Source: Gammaproteobacteria bacterium (GTDB lineage: Bacteria > Pseudomonadota > Gammaproteobacteria > UBA4575). Taken from it: 64,000 nucleotides of DNA. The position numbers were made by a program, and so were the translations under genes. The stretch lies in assembly GCA_965205275.1 (NCBI GenBank), contig OZ242168.1:1278355-1342354 (forward strand), written 5' to 3'. Of the stretch, positions 1 through 64,000 are shown piece by piece; position 1 is the first letter of the stretch; each line of letters begins with the position of its first letter. The notes beneath the pieces were generated by a model. That model saw nothing but the letters and a program-made list of their open reading frames with translations. It was not told the origin of the DNA and ran no database searches.

Positions 1-30
1 CTGTTTTTTTGCAACGGCATCCAAAAACCA

Positions 31-56
31 AAACCCGGCGTTATGCCGGGTTTTTA
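31..56 (-). terminator. Rho-independent terminator downstream of rplY (looks bidirectional)
   Basis: GC stem CCCGGC (34-39) / GCCGGG (45-50) with a short loop. An A-run lies upstream and a T-run downstream, so either strand reads hairpin plus U-tract. Confidence 0.55.
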
Positions 57-140
57 GATGTTTTTCATCTGGATTACCTAAGCCGGCGATCAGCCGTATG
101 CCGCTATGCGTAGACACAATGCACTAGAAATCATGGAGCA

Positions 141-815
141 TTAATTTCCTGTGGAATCATTGTCTTCTCCATCCTTGGCTTCGGTGTCCACAACATCTTC
201 CTGACCTTCTTCTTCCTCCTCCTCAGGCTTTTCTACAGCCCGCTTGGCAACTGACACTACGGTATGATCATGCCCTTCTCCATGTGCCAGTTCCACGATG
301 GTAACCCCTGCAGGTACTTTGATACCGCTTAAATGAATCGACTCATTCAGTTTAAGATCCTGAATATCGATTTCAATAAATTCGGGCAGATCTTTGGGCA
401 AACAGGTGACTTCCAGTTCCACAAAGTTATGACTGATCCCACCCCCTTCAAGCTTGACGCCGTGACAGGTATCTTCATTAATAAAGTGCAGTGGAACATG
501 CACATTAATTTGCGTGTCTTCACGTACGCGCAACAGGTCCAGATGTAAAATGGTAGGTTTATATGGATGACGCTGTAGTTCACGTAAGATCGCATTTTGG
601 GGTTTTCCGTCCACATCAATCTTCAGAACATGCGAATAGAATGCCTCGTTTTCCAGATTATGCATCAAGGCATCATGCTTAAAGGTCACCGCAGCAGGGG
701 CCTCCCCGCCTCCATAAATCACTCCAGGTACTTCGCCTGCTGCACGCAGTCTTCTGCTTGCATTTTTACCGCGTTCACTGCGAGGCTTGGCTGTTAATTT
801 AAAATCTAAACTCAT
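141..815 (-). CDS. rplY: 50S ribosomal protein L25 / general stress protein Ctc (long form with acidic C-terminal tail)
   Basis: The ORF 141..827 opens with TTG. An in-frame ATG at 815 has GGAGA 7 nt upstream and gives MSLDFKLTAKPRSERGKNASRRLR, a typical L25/Ctc N-terminus. The gene sits directly downstream of prs, as in many Proteobacteria. Confidence 0.9.
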   Translation of the reverse strand: MSLDFKLTAKPRSERGKNASRRLRAAGEVPGVIYGGGEAPAAVTFKHDALMHNLENEAFYSHVLKIDVDGKPQNAILRELQRHPYKPTILHLDLLRVREDTQINVHVPLHFINEDTCHGVKLEGGGISHNFVELEVTCLPKDLPEFIEIDIQDLKLNESIHLSGIKVPAGVTIVELAHGEGHDHTVVSVAKRAVEKPEEEEEEGQEDVVDTEAKDGEDNDSTGN

Positions 816-871
816 TATTTTCTCCAACTGTCTTTAAGACATTACTCTTGCCATCAGGTTACAGTACCTTT

Positions 872-1846
872 CTAGTCCATGTAGAGAGTGCTGACTGACT
901 CTTCCTGATTGATCCGCCGCATCGACTCGGCAATCAGTGCCGAGACTCCCAACTGGCGTATCCGGGCACTGGCCCTGGCGTCTTCGCGCAGCGCGATTGT
1001 ATCAGTTACAACCAGTTCATCTAACTCGGAGCACCCTATATTTTTAATTGCATTGCCAGAAAGAACCGGATGGGTAGCATAAGCCCGAACTGTCTTGGCC
1101 CCATGTTCCTTGAGGGCACTTGCCGCTTGACACAATGTGCCCGCAGTATCTACCAGATCGTCAATGATAATACAATCCTTACCTTCCACCTCACCGATAA
1201 TGTGCATCACCTTGGCTTGGTTTGCTTGAGGTCGACGCTTGTCAATAATGGCCAGATCAGAATCATCCAGCCGTTTAGCCAAGGCCCTGGCGCGCACCAC
1301 ACCGCCAACATCAGGGGACACGACAATCAAATTGGGATGCTTACGCTTGTAGATATCCCCTAGCAACACGGGTGAAGCATACACATTATCTACCGGTATA
1401 TCGAAAAACCCCTGAATCTGATCGGCATGCAAATCAACCGTAAGAACACGACTTGCTCCTACACTTGAAAGCAGGTTGGCAACCACTTTGGCAGATATCG
1501 GAACCCGTATTGAGCGAACACGCCGATCCTGGCGTGAATAGCCAAAATAAGGGATCACTGCGGTAATACGTTCTGCCGAAGAACGTCTCAAGGCATCCAC
1601 AATAATCAGCAGCTCCATAATATGGTCATTGGTCGGCATGCTTGTTGGCTGTACAATAAAAACATCCCTGCCACGTACATTTTCCTGTATTTCCACCTGT
1701 ACCTCACCATCACTGAAACGACTGATCAGCGCCTTTCCCAAAGGGATGTTCAAATAGTCGACCACATCCTGTGCAAGCTTTGGATGCGCATTCCCGGAAA
1801 ACACCATTAAATCGCTGTCTGCCGGTGAACCTCTTTCACGAATCAT
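872..1846 (-). CDS. prs: Ribose-phosphate pyrophosphokinase
   Basis: Motifs [19 protein letters not shown] and [11 protein letters not shown] (PRPP-binding loop). The true start may be the internal ATG at 1807 ([13 protein letters not shown]), which matches usual Prs N-termini. Confidence 0.93.
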
Positions 1847-1884
1847 GTTTGTATGATGCCTTAGTGCTTAAATAAAAATGCAAT

Positions 1885-1959
1885 TGGCTGGGCCGGCAGG
1901 ATTCGAACCTGCGAATGCCGAGATCAAAACCCGGTGCCTTACCGCTTGGCGACGGCCCA
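1885..1959 (-). tRNA. tRNA-Gln (anticodon UUG), CCA encoded
   Basis: The reverse complement reads TGGGCCG-TC-GCCAAGCGGTAAGGCA-C-CGGG-TTTTGAT-CTCGG-CATTC-GCAGGTTCGAATCCTGC-CGGCCCA-G-CCA. It has a 7-bp acceptor stem, a GGTTCGAATCC T-loop and an anticodon loop TT-TTG-AT. It closely resembles E. coli tRNA-Gln as I recall it. Confidence 0.9.
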
Positions 1960-1975
1960 AATATTTCGTACCGAA

Positions 1976-2845
1976 CTATACTTGATTATACCCGCATAGC
2001 GAACATGCGGGTGAACGATTCATGCTTTTTGCCACAAAAACAGTGAAATCCACCGGACAATCTGCAGCAATGGTTTTGGCCTGTTGCCGAGACTTGCAGG
2101 GGGCAAACAGGCAGCTTCCTGACCCCGTGAGCCTGACATGTGAATACTGGCTTAACCATTGCCAGGCATGCTCCACTTCTGCTCGCTGGCGGGCAATCGG
2201 CTCAAATACGTTTTGTGTCTGCTGCAGCACAGAGTTGCAGGTCTGGATGGGTGTGCAATTCCGTACCAGGTCTGGGTCCGCAAACATTTGTCTGGTGTCC
2301 AGATGCACATGTGGAAACACTACAACATACCAAATTTCGGGAAAAATCATTGCTTGCAGCTGTTCGCCGATCCCTCCAACCCAACTGGCTTCGCCCCGTA
2401 CAAAAACCGGCACATCGGCACCAAGCTGTGCGCCCAGTATTTCGAGATCCTCTGTGCTCAGGTCACAACCCCAGATATGATTGAGTGCCAGCAATGTCGT
2501 GGCAGCATCTGAGCTGCCTCCACCGAGGCCTGCACCTGTCGGAATAATCTTTTTCAGATGGATATCAATGCCGTTTTGTATTGAACATTTGTGTTGCAAA
2601 AGCCTAGCGGCATGCACGGTCAGATCATCATAGTAGGAAATAGCGCGGTCGGTATTGACGCATCTGATCTGGCCATCGCTGCTAACCTTGAAGCTCAACT
2701 CATCACAAATATCGATAAACTGAATTGCACTTTGCAACAGATGGTAACCGTCTTGCCGACGACCAACGATGTGTAAAAAAAGATTAAGCTTTGCAGGGGC
2801 AAGCCACTTTCTAATGGCTCGACCCGCATCATGACTGGTATTCAA
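1976..2845 (-). CDS. ispE: 4-diphosphocytidyl-2-C-methyl-D-erythritol kinase
   Basis: GHMP-kinase motif PTGAGLGGGSSDAAT and N-terminal APAKLNLFLHIVGRR. The lolB-ispE-tRNA-prs order is conserved. Confidence 0.92.
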   Translation of the reverse strand: MNTSHDAGRAIRKWLAPAKLNLFLHIVGRRQDGYHLLQSAIQFIDICDELSFKVSSDGQIRCVNTDRAISYYDDLTVHAARLLQHKCSIQNGIDIHLKKIIPTGAGLGGGSSDAATTLLALNHIWGCDLSTEDLEILGAQLGADVPVFVRGEASWVGGIGEQLQAMIFPEIWYVVVFPHVHLDTRQMFADPDLVRNCTPIQTCNSVLQQTQNVFEPIARQRAEVEHAWQWLSQYSHVRLTGSGSCLFAPCKSRQQAKTIAADCPVDFTVFVAKSMNRSPACSLCGYNQV

Positions 2846-2878
2846 TATTGGCCTCTCAATCCGGCTTGACTTAACTGA

Positions 2879-3499
2879 TCAAGGCGAAGCAGCATCGAGA
2901 AACCATCTATCAATAATGATTTTTACATTCAACGTTGAGCTTGAAATTACAATAAATGCGGGCAAGGCAGGCTTGCCTTCATGGTACCGATCATAATCAA
3001 TGCTCCATCCTGCCTGCCTGAGATGTTTCAGGCGACCCCAAGCATCCAGTTCCAGCAATGCGTAGACTTGTCCTGGGTCCGGTACACCCCGTACCCAGTA
3101 ACGCAAACCATTTACAGGTAATGCATACCCAAACAGATCCTGCATCAGGGCTTCAGAATCTCGCGCAAAATAATGCTCCCCTCTGGAAGTATTTACTTGT
3201 ACATCGCCTTCCTTCCCGGAAATAACGGCTGTTTTTCTACCCAAAGGGCCGTACAAATCGATATTGAATACCTGCTGTTGCTGTTGCCAGCGCACTCCTG
3301 CACGGAATCCCTCGTTATTCGATTTTCCGGCAATCCGACCTTTCAAGCTCCACGTTTGAATCGTATCCAGATGTACACGATGGGTTGCCCATGCAGCCAG
3401 ACTGGCTGTCTTTGAAAGGGGTGCGGGGGGACGTTCATGAACCGTTGTGCATGCAGTCAGGGCAAACAGGATAATACAGAGAATACCAGACTGCCGCAT
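2879..3499 (-). CDS. lolB: Outer-membrane lipoprotein LolB
   Basis: The internal start MRQSGILCIILFALTAC gives a signal peptide plus lipobox (LTAC). Size and position upstream of ispE fit LolB. The longer ORF to 3556 would overlap the upstream TPR gene. Confidence 0.8.
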   Translation of the reverse strand: MRQSGILCIILFALTACTTVHERPPAPLSKTASLAAWATHRVHLDTIQTWSLKGRIAGKSNNEGFRAGVRWQQQQQVFNIDLYGPLGRKTAVISGKEGDVQVNTSRGEHYFARDSEALMQDLFGYALPVNGLRYWVRGVPDPGQVYALLELDAWGRLKHLRQAGWSIDYDRYHEGKPALPAFIVISSSTLNVKIIIDRWFLDAASP

Positions 3500-3512
3500 A
3501 CGAGAATGCACC

Positions 3513-5270
3513 TCACTGCTGGAATTTTCGTTGCAGTTCCAGCAGATACTCTTCATCCGGAAAACGTTCCAGTACCTCCTGCATCATCTGTTGTGCTCCC
3601 TGGTAATTTCCCCGAGCCCAAAACAACTCCACTAGGTGTCCGCCAATTTCAGCATCCTCAAGCAGCCGATACGCCTTGCGCAGATACAATTCCGCCTGTT
3701 CATAATTGCCCAGGCGAAACTGTACCCAGCCCATGCTATCGATGACTGCAGGGTCATCCGGGCGAATTTCAAGGGCACGTTTAATATATTGCAGAGCTTC
3801 ATCAATTCTGGAGTTACGGTCAGCCAGAGTGTATCCCAAGGCATTTAAAGCCGAGGCATTATCCGGGTCTTCAGAAAGGATTGCCTTCAGATCAGACTCC
3901 AGCAAATCAATACGATCTATTTCTTCAGCCAGTAATGCCCGTGCATACAATAAGTCACTATGGCCGGGAAACTTCCGCAAGCCTTCGCTGTAAAGATCCA
4001 TTGCCACGGTATAGAGCTTCTGATCGTACAGCAACTGTCCTTCAATTAAATACACTTCAACGATATCTTCTGGAGAGTCCAAATGACTGCGCAGTTCCCC
4101 TAAATACCGCTGTGCCTTTTCCAGGCCGCCAAGCTCAACATATATGGATGCAATCCGGGCCTTGGCATCCAGGTAATACTGCCTTTTTTCAACTTTTTCA
4201 AATTCGGAAACGGCAGTCTGAAAGTCTTTCTGTTCCTCGGCCACCCGCCCTAGGTAATAATGCCCTTCGTCTTTACGCTGATTGTGCTGAACCAGGCGGC
4301 TAAAGTTAATTTTGGCGGCATCGTATTGTTCCTGCTGCAAATGTAAAAGCCCAAGGGTATAGATCAAGTCACTGTCGTTGGGGGTTTCTGCATACAGTAA
4401 CTCGAATTCGGCCTCGGCCTCCTCATATCTTTGTGCAGTGAGCAGCATGCGTGCATACGACATGCGCATTTCACGATTCCCGGGGGCTTTCTCGATGATA
4501 AGCTTCATCTCCTGAAGGGCTCTATCGGTTTCCTCAAGCTCCATTAAAGCCTGAGCACGCATAACGCGCGCTTCTATCAGGTCCGGCTTAAACTGCAGGG
4601 CAAGCTCACTTTCATTGATTGTGCGCGGATAATCTCTGGCCTGAAATGCAAGACCTGCCAGAGTAAGGTGTCCATATGGATTTTCAAAATACTTATTTAC
4701 CAGTTTCTCAAGCAGCAATATAGCCGATTCGGAATCAGGTTCACGGGTAAGTACTGCACCGATGATGCTGTAACCTTTTGCCGGAGAATCTTCTGCAGCC
4801 AGCATGATTTTTTCAAAATGCGGTACAGCCCTGTCAATATTGCCATTACGCAACTCAAGTACACCAAGAATTTGGCTTAACTGCAGAGTGTCGCCTGTCA
4901 GTTCAGACCAGCGGTTCGCAGCCCGCAGGCCCGCCTCCCAGTCCTTGGCCACCATAGCAATGCGGGTAGCCCGTTCAGCCACTTCTGGGTCATTGCTGAG
5001 GTGGGCTGCACGAACGTAGTGCTCCAGTGCCTGATTGATGTCGTCGAACTGCCCCGACAACTCACCCAGCAGGATTTCATACACCAGGTCAGAGTGGGCA
5101 CTGTACTCGAATGCAGATACCTGACTGATAGCCAGTGATTGGTTCGGGTCTGCCAACCTCTTTGCCTCTATGCTGCCAGAAGGCAGGGAGGTGCAGCCAG
5201 ACAGCTTGAAACCAGCCATGAGTACCAGCAGTAAACAAAGAGCCTGCAGAATTGTGAGATTAATCTTCAA
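3513..5270 (-). CDS. TPR-repeat lipoprotein (function unknown)
   Basis: N-terminus MKINLTILQALCLLLVLMAGFKLSGC carries the lipobox LSGC. Repeated TPR-like A/Y/L patterns run along its 585 aa. A TPR gene upstream of lolB is common in Gammaproteobacteria. Confidence 0.8.
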   Translation of the reverse strand: MKINLTILQALCLLLVLMAGFKLSGCTSLPSGSIEAKRLADPNQSLAISQVSAFEYSAHSDLVYEILLGELSGQFDDINQALEHYVRAAHLSNDPEVAERATRIAMVAKDWEAGLRAANRWSELTGDTLQLSQILGVLELRNGNIDRAVPHFEKIMLAAEDSPAKGYSIIGAVLTREPDSESAILLLEKLVNKYFENPYGHLTLAGLAFQARDYPRTINESELALQFKPDLIEARVMRAQALMELEETDRALQEMKLIIEKAPGNREMRMSYARMLLTAQRYEEAEAEFELLYAETPNDSDLIYTLGLLHLQQEQYDAAKINFSRLVQHNQRKDEGHYYLGRVAEEQKDFQTAVSEFEKVEKRQYYLDAKARIASIYVELGGLEKAQRYLGELRSHLDSPEDIVEVYLIEGQLLYDQKLYTVAMDLYSEGLRKFPGHSDLLYARALLAEEIDRIDLLESDLKAILSEDPDNASALNALGYTLADRNSRIDEALQYIKRALEIRPDDPAVIDSMGWVQFRLGNYEQAELYLRKAYRLLEDAEIGGHLVELFWARGNYQGAQQMMQEVLERFPDEEYLLELQRKFQQ

Positions 5271-5311
5271 TATACTGCGTTGAGCTAATAGCTCAATTAG
5301 ACTATACCTAA

Positions 5312-5404
5312 TATTACCATATCAACGCAGCACTTCACGCGAACGTGTTGTTCCAGAAAAATGTGGATTACATCGTGCACGATGGACAAATTATCATTGT
5401 CGAC
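5312..5404 (+). pseudogene. 31-codon relic of a secA-like gene, cut off at the IS end
   Basis: The frame reads [31 protein letters not shown]. This matches the conserved SecA segment (...HH[IV]N.ALRAH.LF.[RK]DVDYIV.DGE[IV]IIVDEHTGR) as I recall it. A stop lies immediately upstream, and similarity ends exactly at 5404, where TG of the putative IS terminus begins. Confidence 0.6.
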
Positions 5405-5493
5405 TGTATCCCGTCAAAGAACATGAGGCCAAACTAAGCTAAATAACAAGAGAGACTTCTGTTAATTTAACGATACCCAACAGGAATCTGAGC

Positions 5494-5740
5494 ATGAGTA
5501 AATACGATTCAGAGAAGGTCGTCAAAGATATTCGTCGTAACCCCCGCAGGAAGTATTCCGCTGAAGAGAAAATCCGTATTGTTTTAGATGGTCTTCGAGG
5601 GGAAGACAGCATCGCCGAACTGTGCCGTCGGGAAGGGATTAATCAAAACGTGTATTACCGCTGGAGCAAGGAGTTCCTGGAAGCCGGGAAACAACGCCTG
5701 GCCGATGATACCAAACGGGATGCCACCGTCACGGAAGTCA
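5494..5740 (+). pseudogene. IS3-family orfA, 5' part (broken at 5740/5741)
   Basis: Typical IS3 OrfA N-terminus up to ...DDTKRDATVTEV. After that the reading frame runs into antisense IS5-like sequence. Confidence 0.75.
5640..5740 (+). repeat. Direct repeat copy 1 (101 bp, identical by eye to 6048..6148)
   Basis: TAATCAAAACGTGTATTACCGCTGGAGCAAGG...CACGGAAGTCA was compared base by base with the second copy. Confidence 0.9.
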
Positions 5741-6047
5741 TCGCCTCGAGTTTGATGCGCACGATCTGTTCTCGCTGCAGATGCTCGAATACTCGGTCGA
5801 GCACTCCGTTCTTCGACCAACGGTTCATTCGGGTATAGATGGTGTGCCAGTTGCCAAACCGTGTAGGTAACCCTGAACCATTTGCAGCCCTGTTCGGCGA
5901 CATACAGTATGGCGTTGAGTACTTGGCTCGAAAGGCTGACGTTGCCGCGCTGCACCGGGAGATGTAGCGCGATGCGTTCGTATTGGGCTTGGGTCAGTTC
6001 CATCCTTGGAGGATACCATAACTGTGCCCATTAGTGTTAACACGCCC
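5741..6047 (-). pseudogene. IS5-family (DUF4096-type N-terminus) transposase fragment with one terminus, frameshifted and 3'-truncated
   Basis: The minus strand reads MELTQAQYERIALHLPVQRGNVSLSSQVLNAILYVAEQGCKW. It then shifts frame to GLPTRFGNWHTIYTRMNRWSKNGVLDRVFEHLQREQIVRIKLEA. Only about 87 codons remain, preceded by a 44-bp end (6004..6047). Confidence 0.65.
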
Positions 6048-6148
6048 TAATCAAAACGTGTATTACCGCTGGAGCAAGGAGTTCCTGGAAGCCGGGAAAC
6101 AACGCCTGGCCGATGATACCAAACGGGATGCCACCGTCACGGAAGTCA
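6048..6148 (+). repeat. Direct repeat copy 2 (101 bp)
   Basis: Identical to 5640..5740. It begins immediately at the IS5-fragment terminus with TAA. Confidence 0.9.
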
Positions 6149-6550
6149 CTGGCCTTAGAAAAGAGAACGACCCGTTGAAGCGCCTGCTGGCTGAGTTGAT
6201 GCTGAAGAATAACGTGCTTGAAAAAAGTGTACTTGGCTCGGACTCGACCTGGGAAGACGAATGAGTTTGTCTGCTGGTGAGAAACTGGAAATCATTCGTA
6301 TAGTGGAAGAATCCGAACTCTCGGTGCGCCGGACATTACGTGAAGATGATCAAGCAAGCAACATTACAACAGCGGAGGAAGGAAAATCTGGCAATGACTG
6401 TCTGTCATTAAACAGATGCTATAATTGGAATGTCTCGCTTAACTTTTAGAGCACTTTGTCCCAAATCTTTTGACGACTTACAGACCTACTACACCATGTC
6501 TGCCCTCCGACCTGCCCGACCCATATTTGCAATGTATACTGCCTATCTTC

Positions 6551-7828
6551 ATGTCCTTACTTACACTCGGCATTAACCATACCACCGCACCTGTTCAGGT
6601 GCGGGAACTTGTAGCCATCAGTAACGAGAATCTGGAGACAGCACTGCAAAAACTGATCGCGGTTCCACAAGTGGACGAAGCCCTTATCATCTCGACCTGT
6701 AACAGAACCGAGTTGTATTGCAAGGTGACCCACATCCAAGAAGGCAGGAAGGGGATCCTGAACTGGTTAAATACCTTTCATAATTTGAGTTCCAATCATA
6801 CAGCATCGTACCTGTATGACTATTATGACCAATCCGCAGTACACCATATATTTCGCGTGGCATGCGGGCTGGACTCAATGGTGCTTGGCGAGCCACAGAT
6901 TCTGGGGCAATTGAAATCTGCCTACCAGGATGCCTCTAGGGCAGGCACGCTCGGCAGAAATCTTAACCAGCTTTTTCAACATGCCTTTAGCGTCGCCAAA
7001 AAAGTTCGCACGAATACAAAAATTGGAGCAAACCCTATATCGGTGGCATCGGCTGCAGTTTCATTATCGAAAAAAATATTTGGGGAATTAATACACCATT
7101 CTGCATTGCTGATTGGTGCCGGTGAGACTATTGAGCTTGCTGCTGAGCATCTAAAGGCAACCGGGATACACAAAATTACCGTTGCAAATCGCAGTATTGA
7201 ACGTGCACAGAGCATTGCCGACCGGGTGGGCGGACGTGGAGTAGGACTGGACTCAGTAAATGATGTCCTGCCTGAATCTGAAATTGTAATTACTGCTACG
7301 GCCAGCACACTGCCTATACTCGGCAAGGGACTTGTGGAACGTGCCTTGAAAACACGTAAACACAAACCCATTTTTATGGTCGACCTTGCTGTGCCCAGAG
7401 ATATCGAACCGGAAGTGGCCGAGCTTCCCGATATTTATCTGTATACCGTCGACGATCTGCACGACGTCATTGAACACAACCTGCACTCCCGCAAAAAAGC
7501 GGTCACGATAGCTGAAAAAATAATCGCAAGAGAGGTGGAAAAATTTTTCCTATGGCAACATGGACAGAGTGCTGTAGATACGGTACGTGCATTTCGCAAC
7601 AAGGCCGAACTACAACGTGACGATGTACTGGGAAAGGCAAAAAAAATGCTGGAACAGGGGAAGTCGATAGACGAGACTCTGCATTATCTGGCGTATACAT
7701 TAACCAACAAATTTACACATGACCCTACTGAGGCCCTGAATCTGGCGGCCAAGCAGGAAAAAAATGAGTTGATCGATGCGGCACGAATACTGTTAAATAT
7801 CCCGTCCGAGGACACAAATGACTTCTAA
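6551..7828 (+). CDS. hemA: Glutamyl-tRNA reductase
   Basis: The ATG at 6551 gives MSLLTLGINHTTAPVQVRE. Catalytic motif ISTCNRTELY and NADPH motif LLIGAGETIE are present. The ORF extension back to TTG 6470 is unlikely. hemA-prfA-prmC synteny is conserved. Confidence 0.93.
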   Translation: MSLLTLGINHTTAPVQVRELVAISNENLETALQKLIAVPQVDEALIISTCNRTELYCKVTHIQEGRKGILNWLNTFHNLSSNHTASYLYDYYDQSAVHHIFRVACGLDSMVLGEPQILGQLKSAYQDASRAGTLGRNLNQLFQHAFSVAKKVRTNTKIGANPISVASAAVSLSKKIFGELIHHSALLIGAGETIELAAEHLKATGIHKITVANRSIERAQSIADRVGGRGVGLDSVNDVLPESEIVITATASTLPILGKGLVERALKTRKHKPIFMVDLAVPRDIEPEVAELPDIYLYTVDDLHDVIEHNLHSRKKAVTIAEKIIAREVEKFFLWQHGQSAVDTVRAFRNKAELQRDDVLGKAKKMLEQGKSIDETLHYLAYTLTNKFTHDPTEALNLAAKQEKNELIDAARILLNIPSEDTNDF

Positions 7829-7964
7829 GCCAGCCTTGCATAGCCCACGCAGTATTGACGAGATGCAGCCCGTACAGTTTCACTGGCTTTAACAAGTACC
7901 AATAAGGTACCTGCCCTCTTTGGGCCGGGTGCAGCCGTCAATTTTCATACACTCACCCTATATC

Positions 7965-9050
7965 ATGAAAGATTCAATTGTTCATAAGCTCGAGACCACT
8001 AGGGAGCGGTATGAAGAAATTTCTACGGAGCTTTCTAGTATAGAGGTCACCAGCAATCAGGGTAAGTTTACAGCACTTTCAAAGGAGTATGCGCAACTGG
8101 AACCTATTGTAAAAAAATTCAATGCATACCAGAGCGTCATCAAGGACCACGCTTCTGCGCGGAAGCTTTTAGGCGATCAGGATGAGAATCTGAGAACGAT
8201 GGCCCTAGAGGAAATTGAAACCACTGAACAGCGCATCAAGCAACTCGAAGGTGAACTGCAAACGTTACTGTTACCTAAAGACCCGCATGATCAAAACAAT
8301 GTGTTTCTTGAGATTCGTGCCGGCACTGGGGGAGATGAGGCAGCGATTTTTGCCGGTGACCTGTTTCGCATGTATTCCCGTTATGCAGAAGGTAAAAAAT
8401 GGAAAATGGAAGTGATCAATAAAAGTGAAGGTGATCACGGAGGGTACAAGGAAATCGTTGCTAAAATTTCAGGTGCTGATGCATATTCGAATTTGAAGTT
8501 TGAATCAGGTGCACATCGAGTACAACGTGTTCCCGCAACTGAATCACAGGGACGTATACATACCTCTGCGGCCACGATTGCGGTCATGCCGGAGGTGAGC
8601 GAAATCGATGACGTGAAAATTGATACTGCAGACTTGCGTGTCGATGTATTTCGGGCCTCTGGCGCGGGAGGACAACATGTTAACAAGACAGACTCCGCCG
8701 TCCGCATTACACACCTGCCCACCGGTATTGTCGTGGAATGCCAAGATGAACGGTCACAACACAAGAATCGCGCACGTGCCATGTCATTACTCAGTGCCCG
8801 GCTGCTGGATCAGGAGCGAAAAAAACAATTCGACGAACAGGCTGAAACCCGTCGCAGTCTGGTTGGAAGCGGTGACCGCTCAGAACGCATTCGCACCTAT
8901 AATTTCCCGCAAGGTCGCATCACTGATCACCGGATCAATTTAACCCTGTATAAGCTGGATGAAATGATGCAAGGCAGTATAGACCAGATCATCCAGCCTT
9001 TGCGTAATGAATATCAGGCTGATTTGCTCGTCTCCATGAGTGAGCAGTAA
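7965..9050 (+). CDS. prfA: Peptide chain release factor 1
   Basis: GGQ motif [19 protein letters not shown] and the RF1-type PAT tripeptide ([14 protein letters not shown]). The ATG at 7965 gives [10 protein letters not shown]. Confidence 0.95.
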
Positions 9051-9065
9051 CCGGTACCTTTAAAG

Positions 9066-9905
9066 ATGACACTTCAGCAGGCAGTTGATTATGCAGCGAC
9101 AAAACTTGTCCTGGTCAGCGATAACCCAAGACTTGATGCACAGCTTCTTGTCTGTCATGCATGCGGCATTGAACAAACCAGACTGTTTGCCCATCCCGAT
9201 GTCAAGTTATCCTGCAAGGAAGAAACAGTATTCAAATGCTGTTTTTCCAGCAGGCTACAGGGTGAACCCTTTGCATACATTACCGGCACAAAGGAATTCT
9301 GGTCACTGGATTTTATTGTCAACAAACATGTACTGATCCCCCGCCCCGAAACCGAACTGCTTGTTGAAGTTGTATTACGCTCGATCCCTGACCAAAAGGG
9401 ACTGCAGGTACTGGACCTGGGAACCGGATCAGGGGCCATTGCCGTGGCTATTGCCAAGGAACGAAGCCATTGCAGGGTGGTGGCGACTGATATATCTGAA
9501 GCCGCTTTAGAGGTGGCAAAACTGAATGCAGCCCGGCATGGCGTTGAAATTGTTTTTATCCACAGCGACTGGTATGGGAACCTGGGCTGCGACAGGTACG
9601 ATGCAATTGTTTCTAATCCTCCCTATATCGCAGAAGGTGACCCAAACCTTGATGATTGCGTCATCCAGCATGAGCCGCATCAGGCACTGATAAGCGGGAG
9701 GAACGGACTACAGGATATAGAGTTGATTGTAAGCCAGGCTGGCCAATACCTGAACCGGCAGGGATGTGTGATGATTGAACACGGCTTTCAGCAGGGAACA
9801 GATACCCGACAATTATTCCAACAAAACAAATTCATACAGATACAGACCCACCAGGATTTATCGGGTCAGGACCGTGTTAGCTGTGCACGTTTAACCGGTG
9901 ACTGA
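9066..9905 (+). CDS. prmC: Release-factor glutamine N5-methyltransferase
   Basis: SAM motif VLDLGTGSGAIA and NPPY motif (VSNPPYI). It lies immediately downstream of prfA. Confidence 0.92.
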   Translation: MTLQQAVDYAATKLVLVSDNPRLDAQLLVCHACGIEQTRLFAHPDVKLSCKEETVFKCCFSSRLQGEPFAYITGTKEFWSLDFIVNKHVLIPRPETELLVEVVLRSIPDQKGLQVLDLGTGSGAIAVAIAKERSHCRVVATDISEAALEVAKLNAARHGVEIVFIHSDWYGNLGCDRYDAIVSNPPYIAEGDPNLDDCVIQHEPHQALISGRNGLQDIELIVSQAGQYLNRQGCVMIEHGFQQGTDTRQLFQQNKFIQIQTHQDLSGQDRVSCARLTGD

Positions 9906-9926
9906 ATATTCAGAAAATGGTGGACG

Positions 9927-11363
9927 TTACTTCAACTTTTGTTTTAGCAGGCTGTTCACCTGTTGCGGGTTGGCCTTGCCTTTGGAAAGCTTCATAACCT
10001 GCCCTACAAAAAAGCCGAATACCTTGTCCTTGCCTGATTTGAACTGCTCCACCTGAACAGGATTGTTGCATATGACCTGATCGACCAGTGTTTCAATCTC
10101 CAGGCTGTCTGTAATCTGCCTAAGACCTTTGGATTCAATAATCGAATCTACATCACCCTCTCCTGCCCACATGGACCGGAAAACATCCTTGGCAATCTTG
10201 CCCGAGATCGTGCCGTCTTCTATCCGGTTCAACAGCCCTGCAAGCATTAAACTTGAAACAGGACTTTCAGTAATTTCGAGATTGTCTTGATTCAGGGCAG
10301 CACTGAGTTCACCCGATACCCAGTTGGCAACCTGCTTTGCCCCGGCATTCGTATTTTCCACAGTCAGTTCAAAATACCCTGCAACCTCCTTGTTCATGAC
10401 AAGATTTTCTGCATCATGGGCATTCAAGTCATACTCCTGCCTGAAACGTGAAGCTTTTTCAGCAGGCAATTCAGGGAGTTTCTGTCTGATTTCTTCCAGG
10501 ATCTCCGGCTCGATCACTACAGGTAACAAATCAGGATCAGGGAAGTAACGATAATCGTTGGCTTGTTCCTTGCTGCGCATGGAACGTGTTTCGTCTTTAC
10601 CGGCATCATACAATCGCGTTTCCTGAACCACTTCACCGCCGTCCTCAAGCACATCAATCTGACGTTTGATTTCAAAATCAATTGCACGTTCTACAAATCG
10701 AAATGAATTCAGATTCTTTGTTTCTGTGCGCGTGCCAAATTCTTCCTGGCCTACAGGGCGTATCGAGACATTTGCATCACATCGAAATGAACCCTCCTGC
10801 ATATTGCCGTCGGAAATTTCCAAGTACCGTACAATCGAATGTATCTTTTTCATGTACGAAACGGCCTCTTTTGCAGAACGCATGTCAGGCTCCGATACAA
10901 TCTCGATCAGCGGCGTACCGGCACGATTCAAATCAATTCCGGTAAAATCAGCAAACTCTTCGTGTAATGATTTTCCAGCATCCTCTTCCAAGTGAGCACG
11001 TGTTATACCGATGATCTTCTGTTCGCCGTCGCTTGAAGCTATCTCCAGTTGACCACGCCCTACAATGGGTAATTCATACTGGCTGATTTGATAGCCTTTG
11101 GGTAAATCAGGATAGAAATAATTTTTTCGTGCGAAAATGCAACGCTGCGCAATTGTGGCATTTACAGCCAGGCCAAACATAACCGCCATGTGTACGGCTT
11201 CGTAATTGAGCACCGGCAAAACACCTGGCAGACCAAGGTCCACTGCACAGGCCTGGGTATTGGGCTCAGCACCAAAAGCCGTGGAAGCTGCAGAAAAAAT
11301 CTTGCTTTGTGTGGCAAGCTGCACATGAATCTCCAACCCTATTATTGCCTCCCACTGTGTCAT
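9927..11363 (-). CDS. gatB: Asp/Glu-tRNA amidotransferase subunit B
   Basis: N-terminus [13 protein letters not shown] and the motifs [17 protein letters not shown] and FRCDANVS. gatC-gatA-gatB order. Confidence 0.95.
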
Positions 11364-11381
11364 CAGCAGCCTGCACCTTCT

Positions 11382-12848
11382 CTATTGAAACCGGGGCGGG
11401 CATTGTTGATGCCAGTCGGTAGCCAGTTGATATTGATGTGCAAAATTCAGCAGCTTGTCTTCTGCAAAATAATTGCCTATTAACTGCATGCCTACAGGCA
11501 GCCCATCGTGTCTCCCACAAGGGATTGAGATAGCAGGCAACCCAGCCAGATTAATTGAGATCGTATAAATATCCGACAGATACATGGTAACAGGATCATT
11601 TGTTTTTTCACCAATCTTGAAAGCAGGCTCTGGTGTGGTCGGCCCCAGAATGAAATCCACATGCTGAAATGCCTTGTTAAAATCTACACTGATCAGGCGA
11701 CGAATCTTTTGTGCCTTTAGATAATAGGCATCGTAATAACCCGCTGACAACGCATAGGTCCCAATCATAATACGGCGCTTGACTTCAGTGCCAAAACCCT
11801 CACTGCGACTACGGTCATACAAATCGTGCAAATCTTTGGGATTTTTACAGCGATGTCCAAAACGGACCCCGTCAAAGCGCGATAAATTCGAAGAGCATTC
11901 TGCTGTTGCAATAACGTAATAGGCAGGGATGGCCAGTTCCGTATTCGGTAGATTTATATTTTCGATGATACAGCCCTGCTCTTCGGCCCAGTCTATTGCA
12001 CGGGTGATGGTTTCCCGTATCCCTGACCCCAGGCCTGCACTGAAATACTCATCAGGGATACCAATCACCTTGCCTTGCAGCGGGCAGTTCAACGCCTGCA
12101 TATATGCGGGCACCGGCTCATCCATGCTGGTTGAATCCTTTTCATCAAAACCCGCCATCGCCTGCAGTAAATATGCACAGTCTTGTGCAGATTTGCCAAA
12201 GGGGCCAGCCTGGTCCAGGCTTGAAGCATAGGCCACAATACCGTAACGCGATATACGCCCATAGGTTGGTTTGAGCCCTGTAATTCCGCAAAATGCAGCT
12301 GGCTGTCGAATCGACCCGCCGGTATCGGTTCCGGTGGCCAAGGGTACCAGACGTGCCGCCACAGCAGCCGCAGACCCACCCGATGAACCGCCGGGCACAC
12401 ACCCGGTATTCCATGGATTCCTAACCGGCCCGAAGTAACTCCTCTCATTGGATGAGCCCATCGCAAACTCATCCATATTGGTTTTACCCAAAGTTACGCA
12501 TCCAGCCTGCTCCAGTTTTTGCACAACAGTTGCGTGGTAGGGCGCAATAAAGTTGTCCAGCATTTTTGATCCACATGACGTCTTGACGCCGTGCATGCAA
12601 AATATATCTTTATGCGCAAGAGGTATCCCGGTTAGTGGGCCATGTTTTTTCCCCTGGATGAGTTTGTCTGCATGACTCGCCTGCAAAACTGCACGCTCAC
12701 CCATCTCTGTAATGAAGGCATTGAGTTCCTTGTGCACCTGCATGCGGTGCAAAAAATGCCGGGTAAGCTCAACACTGGAGAACTGTCTGCTGCTCAAGCC
12801 GACCGCAAGCTGTGAGACAGAAAGCTCTTCCATAAAAGAAATACTCAA
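11382..12848 (-). CDS. gatA: Asp/Glu-tRNA amidotransferase subunit A
   Basis: Amidase signature [12 protein letters not shown] and [12 protein letters not shown]. The start may be the Met at 12833 ([10 protein letters not shown]). Confidence 0.95.
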
Positions 12849-12889
12849 TCCTGAAAATATCTGGATTTCTAAAACGCCTGGCCGAAAGA

Positions 12890-13177
12890 TTACTCGATCA
12901 CTTTGGGCACTAGGTACAGACCCTTTTCGGTACGTGGCGCAATGGCTTGGAATTCTTCACGTTGGTCCGTTTCTGTGACCTTGTCTTCCCGCAGGCGCTG
13001 ACTGACATCCAGGGGATGAGCCATGGGCTCAACCCCCTGGGTATCCACTTTGTCCATCTGTTGTACCCATGCAAGAATGCTCGACAGGTCTGAAGCATAT
13101 TGCCCTGCTTTCTCTGCATCAATATGCAGCCTCGCCAAATGGCTGATTTTCAGAACTTCCTCAAGTGAAATGGACAT
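12890..13177 (-). CDS. gatC: Asp/Glu-tRNA amidotransferase subunit C
   Basis: A 95-aa protein with the GatC pattern ([13 protein letters not shown]...L..IL.WV.QM..VDT.GVEPM.HP) upstream of gatA. Confidence 0.9.
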
Positions 13178-13409
13178 TATAAACTTTGTATATAACAGGG
13201 TCCCTCTGTAATCACGAACCTACTGGGTTATGTTGAGGGATTCAACATAAAAACCTATGCCACCCGAGTGCCTGACCCCGGCCTCACTAAAGGCACAGGT
13301 AGCAAATTACAGACAGCACAAATTATCATACTTAATATGGTCTTGCTCAAAATTTTAGCCACTGATAGAGTACCCCTTCGCTTCAATTAGGTATCAACCC
13401 ACTATTTAA

Positions 13410-14456
<1,047 letters not shown>

Positions 14457-14553
14457 CTTTACCGGTCAGCACGGTTTGCTGAAGGAGGTACGTCAGTATC
14501 TGCGATGGTCAGCTTTCGGGTCTAGACGGGTTTATCATTAAGGAGAATTTGCC

Positions 14554-15420
14554 ATTAAACCGCTATTTATCCTTAACCCATCTGCATTTGTAAAACTGAC
14601 CCTCCTGGCCATGCTGTCCATTGGCATGATGATCGTCGACCATCACTACAATCATTTGAACACCTTGCGCTCGGGAATAAGTGTGGTGATGTACCCCATT
14701 GAGCAGCTAGCCTGGTTCCCTTCGAAAATATATAACTTCGCTACGGAATCACTTTCTGCACGTAAAAAATTACTGGCAGAAAATGCCAGATTACGCGCTG
14801 AACAGATTCTTCTTGAATCACAACTGCAAAAACTCAATACCCTGAAATATGAAAATACCCGGCTGCGCAAGCTTTTTTCTTCCACCAAATTTTTTAAAAA
14901 AGAACAGGTTATCATTGCAGAACTGCTTTCCATAGATCTGGACCCGTATCGTCAGCGTATTGTCCTAAACAAGGGAACACGGGACGGTGTATATGAAGGG
15001 CAGCCTCTACTGGGTGCTGACGGTATCATTGGTCAGGTAGATAAGGTGGGACCCCTCAGCTCAATTGCTATTTTGATTTCAGACCCTAATCACGCCCTTT
15101 TGGGTGTGATTGCACGCAGCGGCCAACGAAGCCTGATTGTTGGCACAGGAAGTACCGACAAACTGGAGCTTCAACACATTATAAGTACGGCAGACATACA
15201 GATTGGTGATCTGGTAATGACCTCAGGTCTGGACGGTCGTTACCCTCCCGATTACCCGGTAGCAGAAATTGTAAATGTTCAGAAAATCGCAGGGGAAGCC
15301 TTTGTAAAAGTCGAAGCCAAGCCCTTGATGGACCTCAATGCAATTCGGGAAATTCTGTTGATGCGAACCGATAATGAGCAGCCTGCCCAGACAACAGAAA
15401 GTGACACAGAGCTTCAATGA
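14554..15420 (+). CDS. mreC: Rod-shape-determining protein MreC (probable ATT start)
   Basis: The listed ORF starts at ATG 14611, but the frame is open back to the stop at 14539. It reads (I)KPLFILNPSAFVKLTLLAMLSIGMMIVDHH, matching the canonical MreC N-terminus MKPIF...(TM)...D. No ATG/GTG/TTG is available in that frame. AAGGAGA (14540-14546) lies 7 nt before ATT 14554. Confidence 0.85.
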   Translation: MKPLFILNPSAFVKLTLLAMLSIGMMIVDHHYNHLNTLRSGISVVMYPIEQLAWFPSKIYNFATESLSARKKLLAENARLRAEQILLESQLQKLNTLKYENTRLRKLFSSTKFFKKEQVIIAELLSIDLDPYRQRIVLNKGTRDGVYEGQPLLGADGIIGQVDKVGPLSSIAILISDPNHALLGVIARSGQRSLIVGTGSTDKLELQHIISTADIQIGDLVMTSGLDGRYPPDYPVAEIVNVQKIAGEAFVKVEAKPLMDLNAIREILLMRTDNEQPAQTTESDTELQ

Positions 15421-15896
15421 GTATCCAGTACTCATCAAGACCCCTCATCATCGGCATCACATTCCTGGCGGCCATGATACTGATGCTGATACCGTTACCG
15501 GACTGGGCACGACCCTGGCGACCGGAATGGCTGGCTGTAATGCTGATCTACTGGAGTATGAACCTGCCTAAAAATGTAGACGTTGGCATTGCGTGGATGC
15601 TGGGTCTTTGTATAGATGTCATATACGGCACCCTGCTGGGACAGCATGCACTCGGCTTTGCAATCATTTCCTATATTACGATTCGTTTTCACACTCAAGC
15701 CCAAGATTATCCGTTATATCAGCAGGCCCTATTTGTAGGGATTGTCCTGCTGCCTTACATGAGTGTTTCATTATGGATTCTGGGTATCCTCGGAGAAAGC
15801 CCCCAATCATGGCTGTATTGGACTCCGGTACTTACCAGTATACTGGTCTGGCCAGGTATTCACCTGCTATTACGTGCCACCATAAAAGCAAGTTGA
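15417..15896 (+). CDS. mreD: Rod-shape-determining protein MreD
   Basis: A 159-aa polytopic membrane protein whose start overlaps the mreC stop (ATGA). Third gene of mreBCD. Confidence 0.88.
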   Translation: MSIQYSSRPLIIGITFLAAMILMLIPLPDWARPWRPEWLAVMLIYWSMNLPKNVDVGIAWMLGLCIDVIYGTLLGQHALGFAIISYITIRFHTQAQDYPLYQQALFVGIVLLPYMSVSLWILGILGESPQSWLYWTPVLTSILVWPGIHLLLRATIKAS

Positions 15897-15953
15897 TCTA
15901 TTTGTTTCCCCTGTAAATGCCACTTGACACAAAGCAGCATGGGTAATTTTTTA

Positions 15954-16946
15954 TTATTTAATACCCCTTTGCTGCAGGCTTTCCAGTTGTTTCCTGAACT
16001 GTATGCAGGGATCCCGGCGGGTATGGCTGGGCGTGAAATATAAAATATCAAATGCATCAGGGACACCTTCAAGGTAGTCCTCAGGACTGAGTGCTCCCAG
16101 GCGTACAGGGACCAATGCAACGGACAGAAAAGAATAGTGCCGGAATGTATTCAGCAACTGCATTGGCACCGCATAATCGTTACGCACATGGCCACTCCCA
16201 GCAATGAGCACTACAGGTGGTTTACTGTTCACCAGAGCTGACGTAATGACGCGGTCTCTTTGCAATTGTGCACGTACCATAAACTGAACAAAACCGGCAT
16301 CGGCATACCCACAATGAGATTTGGCAATATCATGTTCCAGCTGTCGAAGACTGTGGGCAGTAATCGAGTATTGCGCAATCATCTTCCGAGGCCAGCCGAA
16401 CCCGATTTTATGAGCCCCTGCATGCAGGCCCCTACTTTTTATGTTGCCGGCTACCAGTTCAAGACTATTTTGCACTACCCCTTGTAAAACAGGTATATAC
16501 AGCTCCCATGGCCAGCCAGCGTTGCGTGCTTTGGCCTGCTGTTGTAACCACTCGGCATCTGCCCAGAAAGCCGGCTGGTCCTGCCAGGCTTCCTGGGCCA
16601 ACATTTCCATGACTACAGTGGGTTTCTCTCCAGCCGCCACAAGCTGATTCAATATATGTGCCTGCAACAGGTGATGATCCGGATTGTTATGGGTTTCCCC
16701 TAGCAATATGTATTCGTACTCCAGCAATTCGGTATACAATCGCTCATCTGTAATCCAGGCACTTTTCCCTGTATCCCAGATTTTCCCAACTAACGTATGA
16801 TCCTGATAAAAAGGTGACTGCCAGTCTCGGGCGAAAACAGTATTCATTGACAATGCCAGACTGCACGCCAGTAGCAACCACAATGATGAAGAATATTTTA
16901 AACAGCGAATTATCACTAAGCTATCAGTAATGGAAGTCGAAATCAT
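15954..16946 (-). CDS. ChaN-family (haem-binding uptake / Tiki superfamily) periplasmic protein
   Basis: Motif ILLGETHNNPDHHLLQAHIL is typical of the ChaN/PF04187 family as I recall it. Signal-peptide-like LKYSSSLWLLLACSLALSMNTVFA. The start is uncertain: ATG 17015, ATG 16946 or GTG 16916. Only GTG 16916 avoids overlapping the divergent rnd start. Confidence 0.7.
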   Translation of the reverse strand: MISTSITDSLVIIRCLKYSSSLWLLLACSLALSMNTVFARDWQSPFYQDHTLVGKIWDTGKSAWITDERLYTELLEYEYILLGETHNNPDHHLLQAHILNQLVAAGEKPTVVMEMLAQEAWQDQPAFWADAEWLQQQAKARNAGWPWELYIPVLQGVVQNSLELVAGNIKSRGLHAGAHKIGFGWPRKMIAQYSITAHSLRQLEHDIAKSHCGYADAGFVQFMVRAQLQRDRVITSALVNSKPPVVLIAGSGHVRNDYAVPMQLLNTFRHYSFLSVALVPVRLGALSPEDYLEGVPDAFDILYFTPSHTRRDPCIQFRKQLESLQQRGIK

Positions 16947-18030
16947 AACTAAGGCAGAGCAACTGGCAGCCTTTTGTATGCAGGCAACCAGCCAGGACTG
17001 GCTGTCCATCGACACCGAGTTTATGCGTGAAGATACGTACTACCCTAAGTTATGTTTAATACAAATTGCTACGGATAGCAAAATTGTTTGCATTGATACG
17101 CTCATCATAGGCAACTTGTCGGCACTGAATAAACTTCTTGGCTTGCAAACAATCACGAAAGTATTTCATGCTTCCCGTCAGGATCTGGAAATATTCTTCA
17201 AGCTCAATGGCACAATTCCTAACCCTGTTTTTGACACCCAGATTGCTGCGAGTGCGCTGGGGTATGGTGATCAGATCAGCTATGCTCATCTGGTCAGTGC
17301 ACTATGCGGAGTATGCTTGGACAAATCCTTGTCACGCACAACATGGACACAAAGACCCTTGTCTGACAGGGCACTCCAATATGCAGCCAACGATGTAAGA
17401 TATCTGTCGCAGGTATACCAGCATCTGAAACAGGAACTTGCCGACAAAGGACGAACTCATTGGGTCGAAAGTGAATGTCAGCACCTGAGCAATGTGGATA
17501 AGTACAAAACTGATTCAGATAATTTATGGAAATCGGTCAAGGGTGCCAGAAAACTGCCATCAGAACAGTTAATTGTGCTCAAATGGCTTGCAAGCTGGCG
17601 GGACCAGCAGGCAATACAGCAAAACAGGCCGCGACAATGGATCATACGTGATGAAACACTGTGTGAACTGGCGGTTAAACAGCCTGCCAGTATCCCATCA
17701 TTTTCACAGATTGAATCACTTACCCGGAAACAGCGGAGCCGGTACGCAGATGCGCTACTTGATTGTATGACCAAAGCCCGGCAAACGCCTGAACAGAACT
17801 GGCCCAGAACGATGGAAAAACCGCTGACTCGTCAACAGCGCAAAATGTTCAAACGGGCAAGACAGTTCATCCATGAGCGTGCTGAACAACTCAGCATCAC
17901 TCCCAACTTTCTGGCTACCCGCAGCATGCTGGAAAAACTGATTTGTGAACCAGAGGGATCGCAGGGCCTGCGGGGCTGGCGGGAGAATCTGATCGGCAAA
18001 GACTTGGAGCAACTCCTAAAAGAAGAATAA
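16930..18030 (+). CDS. rnd: Ribonuclease D
   Basis: DEDDy exonuclease motifs LSIDTEFMRED, KVFHASRQDLE and YAANDVRYL, followed by an HRDC-like C-terminal half. Confidence 0.9.
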   Translation: MEVEIITKAEQLAAFCMQATSQDWLSIDTEFMREDTYYPKLCLIQIATDSKIVCIDTLIIGNLSALNKLLGLQTITKVFHASRQDLEIFFKLNGTIPNPVFDTQIAASALGYGDQISYAHLVSALCGVCLDKSLSRTTWTQRPLSDRALQYAANDVRYLSQVYQHLKQELADKGRTHWVESECQHLSNVDKYKTDSDNLWKSVKGARKLPSEQLIVLKWLASWRDQQAIQQNRPRQWIIRDETLCELAVKQPASIPSFSQIESLTRKQRSRYADALLDCMTKARQTPEQNWPRTMEKPLTRQQRKMFKRARQFIHERAEQLSITPNFLATRSMLEKLICEPEGSQGLRGWRENLIGKDLEQLLKEE

Positions 18031-18118
18031 TGAAAACTGAGCACACAACCGGGTATAATCCCCGGGCACAGTACAGATTTTTGTACAAAACCAGTTTTAT
18101 ATATGGCCCGTTATCGTT

Positions 18119-18364
18119 ATGCTTGTAGATGAAATCAAGGCTCTTATTGAAAGAGGTGTCCCAAACTCAGAGGCTATCGTCAATGGCGATGGAGGAAAGT
18201 ATGAGGCGACCGTAATCAGCGAGTGCTTTGAAGGCATGAGCATGGTAAAGGAGCACCAGCTCGTCTACTCAGCCGTCAAGTCACAAATTGCCAGCGGTGC
18301 ACTTCATGCCCTGAGTATCAAGACCTTTACTCCTTTTGAATGGGAGCAGCAACCTGCAAATTAA
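18119..18364 (+). CDS. BolA/IbaG-family protein
   Basis: An 81-aa protein with the pattern GDGGKYEATVISECFEGMSMVKEHQLVY...ALHALSIKTFTP, typical of the BolA/IbaG fold. Confidence 0.8.
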   Translation: MLVDEIKALIERGVPNSEAIVNGDGGKYEATVISECFEGMSMVKEHQLVYSAVKSQIASGALHALSIKTFTPFEWEQQPAN

Positions 18365-18516
18365 TCGGGATTTCATTTGTGCCTGTGCAGCATAGTTGTA
18401 ATTTCCAAACCCTTTTAATCAGGATGAGGGGTTCGACGTGTTCCGTATATCCTATTTACCAGGACCGAGTACAGCCATGATAAACCTCCCCAAACTTTTC
18501 AGGATCATTGTGAAAC

Positions 18517-18559
18517 TTGGCATGGTCTCCGGTGACCGGAGATGCCTTGTCGTTTTTTT
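18517..18559 (+). promoter_or_regulatory. Terminator-type hairpin plus T-tract in the metY leader (candidate attenuator or riboswitch expression platform)
   Basis: GGCA-tgg-TCTCCGG-TGA-CCGGAGA-TGCC followed by TTGTCGTTTTTTT. It ends 15 nt before the metY ATG, with the RBS AAGGA in between. Confidence 0.5.
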
Positions 18560-18573
18560 AAGGAAAATAATTC

Positions 18574-19848
18574 ATGAAAATTGAAACACTCGCAATACAT
18601 AGTGGTTATTCACCCGACCCGACAACCAAAGCGGTTGCTGTTCCTATCTATCAAACTACCGCTTATGCATTTGATGATACACAGCACGGTGCAGACCTGT
18701 TTGATTTGAAAGTCGAAGGTAACATTTATACACGTATCATGAACCCGACCAGTGCAGTACTGGAGCAACGTGTAGCAGCAATGGAGGGTGGCATAGGCGC
18801 TTTGGCCTTAGCATCAGGAATGGCTGCAATTTCTCAGGCAATTTTTGCAATTGCTGAACAAGGAGACAATATTGTTTCGGTCACCACTTTATATGGAGGC
18901 ACGTACAACCTGTTTGCCCATACCCTGCCAAAGCTCGGTATTGATGTGCGGTTTGTAGATTACCGCGATATAAATGCCATCTCGGCAGCCATCGATGAAA
19001 ACACAAAAGCTGTTTTTTGTGAATCACTGGGTAATCCTGCCGGCAATATCATTGATCTGGAAAAAACAGTAGAGGCCGCTCATGAAAAAGGGGTTCCGGT
19101 CATGGTGGATAATACCGTACCGAGCCCATATCTGTGCCAGCCGTTTAGATTTGGAGCGGATATTGTCATACATTCGTTGACAAAATACATGACCGGTCAT
19201 GGCACGTCGATTGGAGGCATCATCGTTGACTCAGGAAATTTCCCATGGGAAGAACATAAACAACGCTTCCCAATGCTCAATGAACCGGACCCTTCCTATC
19301 ATGGAGTAGTCTATACCGAGGCCATGGGCAAAGCCGCTTACATTGGCCGTGTTCGGGTTGTTCCGTTACGTAATATGGGTCCTGCAATTTCACCCTTGAA
19401 CAGTTTCCTGATTTTACAAGGTATAGAAAGCCTGCCAGTACGCATGGACCGTCACTGTGAAAATGCGCTGGCAGTTGCTGAATATCTGCAACAGCACCCT
19501 AATGTAACCTGGGTAAGTTATGCCGGGCTGCCTACCCATGAAGACCATCACCTGGTAAAAAAATATTGTAGCGGCCGTGCATCAGGCATTTTAAGTTTTG
19601 GTATCAAGGGCGGACTTGAGGCGTGCGTGAAATTTATCGATGCACTGAACCTGGTAGTCAGACTGGTAAACATTGGTGATGCAAAATCATTAGCCTGCCA
19701 TCCTGCCACCACCACACATCGACAATTGTCCAAAAAGGAACAGGCTGTTGCCGGGGTAAGCGAAGATCTGGTGCGACTGTCTATTGGGATAGAACATATC
19801 GACGATATACTGGAAGATATCGGTCAGGCCCTTGAAAAAACCGGTTAG
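18574..19848 (+). CDS. metY: O-acetylhomoserine sulfhydrylase (aminocarboxypropyltransferase)
   Basis: Cys/Met-metabolism PLP enzyme with PLP-lysine motif HSLTKYMTGHG. The N-terminus TLAIHSGYSPDPTTKAVAVPIYQTTAY and the 424-aa length are typical of MetY/MetZ. Confidence 0.9.
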   Translation: MKIETLAIHSGYSPDPTTKAVAVPIYQTTAYAFDDTQHGADLFDLKVEGNIYTRIMNPTSAVLEQRVAAMEGGIGALALASGMAAISQAIFAIAEQGDNIVSVTTLYGGTYNLFAHTLPKLGIDVRFVDYRDINAISAAIDENTKAVFCESLGNPAGNIIDLEKTVEAAHEKGVPVMVDNTVPSPYLCQPFRFGADIVIHSLTKYMTGHGTSIGGIIVDSGNFPWEEHKQRFPMLNEPDPSYHGVVYTEAMGKAAYIGRVRVVPLRNMGPAISPLNSFLILQGIESLPVRMDRHCENALAVAEYLQQHPNVTWVSYAGLPTHEDHHLVKKYCSGRASGILSFGIKGGLEACVKFIDALNLVVRLVNIGDAKSLACHPATTTHRQLSKKEQAVAGVSEDLVRLSIGIEHIDDILEDIGQALEKTG

Positions 19849-20288
19849 CTCTTAACGGGTTCGCTTGATCCAGTCCATTTCATAAACCCTGACACCTGGA
19901 TAGCGCCGCATGAAACGTGCACTTCAGTTGCCGGTTGCGTCGTGCAGTGAGCATGCTGGCCCTGCGAGGGGTCAGGGTCATTCAAACCTTTTCAATCGTT
20001 GCTCCCTGTACGACAGAAGCGCTGGCCGCACCCCGATTTCCAGATATTCTGGCATTTCCGGTAATCTCAAGCCTGCTCCTGAAACCGGTACCCCTGACAC
20101 CGGCGAAGATCAAAAAGCCCTTATCCGGCATGGTTACAGGTACGGAATCTTTGTTTTGCAGTTTGCGTCTCCCGACACTTTCTGTTGAACAGACCGGTAT
20201 ACCCGATCAGTACGCTGCAAATAGGCCAGAAATGCAATAGCCCCACTGATTTGTGTACCTTCCCTTCCCCCAAGGTATCCCGAGAACC

Positions 20289-20516
20289 TTATTCCTGCTC
20301 CAACTGCTCCCAGCCACTCAGGTCTTCAGGGGCACTGTGTTCTTCTAGCTGGTCCCAGACAATATAACCGGAATCCTGTTCATACACAGCTTTGGCAGCC
20401 TCTTCAGGCGTAGGAAAGGTAAGCGTGGGCATGCCGTCGACCCACAGGTCCCATAGCCCTAGAGGTTCTTTCCGAATTATGAATTCAGATACGTCTGTTT
20501 CTAATTTATACTTCAC
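20289..20516 (-). CDS. Hypothetical small acidic protein (75 aa)
   Basis: Clean ORF with protein-like composition (MKYKLETDVSEFIIRKEPLGLWDLWVDGMPTLTFPTPEEAAKAVYEQ...). No family recognised. Confidence 0.45.
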   Translation of the reverse strand: MKYKLETDVSEFIIRKEPLGLWDLWVDGMPTLTFPTPEEAAKAVYEQDSGYIVWDQLEEHSAPEDLSGWEQLEQE

Positions 20517-20934
20517 AAGGCGAATTGTAACGTATCATAATCCTTACGTGGGCAAAGCAACTTTCTTTTTTCATGGTTTGTTTCCAGATCATATCGAGCC
20601 TGATGAAGGAACCGGCAGACAGGTCTGCAAAGTATTGTTCGATGTCCAGTTTGATGGGAAATTACACTCTCACCTGTTAGCCGATATCTGGCCCGTTGAA
20701 GAAAAAGACGGAGTACCCGTCTTTGAGGTATGTTATGACCTGCCCTTTGAGTGCGCCAGCTTCTCACGGGCAGTGGTCAGCTACTACCAACAGGTAATGG
20801 GCCCCCAGTCTGCGACGATCAGTCATAGCGGACCCAAAGGGCCCATTCCAAACAGGAATGTCTATCGTGTGCAGTGGGAAATTTCTTTGGATGCCGACTA
20901 CAAAACTTCAGATCCCCGTCTTTCAAGGGAGTAA
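20479..20934 (+). CDS. Hypothetical protein (about 130-150 aa, start uncertain)
   Basis: The 5' part of ORF 20392..20934 overlaps the 75-aa gene. Candidate starts are ATG 20479 and GTG 20548. The downstream sequence looks protein-like (VFEVCYDLPFECASFSRAVVSYYQQV). No family recognised. Confidence 0.4.
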   Translation: MNSDTSVSNLYFTRRIVTYHNPYVGKATFFFHGLFPDHIEPDEGTGRQVCKVLFDVQFDGKLHSHLLADIWPVEEKDGVPVFEVCYDLPFECASFSRAVVSYYQQVMGPQSATISHSGPKGPIPNRNVYRVQWEISLDADYKTSDPRLSRE

Positions 20935-21138
20935 CCGAAACAAAACCGGTGACATACCGCAGATCGGCCCAAGCTGCGGGCACATCCAAAACCGGCTTGA
21001 TTGCCCTAAAAAGTTGCACTCACGGAGGTATTTTTGATAAAAGTCCTTGCGCTGGCACACCCGAGTGTCAGCCATTTTATTTAAATAGCCCGATAAAGAT
21101 GATTCGCCAGTGATTTGGCACAAAAACAGGTAATTACT

Positions 21139-21357
21139 ATGAGCACAGAAAACTTGATCCGCCGTGACCAAGATACCGGCTACATTATTGCGTGGAGATA
21201 TAAAAGTGATTTTGGAACCGGCAAGTTCAAGGATAAGACGATGACCTACGGAGAGGCACGCAAAAAATGTGAAAACCTGAACTCAGAAAATCAGGACAAA
21301 ACGTACTGGCCGGAAAAAATGAAGCAGGACCAAGAATGGCACCTCGTTTATGAATAA
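21139..21357 (+). CDS. Hypothetical small protein (72 aa)
   Basis: The ATG at 21139 gives MSTENLIRRDQDTGYIIAWRYKSDFGTGKFKDKTMTYGEARKKCENLN.... The listed ORF begins at TTG 21115. No family recognised. Confidence 0.4.
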   Translation: MSTENLIRRDQDTGYIIAWRYKSDFGTGKFKDKTMTYGEARKKCENLNSENQDKTYWPEKMKQDQEWHLVYE

Positions 21358-21430
21358 AAACTTAGCAAGCAGTCCCGGACTCAACCTAGACATAATGACT
21401 TGCCGTGCTGAAGGAGGCAGGCCCTTATGT

Positions 21431-22093
21431 TTAGGGAGAAAGTCTTTCCAACTTCCATTCTCCTGCCGGGACCAGCGAGTAGCGTAAACGATCATGCAGT
21501 CGATTCGGACGCCCTTGCCAGAACTCAAATACACCAGGTATTACACGGTATCCCCCCCAATGTTCTGGACAGGGTATTTCCTGACCTCGATAGGATTGCT
21601 CCAAACGCTGATAGGCCTTTTCCAATACTGAATAGTCTTTTATCACCTTGCTTTGCTGGGAGGCCATGGCACCCAGTTGACTCCCTCTGGGGCGTGAACG
21701 AAAATATTCAGCCGATTCAGCAGCAGATATTTTTTCAACCTGGCCTGATATTCGTACCTGACGATATAACGTGTCCCACCAGAAGCAAAGTGCAGCCGTC
21801 CGGGTAGACTGCAAATCCTGTGCTTTGGCGCTGTTGTAATTGGTAAAAAAAACAAACCCCGTTTCATCAAAGGCTTTTAACAGCACCATGCGGGAAGAGA
21901 TTTCACCCATGCTGCTGACTGTAGCCAGATTCATTGCGTTGGGTTCAGCAAATTCCAAGGTAAGCACCTCATCAAACCATAGCCGGAACTGGTCAAAAGG
22001 ATTCCTTTTGGCTTTTTGTTTATCCAACATTACAGTTCGATAATTTTTTCGTAACCTTTGTATATCATTCTTTTTGCACATTGGATTTTTCAA
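21431..22093 (-). CDS. pdxH: Pyridoxamine 5'-phosphate oxidase
   Basis: C-terminal signature FEFWQGRPNRLHDRLRY and the internal segments RMVLLK and GFVFFTNY. Confidence 0.92.
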   Translation of the reverse strand: MKNPMCKKNDIQRLRKNYRTVMLDKQKAKRNPFDQFRLWFDEVLTLEFAEPNAMNLATVSSMGEISSRMVLLKAFDETGFVFFTNYNSAKAQDLQSTRTAALCFWWDTLYRQVRISGQVEKISAAESAEYFRSRPRGSQLGAMASQQSKVIKDYSVLEKAYQRLEQSYRGQEIPCPEHWGGYRVIPGVFEFWQGRPNRLHDRLRYSLVPAGEWKLERLSP

Positions 22094-22100
22094 TGCACGG

Positions 22101-22730
22101 TCAGTTCAAGGCAATTCCTGTGCCTCCCAGCCCGCAATAGCCATTCGGGTTTTTAGCCAGATATTGCTGATGATAATCCTCCGCATAATAAAATTGCGGC
22201 GCCGCAACGATTTCAGTTGTAATGGATGCATAGCCTTTTTGGCTTAATGCCTGTTGATACTGCTGCCTGGTTTGCTCTGCAATGCTTTTCTGCTCTTCGT
22301 TATATACATAAATCCCTGAACGGTACTGGGTACCTATATCATTCCCCTGGCGCATGCCCTGTGTAGGGTCATGCGACTCCCAGAACAACTCTACCAGACT
22401 CGTATAGCTGATAAGACCGGGAGCAAATACAACACGGACAACCTCATTATGCCCTGTCATGCCCGTACAGACTTCCTGGTAGGTCGGATTAGGGGTAAAG
22501 CCTCCCGAATAACCAACAGAAGTCGAGTACACACCCGGAAGCTGCCAGAACTTTTTTTCCGCACCCCAGAAACAGCCCAGACCAAACATTGCCAGCGCCA
22601 TGCCTTCAGGAAAAGGCGGAGACAACAGATTGCCATTTACATAATGCCTGTTCGTTACTGGCATCGTTTCATCCCGGCCTGTCAGGGCCTGATCGCTTGT
22701 TACACGCTGTATTTTTTTATTCACTATCAC
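22101..22730 (-). CDS. msrA: Peptide-methionine (S)-S-oxide reductase
   Basis: Active-site motif [10 protein letters not shown], plus GHNEVVRV and YHQQYL. Confidence 0.93.
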
Positions 22731-22854
22731 AATTCTCCAGATACAGGTTTGCAGGTGTGCCTGACAGGCACTTCATACCCCGGGGCATCCGTTTGATTGC
22801 GGCTGTGAGGCAGTTTGATGAACTGCATGACCGCAGAGAATCCAGAATGAAAAT

Positions 22855-23765
22855 CTAGTCTTCCACATCAGATTCGATAAAACACCAGGCAATACCCGGC
22901 AATTCCTTTTTGATTCTCAACTCCAGCATATTGACCTTTTCAACGGCCGCCTTCACAGACATTGAATCCGGTAGCCTGATTTTTGCAGCGAGCATAATTG
23001 AAGAACCAAACTGAATGGTAATGACATTGAATAACTGTGTAACGTTTTCATCCTGCATGATGATCTGATGAATCTTTTCACGGATCTCCGGTTCTGCTGC
23101 GGTACCAATGATCAGGGTTTTGATCCTTGATGCGACAAAAAGTGATACGACAATCAGCACAATGCCAATACATACGGATCCTATGGCATCATAAACCGGA
23201 TTTCCGGTCACAGCACTTAGTGCAACAAAAACAAACGCAACCACCAGCCCCAAAATGGCAGCGCTGTCTTCTCCCAATACACAACGAGTTCTGCGTTACC
23301 CGTGGTACCCAGCCATTGCCGGATCGATTTACGACCTTTGACATCATGGATTGCATTCAGGCAGCCGAACAGACTCACCATTTCCAAAGCAATCGCCGCA
23401 CCCAGTATCACCAGGGCTACCCATACCTGATGCAATGCCTCGGGATGCTGTAACTTGTGCAAGCCTTCATAGATGGAAAATACACCGCCCAGGGTGAATA
23501 GCAACACGGCCACCACAAAGCTCCAGAAATAACTGTTTTTCCCATAGCCCAGCGGGTGTTTTTCATCGGGCGGCTTTTGTGACTGCTTCAGACCGAAGAA
23601 AAGTAAAACCTGGTTTCCTGTATCGGCATACGAATGAACCGCCTCGGCCAGCATGCTTCCTGAGGCAGTATAGATTGCACCTGCCGTCTTCGTCAGTGCG
23701 ATCGCCAGATTACCAAAGGCAAAAAAAATGGCCCGGAGCGATGCCGAATGTCCGCTGACACTCAT
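22855..23765 (-). pseudogene. Cation diffusion facilitator (CDF) transporter split by a 1-nt frameshift near 23270-23280
   Basis: The N-terminal ORF (23217..23765) ends ...GNAELVV then reads out of frame. The C-terminal ORF (22855..23277) resumes LGEDSAAILGLVVAFVF... and continues into the cytoplasmic CDF domain. Together they make one roughly 300-aa CDF protein. Confidence 0.7.
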
Positions 23766-23839
23766 GTATTGTTATACTGCATTGACAAACCTTGCAGGCG
23801 CATATCGACTGTACAGTGACAGTATGCAGGTATTCCCGG

Positions 23840-25744
<1,905 letters not shown>

Positions 25745-25779
25745 TTACTACGGTGATGATATTGCAACAGAGTGAAAAT

Positions 25780-25890
25780 ACATGCCGAAAGAACTCCGGC
25801 ATAGCAGCTTCCCTCCGCCAGCATTATCTGGTTCAGGTTCCAAGAGTAACTCTCAACCCGGCATCAACAGTCGGGCACCCCTAGCTTTAT
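25780..25890 (-). promoter_or_regulatory. TPP (THI-box) riboswitch in the thiC leader
   Basis: The minus strand reads AGCTAGGGGTGCCCGACTGTTGATGCCGGGTTGAGAGTTACTCTTGGAACCTGAACCAGATAATGCTGGCGGAGGGAAGCT. This contains the THI-box cores GGGGTGC, CTGAGA-like TTGAGAG, GAACCTGA-C-GATAAT and GCGGAGGGA. It is followed by the hairpin ATGCCG...CGGCAT and the SD AAGGAG before the thiC ATG. Confidence 0.88.
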
Positions 25891-26018
25891 GACCTCTTAT
25901 ACTAAAGGATAACGCTTTTTTTGTGTATATAAAAAAATACACTGCCCCCGACAAAGCTTGCTCAAACGGGCCACTGCCCGTACGCTGCTGTCTGGCAAAC
26001 TTTATTGTACCTGTATAC

Positions 26019-27011
26019 ATGTCATTCAACATTGCCATCGTTGGACCCGCCCGAAGCAGACAGGGCACCGGCCCTTATGTAGCCAGGGTCTTTCACCAGC
26101 TAGGGGCAAACATCCACGCAGTGGTAAGCAGTTCCCTGCAGTCGGCAGAAAAAACCGCAACCAGCCTGCAAAAAGACTACGGAATTGATTGCCTGGCTTT
26201 TGCAAGTATGGAAGAGATGCTTGGCGGTACTTCGATTGACATCGTAGCGATCTGTTCTCCTGCTACAGCACATTATCAGTATTTACATGCTGCTGCTGAG
26301 GCCGGTTGTCACATATTTTGTGAGAAACCGCTCTGGTGGCCTAGAAAGGGAGTAAAAACCACCACAGATGTACAGCGTGTCACCTCTGATACCATCCGCC
26401 TGGTCCAGTGCTGCAACAGAAAAAACATCACCCTGCAACTGAATACGCAATGGGCATTTACATTGCCAGGCTACTATGAGCTGTACCCGCAGCAAAACCA
26501 GCCTACACAGGCAATGGAAACATTTTCCATGTGGCTGTCTCCACAAAGCACAGGGAAAGACATGATCATCGATGCGGTGCCACATTTGCTCAGCATGCTG
26601 TATGCATTGCTCGGGGCGGGCCGTATACACGATATCCATTACAGCTGCCCGACCCGCAGCCCGGACCAGGAGCTGCATATCAAATTCAATTATCTACATG
26701 CCATGGGCGACTGCAGGGTTGCCTTGTTTTTAAGTCGGACAGACGCCGTGCCCAAGCCTGCCGCCTATGCAATCGACAACCAGCGCATAGATAGACATGT
26801 CGATCTTCCGAATTACCTGATATCATTACGATCACCCAACAAGCAATTGCCGATTGCAGACCCCTTGGTGCGCTCAATCAAGAACTTTATAGGCTCCATA
26901 CATTCCAGATCCACCTCAGATGAGATGGCATTGATCGAAGGGATGGAGCATTTGTTACAAATTTATCAGACTGTAAACTTAAATCAGGACTATGGAAAAA
27001 ATTCATTCTGA
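26019..27011 (+). CDS. Gfo/Idh/MocA-family NAD(P)-dependent oxidoreductase
   Basis: The ATG at 26019 gives MSFNIAIVGPARSRQGTGPYVARVF (Rossmann N-terminus). The family motif FCEKPL is present. The 3' end overlaps the next gene by 20 nt. Confidence 0.75.
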   Translation: MSFNIAIVGPARSRQGTGPYVARVFHQLGANIHAVVSSSLQSAEKTATSLQKDYGIDCLAFASMEEMLGGTSIDIVAICSPATAHYQYLHAAAEAGCHIFCEKPLWWPRKGVKTTTDVQRVTSDTIRLVQCCNRKNITLQLNTQWAFTLPGYYELYPQQNQPTQAMETFSMWLSPQSTGKDMIIDAVPHLLSMLYALLGAGRIHDIHYSCPTRSPDQELHIKFNYLHAMGDCRVALFLSRTDAVPKPAAYAIDNQRIDRHVDLPNYLISLRSPNKQLPIADPLVRSIKNFIGSIHSRSTSDEMALIEGMEHLLQIYQTVNLNQDYGKNSF

Positions 27012-28383
27012 AAGCGGTGAAGTGCTGATCAAGGTTTCGCCTCTGATCAACTTCAGCAAGTTTGACTCAGGGCCAAGCCAGAATACCCCTGTGCGGCCCC
27101 TGCACGTAAAAGCCATAGCCCGTCAGGTTGAAAAACAGACTGAACTTTCTCCTTTACATGACTTTATGGGCAAACTTCTCCAGCCTGAGATACTTGGAGG
27201 CCTGAAAGAATATGTGCGCTGGCAGGTACAATGGCGAGAGGGTTACGCTGCAGATACCATGACCTTTGAACAGGCGTTAAAAAACGCACCTGCACAGGCG
27301 CCTGTTTCTATTAATCTGGACGTTACCACAGCGTGCAATTATCGTTGTGATCACTGTGTGGATATGGATATTCTGAACAAGAATATCAACTATGAGCATG
27401 AATTTCTTAAAGACTCCCTGACATACCTGGTGGAAAACGGCCTGCGTTCCGTAATCATCATTGGTGGTGGTGAGCCAACTGCCTACAAGGGTTTTGAAGA
27501 CATAGTACGTCACCTGAAAGCCATGGATACACAAATCGGTGTAGTCACCAATGGCAGTATGATGAAAAAAATTGAAGCCGTTGCCGATGTATTGCAGAAA
27601 CGGGACTGGGTGCGCCTGTCGCTGGATTCCGGCACCAACGAAACATTTCGCGCCATGCACAAACCGGGCAGCAAAAAATGCACACTGGAATGGATTTGTG
27701 AACACATTCCCGCTATCAAGAAATCAAATTCCAAATTTATGATTGGCTTCAGTTTTATTATCGTATGGAAAAACTGTGAAACCAATGATACTGAAATCAT
27801 TGAAAACATTGATGAAATGGTTGCCGCCGCACAGCTGGCCAAAAAGCATCAGTTTGATTACATTTCCTATAAACCGTTTCTCACCCGTTCCGAGTCGAAC
27901 AACGCTGAAGTCGTTGGTATTGACAAAAAACAGGAACATGTAGCCTCCACCATGACCAAGATTTGCAACGCCATCCATCAGGCCAGGGAACTTGAAGATG
28001 AAAGCTTTGCGGTAGTCGAAAGTACAAATCTGCGTGTACTGGAAAACGGCACCTACATGAACTACAGTGAGCAACCTCACAATTGTCACATGCAGTATTT
28101 CAGGCAGGTACTAAGCCCGCTGGGTGTGTTCAACTGCCCCGTATATCGCCATGTCCCCCAAGCTTTGCTGGGAGAAAAGCATGCCTATGCAACCCAAAGC
28201 GGGCTGCAGGCTACACAAAGGAATACCCTAAGGCTGATTGAGACATTTGATGCCACTGAGGAATGCAAGGATGTAACCTGTTTATACAATCATGCCAACT
28301 GGTTTATCGAGGATTTAATCAATCATCCGGAAAAACTGGACCGGCTTGATTCCAGTTTTGACCGCGCTGATTATTTTCTCTAG
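26992..28383 (+). CDS. Radical SAM enzyme, unknown substrate (463 aa)
   Basis: CX3CX2C motif NLDVTTACNYRCDHC and a GGGEP SAM-binding motif (IIIGGGEPTA). There are four further C-terminal Cys (C..HMQ, NCPVY, CKDVTC), possibly an auxiliary cluster. No B12-binding domain was recognised. Confidence 0.8.
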   Translation: MEKIHSESGEVLIKVSPLINFSKFDSGPSQNTPVRPLHVKAIARQVEKQTELSPLHDFMGKLLQPEILGGLKEYVRWQVQWREGYAADTMTFEQALKNAPAQAPVSINLDVTTACNYRCDHCVDMDILNKNINYEHEFLKDSLTYLVENGLRSVIIIGGGEPTAYKGFEDIVRHLKAMDTQIGVVTNGSMMKKIEAVADVLQKRDWVRLSLDSGTNETFRAMHKPGSKKCTLEWICEHIPAIKKSNSKFMIGFSFIIVWKNCETNDTEIIENIDEMVAAAQLAKKHQFDYISYKPFLTRSESNNAEVVGIDKKQEHVASTMTKICNAIHQARELEDESFAVVESTNLRVLENGTYMNYSEQPHNCHMQYFRQVLSPLGVFNCPVYRHVPQALLGEKHAYATQSGLQATQRNTLRLIETFDATEECKDVTCLYNHANWFIEDLINHPEKLDRLDSSFDRADYFL

Positions 28384-29408
28384 ACAGAAGTACTGCCCAG
28401 TAATTCCCTTGCACTTTCGTATACCCTGCTTACGGCAAGATTACGGAGACAATTGTAATGTCCATACGGACATTGTTTTTTCCAGCAAGGACTGCAATCC
28501 AGATTCAGATACTGGGTTTTTGCAACATTGGACAACGGCGGGGTGTACTCAGGTGTGATGGATCCGTAAATGACCACTACGGGCCGGCCTACTGCAGTAG
28601 CAATGTGCATCAGCCCGGAATCATTGGTAATGGCAATTTTTACCAGTGAAAGCAAGTCGACAGCCTCCTCCAGACTGGTCTGCCCGCATAAATTTTTAGC
28701 GCTGCCATTGGATACGTTCACAACCTCCTGTCCAATGGCATGATCTTTGGAAGAACCGAAAACGTATACATTAAAGCCTTCCTTCTCAAACAGGGAAGCC
28801 AGTTCACCAAAATATCTTGCCGGCCAGCGTTTAGATGGGCCAAACTCTGCGCCAGGCATTAATGCAATACATGGAGCGGCCTCGTCTACCCCCAGTCTGG
28901 CTGCCGTTTTGTGACGCTTATCTTCATGCACCTGCAATTTGGGGAAACGGATTTCAGGAAGTTGCCCAGACTGTGACCGGTCAGCCCCCAGATTTACATA
29001 GCGTTCCACAGCTTTATAGGTAATACCCTTGTCAAGCACCCGTATATCGTTCACGATCCGGTAACGCATTTCTCCACGATAGGCAGTGCGTTTTGGGATA
29101 CCTGCAAAATAGGGAATCAGTGCAGACTTGAAAGACCTGGGTAAAATAATGGATTGGTCGTACCTGCCCCGAAGTGCCCGGCCCATACGCAGTCGCTTTA
29201 AAAGTCCCAATTCACCGTGGCTCAAGTCCACTTCAATAATATTTCTCACTTCCGGCATTCGAGCAAGCACTGGAGCAGACCAACCTGGTGCTGCCACGTC
29301 AATAATATTTCCCTGATCTTGATGTTTTAGGGCCTTAAACAGACTTTGTACCATCACCATGTCGCCCACCCAAGCCGGGCCTATAATGAGTATTTTCCTG
29401 GCTTTCAA
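28380..29408 (-). CDS. waaF: ADP-heptose:LPS heptosyltransferase II
   Basis: GT9 family. The N-terminus MKARKILIIGPAWVGDMVMVQSLFKALK and the block NDSGLMHIATAVGRPVVVIYG are typical WaaF features. Confidence 0.85.
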   Translation of the reverse strand: MKARKILIIGPAWVGDMVMVQSLFKALKHQDQGNIIDVAAPGWSAPVLARMPEVRNIIEVDLSHGELGLLKRLRMGRALRGRYDQSIILPRSFKSALIPYFAGIPKRTAYRGEMRYRIVNDIRVLDKGITYKAVERYVNLGADRSQSGQLPEIRFPKLQVHEDKRHKTAARLGVDEAAPCIALMPGAEFGPSKRWPARYFGELASLFEKEGFNVYVFGSSKDHAIGQEVVNVSNGSAKNLCGQTSLEEAVDLLSLVKIAITNDSGLMHIATAVGRPVVVIYGSITPEYTPPLSNVAKTQYLNLDCSPCWKKQCPYGHYNCLRNLAVSRVYESARELLGSTSV

Positions 29409-29566
29409 AAGTGTTTACTGCGCTGCATCTGATTCGTGGGAAGCCATGGCTTTTGAGTATATATTGCCGTAAAGCTGCCGGGCTATAGCTCTTGCATATA
29501 TAATACTGATATAGCATTGTAAATGCCTGCACTGGCAATATAACAGACAAAAGTACAAATCGGCTG

Positions 29567-30226
29567 ATGGATGTCGAGCAAGCACGGTTCAATATGATTG
29601 AACAACAGATACGCCCTTGGGGAGTTCTGGATACGGGTGTATTGAAAGTGATTGAACAAACACCACGTGAACTATTTGTACCGGATCAATACCGGAAACT
29701 GGCGTTTTCTGATCTGGAGGTCCCTTTGCCAAACGGGCAGTTCATGATGACCCCGAAACTTGAAGCACGCATGCTGCAGGCTTTGCAGATAAAGCCGGAT
29801 GACAGGATTCTGGAGATTGGAACAGGCAGTGGATTTGTCACCGCCTGTCTGGCTAGACAGGGTATTCATGTGGATACCATCGAATGGTTCGAAATCCTGG
29901 CGAATCAGGCGCAGAGAAATATGGAGCAACTGGGGATTGAAAATGTCAGATTTATACAGGCAGATGCCCTGGCCCTAAGTGACGCACAAGATGTCAAACG
30001 ATACGATATCATTGCTGTCACTGCCTCAATGCCTGTGTATCAGGATGTGTTTGAAAAACTCCTGGTCGAGGGCGGACGTATGTTTGTGGTAACCGGTAAG
30101 GCTCCAGTGATGCAGGCACAACTGCTTACCCGGGCTGATGCACAGGAACTGCATTGCTTAACGTTACTTGAAACCAGCTTGTCTCCTTTGATCGGCTTTG
30201 ATGAGCCACAGGCTTTCCAGCTATAA
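29567..30226 (+). CDS. Protein-L-isoaspartate O-methyltransferase-family protein
   Basis: SAM motif ILEIGTGSGFVTACLA and PCMT-like length. The pcm-like / rhodanese / tolC order is a common gammaproteobacterial arrangement. Confidence 0.75.
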   Translation: MDVEQARFNMIEQQIRPWGVLDTGVLKVIEQTPRELFVPDQYRKLAFSDLEVPLPNGQFMMTPKLEARMLQALQIKPDDRILEIGTGSGFVTACLARQGIHVDTIEWFEILANQAQRNMEQLGIENVRFIQADALALSDAQDVKRYDIIAVTASMPVYQDVFEKLLVEGGRMFVVTGKAPVMQAQLLTRADAQELHCLTLLETSLSPLIGFDEPQAFQL

Positions 30227-30549
30227 TGTTCAAGGAATACAGCCCGCAAGAGCTTAAAAACTACCTGGAACTGGCAGCTACCAGGCCAGTCTTGCTGGAT
30301 GTCAGGGAGCCATGGGAATATGAACGCTGCCACCTCCCCAAAACTACACTTGTACCCATGAAACAGATCCCGGGTGTATTGCATGATTTTGATCCGAACC
30401 AGGAAATTGTCGTCATCTGCCACCACGGCATACGCAGCCGCGCCGTTGCCGGTTATCTGGCAAAACATAATTTTACCAGGGTGATCAATCTTTCAACCGG
30501 AATTGATGGATGGGCGAAGCAGGTCGACCCGTCCATGTCGGTTTACTAG
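30226..30549 (+). CDS. Rhodanese-domain sulfurtransferase (single domain)
   Basis: Active-site loop CHHGIRS, 107 aa. The start overlaps the upstream stop (TAATG). Confidence 0.85.
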   Translation: MFKEYSPQELKNYLELAATRPVLLDVREPWEYERCHLPKTTLVPMKQIPGVLHDFDPNQEIVVICHHGIRSRAVAGYLAKHNFTRVINLSTGIDGWAKQVDPSMSVY

Positions 30550-30588
30550 CATCAGGAAGTTGTATTTTATAAGGTTCAATAAGAAGTC

Positions 30589-31926
30589 ATGCATCTGAAA
30601 CCAAAAACAGACTTTCTTCTTTTTTCCTTGCTTATGACATTCTTTGCAGTGGCAGCGGAGCCTGCCACTGCAAAGAGCCTGCTTGATATCTATTCCATGG
30701 CCAAACAGCATGATGTCGATATTCAAATAGCCGAATCAAGATATGAAGCCCAGGCCCAGGCAAGACCGCTTGCCCGTGCAAGTCTTCTGCCGCATGCCAG
30801 CATGAGCGCAAATACCAGCGATACCCGCCATAAGACCGACGGTCAAGTATTCGGGATATCGGGCAAGACTGTGAATTTCAACTCTCATGGCTACAACCTG
30901 AATATCAGTCAGGCACTCTATCATCGGGATTTTTATGTGCAGCTGCGCCAGGCAAAAAACTCTGTTGCCAAAGCCAAAGTGGACCTGGATGCTGCACATC
31001 AGGATCTAATCATGCGTACGGCAGATGTCTATTTTAATGTACTGGCAGCACACGACGCCGTCACGTTTCAAACGTCTGAAAAAAAGGCCATCGCACGCCA
31101 GCTCGAACAGGCTGAAGAGCATTTTGAAGTAGGCCTGATTGCAATTACGGATGTACATGAAGCCCAGGCCTCCTACGATCTTGTTGCGGTAAAGGAAATT
31201 GAAGCGCTTAATGCGCTGGAAATTTCCAAAGGTGCACTGGAAGTCATTGTTGCAGAACATCTGGATCATCTGCACCCTCTTTCAGGCCGCATGCAGCTTG
31301 TTTTGCCAACACCGGATAATGCCGAGGACTGGGTAGCCAAGGCTCTGCAGCATAACCTGACCCTATTGTCGAGTGAGTACGCGAGCAAGATTTCCCACCA
31401 GGAAATCAGATTACAGCAATCGCGTCATCTCCCCACGCTTGATCTCGTTGCCTCACATTCCGAGGCAGATACCGGCGGGCTGACGGGTTCGCGCACAACT
31501 GAAGACACCCTTATAGGCCTGCAACTGAATATCCCGATCGTTGAGGGAGGTAGAATATATTACAGCACCAGACAGGCACGCCATAATGCCGCACTTGCAC
31601 AAAATGAGTACGAAAAAGTACGGCGCAAGACCATTCAGGATACACGTAACGCCTACCTGAATGTGATCTCGGAGATCAGTCGGGTCAAGGCTCTAGCTAC
31701 CGCCCTGAAATCCACCAAAGCGGCAGCCCGTGCTGCTGAAGCCGGATTTCAGGCTGGGACACGTACCTCCGCAGACGTATTGCTTGCTGTACAGGAAACC
31801 TTTCTTGCCAAACGGAATCACTCACGTGCACGGTATGACTACCTTCTGAATACGCTTCGACTCAAACAGGCCACAGGGACTCTGTCGGTGGATGATTTGC
31901 TGAAGATTGATGATTGGCTGAATTAG
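30589..31926 (+). CDS. tolC: TolC-family outer-membrane channel
   Basis: Signal peptide, LLDIYSMAKQHD start of the mature protein, tandem-repeat OMF architecture, 445 aa. Confidence 0.88.
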   Translation: MHLKPKTDFLLFSLLMTFFAVAAEPATAKSLLDIYSMAKQHDVDIQIAESRYEAQAQARPLARASLLPHASMSANTSDTRHKTDGQVFGISGKTVNFNSHGYNLNISQALYHRDFYVQLRQAKNSVAKAKVDLDAAHQDLIMRTADVYFNVLAAHDAVTFQTSEKKAIARQLEQAEEHFEVGLIAITDVHEAQASYDLVAVKEIEALNALEISKGALEVIVAEHLDHLHPLSGRMQLVLPTPDNAEDWVAKALQHNLTLLSSEYASKISHQEIRLQQSRHLPTLDLVASHSEADTGGLTGSRTTEDTLIGLQLNIPIVEGGRIYYSTRQARHNAALAQNEYEKVRRKTIQDTRNAYLNVISEISRVKALATALKSTKAAARAAEAGFQAGTRTSADVLLAVQETFLAKRNHSRARYDYLLNTLRLKQATGTLSVDDLLKIDDWLN

Positions 31927-31931
31927 CCTGC

Positions 31932-33191
31932 ATGCCAAAATCGTTACGGCGCACCTCCTTGCGGTACAAGGCACTGTTATTCCTGCTGGCCCCTGCAGCA
32001 CTTGGATACACTGCATATCGATCTGTCAAGGACGGGGGCTGGCGTTATTTCTCCCAGCGTCTCGGGTTCAACTATCCGCTTTCAAAAATACCCTCAATAC
32101 TGATTCATTGCGCCTCTGTAGGTGAATTCAGTGCCGCCAAACCGTTAATTTTCAAACTGTGCAGCCAGTATCCAGATCACCACCTCGTCATCTCCACTAA
32201 TACCCCTGCTGCTGCAAAGCTGGTGTCTGGACTGCTGCATGAAAGGATCACGCATGTCTATATGCCACTTGATTACTCATTTTCAGTAAACAAGCTGTTA
32301 ACACGTATCGGTCCTGCCAGCGTGTTGATTCTGGAAACAGAAATCTGGCCGACACTATTTTTTCAAACCGCAAAAAAAAATATTTCCATCGCCATTATCA
32401 ATGGAAGACTATCCAGCAAGACATTACGTGCAACCCGGGTTTTAAAAAATGAATATCAATCTTCACTTAAAAACCTGACTCTGGTACTCACACGCTCGGA
32501 TGAGGATCGTTCGAAGTTCCTGAATTTAGGTGCCGAGGATCATACAACTCACACTGTAGGTAACCTGAAATATGCGGCTGCCTGGATCAATAAGAATCCG
32601 TGCTGCACTGAAATCAAACGCCCGTTTCTTCTGGCAGTGTCCACACATGAAGACGAGGAACTGCACCTGGCCCAGCATTTGCCTTTGCTGAAACAAAAAA
32701 ATTATCTTCTCATTATTGCACCGAGATACCCGGGCCGAGGCAATCTTTTGCATCGTCAACTGCAACAGAAAAATTTCACTGTAGCTGTGCGCAGCCGGCA
32801 AGACAGTATTACAGACCGTACAGACATTTATATAGTGGATACCCTGGGAGAGCTGGACGGATATTTAAACGAGGCTACGCTGGTGTTTGTGGGAGGTTCA
32901 CTGATACTCCGGGGCGGCCATAATATTCTTGAACCTGCCGGCTTTGGCAAATGCACGCTCGTGGGTCCACACATGGATAACTTTTCACTGGAGACAAAAG
33001 AGCTGTTGAAAGCGGATGGAATCATCCAGGTCTCTGACAATCAGGATCTGGGTATGCAGCTGGCACGCTTGCTCAATGATGAGTATACGCGAACCCAATA
33101 CGGGATAAACGCGCAGCAGTTTATCAGACAGAAAGCCTTGGTATTAGGCAATTATATAGAATACCTGCAACCGATGCTGCAGCAGCACTAA
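31932..33191 (+). CDS. waaA: 3-deoxy-D-manno-octulosonic acid (Kdo) transferase
   Basis: GT30 features: IHCASVGEFSAAKPLI, ILETEIWP and FVGGSL...GGHNILEPA. ATG 31932 avoids overlap with tolC; the listed ORF starts at 31914. Confidence 0.9.
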   Translation: MPKSLRRTSLRYKALLFLLAPAALGYTAYRSVKDGGWRYFSQRLGFNYPLSKIPSILIHCASVGEFSAAKPLIFKLCSQYPDHHLVISTNTPAAAKLVSGLLHERITHVYMPLDYSFSVNKLLTRIGPASVLILETEIWPTLFFQTAKKNISIAIINGRLSSKTLRATRVLKNEYQSSLKNLTLVLTRSDEDRSKFLNLGAEDHTTHTVGNLKYAAAWINKNPCCTEIKRPFLLAVSTHEDEELHLAQHLPLLKQKNYLLIIAPRYPGRGNLLHRQLQQKNFTVAVRSRQDSITDRTDIYIVDTLGELDGYLNEATLVFVGGSLILRGGHNILEPAGFGKCTLVGPHMDNFSLETKELLKADGIIQVSDNQDLGMQLARLLNDEYTRTQYGINAQQFIRQKALVLGNYIEYLQPMLQQH

Positions 33192-33925
33192 CCTGAGTTA
33201 TAGCCTTCCACCAGCGATTTGAAATCCTGATCAGAATAATTAAATGAGGACTCCATATTTTTCAGCTTGAGCAATGAACGCTGCAGCCTTGCAATGTTAT
33301 TTTTCTGTGATGCACTTGTGTTTCTGCCAATAACCGCTTTATCAAAATCGATCAGAAACACCCTCTCTTTTTCATCAAGCAGAATATTGTGTGCATTAAG
33401 ATCGGCATGATTGCAGTTTTTATCATGAAACTGTCTGATCACCATGCCAATTTTGCGCCAAGTTTCAACCGGAAGCTGATTTTCAGTCAACCTCGAACTC
33501 AGTGATTGTGCCCTCGGGATGAGCCGGGTGATGATGTCTGCCCTGTATATCAAGCCTCTTCTTCGCACATGTGCAGCAACAGGGGCCGGCACGGGCAAAT
33601 TCAGACGCTGAAGGACAAGCAAGGCCTGGAGTTCGCCCATGGCTCTGGTCTTATGCAAGCTGCGCCACAGATAGGCATCATTAATGAATTTAGCCACTGT
33701 ACCGCCACGGTAGTAATGACGTAACACCAGGGACTGGTCATGATATGTAAACAAATGCAACCCTCCACGACCTTTTATATCAGCTGACAACAGCCGTTTA
33801 TAGCGCAGGGAAGGATCTGAAGAGAGGAATTCAGGACTAAACAAGTCAATCGGGAATTCTGAAAACAGGCTTTTGTTATAGGCAACAATATCGTTACCAT
33901 AGTGGTTGAACTCAACAGAATCCAT
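33188..33925 (-). CDS. kdkA: Kdo kinase
   Basis: LPS-kinase fold with catalytic HADLNAHNILLD and FLIDFDKA. 245 aa, convergent with waaA. Confidence 0.8.
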   Translation of the reverse strand: MDSVEFNHYGNDIVAYNKSLFSEFPIDLFSPEFLSSDPSLRYKRLLSADIKGRGGLHLFTYHDQSLVLRHYYRGGTVAKFINDAYLWRSLHKTRAMGELQALLVLQRLNLPVPAPVAAHVRRRGLIYRADIITRLIPRAQSLSSRLTENQLPVETWRKIGMVIRQFHDKNCNHADLNAHNILLDEKERVFLIDFDKAVIGRNTSASQKNNIARLQRSLLKLKNMESSFNYSDQDFKSLVEGYNSG

Positions 33926-33970
33926 TGATACTGCTTTTGCGGTTATACATCAGTTTACAATTCACTCAAC

Positions 33971-35011
33971 ATGGGCAATCCACCAAAATCCATATGTCTT
34001 GTACGGCTCTCTGCAATTGGCGATGTAACACATATGGTCCCGGTAGTGCGTACGGTTCAAAAATACTGGCCCGAAACTGAACTGACCTGGATCATTGGAA
34101 AAAATGAAGCCAAGCTGGTTCATGACATTCCCGGCATTGAGTTTATCAAGTTTGATAAAGCAAATGCGATAAGCAGTTATCGCTCCATCGCCCGGAAAAC
34201 CGGGCACCGGAAATTTGATGTACTGCTTTGTGCCCAAGTCTCACTGCGAGCAAACCTGATCGGTGCACTGATTCATGCAGATCTGAAGCTCGGCTATGAC
34301 AGGGCACGCTCCAAGGATCTGCACTCTTTTTTTATCCGCCAGCGTATCAAACCTGCATTGCAACAGCATGTCCTGGACAGCTTTTTCAGTTTCATCGAGC
34401 ATATCGGCCTGCCCTATCGTGATATGCGCTGGGATTACAACATCCCGGACGATGCCCATCAATTTGCCAAAAAGCACCTGGCAAGTGACCGTTTCAAGGT
34501 GATCATCAGCCCCTGTTCCAGCCACCTCCTTAGAAACTGGAGCGCAGAACGCTATGCGGCCGTTGCTGATTATGCAACCCAGTCACTGGGTGCCCAAGTC
34601 ATACTCTGCGGCGGAAACTCTTCGACGGAACTCCAGATGGGACAGGAAATTGAAAGCCGCATGCAAACGAAACCCCTGAACCTGATTGGCAAGGATACCT
34701 TAAAGAAATTTCTTGCATTGTTACAAGGCGCAGACGTTATCATTTCGCCAGACTCCGGTCCTGCACATATAGCTACTGGGCTCGACATCCCTGTAATCGG
34801 ACTCTATGCTGCAAGCAACCCCAGGCGCAGCGGCCCCTATTTCAGTCAGCGATGGTGCGTAGATAAATACGGGGTTGCCGCACAAACTTTCAAAAACAAA
34901 TCTGAAAATGAATTAAAATGGGGTACGAAACTGGAATACCAGGGCGTCATGAACCTGATTACAGTAGACGATGTGATCTCCAAATTAGACACCCTTGACA
35001 ACAATCAATAA
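33971..35011 (+). CDS. Glycosyltransferase family 9 (heptosyltransferase-like; could be WaaC/WaaQ-type)
   Basis: N-terminal RLSAIGDVTHMVPVV and C-terminal PDSGPAHIATGLDIPVIGLY GT9 motifs. Confidence 0.8.
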   Translation: MGNPPKSICLVRLSAIGDVTHMVPVVRTVQKYWPETELTWIIGKNEAKLVHDIPGIEFIKFDKANAISSYRSIARKTGHRKFDVLLCAQVSLRANLIGALIHADLKLGYDRARSKDLHSFFIRQRIKPALQQHVLDSFFSFIEHIGLPYRDMRWDYNIPDDAHQFAKKHLASDRFKVIISPCSSHLLRNWSAERYAAVADYATQSLGAQVILCGGNSSTELQMGQEIESRMQTKPLNLIGKDTLKKFLALLQGADVIISPDSGPAHIATGLDIPVIGLYAASNPRRSGPYFSQRWCVDKYGVAAQTFKNKSENELKWGTKLEYQGVMNLITVDDVISKLDTLDNNQ

Positions 35012-35034
35012 ATCATCAATACCCGAACCCGGCA

Positions 35035-35439
35035 ATGGAAAATATAAGTGTACCTGTCTCGCCTGGAGAATTACTGGACAAAATCACCATACTGGAAATC
35101 AAGGCAGAGCAGATCACTGATACTGAAAAATTACGAAACGTAAAGACGGAACTGCATCTGTTGACTCAGGTGTGGAAACAGTCCTCCGTAGATAACGACA
35201 GAGTTCAGCTACTCAAGCAGGCACTCAAGGTAGTCAATCAGAGCTTATGGAAGATAGAGGATAAAATTCGTATCAAGGAATCCCGAAAAGAATTTGATCA
35301 GGAATTCATAGAGCTGGCACGTTCTGTGTACTTGCAAAATGACAAGCGTGCAGCAACCAAAAAAGAAATCAATGCACTGCTCGGCTCCAGGATAATGGAA
35401 GAAAAATCATACGCCCAGTACCAGTCAGCCCCAAGCTGA
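35035..35439 (+). CDS. Hypothetical cytoplasmic helical protein (134 aa)
   Basis: Clean ORF 23 nt after the GT9 gene, charged and helical in composition. No motif recognised. Confidence 0.55.
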   Translation: MENISVPVSPGELLDKITILEIKAEQITDTEKLRNVKTELHLLTQVWKQSSVDNDRVQLLKQALKVVNQSLWKIEDKIRIKESRKEFDQEFIELARSVYLQNDKRAATKKEINALLGSRIMEEKSYAQYQSAPS

Positions 35440-36117
35440 CATCCGGTTTCTGTACCAGATCGACACTACGTAAAGCATGATAAACAATGCCAGCAGGCTT
35501 TCTTTGACCTCACCTGCCGGAACATCCAACACAGCAGGCACATCAACACCCAAACCCCGGTATATTTTTTCATGCCAGCTTACCAAAAGTGAGAACAGGG
35601 CAGCTGGCAAACACACATACGTGGGCCACAACCAGTATTGCAATGACCGGCTGTCTGGATATCGCCTAGTGATAGCACAATAAAGAGGTGCTAGGACGCC
35701 CCCAATCAATGCTGCAACCGATACCAGTGTTCTTGGAATCTGGTCAAACAACGCGCCTGTATTATGCAAATTTGTTTCACCCTGATCATTGACATGCAGC
35801 AAGCTTGCGGGTGTTTTCCAATCAAAAATATGCTGCCCCCAACTCATTTCCTCTCCGGCAAAGTATACGCAACCAAGCATCATCAAGAGCATCCACCACC
35901 GAGACCAGCCATGACCAGGGGTCTTGCCTGACACCAGAAAAGTCAAGCCAAAGAGGATTGCAATGAGCAAGAAAACCACAGTCGATACTTCTATCCAGCT
36001 ATTTTCCCCGTATAAATATGAATCAGCATCCGCTGCGCTAAAGCGCAAAATGTAAGGCAAGAGAAAAACAACCATCGGCAGCACTAACCAGAGCAACCTG
36101 TGCAAATCCTTTTTCAT
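35425..36117 (-). CDS. Hypothetical polytopic membrane protein (230 aa)
   Basis: About 6 hydrophobic segments and a conserved-looking FAGEEMSWGQH motif. Its 3' end overlaps the convergent 134-aa gene by 15 nt. Confidence 0.6.
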   Translation of the reverse strand: MKKDLHRLLWLVLPMVVFLLPYILRFSAADADSYLYGENSWIEVSTVVFLLIAILFGLTFLVSGKTPGHGWSRWWMLLMMLGCVYFAGEEMSWGQHIFDWKTPASLLHVNDQGETNLHNTGALFDQIPRTLVSVAALIGGVLAPLYCAITRRYPDSRSLQYWLWPTYVCLPAALFSLLVSWHEKIYRGLGVDVPAVLDVPAGEVKESLLALFIMLYVVSIWYRNRMSAWG

Positions 36118-36516
36118 ACTTTTCGATTCTTGGCAACAAACAGATGTTGCTGCTTACCTCTTCGTTCCTGGTTTCCAAGATTCCTGTAATCGCTATGATG
36201 CGACTCGCTGCGTAACCCCGCTTTTCATGCCAAATGCAACGGGCGGAAGGGCCTTACAGGCTGTAGCCACAGGCTACAGCCATAACGCTTGGGCACCCGG
36301 ACACCTTCCCTTCCGGTTACTATAATATATCCTGCGCGAATGCCCATAATCATGGACCCCGTGTGTTCAAGGACCAAACCATATATCCGGAACCGCCGTC
36401 GGCGACACCTATTGCAAACTGTGCTGCGCAAGTCATTGCCTTGCTTGCGGTCTCAATGCTTTATGCTTTGTACAGTTTTTAATGAATACAACGTCTTTGG
36501 ATAGAAATTACCCGTA

Positions 36517-37959
36517 TCAGGTATTTAATATGGAACCAATGATAGTTGTGGTCGAACAGCCTTCTATATAGGGCGATATAACTACGTCGCCTCCGTAACT
36601 ACTGACCAGTTCAGACTCAGCAAGTTTTTCTTTTTCATAATCCCCGCCTTTGATATATATATCAGGTTGTAATTCCGTTATCAATGCCAGTGGAGTATCC
36701 TCAGAGAAAGGTATAATCCAGTCGATACAACTCAATTCCTCCAGTACAGCGATACGATTTTGCAAGCTGCATACAGGACGACCGTCACCTTTCAGATGGC
36801 GAACCGATGTGTCGTCATTGATAGCAACAATCAAACAGTCTCCCCTGGATTTGGCGTCACGAAGACAAGCAATGTGGCCACGGTGAATCAGATCAAAACA
36901 TCCATTAGTAAAAACAATTTTTTCATTGTTGCTTTTTAAAGCAGACAGGGACTGCTTTAATTCGTCAATATCCGTTACCCTTTTGCTCCGGCCAGCAGGA
37001 ACGTGTACATTAAACTCTAACTCTTCCATGGTTACAGAAACGGTGCCGAGTTTGCTCACCGCAACCCCTGCTCCCAGGTTTGCAATTTTTACAGAATCTG
37101 CAAGCGAATAATTTGCGGATATCGCAGACGCAAACAAACCGACAACTGTATCCCCTGCACCTGTGACATCGTAAACCTCTTTGGCCTGTGTAGGAAAATG
37201 CCTTGCCTGCTGGCCCTGTGCATACAAAGACATGCCACGCTCACTGCGCGTAATCAATAATGCGTCAAGATTCAGCTCCCCGCACATCCTGACAGCTTTA
37301 TCCTCAAGCTCGGCTTCATCCGAACATGGGCCTACAACCTGCATGAACTCCTGATAGTTTGGCGTAATGATGTTTGCATTTTTATACTTGTCAAAGTTGG
37401 CCCCTTTTGGATCCACAATGACCTGTTTATTTTCTTTGCGCGCAGCTCTTATAATTTTCTCAATCCGTGTAACTGCCCCTTTGTCATAATCAGATATCAC
37501 TATAGTCTCGTAATCGGGAATCCGCTTCTGGCAAGCCTCGATTACTTCAGTGTTATCCACTTCTTCATCACCACTTTCGTAGTCCAGTCTAAGCAGCTGC
37601 TGATTTCGGCTGATTACACGCAGTTTGGTGGGCGTTTTGAAATTTTTCTTGCAAACAATTTCCGTATTGATGGCCGTACGACCCAGCAAATCCAGTAACC
37701 TGTTCCCATTCTCATCGCTACCAACCATTCCAATCAAAGTAACAGTGGCGCCCAAGCTGCTGGCATTCATGGCTACATTTGCAGCGCCCCCCAATCGATT
37801 TTCCATGTTTTCGATATTGACAATCGGAGCAGGTGCCTCAGGAGATATACGGGTGGTTTCACCAAGCCAGTACTGGTCCAGTATGACATCACCAATCACC
37901 AGGACTTTTGCATTACTAAGGTTGCTCAAATTCATGGAGATAAAATCCGTCACAGACAA
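36517..37959 (-). CDS. hldE: Bifunctional D-beta-D-heptose 7-phosphate kinase / heptose 1-phosphate adenylyltransferase
   Basis: N-terminal PfkB-type kinase (DVTGAGDTV) plus a C-terminal cytidylyltransferase HxGH motif (FTNGCFDLIHRGH). 480 aa. Confidence 0.93.
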   Translation of the reverse strand: MSVTDFISMNLSNLSNAKVLVIGDVILDQYWLGETTRISPEAPAPIVNIENMENRLGGAANVAMNASSLGATVTLIGMVGSDENGNRLLDLLGRTAINTEIVCKKNFKTPTKLRVISRNQQLLRLDYESGDEEVDNTEVIEACQKRIPDYETIVISDYDKGAVTRIEKIIRAARKENKQVIVDPKGANFDKYKNANIITPNYQEFMQVVGPCSDEAELEDKAVRMCGELNLDALLITRSERGMSLYAQGQQARHFPTQAKEVYDVTGAGDTVVGLFASAISANYSLADSVKIANLGAGVAVSKLGTVSVTMEELEFNVHVPAGRSKRVTDIDELKQSLSALKSNNEKIVFTNGCFDLIHRGHIACLRDAKSRGDCLIVAINDDTSVRHLKGDGRPVCSLQNRIAVLEELSCIDWIIPFSEDTPLALITELQPDIYIKGGDYEKEKLAESELVSSYGGDVVISPYIEGCSTTTIIGSILNT

Positions 37960-38027
37960 CTATAGACTCATGTTGCCGACCCATGCCTGTATACAAGTAT
38001 TGCAGACAAATCACTGAGCAAGCCGCA

Positions 38028-38987
38028 TCAAACCGCACGCGATACGTAAGACAGCCAGGAATCATGCAGGTTGCTTTTCCCATGTGCCATATCAAAATAC
38101 ATCGTTTGCAGTTTTTGGGTAACAGGACCTGGCATACCCTGCCCTATGACGCGGTTATCAAGTTCGCGTATTGGCGTGACTTCAGCCGCTGTACCTGTAA
38201 AAAAAACCTCATCCGCTATATATACCTCATCACGTGTTATTCGTTTTTCAACCAGAGGGATATTAATCGAGCTTGCCAGCGCAATCACGGTATTGCGCGT
38301 GATGCCGTCGAGCCCAGAAGTCAGTTCCGGAGTAAAAAGCGTTTCTCCCTTAACGACAAAAATATTTTCACCACTTCCTTCCGCCACAAAACCGTCTACA
38401 TCCAGCAACAGCGCTTCATCATAACCATCCTGTAAGGCTTCATTTAATGCAAGCATCGAATTAACGTAATTACCGTTAAGCTTGGCTCTACACATTGCAA
38501 CATTTACATGATGACGCGAATAGGATGAAGTTTTAACACGGATCCCGCTTCTCATTTTCTCTTCACCGAAATAGGAACCCCACTCCCACGCCGCAACGAT
38601 ACAATGGACTTTTAAATTGTCAGCCCTCAGACCCATACCTTCCGCACCATAAAAACACATTGGCCGTATATAGCCGGAAGACAAATTATTTTTACTGACA
38701 ACATCAAGTTGCGCCTGATTAATTTGCTGAGGGCTGAACGGCAGCGGCATACCAATGATTTTTGCAGAATTGAACAATCTGCTGGTGTGATCATGAAGCC
38801 GGAAAATCGCTGTCCCTTGATCGGTTTGGTACGCACGCACCCCCTCAAATACCCCAGCACCATAATGCAGAGTATGAGTGAGCACATGTGTGTTTGCTTC
38901 CCGCCATGGCACAAACTCATTGTTGTACCAGATGAAACCATCCCTATCGGCCATCGACATTTCTAGTTGACTCCTTAGAACAGTCAT
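38028..38987 (-). CDS. ilvE: Branched-chain amino acid aminotransferase
   Basis: Class IV aminotransferase: IWYNNEFVPW, HYGAGVFEGVRAY and EVFFTGTAAEVTPI. The start is probably an internal Met near 38960. Confidence 0.92.
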   Translation of the reverse strand: MTVLRSQLEMSMADRDGFIWYNNEFVPWREANTHVLTHTLHYGAGVFEGVRAYQTDQGTAIFRLHDHTSRLFNSAKIIGMPLPFSPQQINQAQLDVVSKNNLSSGYIRPMCFYGAEGMGLRADNLKVHCIVAAWEWGSYFGEEKMRSGIRVKTSSYSRHHVNVAMCRAKLNGNYVNSMLALNEALQDGYDEALLLDVDGFVAEGSGENIFVVKGETLFTPELTSGLDGITRNTVIALASSINIPLVEKRITRDEVYIADEVFFTGTAAEVTPIRELDNRVIGQGMPGPVTQKLQTMYFDMAHGKSNLHDSWLSYVSRAV

Positions 38988-39004
38988 GCAGCTGTCGTAA
39001 CGGT

Positions 39005-41872
39005 TTAGTGTAACAGACTTGCCCAGTAATTTTGTATGACAGATCGCTCCTCAGCAAACCTGTCCGTTGCTACTGTTTCCGGCAACAATTGCAGGCTCAG
39101 CTTGTGAAGGTGTTTGCGATACGCAATATAAATCGCCTTGAGTTCCTGTGCCGCTTCCTGCTTGATCAGACCGGCATCAGAACATGCATCCAGAATTCTC
39201 ACGTTGTCTGTATGCACGCAGATCTCATTGTGCCGGCTTGCATGGCTCAGCACGTAGAACTGGACAATAAATTCTATATCTATAATTCCACCCTTGTCTT
39301 TTTTAAGGCTGAGTTGTGCCCCGTCCCTGGCGCTACGCCCCCCCATCAGGATTTTTTCCCGCATCTCAATCACCGATGCCCGTACTTCTTCAATATTACG
39401 TGCCTGACAAAGGATGTCCTTTCTCAGTTCCAGAAAAGTATCCGCCAGACTCCGGCTTGCCGTTACAGGTCGAGCACGAATCAGGGCTTGATGCTCCCAC
39501 AGCCATGCCTTGTTTCTCAAATAATCCTCATACGCCGCCAAGGAACAGACCATGGGCCCTGATTCACCATACGGCCTGAGCCTTGTATCAATATCAAAAA
39601 CCTTCCCTGACGGGGTCAAGGTTGTCAGCAGGTGTATGGCACGCTGCACAACCCGGGTAAAAAAGACATCATTATGCAGCCTGTCCTTACCCTCCGTTTC
39701 ACCGGATACATCCAGACTGTTATGCACAAAAACGACATCCAGATCAGATCCGTACCCCAGTTCCAGCCCGCCCAGTTTCCCATATTCAATGATCAGCAAT
39801 TCCGGAGTCATGACTTCTCCATCCACTATACATTTCGGCTCGCCATGCCTGTTGACCAGATCGTGATAGGCCTTGTGCACGGCACTCTTAATACAAGTCT
39901 CACCCAGCCACGACAAATGATCGCTGACGCGCATGATCGGGTAGTCCGTAACAATATCTGCGGCCGCAATCCGCAAGACCTGCGCATGCTTGAATTCACG
40001 CAGACGCTCCATATACACCTCCAGGTTATCTCCAGATGCATCTACAAGCATCTGTAGCTGCTCAAGCACCTGTAACTGATACTGCATCTCTTCCAGGTCT
40101 GGTGGGTCACAACTGTCCGGATGCAGCAGTTCATCCAGTAAGAGCGGATGCATGGCAATGTATTGCGCCACCCATTGGCTGGCCTCGATGAGCTTGAGCA
40201 GTTTTGCAAGATTGCTCTGATTTTCGGTCAGCAGGGAAATATAGGTGGAACGCTGCACTATTTTACCCAGAATCCCCAAAAAACGGGTCAGTATCAAGAC
40301 CGGCTGCGAGTTACAAGAAAGATTTTGCAAAAGGAGAGGAACAAACCTTTCGAGTCTTTGTTTTGCTATCGGCTCAATCTGCTGCACCGACCCCGCAAAT
40401 CCCTGCAAACGCTGGTAGATATCACTGGCATCATCTTCAAAGTATCTCGCCAGGATATCCATGCACAATGGCTTGTCCTGGATCTGTTGCCACACAAGCA
40501 CAAAATTGTCCCTGTCTTCTGTCGGCTCGTCATCGCCTGCCTGATCGGTTTGCAACAGGGCCTGGAATATATTACTGACGTTTGAGGTATGGGACAGATA
40601 TTCAGCATACATTGCATCCCAGGATTCAGCTCCCATTGCATGGGCGTACTGCAACCGGTCCGAATCCCTGGCCGGCAGACTGTAAACCTGCTGGTCGTCT
40701 CGCATCTGCAAACCATTTTCCGCTTTCCTCAAAAACAGATAAGCGCGGCGCAGAGCAGAAACGCTTTCGTCAGACAACCTTCCCGATCCACCCAGATATT
40801 GCAATGCCTCAAGGGTTGAGCGCATACGCAGGTCGGGGTCACGGCCACCGTAGATAAGCTGGAACATCTGTGCAACAAATTCAACCTCACGAATGCCTCC
40901 CCGCCCGATTTTCAGATTTTCCCGGTTTGTGGTCTGATTCGCCTTTTGGTCCACCATGGCCTTCATCTCACGTAATGACTGCATCACGCCATAATCATGA
41001 TAACGGCGATACACAAAGGGACTGACATCCTTGAGAAACCGTTCACCGGTATCCACGTCCCCGGCGATCGCGCGAGCCCTGACCCAGGCATAACGTTCCC
41101 AGTCGCGGCCGGTCGTTTGAAAATACTGATCGATCGCTGTAAGGCTGGGCACCAACGCACCGGAATTGCCAAAAGGTCTCAGCCTTGTATCGACTCTGAA
41201 AACAAACCCATCCTGAGTCTGTTGTGCAAGCACCTTGATCAATAACTGTACAAGTTTCAGGTAGAAGCTGCTGGCTTTGGCGTGCTGGTCCTGTGTGTGA
41301 GTTGTGTCTCCCGTATAGGCAAATACAAGATCCACATCCGATGAAAAATTAAGCTCATGGCCTCCGAGTTTGCCAAGTGCAAAAACCACGATATTGTTTG
41401 GTAAAGACTGCTCAAACTGGCGGGTATGGGAACGTGACCTCAACCACTCGAAACACCACGACAGTGACTGGTCAATACAAATTTGCGCATACGTACTAAG
41501 CTCGGTTAACGTCTGCTGGACACTTGCGTATTGTTGAAGGTCGCGCCATGCAATTCGCGCATAGACACAGGACCGCGATTGCCGTAATGATTGCTGCAAG
41601 GCCTCGACACCCGTCGCCTGGGAAACGGCGGATTCCAGCTGCTCCACATACTGCCCGGCGTCGTAATCAGCATGCAGCCCCCCTTGCGTGAGCAATTCCT
41701 GCAACCATTGCGGCTGTGAGAGACAAACACGCCTGACAAAAGGACTCGCATACCATATGGCCAGAATTTCATCCTGGTGCTTTGTGAAAGACGCATCCTC
41801 AATACATCCAAGCAACGTCTGGAAATCCTGCTCAAGTTTGGGAGGAAGCTGGGTAGGCAGAAATCGGAGCAT
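39005..41872 (-). CDS. glnE: Bifunctional glutamine synthetase adenylyltransferase / adenylyl-removing enzyme
   Basis: Two nucleotidyltransferase domains (GKLGGHELNFSSDVDLVF and GKLGGLELGYGSDLDVVF), 955 aa. Confidence 0.95.
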   Translation of the reverse strand: MLRFLPTQLPPKLEQDFQTLLGCIEDASFTKHQDEILAIWYASPFVRRVCLSQPQWLQELLTQGGLHADYDAGQYVEQLESAVSQATGVEALQQSLRQSRSCVYARIAWRDLQQYASVQQTLTELSTYAQICIDQSLSWCFEWLRSRSHTRQFEQSLPNNIVVFALGKLGGHELNFSSDVDLVFAYTGDTTHTQDQHAKASSFYLKLVQLLIKVLAQQTQDGFVFRVDTRLRPFGNSGALVPSLTAIDQYFQTTGRDWERYAWVRARAIAGDVDTGERFLKDVSPFVYRRYHDYGVMQSLREMKAMVDQKANQTTNRENLKIGRGGIREVEFVAQMFQLIYGGRDPDLRMRSTLEALQYLGGSGRLSDESVSALRRAYLFLRKAENGLQMRDDQQVYSLPARDSDRLQYAHAMGAESWDAMYAEYLSHTSNVSNIFQALLQTDQAGDDEPTEDRDNFVLVWQQIQDKPLCMDILARYFEDDASDIYQRLQGFAGSVQQIEPIAKQRLERFVPLLLQNLSCNSQPVLILTRFLGILGKIVQRSTYISLLTENQSNLAKLLKLIEASQWVAQYIAMHPLLLDELLHPDSCDPPDLEEMQYQLQVLEQLQMLVDASGDNLEVYMERLREFKHAQVLRIAAADIVTDYPIMRVSDHLSWLGETCIKSAVHKAYHDLVNRHGEPKCIVDGEVMTPELLIIEYGKLGGLELGYGSDLDVVFVHNSLDVSGETEGKDRLHNDVFFTRVVQRAIHLLTTLTPSGKVFDIDTRLRPYGESGPMVCSLAAYEDYLRNKAWLWEHQALIRARPVTASRSLADTFLELRKDILCQARNIEEVRASVIEMREKILMGGRSARDGAQLSLKKDKGGIIDIEFIVQFYVLSHASRHNEICVHTDNVRILDACSDAGLIKQEAAQELKAIYIAYRKHLHKLSLQLLPETVATDRFAEERSVIQNYWASLLH

Positions 41873-42024
41873 GGCTGCAAAATAAACAAGTATAGATGAA
41901 ATGGCGTGATTTTATAGTCGACCTGCACAATTGAGATATTCTAAATGCTAATAAGAATAGCTACTATTACTATTTTGAAACTGCACAGTAATTATGCTAA
42001 TTTCAAAAGGAGTTTCCTCTTAAC

Positions 42025-43056
42025 ATGAAAATTCAGAATTTGCATAAAGTTCAATTGGGGCTTGTATTGTGCCTATGTCTGTCCGGTTCGCTCCTGAATG
42101 CTGCAGAAGTAAACGTTTATTCGGCCAGAAAAGAAAATCTTATCAAACCGCTGTTACTTCAATTTGCAGAACATACAGGCATCCATGTCAATCTGATCAC
42201 AGGAAAGGCCGATGCCCTGCTACAGCGTATCGTCAGCGAAGGCAAACACAGTCCTGCAGATGTTCTCATTACTACCGATGCGGGACGTCTGTACAGGGCC
42301 CAGCAGGCAAAAATCCTACAGCCTGTCGCAGATTCCGCGATTCTCAGGGATGCGGTTCCAAAACAGTATAGAGACCCACAAGGATACTGGTTCGCACTGT
42401 CGCTGAGGGTCCGCCCTGTCATGTATGCCGTAGGTCGCGTCAGACCGGAGGAACTTTCCACCTATGAAGCTTTGAGTAATCCTGCCTGGCATCAGAAAAT
42501 CTGCATCCGGTCATCTGACAACATTTATAACCAGTCCCTGATGGCATCCTTACTTGTGCATCTGGGCGAGGAGGACGCCCTTGCCTGGGCCAAAGGCCTA
42601 GTAAGCAATTTTGCGCGCCCTCCACAAGGGGGTGATCGTGACCAGATCAAGGCCGTCGCAGCCGGCCAATGTGATGTGGCAATAGCCAACAGCTACTACT
42701 TGGGGAAGATGCTCGCTTCCAAAGACCTTTCCCAACGGGAAGCCGCTGAAAAAGTAAACATATTCTGGCCCAACCAAGAAGACCGGGGAGTGCATGTAAA
42801 TATCAGCGGCGGCGCTGTAACCAGGTCTTCAAAAAACAGGGCATCGGCCATCGCGTTACTGGAATTCCTGGTAAGTGATGCCGCACAACAATGGTATGCA
42901 GAAACCAATTTTGAATACCCGGTTAAACCCGGCATACCACCCAGCAAAATGCTGGAGAACTGGGGTAAATTCAAAGCTGACCCCCTGAGCCTGCATCTGC
43001 TTGGCGAGTTCAATGCAAAAGCTGTGATGGTCATGGATCATGCCAAATGGAAATGA
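42025..43056 (+). CDS. Fe(3+) ABC transporter periplasmic binding protein
   Basis: Signal peptide then EVNVYSARKENLIKPLL, typical of FbpA/AfuA-type binding proteins. Followed by a fused-permease gene and an ATPase gene. Confidence 0.85.
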   Translation: MKIQNLHKVQLGLVLCLCLSGSLLNAAEVNVYSARKENLIKPLLLQFAEHTGIHVNLITGKADALLQRIVSEGKHSPADVLITTDAGRLYRAQQAKILQPVADSAILRDAVPKQYRDPQGYWFALSLRVRPVMYAVGRVRPEELSTYEALSNPAWHQKICIRSSDNIYNQSLMASLLVHLGEEDALAWAKGLVSNFARPPQGGDRDQIKAVAAGQCDVAIANSYYLGKMLASKDLSQREAAEKVNIFWPNQEDRGVHVNISGGAVTRSSKNRASAIALLEFLVSDAAQQWYAETNFEYPVKPGIPPSKMLENWGKFKADPLSLHLLGEFNAKAVMVMDHAKWK

Positions 43057-43068
43057 GCACAGACAAAA

Positions 43069-44766
43069 ATGGCCATGAGCATAAGGAATGAAGCCCTTGC
43101 ACAACCGGGTTTTATCCAGAGGTCCTGGCAACAGAAAAGTAATCTGGGCTGGTTATTATGTACAGTATGCGCGGCATTATTGCTGAGCGTTCCCATAGTC
43201 ACGGTACTGTATTCGATCGTATTGCCCAGGAGTGAGGTCTGGTTACACCTTCGGTCTACCGTTCTCTCTGACTACCTATTCAATTCTTTTGTGCTGGCAT
43301 CAGGTGTCTGCCTCGGTACATCTCTTATCGGAATCACTACCGCCTGGTTGTGCAGTGTCTGCAACTTCCCGGGTCGAAAGATATTCAGTTGGGCATTGCT
43401 TTTGCCGCTCGCATTTCCACCCTACATCATTGCCTACACCTATACAGGCATGCTTGATTTCGCGGGTCCGGTACAGACTTTAATGCGCAATCTTTTCAAC
43501 TGGGGATACGGTGATTACTGGTTTCCGGAGATCCGCTCCATTACCGGGGCAATCGTTATGATTTCCCTAGTGTTATACCCCTATGTTTATTTACTCATGA
43601 GAACCGCTTTTTCCGAGCAATCTGTCAGTTTTCGTGAGGCAAGTCATGTATTTGGTGTGGGGTCATACAAAACTTTCTTTACGATTACCCTGCCTTTGGC
43701 ACGACCCGCCATCGCTGCAGGATTGACTCTGGTCGTCATGGAAACACTTGCTGACTATGGAACTGTTCACTACTTTGGCGTGACAACCTTCACCACGGGT
43801 ATTTTCCGCACCTGGTTCGGACTGGGCGATCGAATTGCCGCCACGCAACTGGCCAGTATCCTGCTGCTTTGTGTTTTCGCCGTGATCCTGGCAGAACGCT
43901 ACTCAAGGAAAACGGTGCGCTATCAAAATCCTACAAGAACACAAAAAAACTGGCACTACCCATTATCGGGAACCAAAGCCATCCTGGCGGCAGGCATCTG
44001 CTGCTTACCTATCTTGCTCGGGTTCATAGTCCCCACATTTCAATTGGGCGTATGGGCTGTGCAAACCGCACCCGAAATGATCAATTTGTCTTTCCTTGCA
44101 TTGACTTTCAATACTGTGCTGCTCGCTGTCATAGTGACCCTGATTATCCTGGCAACGGCCACTTTACTGGCTTATGGCAAACGTGTCGGTACACACTTTT
44201 TTATCCCGTACACCGTAAACATAAGTGCAACAGGCTATGCAGTGCCCGGGATTATTATTGCAGTAGGTGTACTGCTGCCATTCGCATGGCTGGATAACGC
44301 TCTTGACACCTGGGTACAACAAAAATTCGGGTTTTCCTCCGGCCTGATTCTGACCGGCACTTTAGCTTCCCTGGTCTTTGCCCATGTTGTACGTTTTATG
44401 GCAATCGGGCTTAACTCGGTTGATGCCAGTCTGGCAAAAATTCACCGCAGCATTGATGATGCCGCGCAGTTACTGGGACACAAGACCTTTGACCGCTTTG
44501 CCAATATCCATTTTCCGATGATCCGAAGCGGCATACTCACTGCTGCATTGCTCGTGTTCGTCGAAGTAACAAAAGAACTGCCGGCCACCCTGGTGTTACG
44601 CCCGTTTAACTTCAATACCCTTGCCGTACGTACTTATGAACTTGCTTCCGATGAACGTCTGGCGGATGCGGCATGCAGCGCATTATTGATTGTAGCCATC
44701 AGCATCTTGCCAATCTTGATATTGAATCGCTCAATTGCAAAAAGCGGAGCCACACATGGCGCCTAG
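43069..44766 (+). CDS. Fe(3+) ABC transporter permease (duplicated BPD domain)
   Basis: 565 aa with about 12 TM segments and two EAA-like loops (FREASHVFGVGSYKTFFTITLPLARP and IDDAAQLLGHKTFDRFANIHFPMIRS). Confidence 0.88.
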   Translation: MAMSIRNEALAQPGFIQRSWQQKSNLGWLLCTVCAALLLSVPIVTVLYSIVLPRSEVWLHLRSTVLSDYLFNSFVLASGVCLGTSLIGITTAWLCSVCNFPGRKIFSWALLLPLAFPPYIIAYTYTGMLDFAGPVQTLMRNLFNWGYGDYWFPEIRSITGAIVMISLVLYPYVYLLMRTAFSEQSVSFREASHVFGVGSYKTFFTITLPLARPAIAAGLTLVVMETLADYGTVHYFGVTTFTTGIFRTWFGLGDRIAATQLASILLLCVFAVILAERYSRKTVRYQNPTRTQKNWHYPLSGTKAILAAGICCLPILLGFIVPTFQLGVWAVQTAPEMINLSFLALTFNTVLLAVIVTLIILATATLLAYGKRVGTHFFIPYTVNISATGYAVPGIIIAVGVLLPFAWLDNALDTWVQQKFGFSSGLILTGTLASLVFAHVVRFMAIGLNSVDASLAKIHRSIDDAAQLLGHKTFDRFANIHFPMIRSGILTAALLVFVEVTKELPATLVLRPFNFNTLAVRTYELASDERLADAACSALLIVAISILPILILNRSIAKSGATHGA

Positions 44767-45829
44767 GCTTGATGTGCGCAACGTTAGCGTAAAATTGCAA
44801 AACAAAAGCATTGTACAAAATGCTTCCCTGCGACTGGAAACGGGCTGCATTGCCTCCATTTTAGGTCCAAGTGGCTGCGGCAAGACTACATTGCTACGCG
44901 CACTTGCAGGATTTCAGCCTATTTCCAGTGGCGAAATTCATGTGCACGAAAAACTGTTCAGCAAAATACAATTCACACTGGCTCCGGAAAAGCGACGCAT
45001 CAGCATGATGTTCCAGGACCTGGCGCTGTTCCCGCATCTTACCGTCAGGCAAAACATTTGTTTTGGTCTTAAATCGCTGAGCAACCGCGATAAGCGTACC
45101 CGCACTCGTCAGGTTCTCGAGCTGACAGAACTTGACCACCAGGGAGAAAAATACCCGCACCAGTTGTCATCCGGACAACAACAGCGTGTCGCGTTGGCAC
45201 GTGCCCTGGCACCAAAACCCGAAATCCTTTTGCTGGACGAGCCCTTCTCAAGTCTTGACCCTGACTTGCGTGAACAGGTTGCAACAGGAGTACGTAACAT
45301 CCTCAAACATGAAAAAGTAACCGCGATACTTGTTACTCATGATCAACACGAAGCCTTTGCCATGGCCGATGAGATTGGTGTCATGGTGGATGGCAGGGTG
45401 GAACAATGGGGCAGTGCCTACAATATATACCACAAGCCCAAAACACGCTTCGTCGCTGACTTTGTAGGCCTGGGAAGCATGGTACCGGCAAAAGTGCTTG
45501 ATGCCTGCACACTCGACACTGAATTTGGTCAGATCAGGGGTGATTTTGATCCGGCTTTTACATCCGGCCAGAAAGTTGATTTGCTGGTCCGGCCTGATGA
45601 CATTCCCCATGATGACAGCAGTCCCATCACTGCGCTGGTGGAAGAAAAACGCTTTCGTGGGGCCGAGTTCCTGTACAAGCTTCGCCTGCGAAGCGGTAAT
45701 TTCGTTCTTTGCTATGCCCCCAGTCATCATAATCACCAAATTGGAGAACCCATAGGTATAAAGCTGGATCTTGAGCATCTGGTAGTCTTTGCGCACAAGC
45801 AGTCGATACCGTTTGGCAACCGGCATTAA
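44756..45829 (+). CDS. Fe(3+) ABC transporter ATP-binding protein
   Basis: Walker A GPSGCGKTT, signature LSSGQQQRVALARAL, Walker B LLLDEPFS. ATG 44756 overlaps the permease stop by 11 nt. Confidence 0.9.
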   Translation: MAPRLDVRNVSVKLQNKSIVQNASLRLETGCIASILGPSGCGKTTLLRALAGFQPISSGEIHVHEKLFSKIQFTLAPEKRRISMMFQDLALFPHLTVRQNICFGLKSLSNRDKRTRTRQVLELTELDHQGEKYPHQLSSGQQQRVALARALAPKPEILLLDEPFSSLDPDLREQVATGVRNILKHEKVTAILVTHDQHEAFAMADEIGVMVDGRVEQWGSAYNIYHKPKTRFVADFVGLGSMVPAKVLDACTLDTEFGQIRGDFDPAFTSGQKVDLLVRPDDIPHDDSSPITALVEEKRFRGAEFLYKLRLRSGNFVLCYAPSHHNHQIGEPIGIKLDLEHLVVFAHKQSIPFGNRH

Positions 45830-46046
45830 AAAAGCTCACCTGAACAACCCTTCCTGCAGGCGGGCAGGCACAGTCCTGTAGATCAGCATGCAATCGACTC
45901 TATACGCAAAATTTTGCAATCCAGACACATAACAGATATAAAAAGCCGTCTGGAAACTACATGCCCAGAATAATAATCGAGTTGATATATGAAATTCCTT
46001 TCCTTTACACCATGCGCCTAATGATCATTCACAGCCGGTAACCGAC

Positions 46047-47729
46047 TTGGCCAGCCATAAGCAGACACAAAACTATTCCTCTTCCATCGTCGACGGGGTT
46101 GAACGTGCACCCAGTCGTGCCATGTTACGGGCTGTCGGTTTCAAGGATGACGATTTTACAAAGACCCAGATTGGTATCGCATCGACCTGGAGCATGGTCA
46201 CCCCATGCAACATGCATATTGACACACTTGCCAATGAGGCAGCCAAAGGTGCTAATCAGGCTGGTGGGAAAGCTGTTATATTCAATACCATCACAGTTTC
46301 TGACGGCATTTCCATGGGCACCGAGGGCATGAAGTATTCTCTGGTCTCACGAGAAGTCATTGCCGACTCCATTGAAACTGTAGTGGGCTGTGAAGGATTT
46401 GATGGTGTGGTAGCCATCGGCGGCTGTGACAAAAACATGCCCGGATGCCTGATCGCGATGGCACGCCTCAACCGCCCATCGATATTCGTCTATGGTGGCA
46501 CCATCATGCCAGGCCGGTATAAAAATACAAATGTGGATGTAGTATCGGTATTTGAAGCAGTGGGGCAACATGCCAGGCACCAATTGTCAGATCACGAACT
46601 TAAGCAGATTGAATTATCTGCCATACCGGGCCCGGGATCTTGTGGTGGCATGTATACGGCAAACACGATGGCTTGCGCCATTGAGGCACTGGGTATGAGT
46701 CTGCCGAACAGTTCAGCACAAAATGCAATCTCGCAAGACAAGCAGCAGGATTGTATTGCCGCAGGTGAAGCGGTCATGAACCTGGTGAGAAAAAATATTT
46801 GTCCCAAAAACATCATGACAAGAAAGGCATTCCTGAATGCAATCACTGTGGTGACTGCATTGGGTGGGTCAACCAATGCAGTGCTACACCTGCTTGCAAT
46901 GGCACATGCCGCAGGTGTGAAACTAACTCTGGATGACTTTACACGTGTCGGCAAAAAAGTGCCTGTGCTTGCTGATTTGCGGCCCAGTGGCCGATACATG
47001 ATGTCAGAGTTGATTGAAATCGGTGGTATCCAGCCCCTGATGCGCATGCTGTTAGACAAGGGCCTGCTGCAGGGAGACTGTCTTACGGTTACAGGCAAAA
47101 CACTGAAGCAAAATCTGCGTGGCGTAAAACCCTATCCGAAATCCCAGGATATTGTACGAAATTTGACTAACCCGATTAAAAAAGATGGTCACCTGGTGAT
47201 CCTGTATGGAAATCTTGCACCTGAAGGTGCAGTGGCGAAAATTTCTGGTAAAGAGGGCCTATGCTTCACAGGCAAGGCACGTGTCTTCCCTTCGGAAGAG
47301 AAGGCATTGTCAAAAATACTGGATGGTGGAGTCAGGAAAGGCGACGTCGTGGTCATACGTTATGAGGGTCCGAAAGGGGGCCCCGGTATGCGCGAGATGC
47401 TGTCCCCTACTGCCGCCATAATGGGTAAAGGGCTAGGCAAGAATGTCGCCCTGATTACTGATGGCCGCTTCTCGGGCGGCAGTCATGGCTTTGTGGTCGG
47501 CCACATCACCCCGGAAGCTGCAACGGGGGGGCCTCTGGCACTGTTGAAAAATGGCGATCAAATCACCATTGATGCTCAAAAGCGCGAAATCAACGTCAAG
47601 CTGTCCAAAAAAGAACTCGCGCAAAGAAAAAAGGGCTGGCGTCCTCCGAAACCCCGTTATACAAGGGGCGTATTGGCCAAATATGCGCAACAGGTGCGCT
47701 CGGCGTCAAATGGGGCTATCACTGACTAG
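46047..47729 (+). CDS. ilvD: Dihydroxy-acid dehydratase
   Basis: Motifs [21 protein letters not shown] and [11 protein letters not shown]. It appears to start at TTG 46047; no in-frame ATG lies upstream. Confidence 0.94.
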
Positions 47730-47828
47730 GAATCCTGAATTGTCAGACATGCAGTAAATCCTTTAGGATTGCCTTGTCGATTACACATCATGTACCAAGT
47801 ATTATGAAACTATTTTCCAGGAGTTGCG

Positions 47829-48467
47829 ATGGCCACATTACTATCCCCCGAAGAACTTGAAGCCGTAATGGAACGCAAAAATGCGATGCGTCGTGAAGCC
47901 TATGACCGTCGTAATGCACAAGAAAATAAAGATGAAATCAGTACAGGGGCCTGCCAGAAATTCATGGGCCTGCCAGAATACCAGCGTGCAAAAATAGCCA
48001 TGTGGTACATTGACTGTCGCTCCGAGACCCGCACTAAAACACAATTGCTGGAAGAAGTTGCCCGAGGCGAAAAGAAAATAATCGTGCCCTACTGTACTGA
48101 AGACGAGAATGGTGAAAACAAACTGGGCCTGTGGTGGATGGAAAGTCTGGAAGAAATGGTCGTAGGTAAGTGGAATATTCTGGAACCGCCCAAGGAAATG
48201 TGGGGAAACCCTGAAAAGGAGGTGGAGCCGGAAGACCTGGACATCATTATGGTACCGGGCGTGGGTTTTGACAGAAAAGGAGGCCGGATGGGAAATGGAC
48301 AGGGCTACTATGACCGCCTGCTCGAAAAAGCCCGCCCGGATTGCCCACTGGTCGCACTGTGTTATGAATCACAGCTGTTCGATGAGATCCTAGTAGCACC
48401 TCATGATGTTTACATGGACAAGGTTATCACTGAGGATGTGGTCTACGAAGGTATCGGGCGGGGTTAG
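47829..48467 (+). CDS. 5-formyltetrahydrofolate cyclo-ligase-family protein
   Basis: Family motifs DIIMVPGVGFDRKGGRMGNGQGYYDR and CYESQL...PHD, 212 aa. Its stop lies 2 nt before the next start. Confidence 0.8.
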   Translation: MATLLSPEELEAVMERKNAMRREAYDRRNAQENKDEISTGACQKFMGLPEYQRAKIAMWYIDCRSETRTKTQLLEEVARGEKKIIVPYCTEDENGENKLGLWWMESLEEMVVGKWNILEPPKEMWGNPEKEVEPEDLDIIMVPGVGFDRKGGRMGNGQGYYDRLLEKARPDCPLVALCYESQLFDEILVAPHDVYMDKVITEDVVYEGIGRG

Positions 48468-48469
48468 CC

Positions 48470-49387
48470 ATGGCAGCAAAAATCGATGATACCTACGCAG
48501 AAGCATTCAGAAGTCTGTACACTGAATTCCTGATTACTGCACGCGATCGAAGATGGCTGGATCATGCCGTTCATGCCGCTACCGGCAATGCCTCAAGCTC
48601 CATATTATGTGACTGCGAGGCGGGTATGGACCGTTATGTGGGGCCTGGTGGCGATGAGAGTTTTGCTACCCCGGATGGTCGTCCGGGTGCCATTGTGCAA
48701 CTGCATATCCCGCGTTTTCGTAAAGATCGGGTCAAGGCCCTGGAACGTTCGGCGCTGGTGCGAATCAGCCAGAATGTGCTCACTTGCCCGACGGCTGCAT
48801 GCTTTAATCTGGTCGATTCAGAAGACTACTACCATATGGGCCGCAAGGTGGCCTACTTTGGCAACGGTCACCAAAAACGTATTGAACGTTTTGGACGTAA
48901 AATGTGGTGGATACCGATCCTGGGAGGCGAGTTTGTCCTGGACCGTCGACTTGGGTACGCGGACGGCCTGATGGGAGGCAATTTATGGTTTTTTGGAGAC
49001 AGCACAGACTCAGCACTCGAGGCGGCTGAAAAAGGGGTGGAGGCCATTCGGCCCATACCTGGCGTTATCACTACTTTCCCAGGTGGAATAGCAAGCAGCG
49101 GCTCCAAGGCCGGCAGCGATTATGATTTCACCATTGCCAGCACGTATGAGAAATTCTGCCCGTTGTTACAGGATGACCCGGATATCGAGGCAGGCTTGCC
49201 GCAAGGCGTACATTCAGTAATGGAAATTATAATGAATGGTCAAGGCATGCCGCCAATTATTGATGCCACGCAGGCTGCAATCAAGGCCTCTGTAAACACA
49301 CCGGGATTGGTCATGATCTCCGCCGGCAACTACGGCGGACGCCTGGGCAAAAGCTTTATTTTCTTGCACCCCGAAAAACAGATCTGA
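48470..49387 (+). CDS. Formylmethanofuran:tetrahydromethanopterin N-formyltransferase (Ftr/FhcD) homologue, stand-alone
   Basis: The N-terminus IDDTYAEAF...LITA, ATGNASS..LCDCEAG and TPDGRPG match the Ftr family as I recall it. The 305-aa length is typical of Ftr/FhcD. No fhcA/B/C genes are adjacent. Confidence 0.75.
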   Translation: MAAKIDDTYAEAFRSLYTEFLITARDRRWLDHAVHAATGNASSSILCDCEAGMDRYVGPGGDESFATPDGRPGAIVQLHIPRFRKDRVKALERSALVRISQNVLTCPTAACFNLVDSEDYYHMGRKVAYFGNGHQKRIERFGRKMWWIPILGGEFVLDRRLGYADGLMGGNLWFFGDSTDSALEAAEKGVEAIRPIPGVITTFPGGIASSGSKAGSDYDFTIASTYEKFCPLLQDDPDIEAGLPQGVHSVMEIIMNGQGMPPIIDATQAAIKASVNTPGLVMISAGNYGGRLGKSFIFLHPEKQI

Positions 49388-49654
49388 TGATCGCACGGGA
49401 ATTCACTTATAGGCCCATGGGCAAAATAACCAGAGATTCCAGTTTTATCCTCATGTACCCCTATTGATTTCAGATCACCCAGAATATAGCCCGTCGTGAT
49501 TGCCCAAACTGCTTGAGTCAAGCATAGTGCTTGTGGCATGATGCGGGGTTTTTCGTACAGTGACTATCTGTCCGCATAAACAGCTGCTCTAACTGCAGGA
49601 ACAACAATCGAGGCGCGTTCGTTTTACTAAACACCAAAACAAGGATTCTTAATC

Positions 49655-50923
49655 ATGCCTAGCGAAAAATTATCATTTCCTGGAAGAAATTACTTATTTG
49701 CACCAGGCCCGACTCATATACCCCAGGCTGTGCAAAATGCCATGATCGTCCCACAAGAGGATCACCGGGCGCCTGACTTTCCAGAACTCGTCAAACCCCT
49801 GCTCCGTGACTGCAAAAAAATATTCAAAACTACCCGAGGTACATGCTTTCTGTTTCCTGCTACAGGGACCGCGGGCTGGGAAGTGGCGCTGGCCAATACC
49901 TTGTCACCCGGAGACAAAATCCTGACCACACGCTTCGGTCAGTTCAGTCACCTGTGGTATGACCTTGCATGCCGAATTGGCCTGGAGGTCGAACTGGTTG
50001 AAACCCCTTGGGGAGAAGGTGTCCCGATAAGTAAATTCAGACGCATCCTGGCTGCGGACAAGGAGCACCGGATCAAGGCGATAGTGGTTTGTCATAACGA
50101 AACTGCAACGGGCGTGGCCAGCGATATAGGCGGATTGCGCCAAGCGATAAACGCCGTTAAACACCCAGCTCTGCTTATGGTAGATGGGGTAAGCTCGATT
50201 GCAAGTATTGATTTTCGCATGGATCAATGGGGGGTAGATGTGGCCGTAAGTGGATCGCAAAAAGGATTCATGCTGCCAGCAGGCATGGCCATCGTCGCTT
50301 TCAGTCCGAAGGCGTTGAAGGCACGCAAAAAAGCCCGATGCGCACGCTGTTTCCTGGATATTCAGGATCATATCAATACCAACAAAGACGGCTTTTTTCC
50401 CTATACCCCCTCGGTACCTATGCTGCGTGGCCTGCGTGCTTCAATAGACCTGCTCATGGATGAAGGTCTGGAGAACGTATTCAAGCGCCACCATCGACTG
50501 GCCGAGGGCGTACGTAAAGCGGTCAGGGCCTGGGGGCTAAAGCCTTGTGCAAAATCACCCAAGTGGTATTCCGATACTGTAACTGCAATAGAGGTGCCCC
50601 CGAATATCAATGCAGCAGAAGTGATCCATATTGCCTATCATCGCTACAATGTATCGTTGGGCGCAGGCCTGTCCAAAGTTGCCGGTAAGGTATTCCGGAT
50701 CGGACATCTAGGGGACAATAACGAAGCGCGAATGATGGCGGTTCTGGGCACTGCAGAAATGGCAATGCGGGATGCGGGCATGCGTGTGAAACCTGGCAGC
50801 GGAGTTGCAGCAGCAGGTGAGTACTATCGAAAAACTGCAAAAACGATCAAAAAGTTCGGCCCAACCAGCACTCCTCGCAAGGCAAGAACTGCAGTTAAAA
50901 AGAAAAAACCCATAAAGAAATAA
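49655..50923 (+). CDS. sga: Serine-glyoxylate aminotransferase (class V aminotransferase)
   Basis: PLP-lysine motif SGSQKGFMLPAG, N-terminus LFAPGPTHIPQAV, and serine-cycle gene context. It carries an unusual roughly 30-aa polybasic C-terminal tail. Confidence 0.85.
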   Translation: MPSEKLSFPGRNYLFAPGPTHIPQAVQNAMIVPQEDHRAPDFPELVKPLLRDCKKIFKTTRGTCFLFPATGTAGWEVALANTLSPGDKILTTRFGQFSHLWYDLACRIGLEVELVETPWGEGVPISKFRRILAADKEHRIKAIVVCHNETATGVASDIGGLRQAINAVKHPALLMVDGVSSIASIDFRMDQWGVDVAVSGSQKGFMLPAGMAIVAFSPKALKARKKARCARCFLDIQDHINTNKDGFFPYTPSVPMLRGLRASIDLLMDEGLENVFKRHHRLAEGVRKAVRAWGLKPCAKSPKWYSDTVTAIEVPPNINAAEVIHIAYHRYNVSLGAGLSKVAGKVFRIGHLGDNNEARMMAVLGTAEMAMRDAGMRVKPGSGVAAAGEYYRKTAKTIKKFGPTSTPRKARTAVKKKKPIKK

Positions 50924-50941
50924 ACCATAAGGACCTGAAAA

Positions 50942-51883
50942 ATGAGCTTTACTCAATACAAACCTGCACAGCAACGTTTACAACGCTGTGAACTGGCTGT
51001 ACCCGGATCCAATCCCAGAATGCTAGAAAAAGCAGTTACCTGTGCGGCAGATTATGTGTTTCTTGATCTGGAAGATGCCGTGGCACCCGATGACAAGGTG
51101 CAGGCGCGCAAAAATGTAATTGCTGCGCTAAACGAACACGACTGGAAAGGCCATGGAAAAACCGTTTCTGTACGCATTAACGGGTTGGATACCCACTACA
51201 TGTATCGTGACGTAGTGGATGTGGTAGAACAGGCGGGCAGTAAACTTGATACCCTCCTCATTCCAAAAGTGGGCACCACCGGTGATGTGTACATGGTGGA
51301 TGCCATGGTGACCCAGATTGAAGAAGCCAAAGGGTTCGAAAACAGAATTGGTCTTGAAGCCCTGATTGAGACGGCTTTGGGGATGACAAATGTGGAAGCC
51401 ATTGCTACCTCCAGTGCCCGTATGGAAGCCATGCACTTTGGAGTAGCCGATTATGCTGCGAGTAATCGTGCCCGCACCGTCAACATTGGTGGCTTGAATC
51501 CGGATTATCCAGGCGATCAGTGGCATGCTGCTATTTCGCGCATGACCGCTGCATGCCGAGCCTATGGATTGCGCCCGATCGATGGCCCGTTCGGTGACTT
51601 TGACGATCCCGATGGATACCGGTTGGCAGCGCGCCGTGCTGCAGCTTTGGGATGCGAGGGCAAATGGGCAATTCATCCCAAGCAGATTGAGCTGGCAAAC
51701 GAGGTTTTTACACCACCCGAAGCTGAAACCACCAAGGCCAAAAGAATTCTTGAAGAACTGGAAAAGGCCGCCAAGGAGGGTAAAGGGGCTGCCTCACTGG
51801 ATGGTAAAATGATCGATGCTGCTTCAGCACGCATGGCTGAAAATATTGTACGTGCTGCCGAGGCAATTGCCGCCAAGTCTTGA
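50942..51883 (+). CDS. mclA: Malyl-CoA lyase
   Basis: Long near-identical stretches to Methylobacterium extorquens MclA as I recall it: ELAVPGSNP, FLDLEDAVAPDDK, RINGLDTHYMYRDVVD, GLRPIDGPFGDFDDPDGY, GKWAIHPKQIELANEVFTP. Confidence 0.92.
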   Translation: MSFTQYKPAQQRLQRCELAVPGSNPRMLEKAVTCAADYVFLDLEDAVAPDDKVQARKNVIAALNEHDWKGHGKTVSVRINGLDTHYMYRDVVDVVEQAGSKLDTLLIPKVGTTGDVYMVDAMVTQIEEAKGFENRIGLEALIETALGMTNVEAIATSSARMEAMHFGVADYAASNRARTVNIGGLNPDYPGDQWHAAISRMTAACRAYGLRPIDGPFGDFDDPDGYRLAARRAAALGCEGKWAIHPKQIELANEVFTPPEAETTKAKRILEELEKAAKEGKGAASLDGKMIDAASARMAENIVRAAEAIAAKS

Positions 51884-52066
51884 AAACTCGTGTAGTATTT
51901 GGCTGCTACCTGCTCCAGACCCTGGCTGTTTTGCTTAAATTTCAGGCAACTATCCAACAATGGGATTTGTTGAAGAATCGCTGAATAGGCTATAAACAGT
52001 ATCGGATCAGATACAGTTGCCTTCGACTGACACGACAGGGAAACGAATCATTATTCTCGGGAGGGA

Positions 52067-53251
52067 ATGCAAGTGGATATTCATGAATATCAAGCTAAAG
52101 AATTGTTATCAGAATTTGGTGTAGGTATTTCGCCAGGCGGGCTCGCATACAGCCCTGAGCAGGCCATCTACCGTGCCAAGGAAATTGGTGGCCACCAATG
52201 GGTGGTCAAGGCGCAGATCCATTCTGGTGCGCGTGGCAAGGCCGGCGGAATTAAAGTTTGCTCAAATGATGAAGAAATATGGAATGCAGCTGAAGAATTA
52301 CTCGGTAAACGTCTGGTCACCCACCAGACCGGGCCGGGCGGGAAAGTAGTGTATCGCCTCTATATCGAACAGGTTTCAGATATTGAACGCGAAATTTATC
52401 TCGCTTTGGTGCTGGATCGAAACAAACAGCGAGTAGTCATTATCACGTCCTCCGAAGGGGGCATGGATATAGAAGAAGTGGCTGCCACAAAACCGGAGTC
52501 CATACACAGGCTGGAAGTTGAACCTGCAGTGGGTTTGCGAGACTTCCAGGCACGTGAGCTTGCTTTTGCACTCAATATCCACCCCGAATTGGTCAGCCAG
52601 GCAGTCCATTGTATCGAAGGGGCCTACCGCGCCTTTCGCGACCTTGACGCCACCTTGGTAGAAATCAACCCTCTGGTGATTACCAAGGACAATCATGTCG
52701 TGGCCCTGGATTCCAAAATGAGCTTTGATGACAATGCTCTGTTTCGACGACCAAAGATCTCTGAACTGCGCGACAAATCCCAGGAAGACTCACGTGAGAC
52801 CGCTGCTTCAGACCGGGGCCTGAGTTATGTGGGCCTGGATGGAGATATAGGCTGCATGATCAACGGTGCGGGGCTGGCAATGGCTACCATGGATATGATC
52901 AAACACAAAGGTGGTGAACCTGCTAACTTTCTGGATATTGGGGGTGGGGCTTCTCCAGACCGTGTCACTAAAGCATTCAAACTGGTACTGGATGATGAAA
53001 ATGTCAAGGCAATGCTGGTCAATATTTTTGCAGGCATCAACCGTTGCGACTGGATTGCTGAAGGCGTAATACAGGCGTTTGGCAAACTGGAGGTAAAAAC
53101 CCCCATCATAGTACGTCTCTCTGGAACAAATGTAGAAAAAGGCATGCAAATGCTCAAAGACAGTGGCTACCCGGTGATTACTGCAGATACGTTATCTGAA
53201 GCTGCAGAAAAAGTTGTAGCCGAGCGCAACCGCGCCGTCCAAGCCACATAA
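52067..53251 (+). CDS. mtkA: Malate-CoA ligase (malate thiokinase) beta subunit
   Basis: ATP-grasp SucC-like protein with (M)[11 protein letters not shown], placed directly between mclA and an SucD-like subunit. The start is more likely GTG 52073, since the SD GGGAGGG ends at about 52065. Confidence 0.88.
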
Positions 53252-53270
53252 AGATTTAGGAGAGACACAC

Positions 53271-54161
53271 ATGAGTATAATGATTGATAACAAGACCAAG
53301 GTACTGGTTCAGGGGTTTACAGGCAAAATTGGTACCTTTCACGCCAAGGAAATGCTCGAATACGGCACCCAAGTGGTAGGTGGCGTTACACCAGGTAAAG
53401 GGGGGCAAACCCATCTTGGGCTACCTGTGTTTAATACGATGAAGGATGCCGTATCGGAAACGGGTGCAGAGGCCAGTGTGGTATTCGTACCTGCTTCATT
53501 CGCTGCTGATTCAATTATGGAGGCTGCGGATGCGGGCATCAAAACCTGTGTTGCGATCACTGACGGTATTCCTGCGCAGGACATGATGCTTGTAAAACGT
53601 TACATGTACCGCTACAAAAAAGAAGATCGAATGCGCCTTACCGGCCCAAACTGTGCCGGCACTATCAGCCCAGGTAAGTGTCTGCTTGGTATCATGCCAG
53701 GACACATTTACATACCCGGTAATATAGGCATTGTTGCCCGTTCGGGCACACTCGGCTATGAAGCAGCATCTCAAATGAAAGCACGTGGAATCGGAATCAC
53801 GACCAGCGTTGGTATAGGTGGTGATCCTATCAATGGTAGTTCACACCGTGACATTCTTGAACTGTTTGAAGCCGACCCTGAAACCAAGGCTATCATGCTG
53901 ATCGGTGAAATCGGTGGACCCCAAGAGGCAGACGCTGCGGAATATTTTAAGCATCACATGAACAAGCCATTAGTGGCCTACATTGCCGGGCTTACTGCAC
54001 CTAAAGGTCGTCGTATGGGTCATGCCGGCGCTATTGTATCCGGTAAAGGTGAAAGTGCAGCTGAAAAAGTAGAACTGTTGCAAGAAGCAGGAGTCACGGT
54101 TGCGCCAGACCCATCAGAGCTTGGCTCAACCATGGAAAAAGTCTTGAAAGAGGTTGCCTAG
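53271..54161 (+). CDS. mtkB: Malate-CoA ligase alpha subunit
   Basis: SucD-like: VLVQGFTGKIGTFH, SRSGTLGYEA and the phosphohistidine loop MGHAGAIVSG. Confidence 0.88.
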   Translation: MSIMIDNKTKVLVQGFTGKIGTFHAKEMLEYGTQVVGGVTPGKGGQTHLGLPVFNTMKDAVSETGAEASVVFVPASFAADSIMEAADAGIKTCVAITDGIPAQDMMLVKRYMYRYKKEDRMRLTGPNCAGTISPGKCLLGIMPGHIYIPGNIGIVARSGTLGYEAASQMKARGIGITTSVGIGGDPINGSSHRDILELFEADPETKAIMLIGEIGGPQEADAAEYFKHHMNKPLVAYIAGLTAPKGRRMGHAGAIVSGKGESAAEKVELLQEAGVTVAPDPSELGSTMEKVLKEVA

Positions 54162-54173
54162 GAGAAAGGTAAA

Positions 54174-55145
54174 ATGAGTAAATTAAAAGTCATCGTCACA
54201 CGCGCCTGGCCGGCAGAAGTGGAAGCAACATTAAAAGAAAGATATGACGTACAGTTGAATGAGATCGACGTTGCAATGACTAAAGACGAAATGAAGAAGG
54301 CATTGGGCGATTGCGATGCTTTCCTGCCTACTGTCACAGATCCTGTCGATGCAGAAGTACTGAGTGCAGAACCGCTACGCGCAAAGTTTATCGGCAATTT
54401 TGGCGTGGGATTCAACCACATTGACCTGGATGCAGCCAAGGCACGCGGGCTTACCGTCACCAATACACCTGAAGTGCTTACCGACTGTACTGCCGATATT
54501 GCCATGACACTGTTGTTGACCGCAGCACGGCGCACAAGTGAAGGTGAGCGCCACTTACGTGCAAAAGCCTGGACAGGTTGGCGGCCTACTCACATGCTGG
54601 CTACCAAGGTAGCCGGCAAAACACTGGGTATGATCGGTATGGGACGTATCGCACAGGCTATGGCCAAGCGGGCACACCATGGCTTTGGAATGAAGATTAT
54701 CTTTGTAGACCCCTACCCGCCTTCCGATGAAGTGGTCAAGAAATTTAATGCATCCCAGTGTGAATCGATCAATGAAGTCCTTGCAAACTCGGATTTTGTG
54801 TCGATTCACTGCCCGGGTGGCAAGGATACGTATCATTTGCTGGGCAAGGAAAACCTTGCCAGAATGAAACCTGGCGCATTTTTAATCAATTCAGCACGCG
54901 GTGATGTAGTGGATAATGATGCATTAATTGAAGCATTGAAAAATGGCACGATTGCAGGTGCAGGCTTGGATGTTTTCGAAGGCGAGCCCAATCTGGATGA
55001 ACGTTTTCTTGAATTGGAAAATGTTGTGCTGCTGCCTCATTTGGGCAGCGCTTCGACTGAGACACGTATTGCAATGGGCAACCGTGTGCTGAAAAATCTG
55101 GCTGCATTTGAAGCAGGCGAGACACCGAAAGACAAGCTGGTTTAA
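54174..55145 (+). CDS. hprA: Hydroxypyruvate reductase (D-isomer-specific 2-hydroxyacid dehydrogenase)
   Basis: NAD motif GMIGMGRIAQAMA, catalytic-region motifs NSARGDVVD and PHLGSAS, and serine-cycle context. Confidence 0.85.
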   Translation: MSKLKVIVTRAWPAEVEATLKERYDVQLNEIDVAMTKDEMKKALGDCDAFLPTVTDPVDAEVLSAEPLRAKFIGNFGVGFNHIDLDAAKARGLTVTNTPEVLTDCTADIAMTLLLTAARRTSEGERHLRAKAWTGWRPTHMLATKVAGKTLGMIGMGRIAQAMAKRAHHGFGMKIIFVDPYPPSDEVVKKFNASQCESINEVLANSDFVSIHCPGGKDTYHLLGKENLARMKPGAFLINSARGDVVDNDALIEALKNGTIAGAGLDVFEGEPNLDERFLELENVVLLPHLGSASTETRIAMGNRVLKNLAAFEAGETPKDKLV

Positions 55146-55253
55146 ATTCATATACACCCTTCACCCTTCCAGATACAGCACGTGCCTTCCATGTTGGAGG
55201 CCCTTGGGCATGTGGTTGTATTGTGCGCACTTGTTTAATTTTATACTCACAGT

Positions 55254-58028
55254 ATGAGTGATGTCTCCCCGCTTTCCTGGACCCAACTGACCAAGGTGGC
55301 CACAGGCTGCACCATCATTGACCCGGCTGCAAGTTATGAAGACAAGCTGGTAGACCTGCTATACAAGCAGCTACTGAGTGTGTTACGTACCCGGCAACCT
55401 GATATAGCAGCCTTCATTGAAGGCCAGAAAGATATTCGTGACAGTACGGACTCACAGATTTTATATATCTTGGAAACCTATGGTATCTGGTTTCAGTTAC
55501 TCAGTATCGCTGAACAAAATGCAACGGTGCAACAGCGTCGGCAGATTGAAAAAGAATACGGCCGTGACCGCGTTCCAGGAACTTTTGCCTATACATTTTC
55601 AACGGCAGCCCAGCACGATGTTCCTGTAGAGGAAATCCAGAAAGTTCTGAATAACAGTTTTATCTGCCCGGTGATCACCGCACACCCTACTGAAGCCAAG
55701 CGCGTGACGGTGCTGGAAATTCACCGACGTATTTATATATTGCTGAAACAGTTGGAACTGACACGCTGGACACCTCGGGAACGTGACGACCTGATTCATG
55801 AATTACGCAACGAAATTGATCTGTTATGGCTAACCGGTGAGATTCGTCTGGAAAAACCCACTGTTGCCCAGGAAGTCACCTGGGGATTACATTTTTTCAC
55901 AGAATCCGTGTTCGATGGCGTAATGAAATTTTACGTCGAACTAGATCGTGCATTAAGACAGGTGTACCCACACTTTGAATTTGAGGTGTCGCCGTTATTC
56001 CGTTTCGGTTCATGGATAGGTGGAGACCGAGACGGAAATCCAAATGTAAATACCGAAGTCACGGCATTCGCCATTCATGAAAATGCTAGGACCTGTTTAA
56101 AACGATATCGCCAGGATTTATCCGCGCTTGGATCAAAACTGAGCATTGCCAGTCATTCCGTAAAGATTCCTGAGCATTTTATTGAGGCCCTTAAACAAAA
56201 ACTGGAAATGCTGGGAGAAACGGAATCCTTTTCAAAACGAAACCCGGGCGAGGTTTTTCGACAGTACGTAAGTTGTATGCTGCGCAATATTGATGCGACC
56301 CTGGATAATATCGACGACCCAAGTAAATCAAGTATTGCCTATCATCGTGCAGCCGATCTGGCAGCCGACCTGCAAACACTTGAACAAGGCCTGAACGATG
56401 CGAGATGCGAGCACCTGAGTACATCGAATGTATGTCCCCTGCGCCATATGGTCAATACCTTCGGATTTCGTACAACCAGCCTGGACCTTCGTGAAAATAC
56501 AGCCGTTACCAACGGCGTCCTTGCAGAAATCTGGCAGGCCCTGCATCAAAAAACACATTTTGATGTTCCGGATTTCAAATCTGATGAATGGAAGGAATGG
56601 ATTGTAAGTGAACTCATGCAGCCCTTACGCGTGATACCACACATTGATTTTCTCTCCAAGCAGGCACAAGCCACATTGGCCATGTTTGAACAGGTCAAAC
56701 ATTATCAACGCAAACTGGACCCCGAAGCATTTGGTGTTTTCATACTCAGCATGACACAAACCTCAACGGATGTACTGGGAGTTTATCTTTTGGCAAAGTA
56801 TGTCGGTTTGTTTACGGATGTTGATGGTCTGGAGGCCTGTCGAATTCTGGTAGTGCCCTTACTGGAAACCATTGAGGACCTGAAAAAAGGGCCCGCTATA
56901 TTGAATGAATTACTGGAACATGGATTTATCAGGCGCACGATTCGCAAACATGGAGACTCACAAGAGGTCATGGTGGGATACTCCGATTCAAATAAAGACG
57001 GTGGATTTCTTACCTCAAACTGGATTATCAGCAAAGCACAGACACTCATACGGGAGGCAGGAAACAAGCATAAAATACCTGCTTCATTTTTTCACGGTCG
57101 TGGAGGCTCTGTAAGTCGAGGTGGCGCACCTAGCGGACGTGCCATTGCCGCACAACCTGCTGGTACGATTGATGGACGCATGCGAGTCACCGAACAGGGC
57201 GAAGTCGTATCGTACAAATACGCAAACCGTGGATTTGCAGAGGAGCAAATGGAAATTCTTGCCTCCAGTGCACTTACACACACACTCATGTCAGGCAGAG
57301 ACCCTGCCTATCAAACCAATGCCGAACTGGATGAAGTCATGGAAGCGCTTTCGGGCACCTCATATGTCACGTATCGCAAATTCATTGAAACTCCCGGTCT
57401 AGTAGAGTTCTATCAGCAGGCAAGTCCCGTTGAGGAATTGACACTCATGAAAATCGGATCAAGGCCTTCACGCAGATTTGGTGCCGCAACCCTGGAGGAC
57501 CTGCGCGCAATTCCTTGGGTATTCGCCTGGACACAAAACCGTATTCTGGTTCCGGGTTGGTATGGGGTTGGCAGCAGTTTTGAACAGCTTATCAGCATAC
57601 GTGGGGAACTCGGAAAAGAATTGTTGCAGGAATTATATAACAAGCACTCATTATTCAGACTCATACTGGATAGTGTCGAAAAAACATTATTGCTGGTCGA
57701 CATGGAGGTGGCTGAAAAATACTCCGAACTGGTCACAAATACCCACTATAGCAGAGTGATTTTTTCAGACATAAAATCTGAATACGAACGAACCATGAAA
57801 ATGGTTTTACAGATTACAGGGGAAGACCAGCTATGCGATCGCTTTCCGAATTTTAAACGGCACTTTTACCGGCGTCTTGAATCCCTGACTCAGGTAGGTA
57901 TCGAACAGGCTGAGTTAGTCAAGAAGTTTCGCAATGATGCATCTGGAACTCAGGACAGACAAGATGTACTGGTTCCCCTGCTTTTGTCTATTAACTGTGT
58001 GGCAGCAGGCATTGGCAGCACAGGCTAA
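55254..58028 (+). CDS. ppc: Phosphoenolpyruvate carboxylase
   Basis: Signatures VITAHPTEAKR, GYSDSNKDGG and FHGRGGSVSRGG, with a C-terminal ...GIGSTG. 924 aa. Confidence 0.95.
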   Translation: MSDVSPLSWTQLTKVATGCTIIDPAASYEDKLVDLLYKQLLSVLRTRQPDIAAFIEGQKDIRDSTDSQILYILETYGIWFQLLSIAEQNATVQQRRQIEKEYGRDRVPGTFAYTFSTAAQHDVPVEEIQKVLNNSFICPVITAHPTEAKRVTVLEIHRRIYILLKQLELTRWTPRERDDLIHELRNEIDLLWLTGEIRLEKPTVAQEVTWGLHFFTESVFDGVMKFYVELDRALRQVYPHFEFEVSPLFRFGSWIGGDRDGNPNVNTEVTAFAIHENARTCLKRYRQDLSALGSKLSIASHSVKIPEHFIEALKQKLEMLGETESFSKRNPGEVFRQYVSCMLRNIDATLDNIDDPSKSSIAYHRAADLAADLQTLEQGLNDARCEHLSTSNVCPLRHMVNTFGFRTTSLDLRENTAVTNGVLAEIWQALHQKTHFDVPDFKSDEWKEWIVSELMQPLRVIPHIDFLSKQAQATLAMFEQVKHYQRKLDPEAFGVFILSMTQTSTDVLGVYLLAKYVGLFTDVDGLEACRILVVPLLETIEDLKKGPAILNELLEHGFIRRTIRKHGDSQEVMVGYSDSNKDGGFLTSNWIISKAQTLIREAGNKHKIPASFFHGRGGSVSRGGAPSGRAIAAQPAGTIDGRMRVTEQGEVVSYKYANRGFAEEQMEILASSALTHTLMSGRDPAYQTNAELDEVMEALSGTSYVTYRKFIETPGLVEFYQQASPVEELTLMKIGSRPSRRFGAATLEDLRAIPWVFAWTQNRILVPGWYGVGSSFEQLISIRGELGKELLQELYNKHSLFRLILDSVEKTLLLVDMEVAEKYSELVTNTHYSRVIFSDIKSEYERTMKMVLQITGEDQLCDRFPNFKRHFYRRLESLTQVGIEQAELVKKFRNDASGTQDRQDVLVPLLLSINCVAAGIGSTG

Positions 58029-58066
58029 CCCGCCATTCATAATGGTACAATTTTTTGTTCAGAACC

Positions 58067-58933
58067 ATGAAAAAGCTCTTATATCATTTTGATACCGATC
58101 TCATCCCAAGTGTATTTGATTCTGTAGTCGCATATGATGGGGGTGCGGACCACGTGACACAGCTTGGAGATGTTAATGAAAATAATTGTGCAAACCTTGT
58201 TGAGGGCGCCATATATACGCGTGCACCCAAACATAAAAAAAATACTGCAATCTTTGTAAGCGGCAGCAATCTTATTGCAGGGCAATCTTTATTCGAGGCC
58301 GTACAAAGCCGGTTTTTTCAAAATTTTCGCGTATCAGTGATGCTTGACAGCAACGGCTGTAACACGACCGCCGCCGCCGGTGTCGCCCTGTTAAATCGGG
58401 CCACATCATTACAAGACAAAATTGCGGTGGTTCTGGCCGGTACCGGACCAGTCGGTCAGCGTGCTGCGGTGATGCTGGCAAAAAGCGGTGCCCGGGTCCG
58501 CCTTACTTCGCGCAAACAAAAACGCTCTGCACAGGCATGCGACGAGATAGCAAAACAATTCGGGGTCACACTTACATCTGTAGAAGCCAGTGATGCCGAT
58601 TCTACCAGCGATGCCCTGGAAGGCGCACACATTGTGTTTGGTGCAGGCAAGGCAGGTATCCGGTTACTTGACGCAAGTCAATGGCAACAGCATGATACCA
58701 TCGAAATTTTAGCCGACGTCAGTACTGCCGAGCCGCTTGGTTTTGCAGGCATCAGCATGATGGACAGAAACACCGAGAAATTTGGCAAGAAAATATTTGG
58801 CGGCCTAGGCATTGGTGCATTAAAACTTAAACTCCATCGCACGTGCATTGAAAAACTGTTCACATCCAATGATCAGGTACTGGATGCCGATGCAATCTAT
58901 GAAATTGCCCAACAAATGACGCGTTCCACATAG
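58067..58933 (+). CDS. mtdA: NADP-dependent methylene-tetrahydrofolate / methylene-tetrahydromethanopterin dehydrogenase
   Basis: Strong resemblance to M. extorquens MtdA as I recall it: KKLL..FDTD..PSVFD.VV.YDGGADH, MLDSNGCNTTAAAGVAL, VLAGTGPVG, LGIGALKLKLHR. ATG at 58067; the listed ORF starts at TTG 58055. Confidence 0.9.
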   Translation: MKKLLYHFDTDLIPSVFDSVVAYDGGADHVTQLGDVNENNCANLVEGAIYTRAPKHKKNTAIFVSGSNLIAGQSLFEAVQSRFFQNFRVSVMLDSNGCNTTAAAGVALLNRATSLQDKIAVVLAGTGPVGQRAAVMLAKSGARVRLTSRKQKRSAQACDEIAKQFGVTLTSVEASDADSTSDALEGAHIVFGAGKAGIRLLDASQWQQHDTIEILADVSTAEPLGFAGISMMDRNTEKFGKKIFGGLGIGALKLKLHRTCIEKLFTSNDQVLDADAIYEIAQQMTRST

Positions 58934-58934
58934 C

Positions 58935-60083
58935 ATGAAACCTTCCCCTACACTGCTTGAAATGATCGGGCAATTGGTTGCAATCCCTTCTGTCAGCAGC
59001 ACCCAGGCACAATTTGACACCAGCAATAAACCTATTATCAATTGCCTGGCAAACTGGCTGGATGATCTGGGTTTTCAAATAGAAATTATTCCATCCTCCA
59101 GTGATAAGGCCAATCTGGTGGCATGGATTGGAGAGGGAGAAGATGGCCTTGTGTTATCTGGCCACACCGATACTGTAAATTATGATCAAACAGGCTGGAA
59201 TACCGACCCGTTCCAGATACAGCAGGCTGACGACCGCCTTTACGGCCTGGGCACAGCAGATATGAAGTCGTTTCTGGCAATTGCAATTGAGGCGGCGAAA
59301 GATTTCGTAGGGAAAGATCTCAAGCAACGTCTGACCATTATCGCCACAGCTGACGAGGAAAGCACGATGCAGGGCGTTCGTACACTGGTGGAAAAAAACA
59401 AAAAACCGGGACGGTTTTGCATCATTGGCGAGCCCACAGACCTGACTCCTGTACATCAGCATAAAGGAGTCTTTATGGAATCGATTACCCTTTATGGAAA
59501 GGCAGGCCATGCAAGTAACCCAGCACTCGGAAACAATGCATTGGATGGGATGCGTGCCGTACTGAATGAGTTAGACCGATTCAAACAGGAGCTTGCTGAA
59601 AAATACGTCAATCACAACTTTATCGTGCCGATTCCAACTCTGAATCTTGGCCACATCCACGGTGGCGATAATCCAAACCGAATCTGTGCAGAATGTGAAC
59701 TGCATATTGATATACGCCTATTGCCGGGTATGCAGATTGGTACTCTGCGGGATGAGTTGCATGAACGTGTCACTAAAATAACAGATGAACTGGGCCTTAC
59801 CTGCAAATTCGAAGCGCTGTTCGATGGCGTTCCTGCCTTTGAAACACCAGATGACTCAAGGATTATTCAGCTGACAACCCAGCATACCCGTAAAAATCCA
59901 AAATCCGTGACCTTTGCAACAGAAGCTCCGTTTTTCAATTCCATGGAAATGGAAGCAGTAGTGTTGGGCCCCGGCTCAATAGACCAGGCCCATCAGCCAA
60001 ATGAATTCATTGCACTTCCAATGCTGGACCCCACGACTGAATTACTACAAAAAATGATACATTCAATATGCATGCAGTCATGA
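58935..60083 (+). CDS. argE: Acetylornithine deacetylase
   Basis: M20 peptidase motifs LSGHTDTV and ATADEES, plus ...GPGSIDQAHQPNEF. 382 aa. Confidence 0.88.
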   Translation: MKPSPTLLEMIGQLVAIPSVSSTQAQFDTSNKPIINCLANWLDDLGFQIEIIPSSSDKANLVAWIGEGEDGLVLSGHTDTVNYDQTGWNTDPFQIQQADDRLYGLGTADMKSFLAIAIEAAKDFVGKDLKQRLTIIATADEESTMQGVRTLVEKNKKPGRFCIIGEPTDLTPVHQHKGVFMESITLYGKAGHASNPALGNNALDGMRAVLNELDRFKQELAEKYVNHNFIVPIPTLNLGHIHGGDNPNRICAECELHIDIRLLPGMQIGTLRDELHERVTKITDELGLTCKFEALFDGVPAFETPDDSRIIQLTTQHTRKNPKSVTFATEAPFFNSMEMEAVVLGPGSIDQAHQPNEFIALPMLDPTTELLQKMIHSICMQS

Positions 60084-60125
60084 CGGGCCTGCTCAGGCTC
60101 AGCCCCTTTTCTGAATAATTTTCCT

Positions 60126-60644
60126 TCAGACTTCATTGGTAGGCTGTTTCATGACGTACACATCATTTTCCAGAAGATTATTTGCCAATCCGTCTGCTTC
60201 GACACTGATTTTATCGGACATCCTCTTCATGGATTCCACAATAGTAAATTCCAAGGGCATCCCAACATTTCTGGACATGGCAATGTGCACAATATTGGAT
60301 TCAAGGCGCTCGATATCCCGAATTGATGGATTATAATGACCAACATCCCGGTTACACATTTCCAGGATGTTCCCATGTATCACTCTTTCTTCATTTAGAA
60401 AGTTTTTAGTAAGCGCATCTTGCATGCCTTTCGGATTGCTCCCGTAATCATCCTCGCATCCTGTGAAAGGGCGCGCATAACACATGACCAGCGCTATTTT
60501 CAGTGCCAGTTTAATGGTCAGACTCAATTGCGCATATGCCTCAGCACCATTCTCCAATATATAGTCTGCAAAATGCGAAAAAAGCCGCATGTCGACCTTG
60601 ACAAGATAGGCTCTGTATAACTCAGGCGAATCTTTCAGACTCAT
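60126..60644 (-). CDS. Hypothetical cytoplasmic protein (172 aa)
   Basis: Clean ORF in a region that looks AT-rich by eye. Helical composition, no signal peptide. Motifs YARPF and NRDVGH were noted, but no family was recognised. Confidence 0.55.
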   Translation of the reverse strand: MSLKDSPELYRAYLVKVDMRLFSHFADYILENGAEAYAQLSLTIKLALKIALVMCYARPFTGCEDDYGSNPKGMQDALTKNFLNEERVIHGNILEMCNRDVGHYNPSIRDIERLESNIVHIAMSRNVGMPLEFTIVESMKRMSDKISVEADGLANNLLENDVYVMKQPTNEV

Positions 60645-60877
60645 GGCTAATAAATTTTATCAACATGGCAATTGCATAATCTACCACCCTGTCCATGTTA
60701 TTCATACAAAACAGTCAGGGCTACCAGGGGTATTGATCACCAATGCAGGAAGTGGAATAACAGAAAACCAAAAACCTCAGGTAACAAAAAAGCCATGGCT
60801 TTTTTGTCACTGCTGACAGTGAGTCCTGTCTGGCGCCCGCATGACATCAACCACCTTCTATCTAGGAGGTCCTGTAA

Positions 60878-60915
60878 CAATCAAAAAAACGGCACGTAAT
60901 GCTGTTTTTTGATTG
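60878..60915 (-). terminator. Rho-independent terminator after the 149-aa gene (palindromic, works on either strand)
   Basis: CAATCAAAAAAACGGCA-CGTAA-TGCTGTTTTTTGATTG. The stem is flanked by A and T runs and begins 11 nt downstream of the stop at 60926. Confidence 0.6.
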
Positions 60916-60925
60916 CCAGCCCGGC

Positions 60926-61375
60926 TCACTGTTTTTTGTTCTTGAGAAAACGCTTAAAACGTAATTTATATATGTTCCCCTGCGGTACTGCATCACCTTC
61001 TACAAAGCCCTTCGCCGACCCTTCCTCTTCGCGAGTAGATAACACACGTGCCACATCAGTGTCCTGGCAGGCAACAGGGCCGTAGTCATGATTGTGATAA
61101 TCCTGTGATGTACACGGGCGGAAACCAGGAAAAATTTTTGATTCGTAAATAGTAATTGTCTTCGTTTTTACTGTTTGCAGTGACGGATCCGCTTTTTCTG
61201 CAGGCGGCGCATCCAGAACAATTTCCGGTGGTTTGCTAACTTCCGTACCTTCTTCAGCCAGCAAAGCGCCTGCCCAAAGCATTGCCACTAGACCTATACA
61301 ACTTATTCTGATCATAGCCCAGCCTCCCTGATATCTATAACTTCGCATGTTCTCGCCTCGAGATTTCTTCATCAA
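60926..61375 (-). CDS. Hypothetical secreted protein
   Basis: Signal peptide MIRISCIGLVAMLWAGALLAEE; the likely start is Met at 61315 or 61348. Two Cys in the mature part and a basic C-terminus. No family recognised. Confidence 0.55.
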   Translation of the reverse strand: MMKKSRGENMRSYRYQGGWAMIRISCIGLVAMLWAGALLAEEGTEVSKPPEIVLDAPPAEKADPSLQTVKTKTITIYESKIFPGFRPCTSQDYHNHDYGPVACQDTDVARVLSTREEEGSAKGFVEGDAVPQGNIYKLRFKRFLKNKKQ

Positions 61376-62030
61376 TGCTCATAATTACATTCTTGAGCTC
61401 ATCTATAGAATAAATATCTTGAAGAAGATGCTTGTTGCGCTCAACCTTGGCATAGGACTCAGCCAGTTCCTTTCGGTACCTGCCAATCGGTGTATCCGGG
61501 TTTCGCATGTCGGCAACCATCCGTTTTTGAAATTCCGAGTTCTCGCTAAATTTAAACATCATGGACATATAGACCGCAGAAAATCGAAAATCATACGATT
61601 TATAATCATCCAGTGTATGTACATGCTTGCGAGCATTTCTGATTTCTACATCAAATGTATTACTGTACCCCAACAGCGCATCACGAAATTCCCCTTCTAT
61701 TTGATAGTCATCAATCATCACAGGGATCACCTTTACTATTTGCAGCCGCTTGTCATCATGCTCAAAAATGATTTTGAGAAGTTTTTGTCTGGCAGCATCC
61801 GGAGCATCACTCGCCTGTTTAATAACAGTGAGATCCTGTACGCGTACAGCCTTTTCTGCCTCCAGTTCCTCCAGAGTCAGTTTTTCCAGATTACCAGGAA
61901 CAGAATAGACCACACTCGCACGGTCAAGAATAGGAGACTTGACCGTTTCGCCACCGGCCAAGCCCAGTAAGCTGATGAGCATCAGCACCGGGGCACTCAG
62001 GATGTTCCCACACAGCAAAACTTTTCGCAT
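61335..62030 (-). CDS. Hypothetical secreted or periplasmic protein (232 aa from ATG 62030)
   Basis: ATG 62030 has AAGGA 8 nt upstream and gives MRKVLLCGNILSAPVLMLISLLGLAGG (signal-peptide-like). The rest is charged and helical. The listed ORF extends to 62138. Confidence 0.55.
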   Translation of the reverse strand: MRKVLLCGNILSAPVLMLISLLGLAGGETVKSPILDRASVVYSVPGNLEKLTLEELEAEKAVRVQDLTVIKQASDAPDAARQKLLKIIFEHDDKRLQIVKVIPVMIDDYQIEGEFRDALLGYSNTFDVEIRNARKHVHTLDDYKSYDFRFSAVYMSMMFKFSENSEFQKRMVADMRNPDTPIGRYRKELAESYAKVERNKHLLQDIYSIDELKNVIMSIDEEISRREHAKL

Positions 62031-62228
62031 TCTTTGTTCCTTATATATTAAGATACGATCAGTCAATTCAATAATACTGCCTTCGGCAAAACTTGGTTTA
62101 CCCATTATAAGGCTCAAGCCAAGTCTGAGATAGCACAAAAGACCTACTGGAATAATCCTGTATTATTTCATAGGCTTATCCTTGGTTTATCAAGCCGCAA
62201 TATACATACATCTGGTCACAATAAGAAA

Positions 62229-63545
62229 ATGAGCAGTAATTCCCCGTTTCAACCCGAAGCTTTTCGCCAAGCTACCCACTATATCCATACCCATCGCGGC
62301 AAGGTCTTTGTGGTCTACATAAGTGGTGAGATCCTGTCGACAAAAAACAGCCTTGCAGCACTCACCCATGATTTGGCATTGATGCATACACTGGGTGTCA
62401 GGCTTGTACTGGTACCGGGCCTGAGGGGACTTATTCCTCAAAAAACAGGGGCACAGACCGAAAATACATCACATGATGGTGAACACATTACAGACCGTGC
62501 CGGCCTTCAACAGGTCAAGAAAATTGCTGAAGACACCTGTGCAAATGTAAAAGCTCTTTTTTCTGCTGGCTTGATCAATACTCCGATGTCCGGGACAAAA
62601 CTGAACATTGCTTCTGGCGATTTCGTGCATATAAACCCTGCAGCGATACGCAGCAAGATGGACAATCCGCTCAGCACAGAGTACAGCATTGCCAAAAGAG
62701 CGATACAGCAGAAGCTGGATAAGAACAGCATTGTATTAATCACGCCACTGGGTCATTCAGCAGCTGGAGATATACTTCTTTTTACAGGAGCAGAGGTTGC
62801 AATGCATACAGCGCGTGCATTGCAAAGCGAAAAACTCATATTAATACTGGGTAAATTCAGGCTTCAGAACGAAAAAGAGCAAAGCGAATATCACTACAGT
62901 ATTCGTGAAGCCCGTGAACTTGTGGAAAAATTACCCAGGCACAAACAATATGCCAAACGTTACCTGGATATTGCGATTCAGGCATGTTCAGAGAACGTCA
63001 GGTACGCTCATTTGGTCAATGCGGAAAAACCGGGTACACTACTGAAAGAACTTTACAGTCTGGACGGTGCAGCCACACTGGTTACGGCGCAAACGTATGA
63101 CAATATCCGGCCTGCTACCTTAAATGACATAGACGGCATCACGAAACTCATACAGCCCTTTATAGAAAAAGGTGCATTGGTGTCTCGTTCCCGTAAGCAG
63201 TTAGAGCTCGAAATTGACCGCTTTGACGTCATAGAACGTGACGGAGTATTGCTAACCTGCGGAACTTTATACACTTTTCCAGAAGAAAATGCTGCCGAGG
63301 TTGGCTGTCTAGCGGTACACCCTGAATATCAGTCCATTGGGCGTGGCAGTAAAATGTTGAGGCACCTGGAAAAAAAGGCTTATAAAGCCGGTCTCAGCAA
63401 ACTTTTTGTACTCACGACGCAAACTGAACACTGGTTTCAGGAGCACGGATTCAAACCTGCAGAAATCGAAGATCTGCCAATGAAAAAACGGGTATTTTAT
63501 AACTATTTGCGCAACCCAAAAGTGTATAGCAAAACGATCCAATAA
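62229..63545 (+). CDS. argA: Amino-acid N-acetyltransferase (N-acetylglutamate synthase)
   Basis: An amino-acid-kinase-like N-domain ([31 protein letters not shown]) plus a C-terminal GNAT domain ([19 protein letters not shown]). 438 aa. Confidence 0.9.
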
Positions 63546-63642
63546 CCTGGATGGAAGGTATTATTTGCACCGCAGCAACCCATTACATTCAATAATCAAT
63601 ACCCAACCTAAACACCCAAAACTCAGGAGAAATAAACGTGTC

Positions 63643-64000
63643 ATGAAAAGCAGTTCCACCCTATTGATAAGCCTCGGTGTCGTGGTCGGTATAGCACTTG
63701 CCGTCCTCACTGATGGCGATACCGCCCTATTATTGATCGCTGGGGGCTTGGTAATTGCACCTATAGTAATTGTGCCCATACTGATTAACCTGGCCCGCGG
63801 TGTCGGCGCAAAAAGCCCGGGCAGTACCAAACCGAGAGTTACTTCCAAGCAGTCTAAAGGTACTGTGAAGTGGTTTAATTACAAAAAAGGTTTCGGGTTT
63901 ATTGAACAGGAAAACGGCGAAGATGTGTTTGTGCACCATAATTCGATTATCAACAGTAGGCACAAATCATTACGCGAAGGCCAAAAAGTTTCCATGGATA
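63643..64000 (+). CDS. Membrane-anchored cold-shock-domain protein (partial, runs off the window)
   Basis: Not in the ORF track because there is no stop in the window. The ATG at 63643 is preceded by AGGAGA. My translation: [102 protein letters not shown].... It has two hydrophobic helices followed by the CSD RNP1/RNP2 motifs KGFGFI and VFVHH. Confidence 0.75.

Follow-up and report, generated by a model that had tools for sequence, protein, structure and literature searches.

A conserved cyclo-ligase/Ftr-family gene pair beside a serine-cycle cluster suggests an undescribed C1 route to the folate pool in bacteria

Layout of the locus

In the window (the whole 64,000-nt stretch of gammaproteobacterial DNA analysed here), a gene for a 5-formyltetrahydrofolate cyclo-ligase-family protein (MTHFSl) is followed on the same strand by a gene for an Ftr-family formyltransferase (Table 1). 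The MTHFSl ORF ends in a TAG codon at 48465-48467, which is separated by two bases (CC) from the Ftr ATG at 48470. The 2-nt spacing and the positions given for both genes by an earlier sequence-only reading of this DNA thus held when the ORFs and their stop and start codons were checked, and its naming of the products as a cyclo-ligase-like protein and an Ftr homologue was borne out by Pfam and NCBIfam profile matches for both.

Upstream, the 99 bp that separate ilvD from the cyclo-ligase gene contain a weak sigma-70-like match; the consensus scan returned no more matches of this kind than expected from shuffled sequence. The Rfam scan of 44000-64000 (E <= 0.1) returned no match and the scan of 47500-52200 found no terminator on the + strand, and therefore the pair and sga appear to have neither riboswitch nor terminator between them.

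Table 1. Features of the gene pair and the adjoining serine-cycle cluster (window coordinates)
Feature	Position	Strand	Basis or remark
Sigma-70-like promoter match TTGTCA-18-TAGGAT	47740..47769	+	consensus scan, weak (9/12)
MTHFSl, 5-formyltetrahydrofolate cyclo-ligase-family protein, 212 aa	47829..48467	+	PF01812, TIGR02727, GNGQGYYDR motif
Ftr-family formyltransferase, MTHFS-paired clade, 305 aa	48470..49387	+	PF01913 + PF02741
Ftr/sga spacer, 267 bp	49388..49654	.	folD position in most relatives
sga, serine-glyoxylate-type class V aminotransferase	49655..50923	+	PF00266; NF045640 598 bits, under cut-off 650
mcl, malyl-CoA lyase-type HpcH/HpaI enzyme	50942..51883	+	PF03328
mtkA, malate-CoA ligase beta subunit	52067-53251	+	NF010647 688 bits vs cut-off 604
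mtkB, malate-CoA ligase alpha subunit	53271-54161	+	NF004230 match
hprA, hydroxypyruvate/glyoxylate reductase-type D-2-hydroxyacid dehydrogenase	54174..55145	+	PF02826 + PF00389
ppc, PEP carboxylase, 924 aa	55254..58028	+	PF00311 in the L081 orthologue; synteny
mtdA, NADP-dependent methylene-H4MPT/methylene-H4F dehydrogenase type	58055..58933	+	PF09176

The serine-cycle cluster sga-mcl-mtkA-mtkB-hprA-ppc-mtdA that had been read downstream of the pair was confirmed, with sga starting 267 bp past the Ftr stop. The mtdA product scored 313 bits against the M. extorquens MtdA structures (1lu9, 6tge and 6tlk). Pfam profiles run on every ORF of at least 150 aa found none of fch, fhcA/B/C, fae, mch, mtdB, mptG and mfnB in the 64-kb window, and tblastn with proteins from relatives as queries found no H4MPT or methanofuran (MFR) genes in it. 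Moreover, no remnant of FolD was detected by tblastn anywhere in the window.

Spread of the pair and its genomic partners

Among the 151 loci that carry this Ftr type with enough upstream sequence, 146 have an MTHFS-like gene in the same orientation no more than 500 bp upstream of it; the median gap is near 6 nt. Thus the adjacency of MTHFSl and Ftr is far beyond chance, and the coupling proposed from the single locus proved to be a strongly conserved unit with MTHFSl directly upstream of Ftr. With GC contents of 0.31-0.70, the loci come from the sea, sponges, soil and fresh water; a pattern scan of species-representative genomes found 398 Ftr relatives, many soil and freshwater contigs also carry the module, and dominant sponge symbionts are among the carriers. 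The more divergent Ftr of locus L086 (about 45% identical) also has the cyclo-ligase gene. Five of the 151 loci are without it, and in these the upstream ORFs gave no match to Pfam or to an MTHFSl-derived HMM. No cyclo-ligase gene was seen beside canonical ftr/fhcD in the loci examined. Two apparent MTHFS-Ftr fusion proteins (P0342 and P0251) were rejected as same-clade fragments that most likely arose by frameshift merging of adjacent genes; the genuine fusions of the family (FhcA-Ftr and Ftr-FhcC) both belong to the canonical clade.

The pair keeps company with genes of folate and serine-cycle metabolism. FolD (PF00763 + PF02882) follows Ftr immediately at 52 of the 80 genome loci and at many metagenome loci, and roughly three quarters of the gammaproteobacterial loci have serine-cycle genes flanking the pair. 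A 4.68-Mb genome has the different order sga-hprA-MTHFSl-Ftr, so the link of the pair to these two gene sets recurs in differing arrangements among relatives, as the sequence-only reading had supposed. The pair is also present at loci with no serine-cycle genes near. The absence of fch from the cluster, which that reading had stressed, is true of the window; it is however specific to the subclade, as most relatives have folD, which brings cyclohydrolase activity, right after Ftr.

Other relatives carry the pair together with H4MPT and methanofuran genes. The gene order in two loci (L146 and L105) is fae-MTHFSl-ftr-mfnB, where fae was found by tblastn with a Fae probe and later confirmed by Pfam; an Fhs probe gave no tblastn match in 171 loci. 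In four further loci (L132, L111, L112 and L123) the pair forms the end of an H4MPT island with fhcA, fhcC and mch among its genes, and no folD, serine-cycle genes or second ftr were visible in islands of this L132 type up to the contig ends. As islands with the pair encode Mch, the idea that MTHFSl replaces Mch was rejected. In the 2.6-Mb chromosome CP070821.1 (L048/L174), MTHFSl-Ftr-FolD, hprA and an unannotated 408-aa gene adjoin mptG-mtdB-mch...fae...mfnB, whereas the same flank in the related islands L171-L173 holds fhcB-fhcA-fhcD-fhcC, preceded by fae in L171 and L172. Thus in this one genome MTHFSl-Ftr-FolD sits in the fhcCDAB slot, a syntenic replacement. A relative whose Ftr is 81% identical to that of the window has a full H4MPT/MFR island 4-10 kb from the pair. 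Therefore the remark that no H4MPT genes lie nearby fits the window and does not generalise, and formyl-methanofuran, the donor suggested for Ftr, gains plausibility because elsewhere the pair adjoins fae, mfnB, mch, fhcA/C or a canonical fhc cluster.

Whether the genome of the window has an H4MPT pathway is a separate matter. Among the best 120 matches of an Mch search (all at least 61% identical), none came from the 2,106,183-bp contig that contains the window, and none of these 120 came from about 25 other pair-carrying chromosomes, while other chromosomes did appear. This is suggestive, though no proof, of a missing H4MPT pathway in the window's genome and its sister chromosomes. A related sponge symbiont runs its C1 metabolism through FolD and Fhs, and neither gene of the pair is named in the paper on it; another 1.6-Mb genome, a 'Chromatiales' MAG, is called H4MPT-complete in one sponge paper.

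Features of the two proteins

Ftr of the window has the full two-lobe architecture of its family (PF01913 at residues 4-150 and PF02741 at residues 153-300). It scored 311.1 with NF002554 (cut-off 297) and, at the borderline, 293.2 with the fhcD model TIGR03119 (cut-off 292.6). Its best matches among solved structures were those of archaeal Ftr (221-230 bits, 43.5-45% identity); the match to M. extorquens FhcD was 164 bits with 37% identity, and FhcD proteins of gammaproteobacterial fhcCDAB operons were 38-40% identical. In the phylogeny of the 305-aa protein against FhcD and archaeal Ftr that the sequence-only reading had envisaged, the MTHFS-paired proteins formed a clade of their own, apart from fhc-operon FhcD (neighbour joining, bootstrap 94/100). 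Of the conservative alternative offered there, the part that took Ftr as a simply displaced fhcD does not hold, given this separate clade and the identity of 38-39.5% to gammaproteobacterial FhcD; the other part, salvage of 5-formyl-THF, may still apply. Moreover, the two Ftr types occur as paralogues in locus L137, which has, besides the pair, a canonical Ftr with FhcA, FhcB and an FwdD-like gene.

The active site is nearly unchanged. E252 of Ftr aligns with the catalytic Glu245 of M. kandleri; the catalytic role of this Glu in Ftr/FhcD (Glu252 in FhcD) has been described (PMC6926001). It retains 30 positions that are conserved in 47 further Ftr/FhcD sequences, and only four clade-specific substitutions, R22E (M. 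kandleri numbering), M148L, E155D and A186G, were found at otherwise conserved positions. Such an active site would agree equally well with an ordinary formyl-MFR:H4MPT transferase.

MTHFSl matches PF01812 (E 8e-37) over residues 17-202 of 212 and all profile positions (1-186/186), and with 126.1 bits it exceeds the cut-off (84.9) of TIGR02727, the curated MTHFS equivalog. Its GNGQGYYDR motif aligns with GFGKGYYDR (1sou) and GFGGGYYDR (1ydm), in keeping with the G-x-G-x-G-Y-Y-D-R region, and the MTHFS proteins of the PDB align to it weakly (E 6e-9 to 7e-19). The best 120 database matches of MTHFSl were all at least 79% identical, and across the pair loci its identity ranged from 46 to 93%, tracking that of Ftr. 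The ORFs of the pair are intact in all loci examined. Within the window's own subclade, dN/dS was 0.03-0.05 for Ftr and 0.02-0.07 for MTHFSl, indicating strong purifying selection on both genes, like that on ilvD and the serine-cycle genes.

Candidate function and comparison with known systems

By the established reactions of the two families, the product of Ftr, an N5-formyl pterin, is the type of substrate that the MTHFS family uses; judged from sequence, their chemistry fits together. We tentatively propose, as a reading that is quite possible though short of probable, that Ftr makes an N5-formyl pterin which the cyclo-ligase closes with ATP to the methenyl form, feeding FolD or MtdA. The two genes would form one functional module whose reactions presumably run in sequence: i) the Ftr-clade enzyme would formylate a tetrahydropterin at N5, with formyl-methanofuran or formyl-methylofuran as the most likely donor; ii) the translationally coupled cyclo-ligase would spend one ATP in converting the N5-formyl pterin to its 5,10-methenyl form and, the step being irreversible, would therefore set the direction of flux. 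From sequence alone the pterin could be either H4F or H4MPT; given that the pair's partners among the gammaproteobacteria are FolD (MtdA in the window) and serine-cycle genes, tetrahydrofolate is the most likely one. The module would then be a formyl-level entry to the folate pool, from methenyl-H4F via methylene-H4F to serine, and would join C1 units bound to methanofuran or H4MPT to H4F without free formate, FtfL or Fch. An ATP-driven shunt of this kind had been put forward in the sequence-only reading. The conserved pairing, the distinct Ftr and the folate partners speak for it, while two of its premises, the lack of fch and of H4MPT genes, are not general.

A different account, which we consider somewhat unlikely, combines an ordinary H4MPT-pathway Ftr, acting on formyl-H4MPT and methanofuran, with a folate-repair cyclo-ligase that recycles 5-formyl-H4F, the two being co-expressed through a C1 regulon. 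SHMT yields 5-formyl-THF, and this stable inhibitor would build up through SHMT at high serine-cycle flux or through mis-formylation of H4F by Ftr. Such a division of labour is consistent with the intact catalytic and invariant residues of Ftr, with the MTHFSl score above the curated MTHFS equivalog cut-off and with the finding that several lineages have the pair inside or next to H4MPT/MFR islands; salvage would also benefit the serine-cycle and folD neighbours. However, several observations fit it poorly: i) the cyclo-ligase is tied to the Ftr clade (146/151) and not to glyA or folD; ii) loci lacking serine-cycle genes nearby still show the pairing; iii) canonical ftr/fhcD has no adjoining cyclo-ligase gene in the loci examined; iv) the conservation of MTHFSl is unusually high; v) canonical and paired Ftr occur together in L137; vi) the pair is retained in chromosomes for which no close Mch was found. 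Points i), iv), v) and vi) are left unexplained by it.

Alternatively, the cyclo-ligase may act on N5-formyl-H4MPT rather than on a folate, giving an ATP-driven push to methenyl-H4MPT; this we regard as unlikely. It would be the one-way counterpart of the reversible Mch step, serving a reductive or regulatory branch in the H4MPT pathway. The pair does lie within H4MPT islands (L132, L111, L112 and L123) and between fae and mfnB (L146 and L105), yet the islands with the pair already have Mch. MtdA-type dehydrogenases accept methenyl-H4MPT, as the names of the solved chains and established knowledge indicate, yet FolD, the third partner in the gammaproteobacterial clade, is folate-specific, and the serine-cycle genes need methylene-H4F. 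A role on 5-formyl-H4MPT was also proposed for the MTHFS homologues that occur in methanogens where no tetrahydrofolate has been found (PMC3087415). On the other hand, the Mch search returned no close match from the window's genome or its sister chromosomes, which may therefore have no H4MPT pathway.

The same Mch result has a bearing on the proposed shunt: if the genome of the window is truly without H4MPT and methanofuran, the proposed formyl donor would be missing there. For the sponge-associated and marine subclade with reduced genomes (1.6-2.2 Mb), one may speculate, with considerable doubt, that the H4MPT pathway has been lost, the pair being kept under strong selection beside FolD/MtdA and the serine cycle, and that Ftr has become a folate-dependent N5-formyltransferase which draws on a novel carrier or on a methanofuran-type one, from which Ftr by itself would pass formyl groups to H4F, and, with the cyclo-ligase, provides an ATP-driven entry to the serine cycle independent of FtfL and Fch. 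If true, this would be the first member of the Ftr family to function outside H4MPT chemistry. Least probable by far is the absence of any functional link, Ftr being a decaying remnant of a lost H4MPT pathway beside a housekeeping cyclo-ligase: the window has no other H4MPT gene and Ftr scores only at the fhcD cut-off, but the low dN/dS of both genes, the intact ORFs, the retained catalytic Glu and the pairing kept across distant lineages contradict it.

Returning to the formyl-level shunt, the operon of Ftr and an ATP-using cyclo-ligase in hundreds of marine, sponge-associated and soil bacteria suggests an undescribed C1 route to the folate pool and the serine cycle. The H4MPT/methanofuran and tetrahydrofolate pools of serine-cycle methylotrophs are not known to be joined other than via free formate and FtfL. 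A literature search combining cyclo-ligase, formylmethanofuran and serine found no prior description of the pair, and neither gene was mentioned in the sponge-symbiont and UBA868 literature searched. The module is a testable candidate for a direct link of the two pools at the formyl level or, alternatively, for an ATP-driven formyl-H4MPT cyclo-ligase, which would explain the MTHFS homologues of methanogens where no tetrahydrofolate has been found (PMC3087415). As its carriers include dominant sponge symbionts, it would bear on the handling of C1 units from DMSP, methylamines or methanol. Automated annotation would also be affected, since such genomes now read as having part of the methanopterin pathway.

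Each protein has well-characterised relatives. MTHFSl shares with MTHFS/YgfA (EC 6.3.3.2) the full PF01812 domain, a TIGR02727-level score and the nucleotide and folate motif region; it differs in forming a tight subfamily whose genes are inherited together with, and translationally coupled to, a gene of the Ftr clade. FhcD of the M. extorquens FhcABCD complex (PDB 6S6Y) shares with the paired Ftr the two-lobe Ftr fold family and the catalytic Glu (residue 252 in each), and FhcD and the paired Ftr both have methanofuran/H4MPT genes as neighbours, the latter in some relatives. Unlike FhcD, the paired Ftr is preceded by the cyclo-ligase gene and in none of the loci seen lay between fhcC and fhcA; in the canonical islands L171-L173 a different FTR gene occupies that position. 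Archaeal Ftr (M. kandleri 1FTR/2FHJ, A. fulgidus 1M5H and M. barkeri 1M5S) likewise stands alone outside an fhc operon. Its gene adjoins mtd, fwd or mer genes, whereas the paired clade has the MTHFS-family partner, and the paired clade also differs by small insertions at residues about 59-63 and 79-84 and by an Arg-to-Glu change at M. kandleri position 22.

At the level of pathways, the methanogen MTHFS homologues (MTH204/MTBMA_c06530), likened here by their description, also place an MTHFS-family protein in an H4MPT/methanofuran setting (PMC3087415), while the bacterial module has ties to FolD and serine-cycle genes as well. The window groups sga, hprA, mtdA, mtkA/B, ppc and mcl as the M. extorquens-type serine-cycle cluster does, except that the latter has fch and the window's cluster has no fch ORF. 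The formiminotransferase domain of FTCD and glutamate formyltransferase take formyl or formimino groups from amines and place them on N5 of H4F. Transfer to N5 of a folate is thus feasible, although these enzymes belong to another Pfam family than Ftr. The closest functional parallel is FtfL-Fch-MtdA, by which serine-cycle methylotrophs such as M. extorquens take formate to methylene-H4F. The proposed outcome is the same, one ATP being spent to bring formyl-level C1 units via methenyl- to methylene-H4F for the serine cycle, and in both cases mtdA lies in the serine-cycle cluster; the proposed module would however pass through an N5-formyl and not an N10-formyl intermediate, would use unrelated enzymes and would not require free formate.

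The MTHFSl-Ftr pair and its conservation

The window encodes a 5-formyl-THF cyclo-ligase-family protein, here called MTHFSl, and an Ftr-family protein whose gene starts 2 bases after the MTHFSl stop codon. MTHFSl matched PF01812 (E 8e-37) and TIGR02727 (126 bits; cut-off 84.9), while the 305-aa Ftr-family protein possessed both Ftr lobes and barely reached the curated fhcD model (293.2; cut-off 292.6). Downstream of the pair, a 267-bp gap was followed by sga, mcl, mtkA, mtkB, hprA, ppc and mtdA, the product of the last matching the solved M. extorquens MtdA at 313 bits. The two-gene layout and the serine-cycle cluster described in the sequence-only reading were thus both recovered. Its further claim, that fch, fae, mch, mtdB and fhcA/B/C are absent near the pair, held throughout the 64 kb: a Pfam scan of all window ORFs of at least 150 aa, together with probes of H4MPT/methanofuran proteins from relatives, detected none of these and no folD, mptG or mfnB, the remaining genes being housekeeping.

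Coordinates of the features in the window and in loci of relatives (L-numbers)
Locus	Feature	Position	Strand	Remarks
Window	MTHFSl	47829-48467	+	212 aa, TAG stop; PF01812 full length
Window	Ftr-family gene	48470-49387	+ (as MTHFSl)	305 aa; PF01913 + PF02741
Window	TPP riboswitch RF00059	25793-25892	-	63 bits; gathering score 54.3
Window	thiC	23840-25732	-	
Window	GFO/IDH/MocA-type and radical SAM genes	25923-28383	+	20-nt overlap
Window	ORFs without Pfam match	60126-62138	-	includes 267-aa ORF (61335-62138)
Window	ORF(s) without Pfam match	20392-20934	+	
Window	ORF(s) without Pfam match	35425-36117	-	
L081	Split mtkB and hprA	14792-16668		
L174	CP070821.1 island	1-21008		
L137	1219-aa protein	4702-8361	-	Pyr_redox_2 + NAD_binding_1
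L137	PF01329 gene	8704-9087	-	
L111	PF01329 gene	11048-11362		
L112	PF01329 gene	7269-7583		
L132	PF01329 gene	12256-12570		
L173	PF01329 gene	1-205		

Uncultured Gammaproteobacteria of marine and sponge-associated origin are the nearest relatives, with Candidatus Porisulfidus and Candidatus Oxydemutatoraceae among the record titles; many of the records are complete chromosomes (1.6-2.9 Mb), and the window's own proteins are on record from a 2,106,183-bp contig. Among 80 genome loci fetched by Ftr (77-92% identity), MTHFSl lay directly upstream of Ftr wherever upstream sequence exists. With a distant member as seed, scanning metagenomes added 80 loci, many of them on high-GC (0.57-0.70) contigs from soil, sediment and freshwater, where the genes were again adjacent and Ftr and MTHFSl were 70-77% and 46-67% identical, respectively, to those of the window. 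Among all fetched loci with at least 750 bp of upstream sequence, MTHFSl was found within 500 bp upstream of Ftr on the same strand in 146 of 151 (median gap ~6 nt), the upstream ORFs of the five exceptions being unrelated to it. The best 120 database relatives of MTHFSl were all at least 79% identical, a conservation far beyond that seen against MTHFS proteins of solved structure, which align to it only weakly (E 6e-9 to 7e-19).

Two apparent MTHFS-Ftr fusion proteins (P0342, 410 aa; P0251, 316 aa) contained only a partial domain of each family; rather than real fusions, they most likely reflect low-quality assemblies in which a frameshift has merged the two genes lying 2 nt apart. The typical gamma-clade pair also occurred in L022, L062 and L078, deposited as "uncultured Mycobacterium sp.", "uncultured Planctomycetaceae bacterium" and "Thiothrix sp.", names that are probably binning or naming errors in public MAGs.

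Elsewhere in the window, the TPP riboswitch lies upstream of thiC in an ordinary layout, and the GFO/IDH/MocA-type oxidoreductase gene and the overlapping 463-aa radical SAM gene adjoin LPS core genes. Five ORFs of 149-267 aa were without Pfam match; weak relatives of the longest (31-38% identity) sit directly after hprA in distant gammaproteobacterial loci (L061, L064, L068, L078 and L079).

A separate Ftr clade

Against solved structures, the window Ftr scored higher with archaeal Ftr (221-230 bits) than with M. extorquens FhcD (164 bits). Among 979 Ftr-family clusters found in 1.84 billion cluster representatives, the paired type formed one tight cluster, its representative being 68% identical to the window protein and the next full-length sequences outside it at most about 48%. 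Outside the paired clade, the contexts that could be looked up were canonical: i) an archaeal mtd-ftr-fwdDBAC cluster; ii) an ftr-mer-like pair; iii) FhcA-Ftr and Ftr-FhcC fusions. Two complete gammaproteobacterial H4MPT islands (L171/L172 and L173) carried fhcC-fhcD-fhcA-fhcB, preceded by fae in L171/L172, divergent from mptG-mtdB-...-mch-...-mfnB, and their FhcD was 38-39.5% identical to the window Ftr. In a neighbor-joining tree built from a single alignment, MTHFS-paired Ftr formed its own group (94/100 bootstrap), apart from bacterial FhcD and archaeal Ftr. This grouping and the low FhcD identity rule out that the 305-aa protein is a displaced canonical fhcD, the alternative previously put forward.

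The window Ftr is very probably an active formyltransferase; it keeps 30 family-invariant positions and E252, the equivalent of the catalytic Glu245 of M. kandleri (PMC6926001). Only four substitutions at otherwise conserved positions were clade-specific, the most striking of them replacing Arg with Glu at position 22 (M. kandleri numbering).

FolD, serine-cycle and H4MPT partners

Of the 80 genome loci, 52 had a bifunctional folD (PF00763 and PF02882) after Ftr, as did many metagenome loci, with a gap of -7 to about 160 nt (about 1 kb in one locus); thus the gamma-clade core is MTHFSl-Ftr-FolD. From the window's subclade, where mtdA closes the serine-cycle cluster, folD has been lost at this spot, and no remnant of it was found there in the window. 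Therefore the missing fch, correctly noted for the window, is a local feature and not a property of the module, since most relatives carry folD. About three in four gamma loci had serine-cycle genes flanking the pair. Such genes also adjoined it in other arrangements, namely sga-hprA-MTHFSl-Ftr (a 4.68-Mb genome) and, in L121, mtkBA and hprA lying upstream in the opposite orientation; some loci had the pair without serine-cycle genes. In L081 (Ftr 96% identical), mtkB was split into ORFs of 199 and 88 aa and hprA into two of 185 and 151 aa that overlap, which points either to indel errors from long reads or to serine-cycle genes beginning to decay in that genome.

Several gene contexts root the pair in methanopterin/methanofuran biology: i) in L132, L111, L112 and L123 it ends an H4MPT island ordered fhcA, fhcC, mch, CitG-like, PTPS-like, ATP-grasp, hydantoinase-A-like, amino-acid-kinase-like, MTHFSl, Ftr; ii) L146 and L105 read fae-MTHFSl-ftr-mfnB, the mfnB product matching the Pfam family of 4-HFC-P synthase, a methanofuran biosynthesis enzyme; iii) in L137, FhcA, FhcB and an FwdD-like gene accompany a canonical Ftr of about 40% identity 5 kb from the pair, and thus the two Ftr types coexist as paralogues; iv) in CP070821.1, a relative's 2.6-Mb chromosome whose Ftr and MTHFSl are 81% and 87% identical to those of the window, hprA and a 408-aa gene without annotation join MTHFSl-Ftr-FolD next to mptG-mtdB-ATP-grasp-mch-RimK-CitG-fae-...-mfnB, on the flank that harbors fae-fhcC-fhcD-fhcA-fhcB in related islands. 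The earlier statement that no H4MPT genes lie nearby is therefore true of the window but not of these relatives.

The CP070821.1 island (L174) was without the ~410-aa PTPS-domain gene located between fae and a His_biosynth gene in L171-L173, and no fhcCDAB block was seen at the flank where these canonical islands have it beside mptG. A PF01329 pterin-4a-carbinolamine dehydratase gene recurred near the pair or fhc genes in several unrelated lineages, which hints at a pterin-recycling function tied to these islands. The 1219-aa protein of L137 is encoded between the canonical fhc cluster and the pair.

As a proxy for the H4MPT pathway in the window's genome, the CP070821.1 Mch was used as query. 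The best 120 hits, all at least 61% identical, included Mch from unrelated gamma- and betaproteobacteria as well as from three chromosomes of 5.89, 3.42 and 2.98 Mb. Neither the window's contig nor any of about 25 further pair-carrying chromosomes, known from the hit lists of Ftr and MTHFSl, was among them. When the members of the 20 closest Mch clusters were checked, the CP070821.1 lineage alone overlapped with pair carriers. A close Mch thus seems to be missing from the reduced marine and sponge subclade, but this is not proof of absence, because only the best 120 hits were listed and a divergent Mch would escape the search.

A possible formyl route into the serine cycle

Ftr makes or uses N5-formyl tetrahydropterin, which the MTHFS family converts to the methenyl form in an ATP-dependent, irreversible reaction. 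Because the pair is almost invariant and translationally coupled, the simplest reading is that the reactions would be consecutive (formyl donor to N5-formyl pterin to methenyl pterin). H4F is the most likely pterin, since FolD (or MtdA) and the serine cycle recur as gamma-clade partners. In that case, formyl units would reach methenyl- and methylene-H4F through the module, with no need for free formate, FtfL or Fch. The exchange of formyl groups between H4MPT and methylofuran lies close to equilibrium (+4.4 kJ/mol; PMC6926001) and ATP hydrolysis would pull the Ftr-MTHFSl sequence forward, so that its thermodynamics appear reasonable. A function other than that of Fhc would agree with the syntenic replacement of fhcCDAB and with the coexistence of both Ftr types in L137. 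We tentatively favor, at somewhat less than even confidence, consecutive Ftr and cyclo-ligase reactions feeding formyl units to H4F.

An ordinary H4MPT formyltransferase accompanied by a 5-formyl-THF repair enzyme is unlikely, if a serious contender; were Ftr itself the source of 5-formyl-H4F, such repair would amount, in mechanism, to the same two reactions running at low flux. Action of the cyclo-ligase on N5-formyl-H4MPT, once suggested for MTHFS homologues of methanogens where tetrahydrofolate was not found (PMC3087415), seems improbable. In the window's own subclade, dN/dS was 0.02-0.07 for both pair genes, as for ilvD and the serine-cycle genes, and by this measure they are not relics; selection and synteny contradict a non-functional remnant, which is hardly credible.

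No description of the MTHFSl-Ftr pairing was found in the literature searched, and papers on related symbionts present C1 metabolism via MetF, FolD, Fhs and the serine pathway, leaving the pairing unmentioned. Neither protein family is new in itself; the novelty lies in a distinct Ftr clade that has an obligatory cyclo-ligase partner and is recurrently linked to FolD and the serine cycle.
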